Assembly: GCA_024679065.1 (NCBI GenBank)
Contig: JAGIQG010000002.1
Location: 36,580,001-36,644,000 of the forward strand
Direction of reading: 5' to 3'
From: Sphyrna mokarran
Lineage: Eukaryota
Length of the DNA stretch: 64,000 bases
The position numbers and the translations under genes were made by a program. Positions within the stretch are counted from its first letter, which is position 1. Every line of letters starts with the position of its first letter. This document shows, one piece after another, positions 1 through 64,000 of the stretch. Under the pieces are notes generated by a model that worked only from the letters and a program-made list of their open reading frames with translations, was not told where the DNA came from and made no database searches.

Positions 1-1299
1 GTCAAACCCCATACCCTTTGTTGACACCTGTGCTCAGCTGTTTCTTGATACTGTATGGAATTAATTGAATTGGCTGAAGACTGGCATCTATGATGATGTC
101 ATGACAGAGCATCCACTCCACACATGGCTGAAGCTGGTTGCAATTGCTTTAGCGTAGCCATAAGGTCTACAAAGGAGAGCAAGTTCATGAGACATTGCAT
201 AATTTCCTGTGATAATTTGTCTCATTAGCATATCAGTTACACTTAATTCCTACTATGCTAATGACTAACAGCATCCATGCATGCCATATTCGAACTGCTA
301 TATCTGTTCTAAGCATATCCCATTTTGCATGGTGGTCATGCTGCAACAATATGATGGAGACTGTAAAGATAAGACTTCACAAGCTGTCTTTTATGATCCC
401 TCCTTACAAGACTGACATGAATAGATGTCTCTGAAACATTGGTGCTATGCAATCAACTTGATATTAGACATTTAATTCTCTTACCACCCACCCTCACCCA
501 GTTATGTGCTCCACAGGGTACACTCCGTGTTTTTGCTACTCAAACTTTTTTTCTGAGGTATGCAACATGAATGGATACTGATTATCAACTGAGAGAGAGG
601 GATAGTTAATGATTAGCAGGAAGCTCCTTTGCTTTTGTTTGACCTGATGCCATATGGCCTTCATGAGAATTTATGGGGACAGAGAAATTGTTTAAGGCTC
701 CCAGTGCTCATCCATGTTGACGTTATACCATTGTGTTACCATCTCTGGCTAGTCAGTTCTGCTGGAGGGAATGATGCAGACAAGTTTGGTGATAGAAAAG
801 TCTAGGGCATTAGCAAAAAGATAATGAATATGACCATGTTAGGCTGTTGTTTGTTTGACTAACCTGTAGGTCAGCTCTCCCAATTTTGATATCATCAGCA
901 CCAATGTTAATGAAGACAACTTTGCAAGACTCTATAATAAATTTTAATAAAAGCAAAATACTAGAAGTTGTTATGATCTAGGGCATTAGGGAAATTGTGG
1001 ATTTAGGTGGGGAGGGACTGGATAAGAGGAGAGAGGATGGAGTCAAGATAGCAAAAAATTAGTTTAGTGGAGCAGGAACAGACTGACATGATGGGCCTAC
1101 TTGGGGCAGTCCTGTTTGTGGATTTTTGGAAAGAGGTAATCTGGGTTTGGGAGACTATCCATCCCTCTCCCCAGGATCATCTGCCATGTTCTTCAGGTTG
1201 TTCTTTGATATTCTGCCATTTCGACATTCTGATCTCTGAATGGATCCTATTAGCACCAATAGCCTTTATCATCACCATTTACATTTCCTTGGTTTTTTA

Positions 1300-2444
1300 A
1301 TAGCTTGCTTAATAAGTACTTTGCCTCAGTATTCACAATGGAAAGTGATCTGAGAGGTTGTACTGCAGGATTGCAGCAAACTGAAAAGATTGAGTATGTG
1401 TACATTAAGAAAGAGGATGTGTTGGAACTGTTAAATTCCATCAAGGTAGACAAGTTGCCGGGACCAGATGAGATGTACCCCAGGTTACGGTGGGAGGTGA
1501 GGGAAGTGATTGCAGAGCCCCTGGTGATGGTCTTTGCGTCATCGATGGAGACGGGCAAGGTTCCGGAAGATTGCGGATGTGGTGTCTATTTTCAAGAAAG
1601 GGAACAGGGATAGCCCAGGGAATTACCGACAACTGAGTCTGACCTCAGTGGTCGGTAAGTTGATGGAGAGGATTCTGAGGGACAGGATTTATGAGCATTT
1701 AGAGAAGTTCAATATGATCAGAAATAGTCAACACAGCTTTGTTATGGGCAGATTGTGCCTTACGAGCCTAGTTGAGTTCTTCGAAAATGTGACTGAACAC
1801 ATTAATGAAGGAAGAGCAGTGGACGTGCTTTACATGGATTTCAGCAAGGCATTTGATAAGGTCCCCCATGCAAGACTTCTTGAGAAGGTGAGAGGGCATG
1901 GGATCCAAGGGGCTTTGGCCTTGTGGATCCAGAATTGGCTTGCCTGCAGAAGGCAGAGGGTGGTTGTGGATGGCTCTTTTTCTGCATGGAGGTCAGTCAC
2001 CAGTGGAGTGCCCCAGGGATCTGTTCTAGGACCCTTGCTGTTTGTCATTTTCATAAATGACCTAGATGAGGAAGTGGAGGGATGGGTTAGTAAGTTCACC
2101 GATGATACAAAGGTTGGTGGTGTTGTGGATAGTCTGGAGGGATGTCAGAAGTTGCAGCGAGACATAGATAGAATGCAAGACTGGGTAGAGAAGTGGCTGA
2201 TGAACTTCAACGCAGATAAATGTGTGGTAGTCCATTTTGGCAGGATGAATGTGATGAAGGAGTATAATATCAAGGGTAGGAGTCTTGACAGTGTTGAGGA
2301 ACAGAAGGATCTTGGGGTCCAGGTCCGCAGGACTCTTAAATCGGCCCCACAAGTGGAGGATGTGGTCAAGAAGACATATGGTGTACTGACCTTCATTAAT
2401 CGAGGGATTGAGTTTAGGAGTCGGGAGGTAACGCTGCAACTTTA
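1300..2444 (+). mobile_element. CR1 LINE, 5'-truncated, left part (interrupted by a nested CR1)
   Basis: RT motifs YMDFSKAFDKV, SGVPQGSVLGP, FTDD. Stops at REVTLQL and resumes at 4684. Confidence 0.93.
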
Positions 2445-4683
2445 GAACATAGAACATAGAACAATACAGCACAGAACAGGCCCTTCGGCCTTCGATGTTG
2501 TGCCGACCAAAATAAAAAGCAATGCCCCTCCAAACTAACCATTCCCTTCTCTTCCATATACTTATCAACTAACCTCTTAAACGCCACCAAACTTGGCGCA
2601 TCTACAACTGCTGCAGGCAGGGCATTACACTCCCGAACCACCCTTTGGGTAAAGAACCTACCTCTGATATCCGTCCTATAACTATCACCCCTTAATTTAA
2701 AGCTGTGTCCCCTCTGCTAGCTTTCTCCATCCTAGGAAAAAGGCTATCACTGTCCACCCTATCTAAACCTCTAATCAGCTTATATGCTTCAATAAGATCC
2801 CCTCTTAGCCGCCTCCTTTCTAACGAAAACAACCTCAAATCCTTCAACCTCTCTTCATAGGACCTACCCTCCATACCAGGCAACATCCTGGTAAACCTCC
2901 TCTGTACCCTCTCCAATGCCTCCACATATTTCTTATAATGTGGGGACCAGAACTGCACACAATACTCCAAGTGCGGCCGCACTAGAGTTTTGTACAGTGG
3001 CAACATGATGCTGCGGCTCCTAAATTCAATCCCCCTACCAATAAAAGCTAAGACTCCATAAGCCTTCTTAACAACTTTATCCACTTGACTGCCTACTTTC
3101 AGGGATCTATTGACACATTACACCAAGATCCTTCTGTTCCTCAACACTATTAAGAGCCCTACCATTAGCCCTATACTCTACACATTTATTGTTCCTGCCA
3201 AAGTGCATTACCTCACACTTCTCCACATTAAACTCCATTTGCCACCTCTCGGCCCAGCTCTGCAACGTGTCCAAGTCACTCTGTAAACTAAAACACCCCT
3301 CTTCACTATCTACCACACCACCAACTTTAGTATCATCTGCAAATTTACTGATCCATCCCTCAATACCCTCATCCAGATCATTTATAAAAATTACAAACAG
3401 CAGGGGCCCCAAAAACAGACCCCTGAGGTACACCACTTGTCACCGAACTCCAAGATGAATATCTCCCATCAACCACCACCCTCTGTCTTCTATCTGCTAG
3501 CCAATTCCTAACCCAATTAGCTAAATCACCCTCTATCCCATACATCTGCATTTTCTGCAGAAGTCTTCCATGGCCCACCTTATCAAACGCCTTACTAAAG
3601 TCCATATATACCACATCAACCGCCTTACCCCCATCCACCTCTTTGGTCACTTTTTCAAAAAACTCAATGAGGTTAGTAAGGCACGACCTACCCTTCACAA
3701 AACCATGCTGACTATCCCAATCAATTCATTTCTCTCTAAATAACTATAAATCCTATCCCTAATAATTCTCTCCAATACCTTGCCCACCACAGAAGTAAGA
3801 CTCACTGTCCTATAATTCCCAGGAAGGTCTCTCTTCCCCTTCTTAAACAATGGGACCACATTCGCTATCCTCCAGTCCTCCGGAACCACACCGTAACCAA
3901 CGAGGACCTGAAGATCAGAGCCAGAGGCTCTGCAATCTCCTCTCTTGCCTCCCAGAGAATCCTAGGGTAAATCCCGTCCGGCCCAGGGGCCTTATCCAAC
4001 TTCCAACCCTCGAGAATTTCTAACACATCCTCCCTATCTACTACAATACTTCCCAATTTGCAACCCTGTACCTCAGTGCTTTCCATAGCTACATTTCCAG
4101 CACTCTGCGTGAATACCGAAGAGAAATATTTATTCAGTGCCTCACCAATCTCTTCAGGCTCCACGCACAACTTCCCACTGCTGTCTATGACTGGCCCTAA
4201 TCTTGCCCTAACCAAGCTTCTATTCTTAACATATCGAAAGAAAGCTTTAGGATTCTCCTTAATCCTATCAGCCAACATCTTCTCGTGTCCCCTCTTAGCT
4301 CTCCTCAATTCACTTTTTACCTCCTTCCTAGCTAATCTATAGCTATCCATTGCACTACCTGAGCCTTCACGCCTCATCCTGACATAAGCCTCCTTTTTCT
4401 TCTTAACCAGCAAATCAACTCTTTTCGTACACCAAGGCTCTCTTACTCGTCCATTTCCTCCCTGCCTGACAGGGACATACTTATCAAGGACTCTCAGCAG
4501 CTGCTCCTTGAATAAGCACCACCTTCCAGATGTTCCCAGTCCCTGTAGTTTCCTAGTCCAATCTATGCACCCTAATTCTCTCCTGATGGCCTCATAATTA
4601 CCCTTCCCCCAGCTATAACTACTGCCCCCAGCTTCATGCCTATCCCTGTCCATCACTAAGGTGAACGTAACCGAATTGTGGTC
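2445..4683 (-). mobile_element. Young CR1 LINE, 5'-truncated, nested in another CR1
   Basis: Minus-strand ORF2 pieces with frameshifts, (TTCTATG)n tail, and ACTTTA duplicated at 2439-2444 and 4684-4689. Confidence 0.93.
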
Positions 4684-5243
4684 ACTTTATAAGACCCTTC
4701 TCAGACCCCACTTGGAGTACTGTGTGCAGTTCTGGTCGCCTCACTATAAGAAGAATGTGGAAGCTATTGAGAGAGTGCAGACGAGATTTACAAAGATGTT
4801 GCCTGGTTTGGGAGGCATGTCTTATGAAGATAGGTTGAGGGAGCTAGGTCTCTTCTCCCTGGACAGATGAAGGTTGAGAGGTGACCTGATAGAGGTTTAT
4901 AAGATGTTGAGAGGAATAGATAGGGTGGATTCTTGGAGGCTATTTCCCAGGGCTGAAATGGTTGCTATGAGAGGACACAGGTTTAAGGTGCTTTGGGGGC
5001 AAGTACAGAGGAGATGTTAGAGGTAAGTTTTTCACTCAGAGGGTGGTGAGTGAATGGAATCGGCTGCTGTCAGTGGTGGTAGAGGCGAACTCACTGGGGT
5101 CTTTTAAGAGACTTCTGGATGAGTACATGGGATTTAATGGAATTGGGAGTTACAGATAGTTCTACGGCCTGGTAGGTACTGATATGATCAGCACAACTTG
5201 TGGGCCGAAGGGCCTGTTTGTGCTGTAGTGTTCTATGTTCTAT
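4684..5243 (+). mobile_element. CR1 LINE, right part of the element starting at 1300
   Basis: LYKTLLRPHLEYCVQFWSP continues the interrupted ORF2. Ends in GGGCCGAAGGGCCTG...TTCTATGTTCTAT. Confidence 0.92.
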
Positions 5244-5679
5244 CCCTATCAATTACAGTCCCCTCCCCTCCTCCAACCTTTGTAGGGTAAATCTCATCCT
5301 ATTTCCTTTCTTTAGCTTTGACAAAGTCTCATCCTGACTCGAAATGTTGGCTCTATTCTCTCTATAGCAGCTGTCAAACCTGTTGAGATTTACCAGCATT
5401 TTTTTAGTTTTGCTGCCTTGTGTCCAAATCCAGTGCTGACTGATCTTCTGGTTTTATACTTACTGTATCACACTGATTTACATAATGATGTTGGTACAGC
5501 TGAGTAGTTTGCATGGCCATTTCAGAGAAAAATTTGGAGCAGATAATTGTGGGTCTGGAGTCAAATAAATACCAGACTGGGTGAGGAAGGCAAGTTTCCT
5601 TTCATAAAGAATATCAGTACACTAGATAGATTTTAATCTAGCAGTTTCATGATCCTCTTGCTAACCAGTTCACTGATGC

Positions 5680-6560
5680 CAGGACTACTAAGTTCCACAC
5701 CTCATTTCAGTATTTGTTGAAACATGGACAAAAAAGATGAAGTCAGAGTTGAGGTGAGATTGATTGCTCTTGACATCGAAGCAATTTCTGACCAAGTGTG
5801 GTATTAAGGAGCTTGAATAAAATGTAACTCAATGGAATCATATGGAAAGCTGTCCACTGGCTGAAGCAATACTTAGCACAAAGAAAGATAGTTGTGGTTG
5901 TTAGAGGCTAATTATTTCAGCCCCAGGACATCAATGGAACAATTACAACAGCAGCTTAGGTATAACTATTACATCAAAGACCTTCCCTCCATAAAGTCAT
6001 AAATGTGATGCTTCTGATCATTTCATTGTCTTCAGTTCTATTCACAACTCCTCAAATAATGAAGTAGTCCCTGCACAATATTTAGGCTTGAGCTAACAAG
6101 TGGTAAGAAACATGAACTCCTGAAAAATGTCAGGCAATAATTATCTCTAACAAGAGTGTGATCACCTTAGCTTGACCTTTTTCAGCATTAGCATCACCAT
6201 TCCCCATCATCAACACTCTGAAATCACCATTGACCAGGTTAACTAAAGCTCTACACAATTACTGTGGCTTCAAAATCAATCATAGACTGGGTATATTTTG
6301 GACTGATAACAACGGTTTTCCACCATCTGCAAGGCGCAAGTCGCGAATGTGATGGGAATATTTGCCATTTCCACTACATTCAAGCCAAAGCAGCTCATTT
6401 GATTGGCATCCCATCCACCAATTAAAGCATTCACTTCTTCTACCACTGAGATACCATAGCTGCATTTTGTACGATCTACAAGGTACACAACACCAACTTG
6501 CGAAGACCTCTTCGGCAAATAAAAGGCATCTGTGGATGACTGTACTCCCAGCAAGAGGCA
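5680..6560 (+). mobile_element. Old degenerate non-LTR retrotransposon (CR1/L2 group) RT fragment
   Basis: Decayed LDIxAxxDxVW motif near 5770. Similar sequence occurs at 14250-15200 (+) and 62640-64000 (-). Boundaries approximate. Confidence 0.6.
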
Positions 6561-6693
6561 ATGAACCAATGTTCTGTTCTATCAGTTTCAATTTTCCCTG
6601 CTTTTAGTAATCAATTTTTGATGTTAGAAACAAGGCCAAAGAAATGGAAAGATTGGTTAAAAATAATCCCCCCAAATCAATTTTTAAAACAAT

Positions 6694-7373
6694 TAGAACA
6701 TAGAACATAGAACATAGAACAATACAGCACAGAACAGGCCCTTCGGCCTTCGATGTTGTGCCGACCAAAATAAAAGCAATGCCCCTCCTAACTAAACCAT
6801 TCCCTTCTCTTCCATATACTTATCAACTAACCTCTTAAACGCCACCAAACTTGGCGCATCTACAACAGCTGCAGGCAGGGCATTCCACTCCCTAATCACT
6901 CTTTGAGTAAAGAACCTACCTCTGATATCCGTCCTATAACTCATACCCCTTAATTTAAAGCTGTGTCCCCTCGTGCTAGCTTTCTCCATCCTAGGAAAAA
7001 GGCTATCACTGTCCACCCTATCTAAACCTCTAATCATCTTATATGCTTCAATAAGATCCCCTCTTAGCCGCCTCCTTTCTAACGAAAACAACCTCAAATC
7101 CTTCAACCTCTCTTCATAGGACCTGCCCTCCATACCAGGCAACATCCTGGTAAACCTCCTCTGTACCCTCTCCAATGCCTCCACATCTTTCTTATAATGT
7201 GGCGACCAGAACTGCACACAATACTCCAAGTGCGGCCGCACTAGAGTTTTGTACAGCTGCAACATGATGCTGCGGCTCCTAAATTCAATCCCCCTACCAA
7301 TAAAAGCTAAGACTCCATATGCCTTCTTAACAACTTTATCCACTTGACTGCCTACTTTCAGGGATCTATTGAC
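6694..7373 (-). mobile_element. Young CR1 3' fragment
   Basis: Uninterrupted 183-aa ORF2 C-terminus, nearly identical to 2445-3115. (TTCTATG)n tail; ACAAT TSD at 6689-6693 and 7374-7378. Confidence 0.93.
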
Positions 7374-8789
7374 ACAATGTTCCCTATTGGTCTAATAATT
7401 GACCAGCTTTATTTGTGTTTGGTCCATTTTGATAGATTTACATGCAGGATCCTATCATTAGCTGCCCTATAAGAGAATACTTAATAAATACAAAAAGAGT
7501 TAAACTGTCACCTTTAGTAACAGGAAGTATACAGTGCAATCTGTTTGATGTGACTTATTTTCGAGTCGTTAATTTATGCTGCACCTGTGTCATTCTTCTC
7601 CAGTTACATAATAGGGTCAAAGTTATGTGAACACAGCTGAAGGACATTTTTATTTAGAGATCAAAAGCTTTACAAATAATTGGCCTGCAATTAAAGAGTT
7701 TATTGATTTTGGAAAAATGTTCTTGGACCAGACAAAAGTCGACAGACCACAAAATTATTCCAAACAGATAGATCTATTTAACAAAGGTTATACTTAATAA
7801 ACAGGCTGCAATTAACAGACCATATGTGGTCTTTGTTTCCTGATGAAGTCTGAGCAGATACTGCCTTCTCTTTTATTCTCTTGTATTTTCCTTCTTCTGA
7901 TTTTCTCATCTTTGCCACTTCTTTATTTGAAAATACCATGATGGCCATTCTCAATCTCCCTGCACAATCTTCCTTATCATGTTTGATCAAGATAACCAAC
8001 TCCCAACATTCATATGATTAATATAATCATTGGCCTAGTCTATTCACAATTACGTCAGCAGGCCATTACACATAATTGTGACCATCTCCTGGATTACAAC
8101 AGACAAAGTTAGCATGCAGACATCTTAATAGGCTTATGTTGTTCTTCACAGTTGGGATTTTTTAACAATATAATCAGAGAAATGCAACCAACATAACCAT
8201 TTAAGTTTTCTTCCTGCCTCATTGTTAAACTAGACAGACTCATCATTCTCACCTGTTTTCATTTCTGTTCAATCTTCTTAAATTGTTCTAACATCTTATC
8301 TGCTGTTTCTATAAATGTCTAGATTCGTGCAATCTGCTATTCCTAATCATTGCGTGATTTTTTTTTTACTTATGCTTAGCTATCAATGCAAACAGCTCTT
8401 AACTCTGCTTTCCAAAAGCCCATACATTTACAATTCAGTACCTAAAATTGAGATAAAAGATATATAAAAACCCATATTTCTTAGAAGTTTTGTTCCTATT
8501 TGACTTTAAGTGAAAATGAGTATGTAATATTACCATATTTACCCTTTTCTGAACAAATTAATCCCAAATTATTTTGTCTCCTCTTTGTATATTTCTTATA
8601 CATTTTCTGATTTTCTTTTCTGTTCTTCAGATGGATTGCAGTGATGTAAGAACGTGACTCACCACCACCTTCTCAAAAGGCAATTATAATTGGGGAACAA
8701 AGTTGGCCTCGCCAATGATGAACGCATCCAAAAGTTTAAAACATCCTAACTTTCTCTGAATGTACGTTTAAAGGAAAGGACTGCATTGC

Positions 8790-9134
8790 CATTTACCTTT
8801 GATTTTATTTTTGTTCTTTTTATATGTATTTCCTGTTCCAAAACCTAATTGTTGTAATGCAGGGAAATATGGCAGCCAGTTTAAGCACAGCAAGGTATCA
8901 CAAACGTCAATGAGATGACCAGATAATCTGTTTTTTGTGATGTTGGTTAAGGAATCAATGGGCTCCTCTTCAGATAGTGCCATAGGAGCATTTATGTCTG
9001 CTTGATCAGCACAGAGCCTCAGGTTAATGTTTCAACAAAAAGATAGCATTCTTTTAGTAGTATACAGAAGTATCAACCTAGATTATACGCTCAAATCCCT
9101 AGGGTGGGACTTTGAAACAACAATCTTCTGATTT
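8790..9134 (-). mobile_element. Deu-domain (SacSINE1-like) SINE
   Basis: Reverse complement of the CAGATTATCTGGTCAT...TGCTGTGC...TGGCTGCC core also seen at 22240-22655 and 25790-26150. Confidence 0.6.
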
Positions 9135-9137
9135 ATA

Positions 9138-9263
9138 GGGTGGGATTTCCTGGCTGTGCTCAGCCTAAGACAGGAAAATTCCACCCAAGGTTAATGGACC
9201 TTTGCATGGTCATATGCCACCCACTGCGATTCCAGTGGCAGGTGGGATCGGAAAATTCCACCC
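9138..9263. mobile_element. 126-bp MITE, PIF/Harbinger-like
   Basis: TIRs GGGTGGGATTT / AAATTCCACCC, 3-bp TSD ATA (9135-9137, 9264-9266), and an extra internal TIR copy near 9174-9187. Confidence 0.75.
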
Positions 9264-9979
9264 ATAGAGTCCTCAGTGGTACAACTGAACCGAATATGAT
9301 GTCTTATGGCCTCATGCTGACCACTAAAAACTGTGGCCTTGTACAAATTTATCATTATCTCTTTACATTTGGACCCTAACTCCTTTATATAACCCAAAAT
9401 AACTGCTTTACAATTGTTTGCTAGCCCACAATTGCACTTTTTACATACCTCAACTTCCTCCACTCCATACCCCTTATCTATTTCTTTAAATGTAATCTTC
9501 TATTTCTTGTTTCAATTGCAAAACATATTTACTTCACATTCATTTAAAACAGTTTACATTTATCATTCTCCCGATTCTTCTAACCTGTTGCTGTCCTCCT
9601 TAAGACTCTTCCCTGCAGTTTGATGCATATTTATGTTATCAAATTAGGTGTGAAAAAAGTGGGACTTTGACTTTTAATACACACGTCAAACTTTTGGATT
9701 ACAAGTTTGCATAGAGTAGAATGTGGGTGAATGGCCAGGAGTGCATTGGAATAGTCTAGTCTGTAGATAATATAGATATAACTGAGAGTTTCAGCAACAG
9801 CAGGGCTGGGCAAAGTCAGGCATTGTTACAGTGGTGGAAACAGACGGTCTCAGTAAATAGGAGATTGGAATCTCATCTTGGAATCAGATTAGTTGTGAAT
9901 AGACTGGCTTAATCTCAAAACAGTTAGAAGAAAAAGGGGTGGAGTTGATAACCAGGGTATAAAGTTTGAAGGTCCAAAG

Positions 9980-11731
9980 CTTGACTTCAGTTATAGGTAA
10001 GCTAACGGAGAGGATCCTTAGGGACAGGATGTATGAGCATCTGGAGCGCTGCGATCTGATCAGGGATACGCAGCATGGCTTCGTCAAGGGGAAGTCTTGT
10101 CTTACAAATCTAGTGGAATTTTTTGAAGAAGTGACAAAAACAGTTGATGAAGGACAGGCTGTTGATGTCGTCTACATGGATTTCAGTAAGGCGTTTGACA
10201 AGGTTCCTCATGGTAGACTGATAGAGAAGGTGAAGGCGCATGGGATACAGGGTCGGGTATGTAGATGGGTCGAGAACTGGCTCGGGAGGAGGAGACAGAG
10301 GGTAGTAGTGGAAGGCTCTTTTTCCGGCTGGAAGCCTGTCACTAGTGGAGTGCCACAAGGCTCAGTACTAGGTCCTCTTCTATTTGTGGTCTACATAAAC
10401 GACTTGGAAGTAGGGGTAGGTGGTGAGATCAGCAAATTTGCTGATGACACCAAGATGCTTGGATTGGCGGGTACAGAGGAGCAGTGTCAGGCAATACAAC
10501 AGGACATAGATAGGTTGGTAGACTGGGCAGATAGATGGCAAATGGAATTTAATCCGGATAAATGCGAGGTGATGCATTTTGGCCGGAAAAATGTAGAAGA
10601 GAGTTATAGGATAAAAGGTAAAACTATACGGAGCATAGAGACGCAGAGAGACTTGGGGGTGCAGGTTCACAAGTCTCTGAAGGTGTCCTCACAGGTGGAG
10701 AAGGTGATAAAGAAGGCGTATAGTATGTTAGCTTTCATAGAAAAGGGTATAGAATACAAGAGTAGGAGTTTGATGTTGCAGTTGTATAGAACGTTGGTTA
10801 GGCCTCACTTGGAATACTGCGTCCAGTTCTGGTCGCCGTACTATCGGAAGGATGTGGAGTCCTTGGAGAGAGTGCAGAGGAGGTTTACCAGGATGCTGCC
10901 TGGTATGGAAGGACTGTCTTATGAGGAATGATTAAATAGACTGGGGTTGTTTTCCCTTGAAAGACGTCGGCTTAGAGGGGATCTCATAGAGGTGTATAAG
11001 ATTATAAGGGGTATAGATAGAGTAAATGGAGGTAAACTTTTTCCACCTTCAGAAATGGATAGGACGAGGGGTCATGGCCATAGGGTGAGGGGGGCTATGT
11101 ATAAGACGAATATTAGAGGGCAGTTTTTCACACAAAGGGTAGTGGGGGTGTGGAATGCACTGCCGAGTAAGGTGGTGGGAGCAGGCACACTGGGGCTGTT
11201 TAAGGGTCTCTTGGACAGCCACATGAGCGGTATGCAGATAGAGGGATATAGTAGGACTGTTTAACTACGGCTTTTTTTCCACAGGTAATTCGGTCCATAC
11301 TTGACCAACATTGAGCATGCATTCGGCAGGTGGTGCGAGTACAGCTCTTGGATGTTGATTCATGGGTTGCCTGGTACCTCATGTCGTAAATGAGTGCTTT
11401 ATGTGGACCATCTGAAGGGCACCATGACAGCTCAGAGACTATCGATGTGGCTGTGCAGACACTTGGAATTGGGCCGGTGTCTGCGGGAGTTTGCGCGTTC
11501 TCCCCGTGGTTGCGTGGGTTTTCTCCGGGCACTCTGGTTTCCTCCCACAACCCAAAAATTTGCTCTTAGGCTGATTGGGAAACAAATTGTCCCTATAGTG
11601 AGAGTCTTCCATATTAGGAATAACCTAAATCTTTAATAGGATAATGGATTTGCTACTATATAGTTATGACGGCGGCGTGGGCTCGTTGGGCCAAAGGGCC
11701 TGTTTCCCGTGCTGTGTTGCTCTAAAAAAAA
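9980..11731 (+). mobile_element. CR1 LINE of a second subfamily, 5'-truncated, with a long 3' region containing a V-SINE-like core
   Basis: ORF2 runs 9980-11264 with one internal stop at 10929-10931. CR1-type tail GGGCCAAAGGGCCTGTTTCC followed by an A run near 11690-11731. Confidence 0.88.
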
Positions 11732-11822
11732 ACAATTGGCTTCAATCTTTCCAATATTTAACAGCACTGTCTCTGTGGAGTGCACATTTTCTCCCCATGT
11801 CAACATGGGGTTCCTCCGGTTT

Positions 11823-12130
11823 CACAGAATCCTAAGTTGTGGAAGGAGGCCATTTGGCCCATCGAGTCTCAACAATCCCACCCAGGCCTTATCTCTTCAA
11901 GCCCAGGCATTTATCCTAGCTAATCCCCAACACTGAAGGGCACTTTGGTATGACCGATCCACCTAATCCTGCATATCTTTGTACTGTGGGAGGAAACTGG
12001 GGCACCCAGAGGAAATGCATGCCAATACAGTGAGAACATACAGACTCCTTACAGTGACCCAAGACAGAATTCGAAACTAGATCCCTGGCGCTGTGAGGCA
12101 GCAGTACTACCTACTCTGTTACCACATCGC
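11823..12130 (-). mobile_element. HE1-like V-SINE (tRNA head, CR1 tail)
   Basis: Reverse complement reads GTAGTACTGCTGCCTCACAGCGCCAGGGATCTAGTTTCGAATTC, then the V core, then GATGGGCCAAATGGCCTCCTTC. Confidence 0.8.
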
Positions 12131-12719
12131 TCCCAAAGATTTTTTTGTTTTTGCAGTTTTAGTTAGGGCATCGTGATCAGCATGGGCTTGGAGGGCCAAA
12201 TGTGATGCTGTTTTCAACTTAGATTCTTAATTCCAAGTATTTTTTTATTATTAATTCAAATTCCACCATTTGCCATTACCTGATTTGAACGCAAGTCCCC
12301 AAAACAATAGTTGAGTTTCTGGATTAATAGTCTAACAATAATACCAAGAGGTCATTGCCTCGGAGTACACTGCCACAGTCTGAAAGATGTGCTAGTTGGG
12401 TGCACTGGCCATCCTAAATTCACCCTGTGTAGCTGGATGGACGCCGAAGTATGGTGCCTAGGGGATTTTCACAGTAAATTCATTGCTGTGTTAATGTAAG
12501 CCTACTCGTGATACTAATAAATAAACTTTTAAAAAACTCATAACAATCAGATCAAGACATTAAACACCCATTACTAACTACATCACACCACCCGCACTCT
12601 AGGACCCATCAATGAAGCTTTTTCAGTGCCTGCTGAAACACATGGATTAAACAGAGGATTTAAGAGTAAATTCAGTTCGAAAAGATAGTATTAAAAAAAA
12701 CCGACATGTGGAACCGCTC

Positions 12720-12909
12720 TCATAACGGATGATTCAATCAATGTTGATAATGATTCCAGCTTCATGTTAGACACCTATTGGGATTGAACCGTTTGGCGGA
12801 GGACCTCAGCGGGATTTTGAAAACAGGAGCGCGCGACGTGAGGGGGTATCGGCGCTGGAGCGGCGCGGCCTGAGCGGGGGAATGGTCTCTGAGTTCCTTC
12901 AGTCGAAAG
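12720..12909 (+). promoter_or_regulatory. MASTL promoter/5' UTR in a small CpG-rich island with cell-cycle motifs
   Basis: Local CpG enrichment at about 12790-13070. Motifs: TAACGG (MYB-like) 12723-12728, ATTGG (reverse CCAAT) 12777-12781, TTTGGCGG (E2F-like) 12792-12799, TTTGAA (CHR) 12816-12821. All lie within 190 nt of the ATG. Confidence 0.6.
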
Positions 12910-13080
12910 ATGGAAGTTCCGAATCCTGCCGGCTTGTACAGCGATGTGAAGACGATCAAGGTGCCGGCAGCCCCTAGTATCGAGGACTTTGCTATCATCA
13001 AGCCCATCAGCCGCGGGGCTTTCGGCAAAGTGTACCTGGCTCGGAAGAAACATGATGAAAAGAAGCTGTACGCTGTCAAG
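12910..13080 (+). CDS. MASTL: MASTL/Greatwall kinase, coding exon 1
   Basis: MEVP...[23 protein letters not shown]...LYAVK: Greatwall-type Gly loop (SRGAFG) and the ATP-binding Lys. 171 nt, ending at AAG|gcaagc (GC donor). Confidence 0.95.
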
Positions 13081-13169
13081 GCAAGCACAGATGGATATGA
13101 TTTGGGGGGGGGGGTCGTCCAAACACCGGCTGTATCCTTAATCAAATCTAATTTGTGACATTTCAAGTC

Positions 13170-13430
13170 CCCTTGAATCCCAACTGTGCAGAAGAAGGCC
13201 ATTCAGCCCTTTGCGTCTGCACTGACCCTCCTGAAAGAGCACTTTATCTAGGTCTACTCCCCTGCCCTATCTCAGTGCGTTGATTACAGTCAATCCACCT
13301 AATTTGCACATCCTTGGACTGTGAGAGGAAACCCGTGATGTGGAGATGCCCGTGTTGGATTAGGGTAAACACAGTAAGCAGTCTCAGTAAGAAGTGAGAC
13401 TTCTTATGGAGGAAACCCATGCACACGTGA
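13170..13430 (-). mobile_element. V-SINE fragment
   Basis: Reverse V core (GGTTTCCTCTCACAGTCCAAGGATGTGC) with a CR1-type tail. Confidence 0.65.
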
Positions 13431-13457
13431 GATGATTATGCAGATTGTCAGCATAGA

Positions 13458-13730
13458 GGTGGCACAGTAGTTAGCACTGCTGCCTCACAATGCCAGAGAT
13501 TGGGATTCAATTCCCAGCTTGGGTGACTGTGTGGAGTTTGCACATTCTCCCCTTGTCTGCATAGGTTTCCTCTAGGGGGCTCCATTTTCCTGTCAGTCTG
13601 AAAGATGTGTGGGTTGAGTGGATTGGTATTGCTAAATTCTCCCTCAGGTGCTGGACCGTGGTGACTAGAGGATTTTCACAGTAACTTCATTGCAGTGTTA
13701 ATGTAAGTCTACTTGTGACACTAATAAACT
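13458..13730 (+). mobile_element. V-SINE with a non-CR1 tail
   Basis: A-box TGGCACAGTAG, B-box-like GATTCAATTCC, V core, and tail GGATTTTCACAGTAACTTC...GTGACACTAATAAA. The same tail is at 12462-12530. Confidence 0.8.
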
Positions 13731-14249
13731 TATTAAAACTGAGGACGACATTGAATTGGGTCCTTGAAGCAGCAATGCTAATAATTGTACTGCTGTCATG
13801 CCCCAATGATACCCTCATACGATGTTCATGGTTAAGTGTGTTCATGGGTATTTTTTCCATAACGTTTAGCCATGTCTGGACTGGTTGTCTGAGACTGGAG
13901 CAGAACCGGGATTGGGTAGATTCAGGTTTTACTTGGACTCATGATTTATTACAAACTTCCTTTATTTTTACTTCCCAGTTGGAAGTGGTTCTCAACTATG
14001 CTATTGAGCAGCTGTTACTGAGGAATAGCTGGCTTACTGATACTTAGTTTAGGTCCTTCCAGGTCTAGGGCCTCCAGACCTCATTATAGTCTTGGCTAAA
14101 ACATGAACTGAAGAGGTGAACTCGAGGTGGGAGTGACTGCCCTTGGCCTCAAGGAAACATTTTGGTCAAGTACGTCATCAAAGAGCCCTTTTTGAAGTTA
14201 ATGGGAGCGGGGGCATGTGGGTGACAACAATTTGAAGTCATGCCTAGCA

Positions 14250-15200
14250 TAAAAGGTGGTGGTTGTTGGAAATCAATTGTCTTAGCCCTAGAGCATTTCT
14301 GTATGAACTTCTTGGGTAGTGTAAGGCTTGACATTTTGACTTTCCCTCTGTCACAAGATTAGAATTTAAGTAGGAATGCTTGCTGATTTTGTGATATTTA
14401 TTGCCACACACAACTCCTCAGATATTGAAACTGTGTCCATTTGCAGCAAGACTGGCACCAACATTCAGGCTTGGACTAATAAGTGGCAAGTAAATTCCTG
14501 CCAGATAATGACCATCCCTGAAAAAAGAGAATCCAATCATCTACTATGGCATTCAATCACTTAAACTTCTCAACTACCAACATTGTGTGGGGTTACCATT
14601 GACTAGAAACTGAACTACTTGTAAATATTGTGGCTACAAAAGTAGTTAGTGGTTAGAACATAGAAACAGGCCCTTCGGCCCACAAGTTACACTGATCATA
14701 TCCCTACCTACCAGTTAGGAGTTACAATAATCCACCTCTTGACTCCCTGTCTACTATCAAAAAGACATGTTAGAAATGTGATGGAATATTCTCCACTTGC
14801 CTGAATAAATACAGCTCCAACAGCTGTATTTAATTGGAGTTTAATACCATCCAGCACAGAGCAACCCATTTGATATATACCACTTTGATATTTCTTTTAA
14901 GATTCACTGGAGCAATGCATCTTCATGACCATTACCACTTACAGGGGCAAGCAGATGCACAGGATCACACCAGTGTGAATTCACTTCCAAACCACGTATC
15001 ATCCTGACTTGAAACTATATCGCTATTTCTTTACTATAGCTGGGTCAAAATCTTAAGTCCCTCCCAAGTAGCATTGTGGGTGTGTCTATACCAGACAGAC
15101 AGCAGAGGTTCAAGAAGGTGGCTCACTATTCCTCCTCGAAGGCAATTAGGAATGGCAGTAAATGTTGGTCTAGTCACTGGCACCCATGTCTTCAAATGAG
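14250..15200 (+). mobile_element. Old CR1/L2-group LINE 3' region
   Basis: Decayed RT C-terminus and the tail GGTTCAAGAAGG...GGCAATTAGG...AAATG(C/T)TGG, also present at 62650-62740 (-). Confidence 0.55.
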
Positions 15201-15565
15201 GGATATTGAAAAGATGTTCCACAGGATTGTTAGGTAGTGATTCCTAGTTTCAGTTTAATTCTCCATGCTGCTAGCACTCTGATCCCTTGCCTACATTGTT
15301 CAATGTAAGTCCAAATAACACCTATGCTTTTGCTTGGACATGAGCCAAACTTGTGGGATTAAAGTTTTTGATCTTTTTTTAAATTCAAATTGCAGCTGTT
15401 GGTACTAATTCTGCTATTCCCTTTTGCACCTCCTCCATATACACGTTTACTTGTCCTGTTATCTTTCCCTTTTGCTTTGGCGCACTATATCTTTTGTTAT
15501 TCAATTTCTCCTGCTTTCCACCCTAGCACAAATTTTCCTTTTTTTTGTTGTTTTCTTCACTTTGC

Positions 15566-18500
15566 CTTATGATCCCAGCTGCGTTGTAACTGGATGGGAA
15601 GGTCCTGGGCTCAAATAGTAATTTTACTATTTTAGAAAATGTGAAGGAAGAGAGTCATAGGGCCACTAATTAGTCTTAACAACATGAAATAAATGTATTT
15701 AAACATGAAAAGTTGGATGGCGATACAATGCTCTTACCTCCCCTTCAGATTAACAAGTACACAGATTTTAAGATTAATGTTGATTACAAAGTATAGCTTA
15801 AGCTACGGTAGTCTTGGTACCACAAAGTCCTTTTAAACACCCAAACTGGTTTTAGCAAAACACATTTTTTGCTGTGAAACCAAGTGTCTGTGGATTTCTC
15901 TTTAGAATTCTGCCCAAATGATTTTTATACCTTGAACCATCTTGTCCAACTGAACTCCAGCTTCCACACGAATGATTTAAATTCTGCTTTCAAAAGGTAC
16001 ACTTCTTTTAAATAGCGCTTTCTTTTAGTGTCAATTAGAAACATAGAAAAACTACAGCACAAACAGGCCCTTCGGCCCACAAGTTGCGCCAAACATATTC
16101 CTACCTACTAGGCGTACCTATAACTCTTTATTTTACTAAGTTCCACGTACTTGTACAGAAGTCTCTTAAAAGACCCTATCGAATCGGCCTCCACCACCAC
16201 TGCTAGCAGCCGATTCCACGCACCCACCACCCTCTGAGTGAAAAACTTACGCCTGACATCTCCTCTGTACCTACTCCCCAGCACCCTAAACCTGTGTCCT
16301 CTTGTGACAACCTTTTTAGCCCTGGGAAGAAGTCTCTAAGAATCCACTCGATGAATATCTTATACACCTCTATCAGGTCACCCCTCATCCTTCGTCTCTC
16401 CAAGAAGAAAAGACTGAGCTCTCCCACCCTATCCTTATAAGGCATGCCACCCAATCCAGGCAACATCCTTCTAAATCTCCTCTGCACATTTTCAATGGCT
16501 TCCACATCCTTTCTGTAACGAGGTGACCAGAACTGAGCACAGTACTCCAAGTGGGCTCTGACCAGGGTCTTGTGCAGCTGCAACATTATCTCCTGACTCT
16601 TAAACTCAGTTCCTCGATTGATGAATGCCAGTACACCATATGCCTTCTTAACCACAGCCTCTACCTGCGAAAATGCTTTGAGTGTCCTATGAACTTGGAC
16701 CCCAAGATCCTTCTGCTAAGAGTCTTACCCTTAATATTATAATCTGCCATCCTTTTTGACCTGCTGAAATGAATCACCACACGCTTATCTGGGTTGAAGT
16801 CCATTTGCCACTTCTCTGCCCAGTTGTGCATCCTATCAATGTCTTGCTGCAATTCTGACATCCCTCCACACTATCCACAACATCTCCAACCTTTGTGTCA
16901 TCAGCAAACTTACCAACCCATCCCTCCACTCCCTCATCCAGGTCATTTATAAAAATCATAAAGAGCAAGGGCCCCAGAACAGATCCTTGCTGAAGTCCAT
17001 ATAAACCACAACTACTGCTCTTCCTTCGTCAATGTGTTTAGACACATTCTCAAAAAACTCAACCAGGCTCTTAAGGCATGATCTGCCTTTGACAAAGCTG
17101 TGCTGACTATTCTTGATCATACTACACCTCTCCAAATGTTCATAAATCCTGTCTCTCGGGGTCTTCTCCATCAAGGACTATCTTTTCTCCCTTTCTTGAA
17201 TAAAGGAACCACATCCACAATCCTTTGGAACTACTCCCCTTTCCGTTGATGATGCAAAGATCATTGCCAGAGGCTCAGCAATCTCTTCCCTCGTCTGCTG
17301 CAGTAATCTGGGGTATGTCCCATCTGGTCCCAGCGACTTATCTAACTTAATGCTTTTCAAAAGCTCCAATACACCCTCTTTCTTAATGTCTGCATACTCA
17401 AGCTTTTCAGTCCTGTAAGTCTGCACTACAACCACCAAGATCCTTTTTCACTGTAAACGCTGAAGTAAAATATTCATTTAGTACCTCCACAATTTCTACC
17501 GGTTCTATACAAACCTTCTCACCGTCACACTTGATATGTTCTATTCCTTCACGTCTTATCCTCTTGCTCTTCACATACTTGTAGAATGCCTTGGAGTTTT
17601 CCTTAATCCTACCTGCCAAGGCCTTCTCATGACTTCTTCTGGTTCTCCTAATTTCCTTCTTAAGTTCTTCTAGGTCTCTAGCATTACCTAGCTCTCTGAA
17701 CCTTTTGTAAGTTTTTCTTCTTGACTAAAGTCATTACAGCTTTCATGTACCACAGTTCCTTTAGCCTATCATAACTTCTCTGTCTCGTTGGAATGATGCT
17801 GTACAAAACTCCAGGCAAATATTCCTTGAAAATTTGCCATATTTCTTCTGTACATTTCCCTAAGAAAATCTCTTTTGAATTTATGCCTCTAATTTCCTGC
17901 CTGATAGCTTCATAATTCCTCTTACTCCAATTAAACACTTTTCCTAGTTTGTCTGATCCTATCTCTCTCTCTAATGCCAATGTAAAGGAGATAGAGTTAT
18001 GATCACTATCCCCAAAATGCTCTCCTACTGAAATCAGACGCCTGTCCAGGTTCATTTTTGAATACCAAATCAAGTACAACCTCTCCTCCTGTAGGCTTAT
18101 CCACATACTGTATCAGAAAACCTTTCTGAACGCACCTAATAAGCTCCTTCCCATCTAAACCTTTTGCCTTAAGGAGATTCCAATCGATACTTGGGAAATT
18201 AAAATCTCCCATCACAACAACTCTGTTATTATTACACCTTTCCAGGACCTGTTTCCCTATCTGCTCCTCAACATCCCAGTTATTATTGGGCAGTCTATAG
18301 AAAACATCCGGTAAAGTTAATGACCCTTTTTTCTGAACCTCTACGCACAGACACTCCATAGACAATCCCTCCATGGCGTCCATATTTTCTACAGCCGTGA
18401 CACTATCTCTGATCAACAGTGCCACTTCCCCACCTCTTTTTCCTCCTTTCCTTCTGAAACATTTGAAACCTGGCATTTTAAGTATCCAGTTCTGTCCTTG

Positions 18501-20281
18501 AGTCATTCAAGTCTCTGTAATGGCCACTACATCACACTTCCAAATAGCGATCCATGCTCTCAGCTCATCTACTTTGTTCACAACACTCCTTGTGTTAAAA
18601 TAGACACATCTCAAACCTTTGGCCTGAGAGCTCCTCTTCTCCAACACCTGTCTATTCTTCTCCCATTGTTGACAAGCTCTCTATTTGTGAGCTAACCTCC
18701 TCTCTCCCAGTACTTCACTTTGATTCCCATCTCTCAACCATTCTAGTTTAAACTCTCCCCAGTAGCCTTAGCAAAACTCCGGCCAGGATATTGGTCCCCT
18801 GGGATTCAAGTATAACTCGTCCTTTTTTTTTTTTAACAGGTAACACCTGCCCCAAAAGAGGTCCTAATGATCCAGAAACCTGAATCCCTGCCCCCTGGTC
18901 CAGTCCCTCAGCCACGCATCCTCTACCTCTTTTTCCATTCCTACTCTTGCTGTCTCGTGGCACAGGCACCAATCCCGAGATTACTACCTTTGCATTCCTT
19001 CTTCTCAATTCTCTACCTAAATCCCTATATTCTCTTTTCAAGACGCCTTCCCATTTTCCACCTATGTCAGTAGTACCAATATGTACCACGACCTCTAGCT
19101 CCTCTCCCTTCCACTTCAGGATATCTTGGATGCGATCAAAAACATCCCGGCACCGGGGAGGCAAACTGCATTCGAGTTTCTCGACTGCCTCCACAAAATT
19201 GCCTGTCTGACCCCCTCACTGTAGAGTCCCTATCACTTTTGCTTTCCTCAGCCTTTGCTGACCCTTTTGAGCTACAGGATCGGATTCGGCGCTGGAGGCA
19301 TGGCTACTGCTGTTTCCACCAGATAGGCTGCAGCCCCCTCCAACAGTACTCAAACAGGAATACTTATTGCTAAGGGGCATAGTGACCGGTGTATTCTCTA
19401 GTACCTCACCTTTCTGCTTCCTAAGCATGACCTACTTGCCTGCATCTCGAGGCCATGATGTGACCACCTGCCTGTAATTCCTATCTGTCACCTCCTCATT
19501 CTCCCTGACCCGACAAAGATAATCGAGCTGCAGCTCCAGTTCCCTAATGTGGTCCTTAGGAGCTGCAGCTTGACACACTCTGCGCAGATATGGTGTCTGG
19601 GAGACGAGGAGACTCCAGGACCTCCCACATCTGACACTGAGAACAATAAACTGATCTCGCGCTCATAACTCCCCTTTTCTTCAAATTCCACAAAGAAAGA
19701 AACTAAGAATTAAACCTACCTTGCCTTGCTCGTTTCCGCCTAAGCCCGTTGAGCCAAAGCCCTTTAGCTCTGCTACCTGCTCACTCTGCTGCCCGCTGCA
19801 TAGTGCAGCCTGCTTTTTAAACCTTGTAAGTTGACAAACCATTCCCAGGTCACCCCTCAGCCTACTTCAGCTTTACTATTAAAAAAACTTATCTTAAAAA
19901 AAGAGAAACCCTGTAAGATTTGCTTACAGGTTTTACATCTTCCCACTTAAGGATTTCTTTGTCTTTGCAGTTGCTTAACTATCGATTCCTAGACTGTTAA
20001 AATGGCATTAAACATTTACTTCTGAAGTCTGCTTCCTCTTTTTAAAACTGGTTACTGTAGTTGTCTCTAAGTTAACCTTCTCAGCTTTGCCTGTCTTTAA
20101 TGAACAGTTCGCAGTGCTAGAATCTTTAATCTCCATCTTTTTAAGACATTTCCTATCCCAGTTCACTGGTTATCTAGTCCTTCCTTTTACACAGAAACAC
20201 TAAATTAAACACACTTAAAACTACATTTCATTTTTAACATTTACTAATATAAATCCCTTAACTATATTTGTTTTCCTAACA
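15566..20281. mobile_element. Possible old solo LTR split by the CR1 at 16036-19860
   Basis: Non-coding blocks at 15566-16035 and 19861-20281 end in ...CCTAACA and interrupt a pyrimidine-rich repeat. The 5' TG and a TSD could not be resolved. Confidence 0.3.
16036..19860 (-). mobile_element. Near full-length decayed CR1 LINE with esterase ORF1
   Basis: ORF1 Cys motifs (about 19570-19660), SGNH esterase (VVVHIGTTD, VVISGL), APE endonuclease (VVMGDFNFP, SDH), RT with an internal deletion near 16985, and tail. 5' boundary approximate. Confidence 0.9.
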
Positions 20282-21108
20282 TCCCGTTTTCACTGCCTCT
20301 TTTTGCATAAACCTATTATATCTCGAATCTTTTCCAATTCTTATGAAAAATCGTCAACCTGAAACTATAATTGTTGCCTAACCTGTTAAAATTTCCAGCC
20401 TTTTCTATTTTTATTACTAAAAGTGTTCAAACCAGATAGTTGCAAAGTGCCCAGCAAAGAGATGAAGTGCTGTCTTTGAAACTTACATTCATTTTAACTG
20501 GAACAATTCAAGAGACCAAAGTGATAGACAGAATTGGAATAAAAAGGAAAATTTAAAGGGAAGAACCCCAGAGATCAGGACCACAGCAGCAGATAACTTT
20601 GCTGAAAATTCTATCACTTTTATTTAGTTGCCTCAGTGTTGACAAAAACAAATTTTAGGCAACAATTCAAAACAAATTTTTGAATTAGTAAACTAGTTTA
20701 AAGAAAATGTATAGAAGTCTGTTGTATGGAAAGAGTAGGGTGTCAGAGTGTGGTGTGGAAAGGTATGAATGGACAAATATCACATCAAGACAAAATGTAC
20801 CAGGCATGAATACATGTTTTTCTGTAATGTTAGTGGAAAAATGCAATGCAAATGTGTTTGGTATTTTTCCATCAACTATTTTAACTGGGAGAAGAGAATG
20901 GTGAGGGAAATTATCTGAATGCCCCTTTTTTTTTTCAGAAAATATTTAGTGTATGAAACAGTTAAATAGAAATTGTAAATTGAAAATAAAAGACTGAGTT
21001 GCTGTCAAGTGCAGGCAATAAAAATTCTCAACTTTTAATATTTGCATGCAGAAATGTTTAAATACTTAAACTAGAAGTTGCCATATTTTTGATCTCTCTT
21101 CATCCAAG

Positions 21109-21246
21109 GTTGTCAAGAAAGCTGATCTGATACATAAAAACATGGTGCACCAGTTGCAGGCAGAGAGAACTGCACTAGCTCTGAGTAAAAGCCCTTTCAT
21201 TGTGCACTTGTACTATTCATTGCAGTCTGCCAACAACGTTTACCTT
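21109..21246 (+). CDS. MASTL: MASTL coding exon 2
   Basis: aag|GTT...CTT|gtaagt; 138 nt; [46 protein letters not shown]. Not in the ORF track. Confidence 0.96.
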
Positions 21247-21936
21247 GTAAGTATATGCTATATTTTTGTTCAGAAACAGATAATTGCAGGAAATAGCTAA
21301 TAAAATAGGAATGCTTAAAGGAGGTTTTGTCTTTGTAAATGAAAGCACTTGTGGGATGAATTTTACTGTCCTCCCTGCCACAGGAATTGTGACATTGGGT
21401 GCGATTTTTTTTTTCCCAGTTTTGGGGTGAGCATGGCTGAAAAATCCTGCTCGTCATACCTTTAACCTATAAAAATGGCCCAAGTTGATTCACAAACACA
21501 TGATAAAATGGACAGTCAACTTTAGGAGTGATGGCTCAATACTTAAAATGTTAATTTTTAAGAAAGTCCTTAAAGGAAGCAAGGAAGGTATCAGGTCCAG
21601 TAAGGGATTTCCAGAGAGTTGGGTCTTCAGTGGTTTAAAGTATGGCTGCTATTGGTCAGGGCCAAAGGGATTGTAGAGACTCACAAGAGGTTAGATTAAG
21701 AGTATCAAAATTATTATTGACTTGCTAATAGCTGGAGATAAACCCTTGGAATTTGTCGCAGGCATGCATCTGGGCTTTGAGAGAATAATCTAGTGAGTGA
21801 TACATACTAATTTTAAAATATGGTTTTTGAAAGTTCTGAATGATTGCCAGGCCATATTTTATGCTTTTAAAGCTAAATGCAATTTACTGGTTTCTTAGGC
21901 AAAGATAAAATAGACCAATCTTTTCCTTCCCCTCAG

Positions 21937-22076
21937 GTGATGGAATACCTTATTGGTGGGGATGTGAAGTCTCTACTTCACATTTATGGCTATTTTGATG
22001 AAGACATGACTGTAAAGTACATTTCTGAGGCTGCTGTTGCTTTGGATTATTTACACAGACATGGTATTATTCATAG
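21937..22076 (+). CDS. MASTL: MASTL coding exon 3
   Basis: cctcag|GTG...CATAG|gtacag; 140 nt; [24 protein letters not shown]...[10 protein letters not shown](R). Confidence 0.96.
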
Positions 22077-22239
22077 GTACAGTAAGACTGAACTATATAT
22101 ATATATAAAATGTGACTGCATACTAATTGTCTTTTCCTCCTCAAGTATAAATTATCGTTGTGATGGGAGATAGTTTGTTCCTTTGGTATTTGCCTAATTC
22201 AGCTTTGTTCAAACCTGTGTCTAGACAATCATGAAAGTC

Positions 22240-22655
22240 AGAACAGCCAAATCCGTTTCTGGGTTTTGGAATCAAATCCCACTCAGGATTTAAGCAAAAA
22301 AAATTAGGCTAACACTCCAGTGCAAATAATGTTAGCGGTGCCACCCTTTGAATCAGATGTTAAAACAGAGGCCCCATCTTTTCTGTTAAATGGACGTAAT
22401 AGATACCATTGTACTATTTTGAGGAAGAGGAGGGGAATTCTCAGTTTTCTGGGATCTGTGTTAATCCCTCCAAAAACGTCACATTTAAAAAAAAAAACCT
22501 ATCTGGTCATTATCAAAATTGCTGTTTATGGAAGCTTGCTGTGTACATTGGTTGCTGTGTTTACTACGTCGCCACAGTGATTATATTTCAGAAAGCACTG
22601 GATGACATTAAGATGTCCAGTGATCATGATAGGGGCAATACAAATGCAAATCTTT
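22240..22655 (+). mobile_element. Deu-domain (SacSINE1-like) SINE
   Basis: GATGTTAAAACAGAGGCCCC...TATCTGGTCATTATCAAAATTGCTGTTT...AAATGCAAATCTTT. Confidence 0.65.
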
Positions 22656-22714
22656 TTGGGTTTTTTTTTGCTGCTTTTATGCCACCCATTGATTTTTGCT
22701 CTAAGCCATACAAC

Positions 22715-23003
22715 CGTAGATCCCTACAGTGCAAAAGGAGGCCGTTTTGGTCCATCAAGTCTACACCAACTCTAAAAGAATATCTCACCCAAACTCAACC
22801 CCCTACCCTACCCCAGTTACCCTGAGCATTTAGCATGGCCAATTTATCTGGCCTACACATCTTTGGATTGTGGGAAGAAACCAGACACCTGAAGGAAACC
22901 CATGCAGACACAGAATATGCAAAGTCCACACAGTCACCTAAAGGCCGGAATTAAATACGGATTCATGGTGCTGCGAGGCAGCAGAGCTTGCCACTTTGCC
23001 ACT
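22715..23003 (-). mobile_element. HE1-like V-SINE
   Basis: Reverse tRNA-like head, V core and CR1 tail. Confidence 0.75.
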
Positions 23004-24050
23004 GGGTTTTGATTAGGGAGTTGGGCCACCAACTAGTTCAACGCTTTTATTTCGTAATGCAGGTGTCTTGAGACCAACTTTCACCACACTGCTGTGCTTG
23101 CTTCAAAACTTTCAATGCTTCCTTGATGATAATCCCCATAAATCTAATCTTCTCTTGCCCTGCAAATCTTCTCTCGTGTCACTTTTATTCCACTGATTCT
23201 GGTGTCTCGTGCACCCCATCCCTTTACCCCACTATTTGCTGTCACTAAGTTGTATGCTTTAATTACTGTTAGTCTTTTTAAAACGATCTTTTGTACAAAC
23301 TTTTAGTCACAATCCCACCAACCCCTCCTAATCTTTTATGGCTTACTGTCTTTTTTCCATTGACTATCCCTCTAGAGTGTCATGTGATTTATCTCTATAT
23401 CAAAGGTGCTTTATAAATGCAAGTAGTTGTTGTAATAAGAGACAGCAAGAGCTAAGCAGCTGGTGTGCATATTATTATTTTAATACTGTTATATGAAAGA
23501 ACTTTCGCAGCATTAAATAACTTTTATTTAAACGTCAGATATCTTTGTCTTTGATTTGCTGGTAATTGGTGATGTATATCTTTTATATAATTTTAAGGTT
23601 GAAGCTGTGATCTGCTTCGTCTAACTGAATAATTTGTTGCTGTCCTGAAACTCAATTGGGGTGTGGGCCTATAGGTGCCAGCTGCTCTTGAATAGCCCAC
23701 CCTCTATGTGTGAGCATAGACAATTAGTCCTGGTAAGCTATATGATCTTGTGCCAGGATTGAAATAGCTTATTCAACCGAATATTAACCTGTTATATTCT
23801 GTCAAGATTATGTTTAACCATACAGTAAAGTCACAAAGGCTTGAATAATCTGCTGCTTCTATGCTCCCTGATATGTCTCTCTGATTTTTAGCACAGGCCA
23901 CTTGGGAAGAAGCCTTCAGTTGTTATTGAATGGCTTTTTAGCTGGTATGAAGAGAAAAGTAAAGATGATTAGGAACAAATTCTGGCCAGCAATTTCTGCA
24001 TCCTCCTGCACCCCTATGTCAGACAAAAGGCCCCCAAAATGAGAAATGTT

Positions 24051-24895
24051 GGGGGCGATTCTACCAAAAGTGCCAAATTGGTAGGAAAACTGGTCTAGAT
24101 CACGACTGTTTTTTCAGTGCACCTTCAGACCTGAATCTTCCCATTCTGTGCAATGCAGAGGTCACAATTGGGAATCTAATCAAAAACATAGGGGGTAGAG
24201 CCTATTCATGCTGGAGGCTGACAGCTCTGAAAGTCTGAGGATACACAGTGGTCCCAATCTATGAGTCTCCCCATTTGCTGGCCAGCCCTGGACCGCTATG
24301 GTGCTGCCCCTCCAGTGGGCCCCACAGCAATTCCTGGGCCAGACCTGACAATCCCGTCCTGCAGTCCCAGAGCACCCTGATACCCTGCCGCAGTCGCTGG
24401 CCTCCCTCCAGCCTGGCCCATGCAGATCCCCTCACCAATTATCCCTAGGCCCTGACCCCTGCCCAATGCCTGATGGGCAGTGCCAAAGTGCCCACCAGAC
24501 ATGGGCCAGGGGGCATAGGCTGGTACTGCCAGGGTGCCCATACTCAGGAACCCTGCGTCAGCCCCCTTTCCATTCCAGCGGGGTCTCCTGCCAGTTCCCC
24601 AAATGTGGGGAGCTATTCTAAACCTCGCCAGAATGAAGTACCCCTGGCAGGGTAGGAGATGCTATTGGGACTGGCAAGTTCTTGATTAATGACATGCAAA
24701 ACATATTTAAGCTACATTAAAAAAAATTCAAATGACTTAGTTCTCTTCTCACCGGTTTCCAACACTATCCAGATTGTAGCTGTTCTGCGGCTCTGAGAGA
24801 TGCGCGTGTGCAAATCCCAGAAAAAAGCTGAAGACACGATTCTCCTGACCAGACCCACCAGAAAAGTTGTGGGTTACGATCGGAGAATCGGGCTT
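24051..24895. mobile_element. 845-bp non-autonomous DNA transposon, PIF/Harbinger-like
   Basis: Imperfect TIRs GGGGGCGATTCTAC / GGAGAATCGGGCTT, GTT on both sides (24048-24050, 24896-24898), and a GC-rich non-coding interior. Confidence 0.65.
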
Positions 24896-24924
24896 GTTAT
24901 CTCAGTTGAGATCAGCAAAGTTGA

Positions 24925-25146
<222 letters not shown>

Positions 25147-25312
25147 TAATTTTAAATCCAGATACATTATTGAGTAATCAGTAGAATATCCAATTTAACT
25201 GCATTGCTGAAATTGTTTAACAAAACATATTTAAAAATGAGCAATCGAACCCCACGTTCCAATTAAGATCAATTTTGATCACTAAGATTTCTAACTGCAT
25301 CTTTGTCTCCAG

Positions 25313-25419
25313 AGATAAATATAATGGATATTCTGAATACACCATCCATGATTAATCCAAAACTGGATTACTATCGTACTCCTGGACAGATCCTGTCTCT
25401 CATCAGCTCTCTGAGCTTT
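25313..25419 (+). CDS. MASTL: MASTL coding exon 5
   Basis: ctccag|AG ATA...TTT|gtaagt; 107 nt; (E)INIMDILNTPSMINPKLDYYRTPGQILSLISSLSF, with the conserved TP sites. Confidence 0.95.
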
Positions 25420-25789
25420 GTAAGTACTAAATCTATTGTGATTTACTGTAAGAGAAGTTGAATCTTATTTTAATTGTGATATTCCAGTCAATGTTCTTTT
25501 TATAAAAGTTTACAGACCTAATTCCTAAGTTTCTTATTTCTTTAATTCTTGATAATCAGTGATATTTTAGCAGCCTTTTTACTAAAATGGAAACAAAACA
25601 TCTGGAAATTCGTAGTTAACATTTGAAGAGAAGTGAATTAAGACTTGGTGTTTACAACTGCTCCAGAACTTTCTGAGCCATTTTATAATTTTCTGGTCAC
25701 TTTTTGTGACCATGTGAATAAAACACCTCATTGATTTTTGTCAATTCCTGCAAAATTCTAGTTGTATGGAGAGATTAAGGTGTAATTTC

Positions 25790-26150
25790 CAGCTTTTCTA
25801 ATAGTGCAATGCTGAGAGGGTGCTTGTCTGCCAAAGCAGTTTTTTCCTTCTGATGAGAACTGAAGCTGAGTTGCAGTTTTCTTTCTCAAATGGATATAAA
25901 GAAGTTCTGTCACTGTTTGCAAAGGAACAAGGGAGGTGTTCTGGCCTATATTTATCCCTGAACCAACATCAATAAAATAGATCTTTTCATTATCTAATTT
26001 CTAATTGCTACATCTAGGGCACTACTGAGTGCATATTAGCTACTATACTTCTTTCCATTGCAAGAATGATCATGTTTCCCAAATACTTCATTGACTGAAG
26101 TTTTTTGGGAGGTTCTGAAGTTTTAAAATATTCTAAAAATACATGTTTGT
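25790..26150 (+). mobile_element. Degenerate Deu-domain SINE
   Basis: Similar to 22240-22655. Confidence 0.5.
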
Positions 26151-26794
26151 TTGCTCTTTCCAAGTGTTTAATTTACTAAATTATAGTTAATTTCAGAACT
26201 AAAATAAGATTGACTGACTGCAATCCACAGTCCTAATACTCATGTAATAGATGTTTTATTTTAATGGTTTTGTGCATCACAAATACTTTCTGAAAGTGTA
26301 ACATTCCTTTTTTTAAACGTATCTCACTATTTGAAGTGAGACTGAAGAATGACACATAGTCCCCCTTAATCATAACCGGATGTGTAATAATTAATTCCAA
26401 TTTTCTTTTTGCCTCTGATTCCAAATACATGACCATGTTGCTCAATCTCTGACCACCATTGATTCCAGTGCACCTGCTATTTACATGAAGAATAAATCTA
26501 TTGGATCAGAGTTAATGTGATAATGGTAATTGCATTAGCCCAATCTTTTGCACTCTCTGATATCTTACCAATTTCCCATTAATCTTTTGATTCTTGCTGA
26601 CTCTTCCTCTCCCCAATCCATAACTGAGCAAGCAACTAGTCTGTTTCTATTGAGCACCTACCTACGATACATTTTGATCTTTGTTTTTCCTCTGTAAAAG
26701 TTATACTATAAGATTATAATATAGAATACAGGTTAATCTAGTTCCTACCATGCAGAGACTATTTGGCCTCTGATCTTCGAGGAAGCATTCTCCA

Positions 26795-27212
26795 AGGCAG
26801 CCTTCATGATAATGACAGTGCAGTGTCGTTGAGCAGAGACTGATAGCCAAGTTCCGCACACATGAGGACGGTCTCAACCGGGATCTTGGGTTCATGTTAC
26901 ACTATCTGTGATTCCCATGACTTGCCTGAATTTGCAAAATTTCACTAACTATCCTGTCTGGAACAGTACACATTCTCTTTAACCTGTGATTAATGGTCTT
27001 TCCACTCATTGTCTGTACTTTTAAGACCTGATTATCTGTAAAGATTCGAATTCCAATGATTTAGTTAGTAAATTGAGTTTGTGTCTTTATATGCCCTGTT
27101 TGTGAATATAACTCCCACTCATCTGACAAAGGAGCAGCGCGCTGAAAACTAGTAGCTTTTGCTACCAAATAAAACTATTGGACTTTAACCTGGTGTAAAG
27201 TCTTCTTACTGT
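26795..27212 (+). mobile_element. Penelope-like element 3' fragment with pseudo-LTR
   Basis: GIY-YIG C-terminus (EQRLIAKFRTHEDGLNRDLGFM), decayed hammerhead motif at 27123-27150, then AATAAA...TTGGACTTTAACCTGGTG. Confidence 0.75.
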
Positions 27213-27604
27213 GTCCTACCATGTAGCAGGAATGTAGTGGTGAATTTGTTTTATACTGTCTCTTGGATATAATGAAGCAATTGAACTATTTGCAGATTGG
27301 GACCAAGACTTAAATGTTTTGGGAGCTATTCAAATTGGTTAGATGCTGGTGGTTTGACAGGGGAGGTTGATTGCAGAACTGGTTGTAGACAGCACTGATG
27401 GATTTGTGCGTAAAGGCTAAAGACAACATGTTATGCAATTGAGGGTTTTCTTAATTGCAGTGAAATTCTAACTTTTTATAGATATAAAAGACACAGTAAT
27501 GAACTTATTTCTCAATCTGAAATATTTTATTTGTACAGTATTGGCTTCCAGATTACAAGAAGAATTTTGGTGCTTTGGTGAGGATACAGCTACCTTAAGA
27601 TACA

Positions 27605-30600
27605 TTGATGTTCATCCATTGTCATCGATGAGGACCTCGGCACCATTAGTCATTTTGAAGCTGGTTGCAGTGTGTCCGAAGATGACTGATCAGCCAATTC
27701 GGGCATGGAATGTCCTGGTACATATTGGACCGACTTGTGTAGACACTGTAGTTGTTGCGCTGGTGGCTGTGGACTTGCGCAGTTGTGCTTAAGTTGTGCT
27801 TTAACAATGCACCTTGCTTTGTGAACTTGACAGCCTTTGTGGATGAAACAGTGCCAGAGAGTGGCTTTGTGCCAGCGTTTCCCAGGTGGACATGTCTATG
27901 TCATGTTACTTCATGGAGGCTTTGAGTGTGTCTTTGAAACATTTCTTCTGCAGTCAATGCAAGCGTCTTCCAGCAGAGTTCCTCAAAAAGGAGCTGCTTC
28001 GGTATGCACTCGTCTGACATATGGATGACATGACCTGCCCATCGGGTCTGTGCTCTCATCAGCAGTGTGTGGACTGATGGTAGACTTGTTCTAGAGAGAA
28101 CTTCAGTGTCTGGTATTTTGTCTTGCAATCGGATGCGTAATATTTATATCAAGTCATGTGGAAATGATTGAGCTGTCTTGCATGCCTTCGATACACAGTC
28201 CACGTTTCATAGATATACAGGAGGGTAGTGAGTACCATGGTGCTGTAAACCTTCAGTTTTGTTGCTGAGCTGATTCCTCGACATTCCCATTCAGTGGAGC
28301 ACAGTCTACCAAAAGCAGAACTTGCCTTTGTTAACCTCTGCATCTATAGTCACTGCTTGGGAGAGGGTGCTACCAAGATAAATGAACCAGCCCACTGCCT
28401 GTAGTTCCTGCTCTATGATTGTGATTATGGGTTCTGTGTATGGTGCGTGACTTCGGTCTTTTTAATGTTGATGGTGAGTCCAAAGTTGTCACATACCATG
28501 GAAAATTTGTTCATACTGACTTGCATCTCTGGCTCTGAGCCAGCATACAGGACACAGTCATTGGCAAAGAGGAAATCTCTCAGGACAGTCTCCTTCACTT
28601 TGGTAACAAATTGAAGTCTCCAGTAGGTTGAAAAGCTTCCCATCTGTTCTGTACTTGAGGCTGATTCCAGCAATACTGTCCTGGAAGGCATCATTCAGCA
28701 TGGCAGTAAACATCATGCTAAACAGTGTGGATGATGATGGATGAACAACAAGAATGTATCTTAAGGTAGCTGTATCCTCACCAAAGCACCAAAATTCTTC
28801 TTGTAATATGGAAGCCAATACTGTACAGATTTCTCAATCTGAAATATTTTATAAGTTCACAGTGTTTGATGCTCTTGGTGACTGGAAATGCCTCAGAGGA
28901 TTCTCCACCATCCAGTACTCTGGCTGTCATGGAGCTGGCATACCATCTGAATGAATTTAGGGGGGCAGCCGAACTTTAACATGATCTATCACAGGCCTTG
29001 TCGGCTTACAGTATCAAAGGCTTTTGCGAGGTCAGCAGAAGTTGTGTAGAGCTAGCAATTCTGCTCCTGACACTTCTCCTGAAGTTGACATGCAGCAAAA
29101 ATCATGTCAGTCGTCCCATGACCTTTGTGGAAGCCACACTGTGACTCTGGAAGCATGCCCAGCTCCAAATGAGCGACCAGACGATTTAGCAGGACTCTTG
29201 CAAGGGTTTGCCTGTGATGGAGAGCAGCGAGATTCCTCGGCAGTTGTCACATATTTACTGATTGCCCTTCCTCTTGTACAGATGCACGATGGAAGCATCT
29301 TTAAGTTCCTGAGGAATGGATTCTTGCTTCCAAAAGGACTAGAACAATTCGGTGAGCTTTTTGATAAGTGCAGGACCTGCAGCTTTAGGGACCTCTGCGG
29401 GTATGGCATCTGCCTCTAGGGCTTTGCCATTGGATAGCTGGCTGACAGCTTTTGTGACTTTGGCTACTACTGGTGCATCATCCATGGCGCTGTTGATGTC
29501 AACCTGGGGAATCCTGTCTATTGCCTCATTGTTAATAGATGACGGTTGGTTGAGGACTGCTTTTAAAGTGTTCAGCCCATCTCTGCAGGATCTAAGCCTT
29601 CTCTGTAATGAGAGTTGAACCATCTGTACTCAGGAGGGGGGAACCCCTAAGAGATTCAGATCCATATAGAGTGTTGAGGGTTTCGTAGAACCATTTCAAG
29701 TCATTTTTGTCAGCATATCCTTGTATTTCATGTGCTTTGGCGCTCAGCCAGGCACCTGCAATTTACGTAGTTTATTCTGGACTGTCCTGAGAGCACTGGT
29801 AAAAGCATTTTTCTTGGCAGCTGAAGATGGGTTGTTCTGACAGGCCTGATGAAGACTGTGCTTTTCAACAAGTAGACCCTGTATCTCCTTATCATTCTCA
29901 CCAAACCAATCATGCTGCATGCGGGTAGAGGACCCGAGCGTTTTCAGCACAGATGTATGAATAGCATCCCTGAAGCGTTTCCAGTTGTTTTCAGCACTGC
30001 CTGTGAGGTGTAGGTCAGCAAGCTTGATTTCTAAGTGTTCAGCCAGTGCTGAAGCTATGCTGGAGTTCTTTAGCTTGGCTGCATTGATTCTTTTCATCAC
30101 TTTTCTTCCTTGTGGTCACCTCTTGAGTCTGATGCGGAGCCTCATTTTGGAAACAACGAGCCTGTGATCTGTCCAGCAGTCAGCACCACATGTGGCCTTG
30201 GTTACTCTGATGTCCTGCCTGTCTTTTTTCCTGACAATGACATAGTTGATAAGATGCTAATGCTTAGAGCGGGGATGCATCCAGGAGGTCTTGTTACAGG
30301 TGGGCAGATGGAAAGTTGTGCTGGTGACGAGGAGGTCGTGTGCTGCACAGGTCTTCGGTAAGAGTAGGCCACTGTCATTACATTTGCTCACTCCGTGCCT
30401 CCCAGTGACTCCCTGCCAGACTGCAGAATCACACCCTACTCTTGCATTGAAATCGCCAAGCAAGATCAGCTTGTTGGTACTGCTCACTGCTGATAGTAGG
30501 GCATCTAGTTCTTCATAGAACTTTGTCTTTCATCTCGTCTGGGTTGTTTATTGTGGGGGCATAGGCGCTGATCAGGGTGGCTTGACTTCTGTTCTGTAGT

Positions 30601-31763
30601 GGAAGCTGTAATGTCATCAGCCGAGCATTCACACCCTTGGGTAGACTATCAGATTTCTGAACAAGGTGACTCCTGACGGTGAATCCAACTCCAGCATCAC
30701 GACGCTCATCGCTGTCATGACCACTTTAGAAAAAAGTGTATCCACCTCCAGTTTCAGTCAACTGACCTACATTGGCAAGACGTGTTTCACTCAGGGCTGC
30801 AATGTCAATGTTGTATCTTGCAAGCTCTTTGGCAATTAAGGTTGTTCTTCTCTCTGGTTTGTCTGCTGGAGAGTTGTCCAAAAGTGTGCGCACATACCAA
30901 GTGCCAATGGTGAGCAGTGTCACCTTTGTGTTTTATTTTGTGTGTTTGATTGCAAGATGGGTTCCCTGCCATCTGCAGTGAACTGGTCAGGATGTAGTGA
31001 AGCAGGCAATATTTTCTAGCCCCTTCCTCATTCTACGGAGATGAGCAGTGCGTTCCTGAAGAGGACTGCTCAGTTGCCCAGATAGACACTGAGTTCCACT
31101 GCTGCTTCGGTCAGCGGAAAACGATCATTAGACCTGAGCCACCTGCGCCCAATTCCCAGTGTATCCACACCTGCTGCTTTGCCACTCGCCCATCACCACC
31201 TCAGGACTTCAAGGGTTGAACAAGACACTGATGATGAAGATGTCAAAACTAGCGCTTGATTTGGATTAAAGTGAGGGAGAGTTGCTCAGCATCAGTTTCA
31301 CTCTCTTCCCAATTCCATCTAGATCCAGTGGCAAGACAAAAGTCAAGACGGCTCAGGTGGGACTCGGTGCAGAGGATGACCAGGACGTCTTCTGTGTCTT
31401 GTCCTGCTCTTCGCATTCCACGACGCTTGCAGAGACCACCTTCTTGATCATTGGACCTTCCACTGGTCTCATCCGCTCAGTCCACCAGACTCTGTCTTCA
31501 CGTGCTGTGATAAACATCTCCCTATCTCTGAGACCTGTCGGCTACTCTCGCCTGGTTTAGCCGGCTTGTCAAGCTGTTTCCTAGGGTGTGGCCGCTGTCG
31601 CATGCAAACAGCTACGGGGGCCACAGGTGAGATCTAAATGCCAGATGGGAACAAAGGATGGACAAACCGCCCTAAAAGGACACGGTGTTCCCCCATCAAA
31701 GGAATTACTCGCCCCTGACACATCCACCCCCCCCCCCCCACCCCCCCCCCACCCCATACATGC
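27605..31763 (-). mobile_element. Full-length decayed RTE-clade LINE
   Basis: APE motifs (TWYVRTL, DIAALSETR, LLGDFNARVG), RT pieces, GATGAACA-type 3' end, and a 12-bp TSD CCTTAAGATACA at 27593-27604 and 31764-31775. Confidence 0.92.
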
Positions 31764-31775
31764 CCTTAAGATACA

Positions 31776-32575
31776 AAAGAATATGTGAATTAGGAGCAGC
31801 AGTGGGCCATTTTACTCCTTGACCTTGTTCTGCCATTTGATAAGATCATGGCCAATCTGATCGTAGTCTCAACTTCTACTTTTCTTGTCAACCCCCATAC
31901 TCTTTGACTCTCTTGATAATCAGTCTATTCAACTCGAGCTTAAAAATATTCAATAGTCATGCATGCATTGCTCTTGGAACAGGAATAGACCATTTGGCCC
32001 TTCGAGCTTGCTCTATCATTCGTTATTATTATGGCCTGATCCTGGTCTCTCCTCCCCCAAACCATATCTTTTGGTCCACTTTTTCTCAAGAATTAAATCT
32101 ACCTCTTCCTTGAAAATATACAATGTTTTGCCTCAACTGTTTTCTGTGGTAGTGAATTCCACAGACTTACAAATCTCTGGGTGAAGAGATTTTGCATCTG
32201 AGTCTTAAATGATTTGCCCCGTATCTTTAGACTTTGACCCTTGATTCTGGACATCCCCACAATTGGGAACATCCATATTGCATCTCTCCTGTCTAGTTTA
32301 TAGTTTTGAGATCCTCCTCCTCATTCTTCCAAACCTCAGCGAATATAATTTTAATGGTCTCAAGCTCTTCTTGAAAGTCAGTCCCACTATCTCAGAAATC
32401 AGTCTGGTAAATCTTCTTTGCATTCCCTCTATAGCAAGGAAATCATTCCTCAGATAAGGAGACCAAAACTGCACACAATATTCCAGGCGTGGCCTTGCCA
32501 AGCTCCTGTATAATTGCACCAAGACACCCCTCCTTCTGAATTTGAATCCTCTCACTATGAAGACCACTATACCAT
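31776..32575 (-). mobile_element. Older CR1 3' fragments
   Basis: LYRSLARPRLEYCVQFWSPYL, with two GGAGCAG...GGCCAT-type tails (about 31790 and 31980). Confidence 0.75.
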
Positions 32576-32645
32576 TTCTCTTATCTCTTGGACAATGCCA
32601 GCCTAGCACTGCCCATCAGGTAGCAAACATCATCCTGTCCTTAAC

Positions 32646-34623
32646 GAATTAAAGTTAATTCGCTGGTTAAAAGGAAAAAGGAGGCTTATGTCAGGATGAG
32701 GCTTGAAGGCTCAGTTAGTGTACTGGATAGCTATAGATTAGCCAGGAGGGAGCTAAAGAGTGTGTTGAGAAGAGCTAAAAGGGGACACGAGAAGACTTTG
32801 GCTGATAGGATCAAGGAGAATCCTAAAGCTTTCTTTAGATATGTTAAGAATAGAAGATTGGTTAGGGCAAGATTAGGGCCAGTCAGAGACAGCAGTGGGA
32901 AGTTGTGCGTGGAGCCTGAAGAGATTGGAGAGGCACTGAACAAATATTTTTCTTCGGTATTCACGCAGGGAGATGTAAATGTAGTTGTGGAGAACACTGG
33001 GATACAGGGTTGCAAACTGGAAAGTACTGAAGTAGATAAGGAGGATGTGCTAGATATTCTTGAGGGTTTGAAGTTAGATAAGTCCCCTGGGCTGGACAGG
33101 ATTTACCCTAGGATTCTCTGGGAGGCGAGAAAGGCAATTGCAGAGCCTCTGGCTCTGATCTTCAGGTCGTCGTTCATTACAGGTATAGTGCCGGAAGACT
33201 GGAGGATAGTGAATGTGGTCCCATTGTTCAAGAAAGGGAATAGAGACTTTCCTGGGAATTATAGACCGGTGAGTCTTACTTCTGTTGTGGGCAAAGTATT
33301 GGAAAGAATTATTAAGGATAGGATTTATAGTTATTTAGAGAGAAACGAATTGATTGGGGATAGTCAGCATGGTTTTGTGAAGGGTAGGTCGTGCCTTACT
33401 AACCTTATTGAGTTTTTTGAAAAAGTGACCAAAGAGATGGATGGGGGTAAGGCAGTTGATGTGGTATATATGGACTTTAGTAAGGCGTTCGATAAGGTGC
33501 CCCATGGAAGGCTTCTGCAGAAAATGCAGATGTATGGGATTGAGGGTGATTTAGCTAATTGGATTAGGAATCCATTATCCATGATAGAAGACAGAGGGTG
33601 GTGGTTGATGGAAATTATTCATCATGGAGTTCGGTTACAAGTGGTGTACCTCAGGAATCTGTTTTGGGGTCCCTGCTGTTTGTAATTTTTATAAATGATC
33701 TGGATGAGGGTATTGAAGGATGGATTAGAAAATTTGAGGATGACACCGAAGTCTGAGGAGTGGTAGATAGTGAAGAGGGGTGTTCTAGTTTGCAGAGAGA
33801 CTTAGACAAGTTGCAGAGCTGGGCCGAGAGGTGGCAGATGGAGTTTAATGCGGAAAAGTGTGAGGTAATTCACTTTGGCAGGAATAACAAATGTGTAGAG
33901 TATAGGGCTAATGGTAGGACTCTTAATAGTGTTGAAGAACAGAGGGATCTTGGTGTATATGTGCATAGATCCCTGAAAGTTGGCAATCAAGTCGATAAGG
34001 TTGTTAAGAAGGCATATGGAGTCTTAGCTTTTATTGGTAGGGGGATTGAATTTCGGAGCCGCAACGTCATGTTGCAACTGTACAAAACTCTAGTGCGGCC
34101 GCACTTGGAGTATTGTGTGCAGTTCTGGTCCCCACATTATAAGAAAGATGTGGAGGCATTGGAGAGGGTACAGAGGAGGTTTACCAGGATGTTGCCTGGT
34201 ATGGAGGGCAGGTCTTATGAAGAGAGGCTGAGGGATTTGAGGTTGTTTTCGTTAGAAAGAAGGCGGCTAAGAGGAGACCTTATTGAAACATATAAGATGA
34301 TTAGAGGTTTAGATAGGGTGGACAGTGATAGCCTTTTCCCTAGGATGGAGAAAGCTAGCACGAGGGGACATAGCTTTAAATTAAGGGGTGGTAGTTATAG
34401 GACGGATGTCAGAGGTAGGTTCTTTACCCAGAGGGTGGTAAGGGTATGGAATGCCTGCCTGCTGCAGTTGTAGATGCGCCAAGTTTGGTGGCGTTTAAGA
34501 GGTTAGTAGATAAGTTTATGGATGAAAAGGGAATGGTTTAGGTTAGAGGGTCATTGCTTTTTCCAAATTGGTCGGCGCAACATCGAAGGCCGAAGGGCCT
34601 GTTCTGCACTGTAATGTTCTATG
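32646..34623 (+). mobile_element. CR1 LINE, 5'-truncated, same family as 2445-4683
   Basis: 329-aa and 237-aa ORF2 pieces, TTCTATG tail, and TTAAC TSD at 32641-32645 and 34624-34628. Confidence 0.93.
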
Positions 34624-35850
34624 TTAACCTCTCAGGGGGGCCTCAGTGGCTCCCCTTGATGGGGACCCCTCCCTGTGGAGGAGGGAGAGACACTAGTGAG
34701 CCTAGAGAATACTGTCCTGGGCTCACAAATCATATTGAAATATGAATTTCAATGTGGTAATCAGGCTTGCGCCGATTTCTGACATAAGGCTGGTAACATT
34801 GAAAAACGTTGCCTGGGAAACTTGCAATCGGCTGGACACAGATTCCTGCTGTGCAGTACACTCTAGAGCCAACTACAGAGCAGGCTATTCTGAAGGAGAA
34901 TTGTTCCCCAAAATATCTCTTCAGCACTTGCGCGGGCAGACACGTGCATGCTCATGCATTTTCTTTCACATATGCTCACAGAACTGTATACTTCTGTTTT
35001 TAATTGGATATATCTTTAACTTTCTTAGCTAGCCACAGATGGTGCATTTGAATCCTCACCGAAGTGCTGCTTTGAACATTCTGAAATATTTCCTCAACTG
35101 TCTGTTACTGCGTCTCTACTGACCTGTTCCTTAACTTATTTTCCGAGTTCACTTTAGCCAGTTCTGTCTTCGTGCCTTTTTGTAGTTTCCTTTAAGTCTT
35201 AAAACACTAACCTTAGAACCACTTTTCCTTCACCTGATTAAATTTCGCACTTAGTTTATGATCACTGCAACTTAAAGGCTCCTTTTACTATGAGATCATT
35301 AATTAATCTTACCTTATTGCACTAGATATTCTGTACCAGGTATAGAATAGCCTTATCTATAATTGGCTCGATGGTGTGCTCCCCTAAAAGATTATTCCAA
35401 AAATGCTCTGTAAATTGATATCCCTGGCTACCTTTGATCTGATTCATCCAATATATACGTAAATTTAAATTACCCATGAAGGTATGAAATTCACTTCCAG
35501 GATTAGCAGTAAATGTTTAAGATTTTTTGGATAGGTGTTTTATATTTCACTGAATTACTATAGCTAAGTATAAATGAATAGAAAATGTGAATTGCATTTA
35601 CTGCTTTAGCATTTGATTGCAAGTATGTGTGAGCCACTCAATCAGTTGTAAATTCTGTCTGTTTTGACTGAATTATAGACCTCAGAACTGTTGCAAAATT
35701 TAACCAGCACTTATTAAGAAGTGATTTTACTCTTTTTTTAAGCTGTCAATTGATATCAGTTCTTACAAAAGTTAAGAATTTATGCCCTAATATGTATAGG
35801 TTTTCTCTTCTGTAGCATTAAGTGCTTATGCATTTTGACTTTCTATTTAG

Positions 35851-35995
35851 AACTCTCCTGTGGAAGGGAAGATTAAAGATCAGTCACCAATATTGAGCCC
35901 CATGATATGTAACAACGCCAATCTGTCTCTTGGATCACTTTGTTCTCCTTTACCTCAGAGTGCCAAAGCATGTGACAAGAAGCTTAAGACAACAG
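35851..35995 (+). CDS. MASTL: MASTL coding exon 6 (non-conserved middle region)
   Basis: ctatttag|AAC TCT CCT GTG...ACA G|gtttga; 145 nt. Phase 0 in and phase 1 out join exons 5 and 7 in frame. The donor is weak. Confidence 0.8.
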
Positions 35996-36461
35996 GTTTG
36001 ATGAACACAAATGAATGCATTGCTGACAGATGCCAGTATATTGGCTCTTGTAAATTGTTCAGTTTTGAAATTTTGTAGTCAGCAGTTTTGTGAGATGACA
36101 GCTGTAAGTTCATTGCTCAGGAGTTGACTTAGTTCTTATCCATAAGTAATTCTTAAACTGACTGCTAATTATAAAGTATCACAAAACGAAGACTTTTTGG
36201 CATTGGAGTTACCAATTATGTGTGTAAGCTGGCATTTAAAAAAACAATGGGAAAAGTAATAATCTGAATACGTTCATTTACATTTAATATCAAATGTAAA
36301 GGTTATTTAGTTCTCGCAAAAGCAATAATTATCCACTCATTATTGTTGAAAATCACTTCTGAATGTTTATAACCTCACCCATTTGAATGCATTTTTGTAT
36401 TTTTCAGTTAATCTGTCTGATTATCCTGATGAGTGGTGACCTGTACATTTTCCTCCACCAG

Positions 36462-36628
36462 GTGCTGACAGCTCGTCTTGCAGCCCCTGTATGCCAGTCA
36501 GATACCTGGGTCCAGATTTTATCCAGTCAAATAAAAAGTCTGAAATTTTAAGTGCCAGTAATCAATCACACCCAGTACCTTCCAGCAGAGAGTCAGGGTG
36601 CTTAAATAGCCCACCGTGGGAAAAAAAG
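36462..36628 (+). CDS. MASTL: MASTL coding exon 7
   Basis: ccaccag|GT GCT...AAG|gttagc; 167 nt; ADSSSCSPCMPVRYL...SSRESGCLNSPPWEKK. Confidence 0.88.
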
Positions 36629-36829
36629 GTTAGCTTTGTGACTTTTTATTACCTAATTAATAATTACGTTTTCAGTATTTCAAAACATACAGTTGGTGGA
36701 TATAATGTGACTATTGAAATATGATCTTTCACATGTAAATTTGAGGTTGAGCACTATTTGGGTCATTGTGATCAATTTTTTTTACGAATCACCATATGCA
36801 TCTAAATTTGTAGTTCTCTGACAGTTCAG

Positions 36830-38650
36830 AAAATTCAGTTGCTCAAGTCTGCACCAGTATTCAATCAGGTGATAATTGATCTGTAGTGTAACTTCATATA
36901 CCAGCTGTTGATCCATATTCCAACAAGTTTGCCAAAGATGATTTCCCTGTCATAATTCTGCATTGACTCAATCCTACCAATATTTTCGATGTGTCCAATT
37001 ATCATTTCCTCTATAATAGCTTCTAGCATTTTCCTTGCTAATGGTCTGTAGTTCCCTGTTTTATCTCTTTTGTTTCTTTCTGCCTGCCATTTCTTAAATG
37101 TTACTACTCTCTAATCTAGAGGTCTCATTCCAGAGTCTATAGAACTTTGAAAACTGATCACCAATGTGTCTGCTATCTCTACAGCCACCTCTTTCAGCAC
37201 TCTGGGATGTAGATAGTCAGGTCAAGAGAACATCAGCTTTCAGTCCCATTTAGTTTCTTCAGTACATTTTACTGGTACCAATTTTTTTCAGGGCTTCAAT
37301 CTCACTACAGATAGAATATTCTTTATCCATAAATCCAAAAATGTCAAAACTTTTTTGCTCGTCCTCAACCGTTAAGACTGTTTACCTTGCGATTTTTGTG
37401 GTGAACGTGTCAAAAAGAAACTTGTTTTGGGTACTTTATTTATTATTTAATATATCTTACTTTTCTAGTTGCTTTATTTACTTTAATTAATTAGCCCAGA
37501 TTTGGGCTATTATAATGTAAGTTTATATGTGTGATCTAAAACCAAAATTAGCTAAAATCCAAAATGCAATCGTCCCCGAGGGCTTAAAATGAAGGTTACT
37601 CAACCTGCTACTCCTTGGATCCCCAATATTTCAAGGTTTTATTTTGTCGTCCTCTGAAGACAGATGCAATGTATTTGTTTAGTTTCTCTGTTTGCCATCA
37701 TAAATTCTCTGTTATCTGCCTGCAGTGGTTCCATATTTGTCTTTACTAACATTTTTCCTTTTTCCATGCCTACAGAAGAACTTACAGTTGGTTTATGTTC
37801 CTTGTTAGTTTACTTTCATTCTATTATCTCTTTATTTATCAATTCCTTGTTTCTCTTCTGCTGAATTTTAAGATGCTCCCAATCCTTAGACATGCTAGTT
37901 TTTTTGGTAGCTTTTACCTGCTTCTTCCTTTTGATCAAATAGAATCTTTAACTTGTTAAGTATGATTGAATCACACATAGTTCCCAGTCTACCTAAGGCA
38001 ATTTAGTTTCTTTTGTTTAGATTAAAGACTCTAGTTTCCAATTGAACTACAGCACTTTAAAACTTGGTGTAAAATTCCATCACATTATAGTCAGTCGTTC
38101 ACAACATAATTATTCATCCTTTCTCTTTCAAAATGCTCAATCTAAAATAATCCGTTCTTTAGTCTGGGTCCACTGTTTTGGAAAACCATCAAGTATGCAT
38201 TCCAAGAACTTGGCTTCCTTGGTGGTTAGTGCTAGTTTGGTTTAACCATACGTTGAAGTAACTACTGTGTTACTCTTGTTACATGCACCTCTAATTCCTG
38301 ATTCATACCATGCCCTACATTACCACTACAATTGCCTTGACATTTGCTACCCCCACTCTTACCTCTACCCAAACTGATTCTCGATTTTATCATCTTATCT
38401 AAGATCCTCTTTTACTAATGTATTGATCCCATCCTTTATTAATAATGTGATTTTTAATTCACTTTCTTTTTTGCCTATCATTCCTAAATGCTGAATAGTC
38501 TTGAACTTTACTCTTCCAACCTTGATCACGCTGCAGCCATGTCTTAATGGCAACCATATCTCTAATGGCAATTGGGTCATGTCTGATTACTTTTATTTGT
38601 GCCATTAATCCATCTATCTTGTAATGAATGCTGTATGCATTCAGCGTGCT
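36830..38650 (-). mobile_element. Highly decayed CR1 fragments
   Basis: Residual APE motif (IWLPLRHG, a shifted xAITETW) and linker similarity. Boundaries approximate. Confidence 0.5.
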
Positions 38651-39766
38651 ATTAATTCTTGGGTATTATTATTTTTGCAATTTTTATCTTTGGACACTGG
38701 CGCATCCTTGGGCTGGTGCACTCTGTTCTGTCCTGCCACGTTTTGGTAACCATTTCCTTGCTATTCTGCTGTGTCTGTTCTCTAGTTTTGCATCTTTTCT
38801 CGCCCCCACTGTTTAGCTTAAAGCCCCCTCCACTAGTTATATGACTTGAAGTTTCTATTGTCCATTAGCATGGGATCAGAATTCCTATGTGTGACAATGA
38901 TTTACCTTTCTACTAATATCCATGGACTCGATAACTAGCAGATGTTACGCTGCCTGATTCTCTGTCTGACATCAAGTCATGAATGAAATAAGTTTTCTGC
39001 AGTTTAGCATTTGGCAAGATTGAAGTTACATCATACTGTGTAACCACTGAATATTTAGCATTATGATTATAATCTATATTGCCATAATATTTTATTGACA
39101 CTGGCACACTATTTTAATTGAGGCATTGAAATCTATTAAGTTAACACAACACAAAAATTTCATTCAAATGAGTTAAATGCCTTCAAGGCTTAGAACTTTA
39201 AATTTCACTGAAAATTCTACCCCCTACAACTAATTTTGATGTGTTCCAATGAGAATTAAGATGACGAGATGCAAACGTGACCTGGATCAAGGCAAATGCA
39301 AGTGGAATATTGAACATCTCCGACGGCAAAATTTGTGAACCTAATTGTAAAATTGGTATGACATGAAATTGATATTTTTCTGTGGTACCCCCTCCCCAGT
39401 TGCAGCAATAAGAATGCAGACATCCTGTGATACAATGCACTCAGTGACTGGTTTAAGTAATTGCAACTCAGTATCACTCAGTGATACTATGACACCATAG
39501 AAAAGTTGTTTTATGCAAAGATTTATGTGCTGAGAATATCATACATAATTTTGGGAGTAGGTGGGGATCTGCAAATAGATTAATGCTTACATTGGAGAGC
39601 ATTTTGAATTGAACTCATGAAATCATGCGGATATGAGTTAACCCAAAACTTGCTGTGTGTTTACAATTGTCAGGTAGCTCAATTGATTATGGATGTACCT
39701 AGTGAAGTTTGCAAGACAATTCTTTTTTGTTCAGCACAGATTTTAATTTTTCTGTGATCTCTGCAG

Positions 39767-41110
39767 GAAGCAGTACGGTCTTTTGGAGTGATGAACACTG
39801 TTGAGACTGTTGTCACAGAGGACTCCATTATAAAGAACGGCAATTATGAAGGCAATTTGAGGGTCACTGTTTCTCCAGCTGAGAATGAAAGTGATTCAGA
39901 AAGCAGATTGAATGGATATCATCAGATTGAGGCCACACCTCTTAACAATGTATTGGCAAAGGGCCTTGTCAAAAAATGCCTTTACAAAAATGTGAGGCAG
40001 GAAGAAGAGCATTTTACTTTGCCTACAGCTGAAGTGACCAAAGATTCAGTGCACAGACTTCATAAACCTAGCCCTTCACCTCCTTGGGGAACCACAGTAA
40101 TAGAAAATTCTGTGAATTTTAGCCAAGATCTATGTCACACGATACCAGAAGGGATGATTCTGTCTGAAAATATCCACATCACAGACTCTTTAAAGGGTTC
40201 TTTGCCTAATGCTGCCCAAGAATATCATGAGAGTGGATTTCAAGAGAGAGGTCAAAATCAGCAAAACAGAGCGAAGAGAACCTTTGATCAGGTGGATAGC
40301 AGCCCATTTTCAGCCTGCTCCCGCAGGAAGAAATCTAATTTTGAGTATAAACGTGGATGTGAAATACCAGAATTTCAGCCAGTTGCTAGCACTGGTTTAA
40401 CCAGGGAAATACAGGCACTGGAATTGAGTTCTGCAATAATAAACGGCAAATGTTCTGATGTGACTAGTGGGGACTTGGAAAACACTAGTATTTCAGAAAG
40501 AATACCTGACAGTATACCTGTCACTTGCTTAGCCAAAAATTTGTTGAGTGAACTGGATGAGCAATGTGAAAAGGAGGACTGTAAAGATGACTTTAATTGC
40601 AGCTTTCATACTGATGAGAATGACAGGAGTCTGAAGAGAAATTTGAGCCTGTATTCAGCCTCTTCAACTCAGGATGCATCTTTCATAGATCATTTTGAAA
40701 AAGCACTTGATGCAAGTACCAAAGACACTTCATTTGAAGAGTTCACAACTAAAGACAAAGTAACCCCACAGTCTTCTGTTTTGCATAAAACACTTGCTTT
40801 TCCTCCGTGTACTGCTCCAAAGCATCAGAATGCAAGTGATGATAGTAAGCAGTACATCACCCACTCAGTAGAAATCAATTACGATCAGCCATCGTTCTCA
40901 AGCAATCCTTTGACTACATACCAAAAGAAGCCTATTGTAGGATTCCGAAGTTATTGCAGTCCGATATACGAATCTGATTTGTCCATGCAATCCAGGATGA
41001 GTATAGATTCTGTCGAGAAAATGGATAATTCCCTTTGCACTGGGAGCTACCCACAGGCTATGACACCTCTGCCAAGAGTCCAACTTTACAGGCTAACTGG
41101 ATCATTTCAA
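39767..41110 (+). CDS. MASTL: MASTL coding exon 8 (large exon, non-conserved middle region)
   Basis: ctgcag|GAA...CAA|gtaagt; 1344 nt open. Contains the Greatwall islands KRTFDQVDSSP, STGLT, AKNLLSELD, VGFRSYCS and AMTP. Confidence 0.93.
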
Positions 41111-42129
41111 GTAAGTTTTTTTTGGCATTGCTACGTGAGCTCTGAAAACCTTGTTTAAAAGAATGCAAACAGTACAAATCATTTTTTAAAAAAGAAATTA
41201 TATTTTAAAACTGGTTTCATAACTTCTCCCATATTCTGTCACGTTGATGCAGAGAAAAACGAGCCTGGAATTCTGATTACACAGGCCAGCTGGACTATGC
41301 TCCACATCTATTCCTCTGTTAGCATATTAGACCAAATGCCTCTTGAGATGATAATAAAATCATCTATCAGCTCCATTTAAGGGTTTGAAGCCCAGATTGC
41401 TTGTTTTTTCAGCTTTTAAAGGCAGTGGTGCTTGGAATAAATAAAAGACACTCTGCACCACCACACAATGGAAATAAAAAGACATTTCTTCCACTTAACA
41501 GATGCACGCACACACACCACTAATTTCATAAATACAACATGCAGGTATTGAGACCTGAAAATGTTCTTTACTGAAATTGCAAACTTAATAATTTATCTGG
41601 ACATGAGCTATAAAATATATAAAAGCACACATAACAGAACTTTCTTTGCAGCGGAAATCATGGCAGGCAGAAATATACTTGATTTGACATAAGGCAAATC
41701 CGTTTCCCAAAAGTGGGATAAACTATTGGAATTTATTCTCTTGACTATTGGGGTAGATTAAAAGCAAATCGAGCTTCTCAACAAACCATATTGGAAGCTT
41801 TGTTTGTATTAATGTGCTGTGAGTGCTCATTAAAAGGCCACCTTAGAATTATTTTTTCCCCTTCCAAATTTAAGTTTCTTGTCAGTGGGTAATTAGAATG
41901 TTCAGTTTGTGGAGAGCCCCACTTCATTCATGGCTTTGAGGTCAGCACGTGCTGCTTTTGCCTTCCTGTTGGCTGCTCACTCTTTTGTATTGGGTGCCGT
42001 AACACAAGTTGCTCTAAGGCTGGGCACAAGAAGTACTTATCTATTTATGAAGTTTTCTGCTACAATGTGTATTTTGACCAATGAAAGTAAGCTTGGAGTT
42101 CTCACAGTTCCACATGCTACAAAATTGGC

Positions 42130-42535
42130 CTTATTGGCAGCCTCACTGTGCAAGCTTGATCATGAAATAGGGCACATTAAAGCCATCCTGCAGGACAATG
42201 ACTACCATAATGAAATCATTGTTTACTGTATATGATGCAATTCTTGAATTGGCATAGGCTGCCACTTTAGGCCTGGAAAAGTGTCCAGCTGACCTCATTA
42301 CTCTGAGTATGAGGTGTCTCATTTGAGCAATAGTTGAAGGTAGCTGTTACCGTTCGTGTTGCTGATGCATAATATTTTCCATTAACAGGATCAAGTTGAA
42401 AAGATGTTTTGCCTGTACTCAAATGAATAATGTCATATATGAATTTCAGTGCCAGTATAATGCCAGCTTATGAAGGCCATACATCCCAACAGCTGGCTGT
42501 ATTAAACAGCACATCCCTCCACCTGATGATAGATG
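42130..42535 (+). mobile_element. Decayed Penelope-like RT thumb/GIY-YIG fragment
   Basis: LDHEIGHIKAILQDNDY and NNVIYEFQCQ motifs. Confidence 0.55.
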
Positions 42536-42619
42536 GCTGCTATAGAAGCTCAATGCACTCTTTTCTCCCACACCCTTAGCAACTTTAATTAGAATAGTGA
42601 TTTCACCTAATGACACCCT

Positions 42620-44889
42620 CAAGACTGTGTACAAAGCACATTATCAGTGCTTTGAACACCTACTTGCCAAGTATGCACTCTGTGTACTGCTCCCAAAGGA
42701 GCCTTGCCAAGCAGATCACTTTTTATGACATGACCAAATGAATGGAGCAGCAGCGTAAGAATGCCCTATGCTCCTTGCAATTGCTTCTCAATGCAGATAA
42801 ATGAAGTAATATGCTTTTAAGGGCATTCAAATGATCGTTGGATAGACATACGGATAATATTGGAATAGTTTAGGTTAGAGGGTCATTAGATTGGTTTCAC
42901 TGGTCAGCGCAACATCAAGGGCCAAAGACCCTGTATTGCGCTGTAATGTTCTATGTTCTATGCTTTTGCAGCCTGATTTCTATTCACATGTCATAACCAT
43001 TGACATCTTTATCATGCATTGAAGTCTCCAGGTTTCTTTGTAGTGTCTTCAATTAAGTGTTTTGCCTGCAGTGAGTTGCTGAGGTCCAATCACTCAGGAC
43101 CCTTCAAGGGTCGACCCTAAATTCTTTTTCCTGGATGGTCTTTGCATTAGGGCAAGATCCTGAGCAATAAATTTGAACACACACAAGCCAAGATGGAAGT
43201 GCATTGATCCTTCCAAAGTGGAGGTGGACTGAAAAAGAGGCATTGCTGGACTGTCCTGGATAGATGGCCTGAGAATGATTGGCTACCCTCAATGAATACC
43301 TGGAGGGAAGTTGAGCTGCCCCGTCGTCTTGTCTAGCCACTGCTGCACTGCATCCATTGGCTAGAGAGAGTGCAAGCTCAAGTGCACATCTGGCAGAAAC
43401 TGCGCATTCTGCTAGACCTGGGCAAGGTGGCTGCCAACCTTATCATGGAGACAGCCAAGTGCTCACATACCAAAGCCACGTCAGTAGACAAGGTGGATGG
43501 ATTCCTCCATTTTTTTGGTCCAGTCAAGAGACGATCTCTCACAACTCTGCTAGATATTCCCCTGCCTGTCTCTTCCAACCTTGTTATGATGTCTTTTGGG
43601 GTGGAGTCTAGAAGTTTATAATCTGAATTGGGTTCCACTGAGAGCCTGGTCTCCAGCAGCTCTCCCAAGCCTCAGGAACTATTATTGTCACTGCTACTGC
43701 CAGCTATTGAACAATGTCTGACTTTTCTCACTAGCTTGTAAATATAAGCCTGTTTCACAATGAAAGCCCACTAAGTTGCATGCATCTGCATTGGTTGACA
43801 GTGGTTCTGCTGAGGATACTGAGGCTTACTTCTTGGAAATGGCTGAGATGCTGGATCTGCAGCATGTCCTAGTAGATGTCATGTCCTGTCCTTTTTGCAG
43901 ATACTTGGAATAGAGATAAGAGATTTAGTGATTGACTAAGCAGGCTTGTGGATTAACGATCACTCTCATTGCACATATTATAAAGCTGGAGACTGGAAGA
44001 TTTCTAATTTTGGGTGCTTGGAGAATGTGGTCTCTCCTGCACAGGCAAAGTTGTGTTTCTCACTGGGAAGCACAACTCTGAGGGGCAAAGTTCTGCCTTT
44101 CCTTCTGGTCTTGGCCCATCCATCGTATTATGTGCAATTTTGTCCTGCAGAAAGACAGACAATTATTGATTGTGAGACTATTGAGTGAATAAGCGTTTCA
44201 GAATATGCCTGCCTGTTGTCACTGCTGAGCCCTCCCCAGCAAGCGATTAAGAAGCTGCTTGGAATTACTAAGAGATGGTAGCTGGCCCAGATTCTGTGCT
44301 GATGTCTCATTTGCCGATTTGTGTGTGATTATCCTCATGCACTCTAACACAGACTGCCTTATGCCCTAAAGGGGAGTGCAAGTTTGAATGAATAGAAGGT
44401 GTAATTACCCTAGTGGAGCAGATCATTCATCCTTTTTCAGAGTAGATTGGTTTTTTGACTCCATGAGTGCTTATCAGCTCATTGATCTCCTTCCAGGCCA
44501 TTGTGGTCAGATGGGAAGTACTCCTGCTCCCATTCCAAGATGATAATTCCTGGATAACTTGGAGGAAAATCTCCCAGTGTGGTACCACTAAGCCACAGGA
44601 TAGAAGTTGTTTTGTTTTGGACATTTTGCTTTAAGCGCAATCCAGAACTTCTGGCCTATAGTGAGTAGATGGCTGTCCATTACCCTTTTAAAAATAGCAT
44701 CAAAACCTTTGACCTTTGAGGTAATGGTGTTCATTCCGCTATGAGATTCACAATGCTCTGAGATGCATCTATAATGAGCTGAACAGCAGACAGTCGGCAT
44801 GTGTTCAGCTATCCCACTGTCCAGCAGGAATTATTCTTTGCTTCCCCGCCAGCCACCAAACTTTGAATTCAGAGCTGAAGATTCTGCCC
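42620..44889 (-). mobile_element. Decayed PIF/Harbinger element with a Myb/SANT-like ORF remnant
   Basis: Minus strand reads AWKEINELIS...(frameshift)KRMNDLL at about 44415-44505. TIR-like GGGCAGAATCTT ends at 44889. Left end not defined. Confidence 0.45.
42819..42958 (+). mobile_element. Very short CR1 3' end
   Basis: 3' UTR plus (TTCTATG)2, with TATGCTTTT duplicated at 42810-42818 and 42959-42967. Confidence 0.8.
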
Positions 44890-47692
44890 ATGAAATCTGT
44901 ACTTGTGTCATTGTTCATTTTTATATCTGTCGTGTTTGTTTACTTGCGACTATATAGTACATGTTATGATAGTGAATTTTGCCTTAGTCCTGGGAACTGT
45001 CATTTAAGAAAATTGTTCATTATGTAAAAGGAAACCTGGTCACATTTCACTTTGTAAAGAATCATTTTGTCACAGTGAAACACATGAAGATTTAAAAAAT
45101 AAACTTATAGTGAGAATCTAAACTGAATTCTAAAAATGCATAACAGAATAGTTTAATATTTTGAATAGTCCCTTGCCAAAAGATGCAGTATTAAATGGTG
45201 CGCCATATCATTGGTAAGGTTTTAAAATTTGTTAATCAGATAACAACATATTTCTTCTCCTCATTCTTTTTCCACTGTTTGTCCTTACTTATACTGAAAG
45301 CATTGTCACTTTACCATGGTACAGTTATACAAAGCTGGGCATTTCCGGTACCGCTTCTAAGCAGTCATTCTTCACATGATACATATCAGCAGTCTGTGGA
45401 TGGGGTGAGGGGAAAGGTTAACTTTTATTACAGCTACTTATTTCTCTTATGTGACATCTGCACCAATAAAGATCAATGACAGAACTAACTGAATTGATAT
45501 ATTTTTTCTTTTATCGAAGTACATTAGCTATTGCCCTGAGATCTGCTAACTTCTGCGACAGATTTTGTGATTTTTGGAGTATCTGCTTTGTACCACTAAG
45601 CAGCTTTAATTGACCATGCAAATATTACACCACCATGTAGTGGAGACAGCCAGTATTGCTGCAGAATTTCACATCACTTATGGATCATCTGTGAAGTATT
45701 TTGTCCTTTCGCCATTGGAATTTGATAGTAAAAGAGACCTATTTATTTTCTGGATTTCTGACATTCTACTCATTACATTCTTCCTCCTCTCCACCCCAAC
45801 CCTGGTCAGAACTCATTTCCTTAACTACTGTTTCTTTTTTGCTTCTTTCCTAATGTTTTCCTATCTGGACTCTTAAGAGGCCTTTGATATGGTATTTTAA
45901 GGGCATTCTGGGAGTCTAGACATACATACAAACATATTTATTCGGAATGGGAGTAGGCCCGTCAGCCCCTTAAACCATAAGATCGTGGTTGATTTGATTG
46001 TAATCTCCACTTCCTTGTTAATTAAGGATCTATCTGCTCTGCCTTAAACATATCAATGATAGTGCTTCCATTGACTTTTGAGGAAGTTTCAAAAGTCTTC
46101 TACCCTCGGAGAAAAAAATTCTCCTTGTCTCTGTCTTAAATAGGCGATCCTTGTTTTTCAGTAGTGACCCCTAGTTCTAGATACTCCCAAAAGAGAAGAC
46201 ATCATTTCTACATGTTGGCTTTCAAGATCCCTCAGAATCTTGAATGTTTGAATCAAGTATACTTATGATAAACATATATTAGGGCACTCTTTTCAAATGG
46301 ATGTTACTCACTTCCTCATTAAAGACAAGGAGACTGGTCAGGCAGGATTTATACTTCTGAAAATATTTACAATCACTTATTAGGACTTCTTAACCTTCTA
46401 AATGTGCCCCTCATCTGAAGGGCAGTGCTCCAAAAGCTCATGCTACTAAATAAACCTATTGGACTTTAACCTGGTGTTATGAGACTTCTTATTGCAACTT
46501 CCTAAAGACTAATTCCATTATTTTGTCAGTTGTTGACCTAAAATTAATACATATGCCTATACTGAGTTGATAGCAATAACTTGCTTCTAATCCAGTGGAC
46601 CTCCCTTTATATTTACAGATGGCTTCTTCTATCTGTCAGCACCTGTGGTCTCACTTAACATCTTTGGTATTTATTGACTTTGAACACCTTTTTAAAGGCA
46701 CGTTCAAGGCATGACCTCAAGTGACCTCAAAAGCCAAAATTGCTAACTAAGATGGCTTGCGTGTTTCAGTGCTCCCTCTAGTTACTACTCCAGGAAATAA
46801 TAATTTTTAATGTACATTGAAACTTGCAAATTATGGACTCTTGGACCATCTTTTACTTGCAAGTGTCCTTATTTTTAAAACCTAATACATGCACTAAACA
46901 TTGTCAATACAATGGGAAATTATTTACTGACGTAGAGCAGAGGTATTTCTGTCAATGGGATTGAATCCTACAAGCATACAATTGTCAGTGCTGACTTGCA
47001 TGTCCCATGTTTTAAGTTGGATTAGGGCTTGGCGCATTGAAGATAATGAATCATAATTTGCGAGCATCTATGATTTCGGATTACCTCTGAAATATTTTAC
47101 TATGCAAGTCATTTGGGTTCTTGAAGTGTCGATTTGTTCAGGTTTCCTGTGTTACCTTTTTTTTTGTTTTTCAATTTGGGATCTCAGTTACTTGGAAACC
47201 CTTTCTCTGTTGTAATACTGAAAGACTTCCATGGGCCATTACATCTAGTTTCACCAGTTACGCTCATTTCTGATGTTCTGTTGATTCTGCTATAATTTTT
47301 TTTGGATATTCTTGTATATATTTTTAAATCTTCAAATGTATTATCAATCATTTTCATGCTGTTTCTTTATTTCATATTTACTGATTCTTAGTACTTGCAT
47401 ATCCTGTGGATTTGTCATAATATCCTATGTGTTCCATTACTCAGTGTTGTGGGTTTCTATCGCCACCCCTCAGTTAATTTTATTTAAATCATCTCCTTAT
47501 CTTTATATAAACTTGAACCTTTTTAAAGTTGTATGTAGTTCTGGAATATTATGTAATTTTATACAGTTCATTTATCCCTGACCTGTCATATTTTAATCAT
47601 TTATAGTTGCTGCCAGGGTATAATGATTTCTGTTGCTAGTTTTCTACCTGTTTATCTAGTCATTACCAGGTGAAAATGCAATTTACTTCTAA

Positions 47693-48185
47693 TATAAGAA
47701 CATAAGAAATAGCAGCAGGAGTAGGCCATCTAGCCTTCTGTGCCTGCCCCGCCATTCAATAAGATCATGGCTGATCCGAAGTGAATTAATTCCACTTTCC
47801 AGCTTTCTCCCCATAATCCTTAATTCCCTTTTATACCAGAAATTTATCCACCCGTGACTTAAATATATTCAATGAGATAGCCTCCACCACTTCAATGGGC
47901 AGAGAATTCCAGAGATTCACCACCCTTTGAGTGAAGAAGTTCCTCCTCAACTCTGTTCTAAACTGTGACCACCCCCCCCCCCCCCCCCCTATTTTGAAGC
48001 TCTGCCCTCTAGCTCGGCTATCCTTTCTCAGTGGGAAAAATGTCTCTACCTCTACTCTATCTAGCCTCTTCACTATGTTGTAAAACTCTAAGATCCCCCT
48101 CAGTCTTCTAAACTCTAACGAGTACAGAGCCAGTCTATTTAATCTGTCTTCATAAGCTAACCCGCTCATCTCCGGTATCAGCCGT
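47693..48185 (-). mobile_element. CR1 3' fragment
   Basis: LYSLEFRRLRG...NFFTQRVVNLWNSLP with a (TTCTTATG)-type tail and an internal homopolymer run. Confidence 0.85.
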
Positions 48186-48924
48186 GATATCCAGTATCTA
48201 TTCTGTTCTGATGGTATCCCAAGCAATCTTGCACTATTTTCATTAGCTTAAATTGCAAAATACTTCTGCATTCTTGTTTTATTATATTGGCTTTTTTGTT
48301 TGTAGTATCTTCCTTAGCACTTTGTACAGCATTCCTCTTTTTAATTAATAGAACAAAGAGCAACACAGCACGGGAACCTAATGGTAGTAGATACTTTGGA
48401 ATCTACCTTTTGTTCTCTTGGCACTTCTATGTCCAGCCAGGCTTGTATTTTCTACTCCCTTGCATTCACAGATTTCATACCTCATAGATCTACTCCACCT
48501 GCTAGTTTCTTTGGCTACTTCCTAAATACTCTAAATCTGGTATTTATCTTTACATTCGTAACTGCAACCTAACTGTGTTTCTGAAATACTTCAAAAGGGC
48601 TGTGCTGGTCTTGAGTTTCATCACCTTGTTGCAATTGAATCTGAATGTTAGGAGCAATTGTCTAAGAGCCTATCAATTTACTTTTTTTGGCTTGTTTTAT
48701 TTTCTCTCTGCTCAATAATTGCCTCTGTATTACCATCTTATTTACACTGTTTGAGAAAAAGAGACTGGTCAGCAGTCAGTCAGGTTTCAAATGTACACAG
48801 AACAATAAAAGCATTTGGTTGGGAAAAAAAACCTAGCTTTCAGCATTTTTTTTGTTTTGCTGACCTTTGTAGTTTTTTATCTAGTTTAAATCCTTCCACA
48901 ATGCCCTATTCATTTATCCACAAG

Positions 48925-49165
48925 ATGGCACAGTGTCTATCACTGCTGCCTCATAGCTCCAGGAACCTAAGTTCAATTTCTGCCTTGGGTGACTCTGTTT
49001 GTGGAGTTTGCATGTTCTCCCAATGTCTTCATAGGTTTCCTTCAGGTGCTCAAGTCTTCTCCCACAGTCCAAAGATGTGTGAGTAGATTGATTGGCCATG
49101 CTCAATTGACCCTAGTATCAAGGGGAGTAGAAGAGTAAATGCATAGGGTTACGACAATAGGGCAC
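48925..49165 (+). mobile_element. V-SINE
   Basis: TGGCACAGTG...CACTGCTGCCTCATAGC head and V core. Confidence 0.75.
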
Positions 49166-49959
49166 TAAGAATTTTAGAATCCCAAGTAATTTTAGTTGAA
49201 GCCCATCTCATCTGAACAGTTTTCCTCTGCCACTGCAGAAATCGTTCCAAAGTCCTCAATGTTCAAAATCCCCTGCCTGTCACTTTTTCTCCTCCTTTTA
49301 ACTTTGTGTTCCCAGCATTTGAGGATTGTTCCCCTAATTGTTTACTCTTCATAAAATTAGTAATATAAAAGAAGCTACTTAATAAAAACAGCTACTACTG
49401 TTTCTCACTTGCTGTGCAGGACTCAAAAAGCTATATTCTGTTCTCAAATTGAATAGGAATTTTGTTTAATAACCCTGGGAAGAGTTAATTGATTCTCATT
49501 GTCATCTCCAATGCCTACCTTCGAATAATTCAAACCATCATCTGATCTGGAGCTCCACTTACACTTTTTAAATCTAGATGAATTTACCTTTTTTAAAACA
49601 CATTCTTAAAACTTTTTTGTGAAGTAATTCTGAAAGTTTATAGCAACTTTCTACATCATCTTGCAAGCCATGGTTTATGTATTTAGTTGTTGCTGGTAGA
49701 ATGGGCCAGCATGTTGCTAAGGTTTTGCATTTCTATTTAGAAGCTTCTTCTGTAAAACCTCCATCCTATTCTTTGCTAAGCTACCAGGTGAACCACAGCT
49801 TAGAAAACCAAAAGCAGCATTAAGTCTGATTTGCATAAATGTATTTTTTCTTCTTGTGTTCTATATTTCTATTTATAAAATAATAAAAGCTATTAGCCTT
49901 TCTGGCTATATTTCCCTCCAATTGTATTTTCAGGAAATTGTGATTCAAAAATTCATAAT

Positions 49960-51600
49960 GTTTCTCCAAACTCCTTGAAGAAAAAGCTACTGCTTTGCTA
50001 TTCTGGGTACAGACTGCACCAAGTTCATGCTGAAAAGCATCTGCTGATATAAGTATGAGTGCTTGATCATTGAAGTACTGTTGTATGAGTGGGGCTGTGA
50101 GTGCTTGTTTGAGTCTGTTGAAAACCGCTCTGTGGTGTTTTACCTGCACCACTTGACATTCTGGTGGAGAAGTAGAGGTTCAGAGACCTCACTATAACAC
50201 AGGATGAACTTAGTATGACAAATTATCTTATTAAGAAAATGCTATAAAGCGAGGTTATCCATGGGAATAGCCATCTGTCATTTAGCCATTGTCCAATCTA
50301 GATTGGACTTGGCATCATCATCTCTGAGTAAGTGCCTCATGTAAGGCACCTGGTTGACCCTGATTCTGCACTTTGCAAGGTTCAGCTTTAGATGGATGAT
50401 CCTGACTCTTTCAAGGAAAAAACAAAGACATGCATTTGTTCTTGCATAGTAAGACTCCAAACCAGAATGGCATGAGCAATGCTCCCTCAAGATTGGCCTG
50501 CAAAGAGTGGCTCCAGGCACTGCTGGAAGACTTTGCTGCTAGTGGAGTCCCATAGGGCATGTGAAAAAACTGATATCTGTCCATTAGAAACATGAATGTG
50601 CTTAATTTTGAGGATTCTTTATCTAGTGGGATCTGCTAGGTTCATGTAGTCTGATCAGCACTTTGTTCATATGCGCTGGGTCAATGAATATCCTGACTGT
50701 GCCATCTTTCTTTACTGTGACATCTTTGCTGAAACCTAATCCATAGCCGCCTCTATAGGAGTTATGTCATTTCATGCATTATCTGATGCAGCTCATCAAT
50801 AGCTTTCTGCTTCATGGCTATTGGTACTCAGAACACAGATTGATGATGATACCAAATCATCTCGTCTCATACAACTGGTAGCTTGCCACTTATGTTACAA
50901 TTGCAGAGGTTTTTCTGTGATGTCATCTTTTGAATTTGTAGAGTATGCACTTCTGAGCCAAGTTGAATGAACCCAATTGGAGGCTTTATGTTCTGGACAA
51001 TGATATGGAACTTGGCATTTCCCTCTGTGCAGTTGAAGTATTGCTATGCCTTCAGTGTGGATTGTCTCTTGGCCAAAAGCCACAATGTGCATTTGGGTGC
51101 TGGATTCGGGTCCACTTCCTGTAACCTTTGGCTGTAACCATTATCCCTTGCTCGAATATCAATCTTGACTTTTAAGTCTGAATGGTGAAGATCTGTTTTT
51201 TTGTAAGGTTGTCAACACACTGTCACAGGAGTGCTTTTGCAAGTTCTGTAGCTCCACTGTTTTTGGTTGCACTCCAAGATGTTCACCTAATTGACTTTCC
51301 TACTGCTGGAGGATCATGTTGCTACCACGTGTGACAGCAGACAAGGGCTGCTATGCTTTGGATCTGCAGCATTTAGTAAAGTGTTTCCATTTCTTGCTTT
51401 TTATACCATTTGCAAAAATGATCTGTTTTTTGGAGGGTGTTAGTCAATGTTATTGAAGCAGGTGCTTGGACTGGAATTACCTCAGTTTCCTGCTAAAATC
51501 TCTGCTTTGTTTTCAGATTGTTTGTTTAACATACAGGTATTGATTGCTGCTAGTCCTGTTAAAAGACAGTGATCATGTTAGATTTTGTTGACTCGTTTGC
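49960..51600 (-). mobile_element. Ty3/Gypsy LTR retrotransposon internal relic
   Basis: Gag knuckle remnant (KKWKHFTKCC, about 51370-51400), RT VKKDGTVRIFIDP and RYQFFHMPYG, LKLNLAKC, and RNase H SADAFQHELGAV...VAFSSRSL. No LTRs recognised. Confidence 0.75.
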
Positions 51601-51624
51601 TTTTTATTTGTGGAAACGAATGTA

Positions 51625-51871
51625 TAGTAGGTTCGAGAACTTCAAGTTCTTGGGTGAACAGATCACCAATAACCTGTTCTGGTTTCCCCACCCACTCTCA
51701 TGCTGCCACAATAATTAAGAAAGCCCACCAACACCTCTAATTTCTCAGAGGATTAAGGAAATTTGGCATGTCAGTTATGACTCTCACCAACTTGTACAGG
51801 TGCACCATAGAAAGCATTCTTCCTGGTTGTATCACAGCTTGGTATGGTTCATGCTATGCCCGAGATGCAAG
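51625..51871 (+). mobile_element. Rex1/Babar LINE 3' fragment, left part
   Basis: FKFLG...KKAHQHLxFLRGLRKFGMS...LYRCTIESILPGCITAWYG. Confidence 0.8.
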
Positions 51872-52488
51872 TGTTGTAGGTAAAGATACTTCTGAAACTA
51901 ATTGTGAATCAAAGTACAGCAAGTATTTTCAAAAGCTTCTAGGAGGTACATCTGGTACCCAACAGCAGTTCCCCAGGCGTCTCCCTGAACACAAATTAAG
52001 AGTGTGTAAATATGTTTCCCAGTTACGTGTGCATCTTCTCGGTCTCAGCAATTTCCCAGGCTGTGGGTTGTCCTCCATCGTGGAAACATGACCATCTTGG
52101 CATTTCTTCATGATTATCTCAGGGCCGCAATAGATGTGTGTGATTAGCCCTTAGCTAACATACAGGCCAACAAGACAAATTAAAATTAATGGGATAATAT
52201 GCTTATAGATGACAAGCAATACATAACAAGTATATATTTAGGACACACAAGCTTCAGTATGTTAGGCAAAAGTCCACAAACATAAATACAAACTGGGTCA
52301 GCTACACTTCTGAATGGACAATCATAAGCTTGTGTACAACAGCAAGAACAGCTACAGCCTCTCTGGGCATACGAAAACAAATTTTGCATCTATCTGAGGT
52401 ACATGAAAACAAGCTACGTGTAAGTTGCATATTTTTTTTTTTTATTCTCCCAAGTATTACAAAGTTCATTCACCCATTCGCTACTACA
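51872..52488 (-). repeat. 3' LTR (617 bp)
   Basis: TG...CA termini; diverged direct repeat of 56951-57637. Confidence 0.9.
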
Positions 52489-52549
52489 CTCTCCCCTGTT
52501 GATCACGGGCCATTCAGACATGGCCCCATGACCAATGTAGAACCAATTA

Positions 52550-53520
52550 TTACTGGCATAAGGGCCTAACTCCTTTGTGAAGCGATCCCTGTATACTTAT
52601 GCCCAATATGACTTGGGCTGTTAGTGTTTTACAATAGATGTTGAATAATGTCATACAAACAAAGTAAGCAATAACAATTACAATTAATCCATGTATCAGG
52701 TAGGAACCCCACGATCCAAACCATTGCCCCAGCCAGCCTGGAGGGTTATTATGATCTTCATTCCCTTCATCTTGTATTGTCTTTGCTACTTGTTTGATAT
52801 GATCTGCCAAGTGAGTTGTGTTCTCTGAAGCATCTGGAATATACATACGATATTTGGAGCTAACTATAGCACATGTTCCTCCTTGGGAGGCTAGCACATA
52901 AACAAAAGCCAATCGGTTCTATAAGACAACGGTCTGGAGAGCTACAACATCCACTGATATCTGAGATGGCTGTACTTACCTCCTTGAACCCATCTTGAGT
53001 CTCATTCTCTCTAGGGTTGAGCCCATAAGTATAAGTTCTTCGCTGCCTTTGCTATCCTGTAGAATGGGTATGCTAGCCTGAGGAATTGCTCTGTTCCACT
53101 AATGGCTCACTTGATCTTGAGCAAGTGTATCTTGGGATGGTTTCGTAAGTCGGAGATAACATGATTCTGAGCAGTCGCACGAAAGCCAAGGATAGGTATT
53201 GTTTCCACAGACAAAATAGGTGCCATTATAGCTAGGCTGGAAATAGGGCCAAGGTCGTAAGAAACAGCAGGAGAATCATTGTATCACTTAATTATAATCC
53301 ACTGTTATACAATGGTCCAAAGGTCTGCACGCAACCTCCTGTGAACCCAGTCGCCCGCGCTGACACGCAATTTCACATGAACCCAAATCTTTCACGCACA
53401 ACATCCCACTTGGAGGTCAGTTGACACTGTGAATTGAGCACATTACATATTGTCAATTGGTGCTGGCATACTTTATCAATTGAGTCCAGTGTTTCCAGAC
53501 TCTTCTGCCTTGCAGATCTA
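52550..53520 (-). pseudogene. Retroviral env remnant with gamma-type TM
   Basis: GTYFVCGNNTYPW (SU), LQTVVL*NRLAFVYVLASQGGTCA (immunosuppressive domain), decayed CX6CC...YIPD, WLGQWFGSW and a hydrophobic anchor. Confidence 0.8.
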
Positions 53521-56419
53521 TGCAGGCACAGGTATTGTCACTGATGATAACCTTGTATGGGCCATTCCATTTGGGAGGCAAACCTGGGTTAATTGATTTT
53601 CCTTATTGTCTTTAACATACCCTTCAGTTGGGTGCCTAACTGTAAAACATATCTGATTCTATCTCATAGAGGGCCTATATCTGTCCCCCTGGTAATTATG
53701 GATTCATGCGGTTGCATAGCCCTTCTGGTCATTAACTCAAGGGTTACTGTTAGCCTGACTAGTATAGTGGGCAATATCTCGGTTCACGTTTTTTCCCATG
53801 TCTGTATGGCTTTAGCAAATGCGTTATACATTTGATTGCATATTCCCCTTCCACAGAAACCTTAGTATGAATCAACTAACACTTTGTACTGGCTTTTGGC
53901 TGCAGCTGGACATCCATTCATTTGTATGTAATCCCATTAAAATTCATCGCTTTCCCCATTAAAATCGTGTGTCATACAACTCCAATCTTTATATGATGTA
54001 CTCTTACATTATACCTAATTTGATTATTTGACCGCATTTGAAAGTGTGATGTTTAAACAGAAATGATTCTTGTATAGTAGATTTTCTCATGAGGTAAATA
54101 GCAATGTTTCATGGTCATAGATGCCAATTGTTTATGCAGCCAGACACAGTTTGTACCCAACTCTTTAAAAACACAGATAACTGAAAAGTTGTAATAAGCT
54201 ATCTGTTGTGTTCAGCCAAACACTGCAAGATTTTTGAGCTGGCTGTATAATCAGTCTCCAACTCTTTCTGTATCTCTTTTGTAAGTAATCTGATCTCACT
54301 TTCTCATATTAATGAAATTGGTTAAGGTTTTTCAGGATTTGATTTTATTCTTAGGTCTATATGGCAGTGTGATATTGTATAATAAAAATAATCACGCGAC
54401 AGTTGTATCATACCACTTTACATATCAAAATCATGATATCCAAACCCTTTTAATTTGTTTCTATTTTAAACTGAGTTAAGTTTTGCAGTTCAAGACAAAC
54501 CTAGAACAATAGCTGGCACATGAAATTCCAATGGCAGTACATAATTGTTAGACGTTCGTAAATTGCGATATGCTGCAGTCTTCACTGACTTGATATATTT
54601 TAAATTGACTCATAGTGTATTTATTATTTCACTATTATTACAAAATCATTCTTTTGTTCCTACTTTTCTACCTTTTCTACAAAGTTACTTATTCTCTTCT
54701 CTTAACTTCTCAATTAACTCTTGCGTAATTTCTATTTCAAGACAAAGGAAAGAGCGTATGGTTTCCTCCAAGGTTTATATCCTTTCTTAAACTTCAATTT
54801 ACTTTCCAATTTTTATTTAAACTCTGTATCAAACCCACTGTTGTAAAATCACAATCGGGGAGGAACATTAAAGCAAATAATAAGGAAATATCCACGCAAC
54901 CGCTTTATTAAACACACATGGAAGTTTCCAACATGCATTCGGGCAAAGTCGTCTTCATTCGTCTTTCTTCCAAACTGTAATTAAACTCAAAACAGAAGTA
55001 AATTCAAGAAATCTTATACTTTAACAGTTTTAACAATTTCTCAACCCCTTTGAAGTTAAACTGAAATGTAAAGTGTTGCATTTGTTACCCACAATAAATA
55101 CTCCACAAAAAGACAAGTGACCAGATTACACAAACACACTGAAATACAAAAATTAAGATTATAACAGGGTGTGCTTTGTGATCAGCTCTACTCCTGGTTT
55201 GTAGTTGATTCACTACTTGCGCACATTTTAAACACACGCTCCTATTCTATCTTATGTAACTCCCTTTTCTGTTCGTTTTTTTTTTCCCGACTTTATGTCC
55301 TAAAATTACTGCAAATCTTATAACATTAAGATCCGTCCTGTCTGGGGCAGAATGGGTTAATTCTCTGCTTGCTTCAGCAGAAGGGCAGTGGGAATAAGTT
55401 CGCTCAGATGGCCTTTTCAAACACTTAGGAATAATTCTTTCATTGTCAGTTCTTTCAGGAACACATCTTTAAATTTAACAAAAGCCTGATCCAGAAGATC
55501 CAAAATAAGATTTATTTTTATTATCTTTAAATATCCCTACTAAATTAAGACCCTTCCACATTCTTACAATTCTGGCACAGTAAAACAAAACATTTTACAA
55601 GAGCACACAACTGGATCTTATCACTTGGAGCTTGGATGCACAAAGAAATACTGAAAGCATACTAATATGCAGCAATCTACATGATTAATTATTTTTACGG
55701 CTCAGCCTTTGTAACCAACACAGGCAAATACAAAATCAAATCTATTGTGTGTCTAAGTGGCTAACTCTCCTTGCAACTTTTCAGATGTAATGTAATGCCA
55801 CCTTTCCCACTAGGCAGAGCTCAAATCTCTGTCTGATCCCTACTTAATTTATTAAACTTGAAGCAATGCACTTTGGCTATACCCTATTACACCTCTCGAT
55901 TGTAGGCTCTTGATTGCACAATTATTTTCTCTCTCTCTCTCTCTCTGTACCATACAGAGTCAGCCTGCTTGTTTCTTTTTAGCTCACTGACCTCTAATAA
56001 CTCTGGGTATGTTTGATTCAGGTGCCTCCTGTGACAAATCCCCTCTCTCCCTAACAATCATATGGTCATGCACAATTCCAAATACTTATCTGCTCTCAGT
56101 GTAAATGTTCTCCCCACACCTCAGTAAAAGCCTGTGTCAGGACTACCAATTCCACCACTTGTGCTGACATACCTCCCTCTACCCTTCCTGCTTGGACCAC
56201 TTGTAAGTCCATCCAGTTTGCGGTGACTCATCCAGGGTCTCTTCCGGTACCTTAGGGGCACCTCCTGTATTCCACTTTCCTCTGCTCCCTCATCTACATT
56301 CCCACATGTATGTGGTCTTCTTTCACCTAACCTTCCTTTGGCGGTGTTCTCTGTCATATCTCATATGATGTTGATGCTGGGGGGGGAGGAACACTGCCTC
56401 CCACTTCGCCCTTCTTGTT

Positions 56420-56635
56420 GGCTCAGCCAATTTAGCAAACTCTGGCATAAAGTTGCAGTTATAATTAAATAATCCCAAAACCTTCCTTACTCCTCGGACA
56501 GTCACCAGCATTTGCTATATGGTGGCTTTCCTGTCCATGGGCATCTCCTTGATCCCTTTGGATATTAAATGTCCCAGATATAATACCTGTGTCTTTCCTA
56601 TTCGGACCTCTTCTGGATTTGCCTTTAACCCTTGA
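56420..56635 (-). pseudogene. Retroviral RT C-terminal remnant
   Basis: GLKANPEEVRIGKTQVLYLGHLISKG...TVRGVRKVLGLFNYNCNFMPEFAKLAEP, with a frameshift and a stop. Confidence 0.75.
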
Positions 56636-56950
56636 TCTTCCTTCTACTCCGGCGATCAGTCAGACAGATTCTTTCTTACATCTGAACATCACACCCATTT
56701 CTGCAGGCTTCACACCCATTTCAAAATCCTGACCTTCACGTGGGGAGCTACCCCTCTTAACAACCGAAGACTGGGTATAAAGACAGATGCCTCCTTGTCC
56801 GTACGTGTTCAGATCAGACCTCTTTCTCTCTCACCCTTTCACCACAGATGAGCACCTTCTGTGCATACTGTACTTTGACCCACTCCCTTAAGTTCGATGA
56901 ACTATTCCAAAGCTCCAGGATTCAAACAGATCCTGGGTTTCTGCACCAAT

Positions 56951-57637
56951 TGTTGTAGGTAAGGATATCTCTGAGACTAATTGTGAATCCAAGTACAGCA
57001 AATTTATTCAAAAGCTTTTGGGAGATACACCTGGTACCCAACAGCAGTTCCCCAGGCGTCTCCTGGAACACAACTTAAGAGCATATATTTATACCCCCCC
57101 CCCCAGTTACATGTGCATCTTCCCAGTCTCAGCAGTTTCCCAAGCTGTGAGTTGCCCTCCATCGTGGGAACATGGCTACCTTGGCATTTCTTCATGGTTG
57201 TCTCAGAACTGCAATTGACTTGTGTGATTAGCCCTTAGCTAACATACAGGCTGACAAGACAAGTTAAAATTAATGGGAATGGTGTAACAATCTATGTTAA
57301 GTTGCATAGCATGTAATATGTATAATATGTTGGTACATGATACATAAGCAGTACGTAACAAATATATATTTAGGACTTGCAAGCTTCAGTATGTTAGGTG
57401 AAAGTCCGTGAAATTAAAGTTACAAACAGAAATACAAGCTGGGTTAGCTATATTTCTGAATGGACTATCGTAAGCTTGTGTACAACAGCAAGAGCAGCTA
57501 CAGCATCTCTGTCTGGGTACACGAAAATAAATTTTGCATCTATCTGAGGTACATGAAAACAAACGGCATGTAAGTTGCACAATTTTTTTTTCATTTTCCC
57601 AAGTACTATAACGTTCATTAACCCATTCGCTACTGTA
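56951..57637 (-). repeat. 5' LTR (687 bp)
   Basis: Abuts the PBS. Minus-strand TATAAATA near 57085-57092 and AATAAA at 57003-57008. The outer TG is mutated. Confidence 0.88.
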
Positions 57638-58052
57638 CAAGAAACTACAAAAGGTCATGAATAGAGCCCAATCCGTCACGTAAACCAGTCTCCCATTGAC
57701 TCTGTCTACACTGCCAGCTGCCTTGGCAAAGCAGCCAGCATAATTAAAGACCCTAAGCACTCCGGACATTCATTTTTCCACCTTCTTCCTTTGGGGAGAA
57801 AGATACAAAAGTCCGAGGTCATATACCAACCAATTCAAGAACTTCTTCCCTGCTGTTGTCAGAAATTTGAATGGATCTATCTTGTGTTAAGTTGATCTGT
57901 CTCTATACCCCACCTATGACTGTAACACTACATTCTGCACTCTTGTTTCTTTCTCTGAATGTTATGTTTTGTCTGCATAGCGCGCAAGAAACAATACTTT
58001 TCTCTTTATGTTAATACATGTGACAATAATAAAACAAATAATAAAAAAAATC
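57638..58052 (+). mobile_element. Rex1/Babar LINE 3' fragment, right part
   Basis: KKLQKVMNRAQ continues the left part. Ends GTGACAATAATAAA plus an A-rich tail. Confidence 0.8.
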
Positions 58053-58965
58053 TATCAAGGATTAGATCTTTTCAAATTGTCTTAGGATTATCTTAGAGTC
58101 TTTTCCTTCCTTTGTCTGGAAGCTTAACCACTCAAATTTTTCGATGGGTCTGTGAGGTTTAATAGGGTAAATGTTTGTACCTTCTTCAACTTGACAATGC
58201 AGTACTGCAATAAAAACACCATTCTTTCTGAAACTTTCCAAAACTTTGAGCAAAATTTTCTTTAAGGACTAATAAGTTGATGTGGTGAAGTCCTCGTGCC
58301 ACACTGTTGTGTATTCCTTAAATCACCGACATCAAGGACTTCCAAAGTAGTTTGTAGCTGTTGGCCTAGCAATATACAGCACCAAGATCCCAAAGAAACT
58401 CCCATGATCCCTCCACCATGACTTCTTTTGTTGTCATGTTATCACTTGGTCTACAAGTGAGAATTTCGAGCCTGCATCCACTCCAGCCTTGATCATAGCA
58501 GCTGACTAAATTGATATCACTTTTTTTTTTGTTGTCTTCCACTGCCGTTCCATCTTTTGTAAAGAAGGACTTTTTGATATCCATTCTGTTTGACGTTCAA
58601 AACTTGAACCCATGCATGCACTTTGTCCTTTGTCGTAGTTTAACTTCAAAGTGAATGTTGCCGATCCACTTTTTCTACACCCATTCTTAGTCTTCTAACT
58701 TTGTGAAATACTGTCAAGTGACAACCATGCAAGGCTGAAAAACTAATATTTATCCCTCCCATCCTTTTGTATCACTGACCATTGGAAATCGGTTTTAATG
58801 GTTCACTGTGTCTTGGTGAGAATAAATTGTTTTAATCTTGTAATTAAAATGTGCAGGCATCTAAAGTGTAGTAGTGGTTTTCTTTCCAAATATTGCAATT
58901 TTTGTGATCTGTTAACATGGGAGGATATTCATCATACTTATCTTGAATGTTTTTTACACATTCAG

Positions 58966-59104
58966 ACACCACTGCTGGCTACTGTGCGAACTCCTTATAG
59001 AACGCCGAAAAGTGTGCGGAGAGGTCCGGCTCCAACTGAAGGAGAGAGAATTCTGGGAACACCGGATTACTTGGCCCCTGAGTTACTCTTGAGAATGCCA
59101 CATG
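58966..59104 (+). CDS. MASTL: MASTL coding exon 9; gene continues beyond the window
   Basis: attcag|ACA...CAT G|gtaaga; 139 nt; [34 protein letters not shown]. No DWW (subdomain IX) exon was seen before 64000. Confidence 0.96.
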
Positions 59105-60719
59105 GTAAGAGAAACCACCATTATAGCAGCTTAATAAATGTATTTGATGAACAGAAAGTGTTGGAAATAACAAGCAAATCTGTCAGTATTTGTAGGGAAA
59201 AGGTGAGTTGATGTTTCAGGTGCAGACCTTTCCTCCAAGCTGAGAACTGAGGTAACCAAATCCTTCAGTTGAGTGGAAATTGAGTGAGTCAAGTTTTGAG
59301 AATTAAACCTCTTTCCCAATAGCCTCATCACTTCGGAATTGATAAATCATTTGTGCCCTTCATTTGATCTGTTACTTTTGCAGGCTCCCTAATGTGGCAT
59401 AAACATTTTGAATTTTTCTTTTTCTTGTTTCGTGGGTTGTGGGGATGTGGGCGTCCACATTACTGTGGCTCGGGAATCACATTCATTCAGATTATGTAAG
59501 AATGACAGATTTCCAGCCCTAAAGAGCATTAGTGAACCAGATTGATTGTCATAAAAATCTATGATAGTTTCATAGTCACCATTGCTGAAACTAGCTTTTA
59601 ATTCCAGATTTTAATTCTATCTGACATGATACAACCATGTCCCCAGAACATTGACTTGGGCCTCTGAATTATTAGTCCCATCGTATGCTCCAATCATATT
59701 CCTCCATGTAAATACATAGCTTGAATTTATCCACAATGAAAGATGTATGCCACATTCTACAAACCATTGATTTAGCCTTAATTGCTCACCATGTGCAATA
59801 CCATCTTGTATTCTGCAGGCTGGTTATCTTCATTAATAAAGATTATTACAAAAATCGTCCAACCACTAAGCCCATAGAATTTTGTGCTTGCTCTGGCACC
59901 TTAAGTCTGTTTTAATATTGACAACTGCCCACTTTGTATAAAATAGCAACCAGTTACCAAACCACTGTCATATCAACCTGTATCATATACTTCAATATTT
60001 CACATTCACATTGTCCCTTTTACATAAGTAATTTCCCAAGCCAGTGTTAGGAAAACTGACATCATGCCAAAAAGTGTGACCAAAAATTTGCATGAATAGA
60101 TTGATGTTGAGAAGAATTTTAAGAGAGAAAAAGAAATCTTAGGGAAATTCAGAGTTGGACTTAGGCAGTTGAAAGATTTACCACTGACAGCGGATCAGAG
60201 GATTGGGGTATTCATTGCAAGACCAGAATCTGAGGATTAGTGTTTTCAGGACAGGGTCTATAGGGTTGAAGGCAACTACAAAGTTAAGTGAGGATTATGG
60301 ATGGGTTTAAAAACAACAACAACAACAAGGATTTAAAATTTGATCTGGGGATAGAGGGTGCCACTTTAGGTCACTGAGGACAAGGATGATGGGAAAGGGT
60401 AGGGCAGGATATGTTTCTGCAGGAGTTGGGCATGTGTAATTTACATTATATACAATAAAGAAATGACTCAAGCCAGGGGAATCTTGGCAGTAATAAAATC
60501 TGGAAGTCTAAAAGATTTAACAACTGACAGACATGAAGTTAAATTCTTGAAACCAGTTATCATTTAGGGAAATAAAATTATTTGGACTAAGCATGGATTA
60601 GAGTATTTAAGCAAGCTGCTTTATTTAACTACGTCTATATACTAGGTGCCAAGCTCTGATTATACATGTACTATTTTTAAATTTAAAAATTTCCTATTTC
60701 AAACTTTAGGTTGTGAAGT

Positions 60720-60759
60720 ATCGCTTCTCGGCCTTTTGGCTAAGATCAAGTGTAGTATC
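60720..60759 (+). pseudogene. RNU2: U2 snRNA 5' fragment (nt 1-40)
   Basis: ATCGCTTCTCGGCCTTTTGGCTAAGATCAAGTGTAGTATC is identical to the vertebrate U2 5' end. Similarity stops after nt 40. Confidence 0.92.
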
Positions 60760-61029
60760 AATATACTGTGCTTGGTTGAAGTCATTAGGTTACGTTTTAG
60801 CTTCACTTGAAGCAATTTTTAAAAGCGGCCTCTTGGCCTTTTGGCTAAGATGCAAATGAGATCAAGCCTTGGAGGCGGAGCTAATGCCTACTCCAATCAG
60901 CTTGGATCATGTAGATCAAGCCCAAGACAGGAGGTGAGAGCCCTGTCTTGTCAGCTTGGATCGGGAATGTCTCAACTTGTTGAGACTCTGAATTGAATTG
61001 GACTTGATTTGATTGAATTGGAATAAAAA
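60720..61029 (+). mobile_element. Candidate U2-headed SINE-like or chimeric retroelement
   Basis: U2 head, structured body, second U2-like motif at 60828-60851, (GAATT/GATTT)n tail, then AATAAAAAC. Confidence 0.55.
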
Positions 61030-61589
61030 CAAAGTTCTACAATATGGTAAGATTGTTGCAATCTAAGCACTTTTATTATTGCAAGTGGCAGTAAGTAGAG
61101 TAGGTGCAAAATTAGAATCAGTTAAGTGATGCATGTTCTAGGGTTTATTAGCTGTGGTGCTTTGCCTCAATGGAACATGTTAAAGTCAGATTACTTATGT
61201 TTCAATTAAAAGATTCGAGGTGTGAAATTTTGCTGCAATATATCCTGTCCCATTGGAATTGGCAAAGTTGCTTAGTAGTCACCTATTTTAACTTGAACTA
61301 ACAAGGTGATAGTATTATAAATTATAGCATACAAGTTAATTTTCTTTCACTAATTTTGGCAAAATACTTAGATTTTTCTCAAACCTTTTTATATCGTTGC
61401 ATGTAACTCTTTATTTAAATTGTCAATCATAGGATCTAAAATTGCTTAATGTTCGTACTTTATCTTTTAAACTTTAAGATGCATTCAATGCTTCGATAGT
61501 TTAAAGGCAGTGGTAATAAAAAGCTCCTCAAATGGCAGGGCTGGCTTCATTATCTCTCTAACCTCAGTGCTCAGTGTTCCTTGCACTCA

Positions 61590-61800
61590 CATTGTTAGCC
61601 ACTTTAAGACTTGAATAGCAGATTAGGTGTAAGGATTCGCATTCTAATCAGCAACCTGTAAACTGTCTGTGCTGATATGTGTGCTTTTGGAAACCAGAAC
61701 ACCTCATTCACCTGACGAAGGCACAAATGCCAAAAGCTAGCAGATTTACTATTAAATAAATCGGTTGGATTTAAAATTGGTGTTGCCAGACCTCTTACTT
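61590..61800 (+). mobile_element. Penelope-like pseudo-LTR fragment
   Basis: Similar to 27010-27212; CTGACGA-hairpin-AAAAGCT at 61712-61738. A shorter copy is at about 46405-46495. Confidence 0.65.
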
Positions 61801-62639
61801 CTTTGCTATAAGAACTGTATTCAACAAAAACAGTGCATTGTGTTTAAAATTGGCATTTATAAGCCACTATCATGTTAGCTAATTATTTCTGTGGTGGGAA
61901 ATTACTGGAGAAACATATGTATTATAGCAAACCAGATTAAAATTTGATAATGGCAAAAACAGTAAGAATTATAGGCGGCTTTCCAAAGTATTTGGGAAGT
62001 CCCATGGGTTTCTGTTTGGGATTCCAATGTTTCATGCATGTTGCTGAAATTTTCAGATCATAACAAAAATATGAATTGTGATTGGTTATTTAGAAGACTA
62101 AGTTTAATGTGATATTGATAAAATGGGCTACAAAGTAGCAAATGGAATTTAACATCAGTATTGAAATTATACTCGTTTTATTGAATTACAGTAGCGATGT
62201 GTTCTCTGTGATTGTAAGCTGTATGCTATGAAAGAGTAGGGGGATTTGAAGGTTCAAGTTCTCATGATAGTAAAAATAATATGTCCCTGCTGATAAATTC
62301 CTTGAACTTTTTCCAACATTTAACAACAGTTGTACTACAGATGATTTACACCTTTTTTAATTTCTTTGGAGCTTTGCCCCCATACCTTGGTATCATTATC
62401 ATATAAAATCTGTCACACACTCAGTCTTGAAACTTTTTAATTTAACTTATATTCCCAGTCTTGAGGCACGAATTCCAGGTTTCTTCTACCCTTTGTGGGA
62501 GAAGTGCGATCTAATCTCACTTTTGAATGGCTGAACTTTAATTTTAATTGTGCCCCATGCTATTTATTCTCCCATCACAGGATTTTTTTCATAACTACTC
62601 TATACATCCCTTTAATGTTGATTTAGTTTATATTTCAGC

Positions 62640-64000
62640 CCTTTTTATTCATTCAAAGGATGTGGGCTTCACAGACTAGGCCAGCATTCATTGTCCATGT
62701 CTAAATGCTCCTGCAAAGATGGTGATGAGCTGCCTTCTTGACACCTGTAGTCTCATGTGGTAGAAGTAGACCAACGGTGCTGTTAGAGAAGGAATCCCAG
62801 GTTTTGATTCCAGAGAAAGTGAGAAATGGTGAGATATTTCCAAGTTAGGATAACATGTTTGGGAGGGGAGCTTCAATGGGAAGGGTGGGGGGTGTGTTAC
62901 CTTGTCCTTCTGGATGGTAGTGGTCGTAGGTTTGCAAGATGCTATCTGAGGAGCCTTGGACTGTTGCAGTGTATTTTGTACGTGATGCATTCTGCTACTA
63001 GTGTGCGTCAGTCCTGGATGGTGTGAATGTTTGTGATAAGGGGATGTCATTTAAGCAGGCTGCTTTGTCCTAAATAGTGTCAAGCTTATGTATTATTGGA
63101 GCTGCAGACATCCAGGCAAAGGGAAAGTGTTCTGTCATACTCCTGACTTGTGCCTTGTAGATTAGCTTTTGGTAGAGAAAAGAGTGGAGTTACATACTGC
63201 AGGATTACTAGCCTCTGATTTTCTCTCGTAGCTATAGTATTTCTATGGCTGGTTCAGTCTTTGGTCAATGATAACCCCTAAGATGTTGACAGTGGGAGAT
63301 TCAGTGGTAATGCCATTAATTGCCAAGGGCCAATGGTTAGACTTTCTCCTGTTGGCAGTAGTCATTGTTGGGCACGTGTGTGATGTGAATGTGCCACTTA
63401 CCAGCCCAAGCCTATCCCGGGCTACATTTGGACATGACTGGTTCAGTATCTTGAGGAGTCACAAATGTTGCTGTACGTTGCAATCATTAACAAACTTAGC
63501 CACTTTAGACTTATGATAGAAGGAATGTCATTGATGAAGCAGTGGTGTCTTGGAGCTGAAATGATTGACCTCCAATAACCACATCCATCTCCCTTGTGCT
63601 AGGTATGACTCCAACTAGTAGAGAACTTTCCCAATTCCCGTTGATTCCAATTTTGTCATGGATCCTTGATGCTACGCTTAGTCAAATATGTCACTCTCAT
63701 CTCTGCTCTGGAGTTCCGCTCTTTTGCCCATGTTTGAACCAAGACCATAATGAGGTGAGGAGCTGAGTACAAACTCAGCAAGCAGGTTATTGCTTAGCAA
63801 GTGCCATTTAATAGCACTGTTGGTGACTCCTTCCCTAACTTTACTGAGATTGAGAGTAGACTGATGGGGTGATAACTGGCCAGGTTGGATTTGTTCTGCT
63901 TTGTGTACAAAACATACCTGAGAAATTCCATATTGCTGGATAGATGCCAGTGTTGAGCTTTACTGGAACAGTCTACAGGCGCATTGCGTGACATATGTTC
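62640..64000 (-). mobile_element. Old CR1/L2-group LINE 3' region
   Basis: SYHPISLLSI near 63860; same family and tail as 14250-15200. Confidence 0.65.

Follow-up and report, generated by a model that had tools for sequence, protein, structure and literature searches.

A dispersed U2 snRNA-headed SINE family in the shark Sphyrna mokarran, proposed to be copied by a Keno-like Tx1 LINE and transcribed from source copies inside U2 genes

The window is the whole stretch of DNA analysed here, 64,000 nucleotides of Sphyrna mokarran (assembly GCA_024679065.1, contig JAGIQG010000002.1, positions 36,580,001 to 36,644,000 of the forward strand). It includes the ninth coding exon of MASTL/greatwall and, 3' of that exon, a complete copy of a short interspersed element (SINE) headed by the 5' end of the U2 snRNA. 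The features of the locus are as follows.

58963..59106, plus strand: ninth coding exon of MASTL/greatwall, the host context (protein matches)
60716..60719, plus strand: possible 4-bp target-site duplication (TSD), partner at 61032-61035, not above chance
60720..61032, plus strand: whole SINE copy, 313 nt, of the youngest age class and 2% off that class's column majority
60720..60759, plus strand: head, U2 snRNA nt 1-40 (stem I, U6-pairing segments, branch-point recognition sequence), from identity to the genome's own U2 gene and an Rfam match
60763..60791, plus strand: antisense copy of U2 11-39, predicted to form a long hairpin covering the head (alignment, predicted fold)
60828..60851, plus strand: second copy of U2 nt 4-27 (stem I), 22/24 identical, stem I fold predicted to be retained
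60850..60857, plus strand: octamer motif ATGCAAAT, the same as at -208 of the genome's U1 genes (chance ~1.5%)
60860..60908, plus strand: module 1, GATCAAGC...TCAGCTTGGATC predicted stem with inner hairpin (sequence, predicted fold)
60914..60962, plus strand: module 2, a second GATCAAGC...TCAGCTTGGATC predicted stem with inner hairpin (sequence, predicted fold)
60969..60986, plus strand: terminal palindromic hairpin (predicted fold, self-comparison)
60988..61032, plus strand: pentamer repeats, AATAAA (61022-61027) and a short A-rich tail (sequence)

Placement in MASTL intron 9, proposed by the sequence-only reading, agrees with the sense orientation of the element and its position 3' of the ninth coding exon. 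The label holds because coding exons are counted, the next MASTL exon being absent from the 64-kb window. The best matches of the MASTL exons are sharks, with 88% to Mustelus asterias. The same reading had the element begin at U2 nt 1 and follow U2 for 40 nt, and positions 60720-60759 are indeed identical at 40/40 sites to nt 1-40 of the genome's own U2 gene. The Rfam U2 match starting at 60720 scores 54.8 bits, above the gathering cut-off. The GAATT/GATTT repeats plus AATAAAAAC are present at 60988-61030, and a local TSD is at most AAGT (60716-60719 and 61032-61035), both as first read. U2 upstream sequence was not found in the flank of this copy. Its 2% divergence from the young-class majority is the lowest of 65 young copies, which is partly a sampling effect because many copies were picked by likeness to it.

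Other repeats are present in the window. Many decayed LINE fragments, presumably CR1-like, occupy 1250-18500 and 32600-34625; two of them, 3' pieces at 2443-3117 and 6701-7376, are 97% identical to each other. Another repeat is present in two copies (51868-52485 and 56947-57634; 77% identity) and has a short open frame (52550-52918, minus strand) that resembles an envelope C-terminus by eye.

After nt 40 the sequence switches to a distinct body, as had been claimed. The description of this body as ~270 nt of non-U2 sequence stands only in part, since an antisense copy of U2 11-39 and a second copy of U2 4-27 lie inside it. Judged from its sequence, the body is largely built from recycled U2 5' pieces. 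The antisense arm (60763-60791) is identical to the complement of U2 11-39 at 17/29 positions, and 8 of the 12 differences are A>G or C>T changes, by which G-U pairing is retained. In the middle age class the arm is nearer to the perfect U2 complement than in the MASTL-intron copy. One way to explain the A>G and C>T bias would be RNA editing that retrotransposition then fixed.

The strong self-complementarity noticed at the outset is confirmed, as the predicted folding energy of the 310-nt stretch is -111 kcal/mol (z = -4.96), equalled by 0/100 shuffles. The young and middle classes have 69/96 predicted base pairs in common, and 7/20 changes between them preserve pairs, compared to 44% under neutral decay. 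As pair retention is no higher than neutral decay, the fold is a prediction only and selection on it is without support. The element lacks a canonical Sm site, which in the true U2 gene reads GATTTTTGG, and an Rfam search of the body for a known RNA family or ribozyme gave two sub-threshold matches only. Four internal T4-5 runs argue against Pol III transcription.

The element is almost certainly one copy of a dispersed, non-coding, U2-headed shark SINE family, which upholds one of the two alternatives offered by the sequence-only reading. The body, which had been suspected of belonging to a repeat, proved to be multi-copy, with 3342 first-look candidates in the genome, the best 40 of which were scored at 91-100%. 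A tail-only search gave 1989 candidates. The exact 20-base pattern spanning the head-body junction has 800 genome matches, compared to 0 for the reversed control. The U2 head is normally joined to the body, with 23/28 distinct tail-selected copies aligning from head nt 30 or earlier; in two of the other five the alignment begins at nt 34 and 41, and in the last three the truncation lies within the body. Since 13/58 sampled copies match the junction pattern, extrapolation from the 800 matches gives ~3,600 copies, based on a sample that is biased toward well-preserved copies; the overall copy number is put at roughly 3,000-3,600. The sample was brought from 60 to 58 by dropping the duplicates L031 and L049.

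The copies fall into at least three age classes: young (65 copies, mean 6% from the majority), middle (22 copies, 11%), with a head that reaches to about nt 37, and an older type represented by 3 copies. Family copies carry poly(A) tails. In the longest copies (12/58) the alignment starts at U2 nt 1-2, and L002, L071, and L152 have extra U2 pieces 5' of the head. Alignment of the flanks for TSDs yielded a score of at least 10 in 14/89 copies, compared to 0.8% of mismatched (shuffled) pairs, and exact matches of 8 or more in 9/58 copies, compared to 2.2% in the control. TSDs of 8-15 bp are found in a minority of copies. The flanks of the 58 copies are unrelated apart from common repeats and reveal no common target. 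Half or more of the element's words are present in 11 public runs (5 studies, four organism labels), one of which may be the source sample, runs with a small share of the words being disregarded, and none of the 24 public runs listed was an RNA run holding these words.

A subset of copies interrupts U2 itself. From the 39 matches of a junction search, 30 were inspected. In 11/30 the SINE and its A-run are followed by U2, which resumes at nt 38-40 (7 loci) or nt 42-46 (4 loci). The tie to a U2-targeting retrotransposon raised by the sequence-only reading is therefore upheld for these copies, which sit at the Keno/Utopia site of U2. Their 3' flank is TCTGTTCTTATCAG, the Keno target as quoted in the relevant passage of PMC6136364, and its start matches the U2 boundary at nt 39 given in PMC4640811. 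All three age classes are represented and different U2 variants are interrupted, and the insertions thus look like repeated events. Some of these copies could be retrotransposed read-through RNAs and not fresh insertions. U2 follows the SINE in 0/58 copies picked for the likeness of their body or tail, and in 0/27 old-set copies, so targeting of U2 is weak.

The true U2 array consists of four 8-kb units on contig C949. A diverged unit ~39 kb beyond it (G000:C949:17389776-17390255) is colinear with the array on both sides over several kb. It contains, in order, U2 4-37, a whole SINE body of the middle class, an A-run, U2 40-191, and the 3' flank.

The array units (C949:17.324-17.394 Mb, L131-L142) also carry a dead Tx1 3' fragment ~2.5 kb behind each gene. 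U2 46-191 still comes after this fragment in the diverged unit, pointing to an old insertion of Keno type that was amplified along with the U2 array. L128, L176, and L179 represent a divergent U2 variant with common changes around the Sm site and stem III. A set of U2 retrocopies (L117, L118, L121, L122, L166, L170) has 30-40 nt of common 3' sequence past the mature end, which would fit copying of a precursor RNA.

The U2 proximal upstream motif is found at 8 loci in the genome. Copies with U2 upstream sequence, suggested early on as potential sources, exist at two of these eight: the diverged C949 unit, with a whole body at the site, and a paralog at C557:766.5 kb, with 8 nt of it. The paralog consists of U2 1-40 and the first 8 body bases followed by a Tx1 fragment, and its upstream inserted repeat is common with the C949 unit. 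We take this repeat to be a tRNA-type SINE; ARAGORN found no tRNA in it. The C949 copy has decayed to 12.6% from its class majority, has lost ~10 bp before +1 and is interrupted ~75 bp upstream by the insertion of another repeat, and the C557 head differs from U2 at 8/40 sites, compared to 9.5% in young copies. Both loci could be dead-end targets and not producers of copies. No intact SINE source gene was found in the assembly, which fits a family without near-identical copies among the best 40 matches of 3342. As a U1-derived PSE matrix failed to pick out the U2 PSE, the term promoter rests here on homology and position relative to the upstream DNA of true U2 genes. On balance, these arrangements lean towards a U2 promoter driving the SINE source copies.

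The partner of the SINE was found through two copies lying directly behind the poly(A) of another repeat. Tracing that repeat led to a 5.3-kb LINE with a ZCCHC3-type ORF1, an apurinic-type endonuclease (APE), a reverse transcriptase (RT), and a weak zf-RVT domain, the Pfam matches to zf-RVT and Exo_endo_phos_2 being below cut-off. Its homologues are from amphibians and fish, and no named Keno sequence is among the 23 matches. We take the LINE to belong to the Tx1 clade, which its architecture and homologues fit. A U2 head running to nt 47-58 is present at the start of 3/7 long copies. The other four (L104-L107) form a second subfamily with, by eye, a U2 33-54-like stretch near the 5' end and no nt-1 head.

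SINE and LINE are repeatedly found side by side. A Tx1 tail lies ≤110 nt upstream of the SINE in 2/58 young and 4/27 old-set copies, compared to 0/300 control stretches, and a SINE lies ≤90 nt behind the Tx1 tail at 4/18 unseeded Tx1-tail loci. In the tandem arrays L064 and L071, LINE and SINE units are separated by one repeated 14-bp TSD. Tx1 tails are followed by U2 38-60 at three loci (L075, L184, L187). The LINE falls short of strict U2 specificity, with U2 following at 1/20 Tx1-tail loci. As the SINE body has no significant similarity to the Tx1 UTRs, the partner is assigned by target, TSD, and adjacency only. These suggest that the SINE is very probably mobilised by a Keno-like Tx1 LINE.

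Several loci are chimeric. At L177:1875-2160, U2 1-57 is fused to a 5'-truncated Tx1 tail, and at L075, L184, and L187 the U2 38-60 segment lies between two tails in chimeras with 5'-truncated Tx1 tails. L069 carries a SINE fragment fused 5' of a truncated Tx1. The U6-L1 chimeras of mammals are a parallel to the U2-Tx1 retrocopies.

The crocodilian families SINEU-1, -2, and -3 (Kojima 2015, PMC4494074) are, in the passages that describe them, also short retroposons with an snRNA-derived head, poly(A), and internal oligo-T. The same passages describe U2 pieces recurrently added at the 5' end, occasional TSDs of ~10 bp, copies in tandem around a TSD, and a Tx1 partner with its own snRNA head, and they report no LINE with the same 3' half. 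The shark family has the features of this class, being ~310 nt (<500 bp) and non-coding with a 3' poly(A), a U2 head, 5' U2 additions, and internal oligo-T. It is a replicating unit, with 800 exact junctions, three classes, and a body not common with Tx1, and not a sum of chimeric retrocopies. Mobilisation by Tx1 would be a further common feature, as judged from target, head, and adjacency. Kojima 2015 reports none outside crocodilians, whereas the host here is a shark. The paper gives Mariner-N4_AMi as the preferred site and no promoter source, while the shark SINE uses U2 itself at nt 38/39 and has copies behind U2 upstream DNA. The antisense copy of the head within the shark body also differs from SINEU as described there. 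The shark family is consequently not placed in any of the named crocodilian families. In the passages of PMC4758252, PMC5786205, and PMC5381603 that mention SINEU, it appears solely by citation of Kojima 2015. Among the mostly open-access articles listed by literature searches, none was on a shark snRNA-headed SINE.

Keno is a U2-specific Tx1-clade element which, in the passages devoted to it in PMC4494074, PMC4640811, and PMC6136364, has the same 3' target, TCTGTTCTTATCAG. The shark partner LINE likewise has a Tx1-type ORF1 and an APE-RT ORF2 and at some loci U2 from nt 38 comes directly after it, giving a 3' junction at U2 nt 38/39. In contrast to Keno, the shark SINE is non-coding, and both SINE and LINE lie mostly outside U2 with weak specificity. 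Utopia (Kojima and Jurka 2015, PMC4640811) uses the same U2 site and has reptile families that are also weakly specific, but the account of it given there has a restriction-like endonuclease where the shark partner has an apurinic-type enzyme. The R2 SIDEs of Drosophila, as outlined in PMC3414825, are likewise non-autonomous and insert in the host RNA gene used by their LINE, which is co-transcribed from that gene. Their parts are element ends and a ribozyme, and they insert in 28S genes, whereas the shark body does not derive from the tested LINE, has no Rfam ribozyme match, and is dispersed to thousands of sites. SacSINE1 and CmiSINE are shark and chimaera SINEs from the same host group, but combine tRNA heads with CORE or Deu domains and L2 tails, as described in PMC5499810. 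Two other classifications were tried and rejected. A U2 snRNA variant gene would have an Sm site, 3' stems, and an upstream snRNA promoter, which the element lacks, and a SIDE would take both its 5' and its 3' end from the partner LINE, which the element does not.

It is proposed, as a probable though by no means secure reading, that this dispersed SINE is copied by a Keno-like Tx1 LINE and transcribed from source copies at nt 37-40 inside U2 genes. The Tx1 endonuclease would nick U2 DNA before nt 39 and the SINE would be reverse-transcribed into the site. Insertion within a U2 gene would then place U2 1-38/40 and the body under an external Pol II snRNA promoter. The resulting RNA would end at the AATAAA/poly(A) of the body and be bound by Tx1 proteins, with most landings occurring at unrelated sites, such as the MASTL intron, as promoterless, decaying copies. 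Rare returns into U2 genes would renew the source pool. The antisense arm would mask the U6- and branch-point-pairing bases of the head and, with the Sm site missing, the SINE RNA would be expected to stay outside the spliceosome. A fuller version of the proposal, for and against which the case is about evenly balanced, is that a promoterless SINE survives by homing into U2 nt 38/39 via a Keno-like endonuclease, the head being both target scar and promoter mark, masked by the antisense arm.

The same family and Tx1 partner could also be explained without transcription from U2 genes. The head may have been fixed once by template switching to U2 RNA, with flanking promoters in host introns or Tx1 arrays transcribing the copies and the U2-embedded copies being dead-end by-products. 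Template switching is active, as seen in L002, L071, and L152, where further U2 pieces stand 5' of the head, in the fusion of U2 1-57 to a Tx1 tail in L177, and in the SINE fragment 5' of a truncated Tx1 in L069. Both promoter-bearing copies (C949, C557) are decayed, and flank-driven transcription is proposed for crocodilian SINEU in Kojima 2015 (PMC4494074). However, bar common repeats, the 58 copies have no common 5' extension from a non-U2 flank, the longest align from U2 nt 1-2 (12/58), and the end of the head, at nt 37-40, coincides with the target site. This explanation, the main rival of the preferred one, is considered rather unlikely.

The sequence-only reading had also offered descent from a U2-targeting LINE, in which case the SINE would be a SIDE-like internal-deletion derivative with a body taken from the LINE 5' or 3' UTR. 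The U2 head and target common to SINE and Tx1, the GATCAAAGCC..GGCTTGGAT motif after the head in three Tx1 copies, and the ending of some SINE copies in AATAAAGT, as in the LINE, would all be consistent with such an origin. Nevertheless, alignments of the body to the Tx1 5' UTR (4 copies) and of tail to tail (2 copies) score within the range of 100 shuffles. Moreover, 0/28 tail-selected copies run upstream into the LINE instead of head and body, and the body is largely recycled U2 5' pieces. Such a derivation is improbable, and this part of the early reading is not supported.

A functional U2-like or anti-U2 RNA gene at the MASTL-intron locus, the former also suggested early on, is highly improbable. 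The Rfam U2 score above the gathering cut-off, the strong predicted fold, and the 2% divergence from the class majority would suit such a gene, but the U2 match is limited to nt 1-40, the Sm site is missing, the flank contains no U2 upstream sequence, and the genome holds thousands of decaying copies.

In Drosophila, the HeT-A element has a 3' promoter that drives the next tandem copy. An equivalent snRNA-type promoter (octamer and PSE) in the 3' half of the SINE would fit the tandem arrays and the perfect octamer at nt 131 in 25/28 body-selected and 14/27 old-set copies (chance 1.5%), ~200 nt before the next copy as at -208 in U1 genes, but is very remote given that the octamer is absent from the oldest class and overlaps a predicted stem, and that the element's best score on the U1-derived PSE matrix, which misses the U2 PSE, is no better than shuffles (p = 0.47).

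The family matters beyond this locus. U2-headed SINE copies pass the Rfam U2 cut-off and can inflate U2 annotations in shark genomes. The shark family would represent a second vertebrate lineage with snRNA-headed SINEs. With named loci in which the body lies inside a U2 gene behind U2 upstream DNA, where a known class of U2-targeting LINEs cleaves, the transcription of snRNA-headed SINEs is now a testable question. If true, the homing model would explain both the transcription and the origin of these SINEs, in a lineage independent of crocodilians.

Follow-up and report, generated by a model that had tools for sequence, protein, structure and literature searches.

A candidate U2-headed retroposon with an antisense arm over its head in a MASTL intron of Sphyrna mokarran

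What kind of sequence begins with an unchanged piece of U2 snRNA, continues through a series of hairpins and sits in the intron of a kinase gene, and what are its hairpins for? An earlier note on this DNA had singled out two hairpin modules with identical scaffolds and different inner stems, and had proposed that they form a repeated protein-binding RNA motif or a conformational switch that masks the U2 segment. Our analysis leads us to favour, with moderate confidence, a non-autonomous retroposon of the SINEU/SIDE-like kind that depends on a U2-targeting LINE for its movement, a family reading built on one copy and on a putative partner LINE. The features on which we base the argument are collected in the table.

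The window, that is, the whole 64,000-nt stretch of DNA that was analysed, is vertebrate DNA with many LINE remnants (reverse transcriptase family match in Pfam, E 4.8e-18), and its plus strand carries the MASTL/Greatwall gene, two exons of which have Greatwall as their best match (E 8.8e-10 and 5.6e-13). The U2-headed element lies about 1.6 kb downstream of the exon end at 59104, in the next MASTL intron and in sense orientation. An open frame of 466 aa at 39758-41158, to which Pfam gives no family, is consistent with what we take to be a large, non-conserved middle exon of MASTL. Pfam found no family for five of the six window ORFs submitted, and a tRNA search of the window found none. Two direct repeats of about 600 nt, 86-90% identical (51868-52441 and 56947-57591, about 5.1 kb apart), enclose a minus-strand ORF at 52550-52918 that has no Pfam match and presumably resembles a retroviral envelope transmembrane region; together, the repeat pair and the ORF are probably a decayed endogenous retrovirus inside a MASTL intron. 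Three copies of a further repeat, which we assume to be Penelope-like, contain a decayed core resembling a hammerhead ribozyme (about 27120-27200, 46410-46480 and 61710-61790); none of the three matches the intact core pattern. The window also holds a minus-strand LINE remnant at 28985-30115, which looks RTE-like to us and whose submitted piece has no Pfam match, CR1-like LINE copies on both strands (1528-7391, 9963-11156, 16115-19215 and 32645-34561, some 90-98% alike) and SINE-like repeat copies (11483-11820, 13530-13728 and 49000-49046) that we take to resemble the shark HE1 family, a likeness that would point to a cartilaginous fish host. A perfect palindrome composed of A and T only lies at 60673-60690, 30 nt 5' of the element.

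Table. Features of the U2-headed element, its flanks and the preceding host exon, in window coordinates.
Feature	Position	Strand	Description
MASTL/Greatwall kinase exon	58966..59104	+	GT donor at end; top match Greatwall, E 0.014
5' flank	60713..60719	+	6/7 to U2 nt 31-37, 9/10 if extended by the first three bases of the element; resembles the U2 target immediately 5' of where Utopia/Keno cut
Whole U2-headed element	60720..61035	+	316 nt, non-coding
U2 snRNA nt 1-40, unchanged	60720..60759	+	Rfam RF00004, 54.8 bits, model position 1 at 60720
Antisense arm	60763..60791	+	pairs ungapped with U2 nt 11-39 over a 4-nt loop; two 2x2 internal loops
Short palindrome, then U-rich tract	60800..60822	+	Rfam aligns the tract to the U-run of the U2 model
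Second, decayed U2 piece	60828..60851	+	U2 nt 4-27, 22/24 identical
Hairpin module 1	60860..60908	+	8-bp outer stem, bulged purine, 1x3 internal loop, 6-bp inner stem
Hairpin module 2	60914..60962	+	scaffold as module 1; inner stem 9 bp, loop 10 nt
Third hairpin	60969..60986	+	palindrome with 8-bp arms; folds as 7 bp and a 4-nt loop
3' tail	60988..61035	+	degenerate repeats of 5 nt; AATAAA (61022); ends in a few A-rich bases and lacks poly(A)
Proposed 3' flank start	61036..61038	+	TCT, equivalent to U2 nt 39-41; AATAAA starts 14 nt before it

The two modules are located where they had been reported, each 49 nt long and repeated with a period of 54 nt, and the description of a common outer scaffold around differing cores is borne out: the scaffolds are identical at 21 of 21 positions and the cores at 10 of 28 (ungapped; Fisher p 1.8e-6). 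The scaffold pattern has two matches in the window and none in 100 shuffles. That the inner stems differ and yet both pair perfectly is correct insofar as both cores are paired, but the perfect inner pairs of module 1 number only six, against nine in module 2. Paired cores of this kind are rare, since among 63,972 window 28-mers 29 have at least six terminal pairs and a single one, module 2, has at least nine. In each module the six outermost pairs of the core are all Watson-Crick, although at four of them neither base is shared between the modules. The third perfect hairpin likewise exists as a palindrome, but its predicted fold gives up one of the eight pairs, and such palindromes are not rare (17 rows with 8-bp arms and a spacer of 0-4 in the window, at 12 distinct sites by our reading).

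Taken together, the modules and the third hairpin (60856-60986) fold at -49.8 kcal/mol with z -2.93 (1 of 200 shuffles is equally good), but 3 of 186 GC-matched windows of the same sequence have folds of equal quality. In the ensemble of the whole element each module pairs with itself, the inner stems having probabilities of 0.86-1.0, and cross-pairing of the 5' arm of module 1 with the 3' arm of module 2 costs +5.2 kcal/mol. The register of the bulged purine in the outer arms is ambiguous, with three registers falling within 0.6 kcal/mol.

Does this amount to a structure conserved despite sequence change, as was claimed? We do not find that it does. A core identity of 10/28 is no more than chance would give (p 0.16). 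Homology of the cores is therefore doubtful, and the four double changes do not qualify as compensatory substitutions. One could then suppose that the element is a retroposon whose modules are unselected by-products, arising by tandem duplication, with cores rewritten by template switching and no binding role. Chance-level core identity fits such a picture, as does the folding of the modules by themselves, which on the minus strand (z -4.42) equals or surpasses that on the plus strand (z -2.95), and template switching can make perfect stems in one step (PMC8794818, in the part drawn on here). However, both cores are exactly 28 nt long and abut the same 1x3 loop, and the scaffolds have 0 differences in 21 positions as against 18 in 28 for the cores. 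We consider modules of this purely accidental kind improbable.

The proposal of a repeated structural motif fares better and extends beyond the modules. One 8-nt word, corresponding to U2 nt 24-31, opens three hairpins of the element, the head hairpin and both modules, and the same 6-nt word closes each of them; the 8-nt word occurs four times in the window, and its fourth occurrence, outside the element, is without the 6-nt closing partner. Since the head hairpin and both modules share this outer helix, the three hairpins appear to be related, and because the word pairs recur in all three the modules look like derivatives of the head-hairpin helix. We infer from these shared words that modules 1 and 2 descend from the head hairpin and were doubled with the 54-nt period.

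Constant arms around variable paired cores are also, in outline, the form of cassette sites. It might therefore be asked whether the hairpins act as single-stranded DNA, in a miniature DNA transposon, a rolling-circle element or a recombination-site-like cassette, possibly of foreign origin. Beyond the outline likeness, the good folding of the minus strand would suit this idea. With DNA parameters, however, the outer four module pairs are lost and the energies are only -7 to -12 kcal/mol, and the G-U bias described below points to RNA. Scans elsewhere point the same way: a stricter scaffold pattern has 0 matches in prokaryote genomes, and the looser pattern has matches at 23 metagenome loci and 5 viral loci, all 28 of which we judged to be chance matches, sharing the pattern but neither the inner architecture of the modules nor any likeness beyond it. 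We regard a single-stranded DNA role as very improbable.

By eye, the head of the element is identical over nt 1-40 to the U2 row printed in supplement 1 of PMC4640811, with both CpG kept. Identity to U2 stops at nt 40; the remainder of the U2 model aligns poorly and the 3' half of U2 is absent. Directly behind the head comes an arm that pairs with it at 25 of 29 positions, with 17 Watson-Crick and 8 G-U pairs and with its 4 mismatches confined to the two 2x2 loops and including no A-C; the next-best pairing reaches at most 22/29 at every other window position. The resulting hairpin, 62 nt in size, has z -5.75 on the plus strand and -2.76 on the minus strand, and when the head is held fixed and the arm shuffled, none of 1,000 sequences folds as well. 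The duplex energy of -27.6 kcal/mol is lower than that of all 2,550 sampled windows, and all 8 transitions in the arm are G-U compatible on the plus strand (p 0.022). Moreover, since the head is unchanged U2, all 12 departures from perfect pairing fall on the arm, and by simple arithmetic a 12:0 split has a probability of 0.5^12 under symmetric decay. Because the decay of a local fold-back would hit both sides, this split suggests that the head was held constant or renewed while the arm adapted.

These pairings bear directly on the masking that the earlier note had proposed. The U2 segment is indeed predicted to be masked, by a dedicated arm that had been overlooked and not by the arms of the modules, and the region so covered includes what we take to be the U6-pairing and branch-point-reading segments. 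The module arms are complementary to U2 nt 25-31, which is what makes a switch conceivable in which their 3' arms alternate onto the U2 head. In the predicted ensemble, however, such pairing has a probability of 0.000, which stays at 0 even when the true arm is blocked, and imposing it carries a penalty of 16.5 kcal/mol for one module and 17.0 kcal/mol for the other. We reject the conformational switch on these thermodynamic grounds and find it barely credible.

Over its full length the element folds with z -5.42 on the plus strand and -3.16 on the minus strand, and only one stop-to-stop frame of at least 55 aa, of 57 aa, overlaps it. The U-rich tract behind the arm we take to be Sm-site-like, in a non-canonical form. 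The second U2 piece, 5' of module 1, folds as a fully paired stem-loop I, with a match score above those of all background windows. Rfam and descriptors of HDV and hammerhead ribozymes detected no ribozyme, with 0 descriptor matches on either strand of the element. Weak Rfam matches to CAESAR (E 0.099), mir-218 (E 8.8) and Ysr35 (E 3.6) lie far under threshold and were rejected.

Could the element be a single-copy functional intronic RNA, such as a U2 variant, a splicing modulator or a small-RNA precursor, selected at the MASTL locus? An unchanged head with both CpG, strand-specific G-U pairing, sense orientation in the intron, the precursor-like size of the head-arm hairpin and the alignment of the U-tract to the U2 model would all be compatible with such a role. 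On the other side, U2 is the one Rfam family to reach threshold in the element (the best other match has 21.7 bits versus 45, E 0.099) and its 3' half is missing, the head is predicted to be sequestered, refolding of native U2 stem-loop I within the element costing +9.6 kcal/mol, and the junctions are insertion-like. We give a locally selected RNA little credence.

The junctions themselves return us to the retroposon that we favour. The empty site rebuilt from the flanks matches U2 nt 31-40 at 9 of 10 positions, with one base common with the head. These junction tests were chosen after inspection of the sequence, and the 14-nt spacing from AATAAA depends on the junction assignment. A match as good as that of the 5' flank occurs at 86 of 63,993 window positions (0.13%), or at 1,003 (1.6%) if any of 10 registers is allowed. 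The 3' junction by itself is weak, since 7 of the 55 AATAAA sites in the window have the same spacing and the U2 likeness in the 3' flank comprises only three bases. Other 9/10 matches to U2 nt 31-40, these without an adjoining U2 head, are found at 48300-48309 (plus strand) and at two minus-strand sites, and serve as a gauge of how frequent target-like sites are in the window.

How do these ends compare with those of U2-targeting LINEs? In the parts of PMC4640811 used here, the 3' flanks of Utopia and Keno begin at U2 nt 39, crocodilian off-target insertions of Utopia lie in partial U2-like targets with duplications being rare, and, by eye from supplement 1, reptile Utopia elements end without poly(A), their AATAAA standing 12-15 nt ahead of the junction. 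The tail of our element has 8 A-rich bases after AATAAA, its longest A run being 5. By eye, 61002-61027 resembles the end of starfish Utopia, with a stretch just 5' of AATAAA that matches at 16 of 17 positions; its 10-nt core occurs in only that family within supplement 1 of PMC4640811, and its pattern is absent from 100 shuffles. Since the tail is of low complexity, this likeness may be chance. No long target duplication flanking the whole element was found, and an 8/9 repeat ending at 60712 and 60791 was judged to be chance.

The 5' match fits equally well with a tailless U2 retrocopy flanked by a 10-bp duplication. Among direct repeats at this boundary the best is a near-repeat between 60713-60722 and 60750-60759, identical at 9 of 10 positions, and tailless retrocopies insert at sites complementary to their last 2-18 nt with duplications of 8-35 nt (PMC5322556, in the part consulted). 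On such an account the element would be a one-off composite, in which a tailless U2 retrocopy (nt 1-30/40, with the 10-bp duplication) or a single template-switch chimera came to lie on a structured remnant that was already there and had no relation to it, and the lack of a second copy elsewhere in the 64,000-nt window agrees with it. A composite, however, leaves the adjacent 29-nt pairing with the head unexplained. The upstream flank is not an older partner of the arm, its -9.7 kcal/mol being equalled by 63% of background, and it is not a decayed U2 piece either, since 48% of background reaches its score; a fold-back formed after insertion should decay on both sides rather than 12 to 0. We consider a composite origin unlikely.

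As for copies beyond the window, the sequencing runs listed with words from the element number 24, from 13 studies; one has a share of 0.74 and 23 have shares of 0.21-0.36 (ten organism codes), and among those listed none is recorded as an RNA holder. Such shares cannot separate an orthologous intron from dispersed copies, and we do not count them as evidence. Of the 42 sampled words, about 0.8 would be expected from the U2 head by itself, so the shares probably include more than the head.

How could a retroposon of the kind we favour have arisen? Its ancestors may have resided in U2 genes, inserted at nt 38/39, with the U2 promoter driving their transcription. Alternatively, a fresh head could have been gained by a template jump to U2 snRNA; jumps to snRNA are recorded, in the literature as sampled here, for SINEU-2 and for R2 with U12. 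The arm would then have evolved to pair with a head kept constant by the host, with the consequence that the chimeric RNA has a stable fold and is kept from working as U2, which may be the purpose of the masking. Tandem duplication of a head-hairpin derivative would have given the modules, whose role would lie in RNA structure, most likely as a docking or stabilising element for the protein of the partner LINE. Finally, a U2-targeting LINE, Utopia-like by the 3' end although Keno is possible, would have inserted a copy of the entire RNA in the MASTL intron, at an off-target site resembling U2. R2 RNAs offer a precedent for keeping the U2 head, since some 28 nt of host RNA from upstream usually stay attached to them, anneal to the target and help to form the 5' junction (PMC13580325, in the part used). 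Going further, and only tentatively, we suggest a short non-autonomous parasite of U2 genes in cartilaginous fish. It would be mobilised by a LINE of the Utopia or Keno type that has yet to be reported, would retain the host's U2 5' end on its RNA under an arm that covers the splicing-active part, and would use one helix, present three times, as a recognition module.

PMC4494074, in the portion drawn on, poses the transcription of SINEU elements as an open question. Where the body of an element is co-adapted to a U2 head that has not changed, transcription from U2 genes is to be expected, and the question becomes testable. If confirmed, our reading would bring another vertebrate group within the range of U2-headed retroposons and of U2-site targeting, and would show how a selfish RNA can carry a splicing-active snRNA segment without exposing it. 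Were the U2-gene parasite real, it would also provide a concrete route from insertion in U2 genes to heads of the SINEU type. A one-off composite, on the other hand, would reduce the locus to an ordinary retrocopy next to old hairpins.

It remains to place the element among known systems; the statements on published families that follow hold for the parts of the cited papers used here. Among the papers listed in the literature searches, none dealt with a U2-headed element in cartilaginous fish or with an antisense arm over a U2 head. A U2 snRNA gene is a poor comparison, since full-length U2 with its Sm site and 3' stem-loops is missing. Tailless U2 retropseudogenes (PMC5322556) share with the element a U2 piece that starts at nt 1 and ends early, together with a near-repeat at the boundary, but they have no co-adapted arm or further U2 modules and are described for therian mammals. 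The SINEU-1 elements of crocodilians are SINEs headed by U1 or U2 snRNA (Kojima 2015, PMC4494074): like them, our element is short (under about 500 bp) and non-coding, has a U2-derived 5' head and was probably moved in trans by a LINE. Repeated addition of U2 heads and partial duplication are SINEU traits (PMC4494074), and here too an older U2 piece seems to stand behind a newer one, with a partial internal duplication. SINEU, however, has poly(A) and many copies of one structure, prefers Mariner-N4 as a target with Tx1-Mar as its likely mobiliser, and is found only in crocodilians (PMC4494074), whereas the element has no poly(A), a putative U2-like target, a probable cartilaginous fish host and an antisense arm over its head, a feature not described for SINEU.

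Utopia comprises non-LTR retrotransposons of the RLE type that target U2 (Kojima and Jurka 2015, PMC4640811). It resembles the element in AATAAA shortly before a tail-less end, and would also do so in a junction equivalent to U2 nt 38/39 and in a partial U2-like off-target site with little or no duplication, if the junctions are as proposed here. The element differs from Utopia in having no ORF, and thus neither reverse transcriptase nor restriction-like endonuclease, and in not being flanked by U2 from nt 39 onward. Table 1 of PMC4640811 has no Utopia from cartilaginous fish, its supplement 1 has no shark rows, and the excerpts used mention no non-autonomous forms. Keno, a U2-specific Tx1 LINE, uses the same U2 site and occurs in vertebrates but, unlike the element, is protein-coding (PMC4494074, PMC4640811, PMC6136364). 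Like the SIDEs of R2 (Eickbush and Eickbush 2012, PMC3414825), the element would be short and non-autonomous, would ride on a site-specific LINE and would be transcribed together with a host RNA gene, and if the U2-gene parasite reading is true it would be their ribozyme-free counterpart. R2 SIDEs target 28S rDNA, have ends derived from an autonomous element of their own genome and carry a 5' self-cleaving HDV-like ribozyme, of which no trace was found in the element; in the element, by contrast, the host-derived head seems to have been kept and covered.
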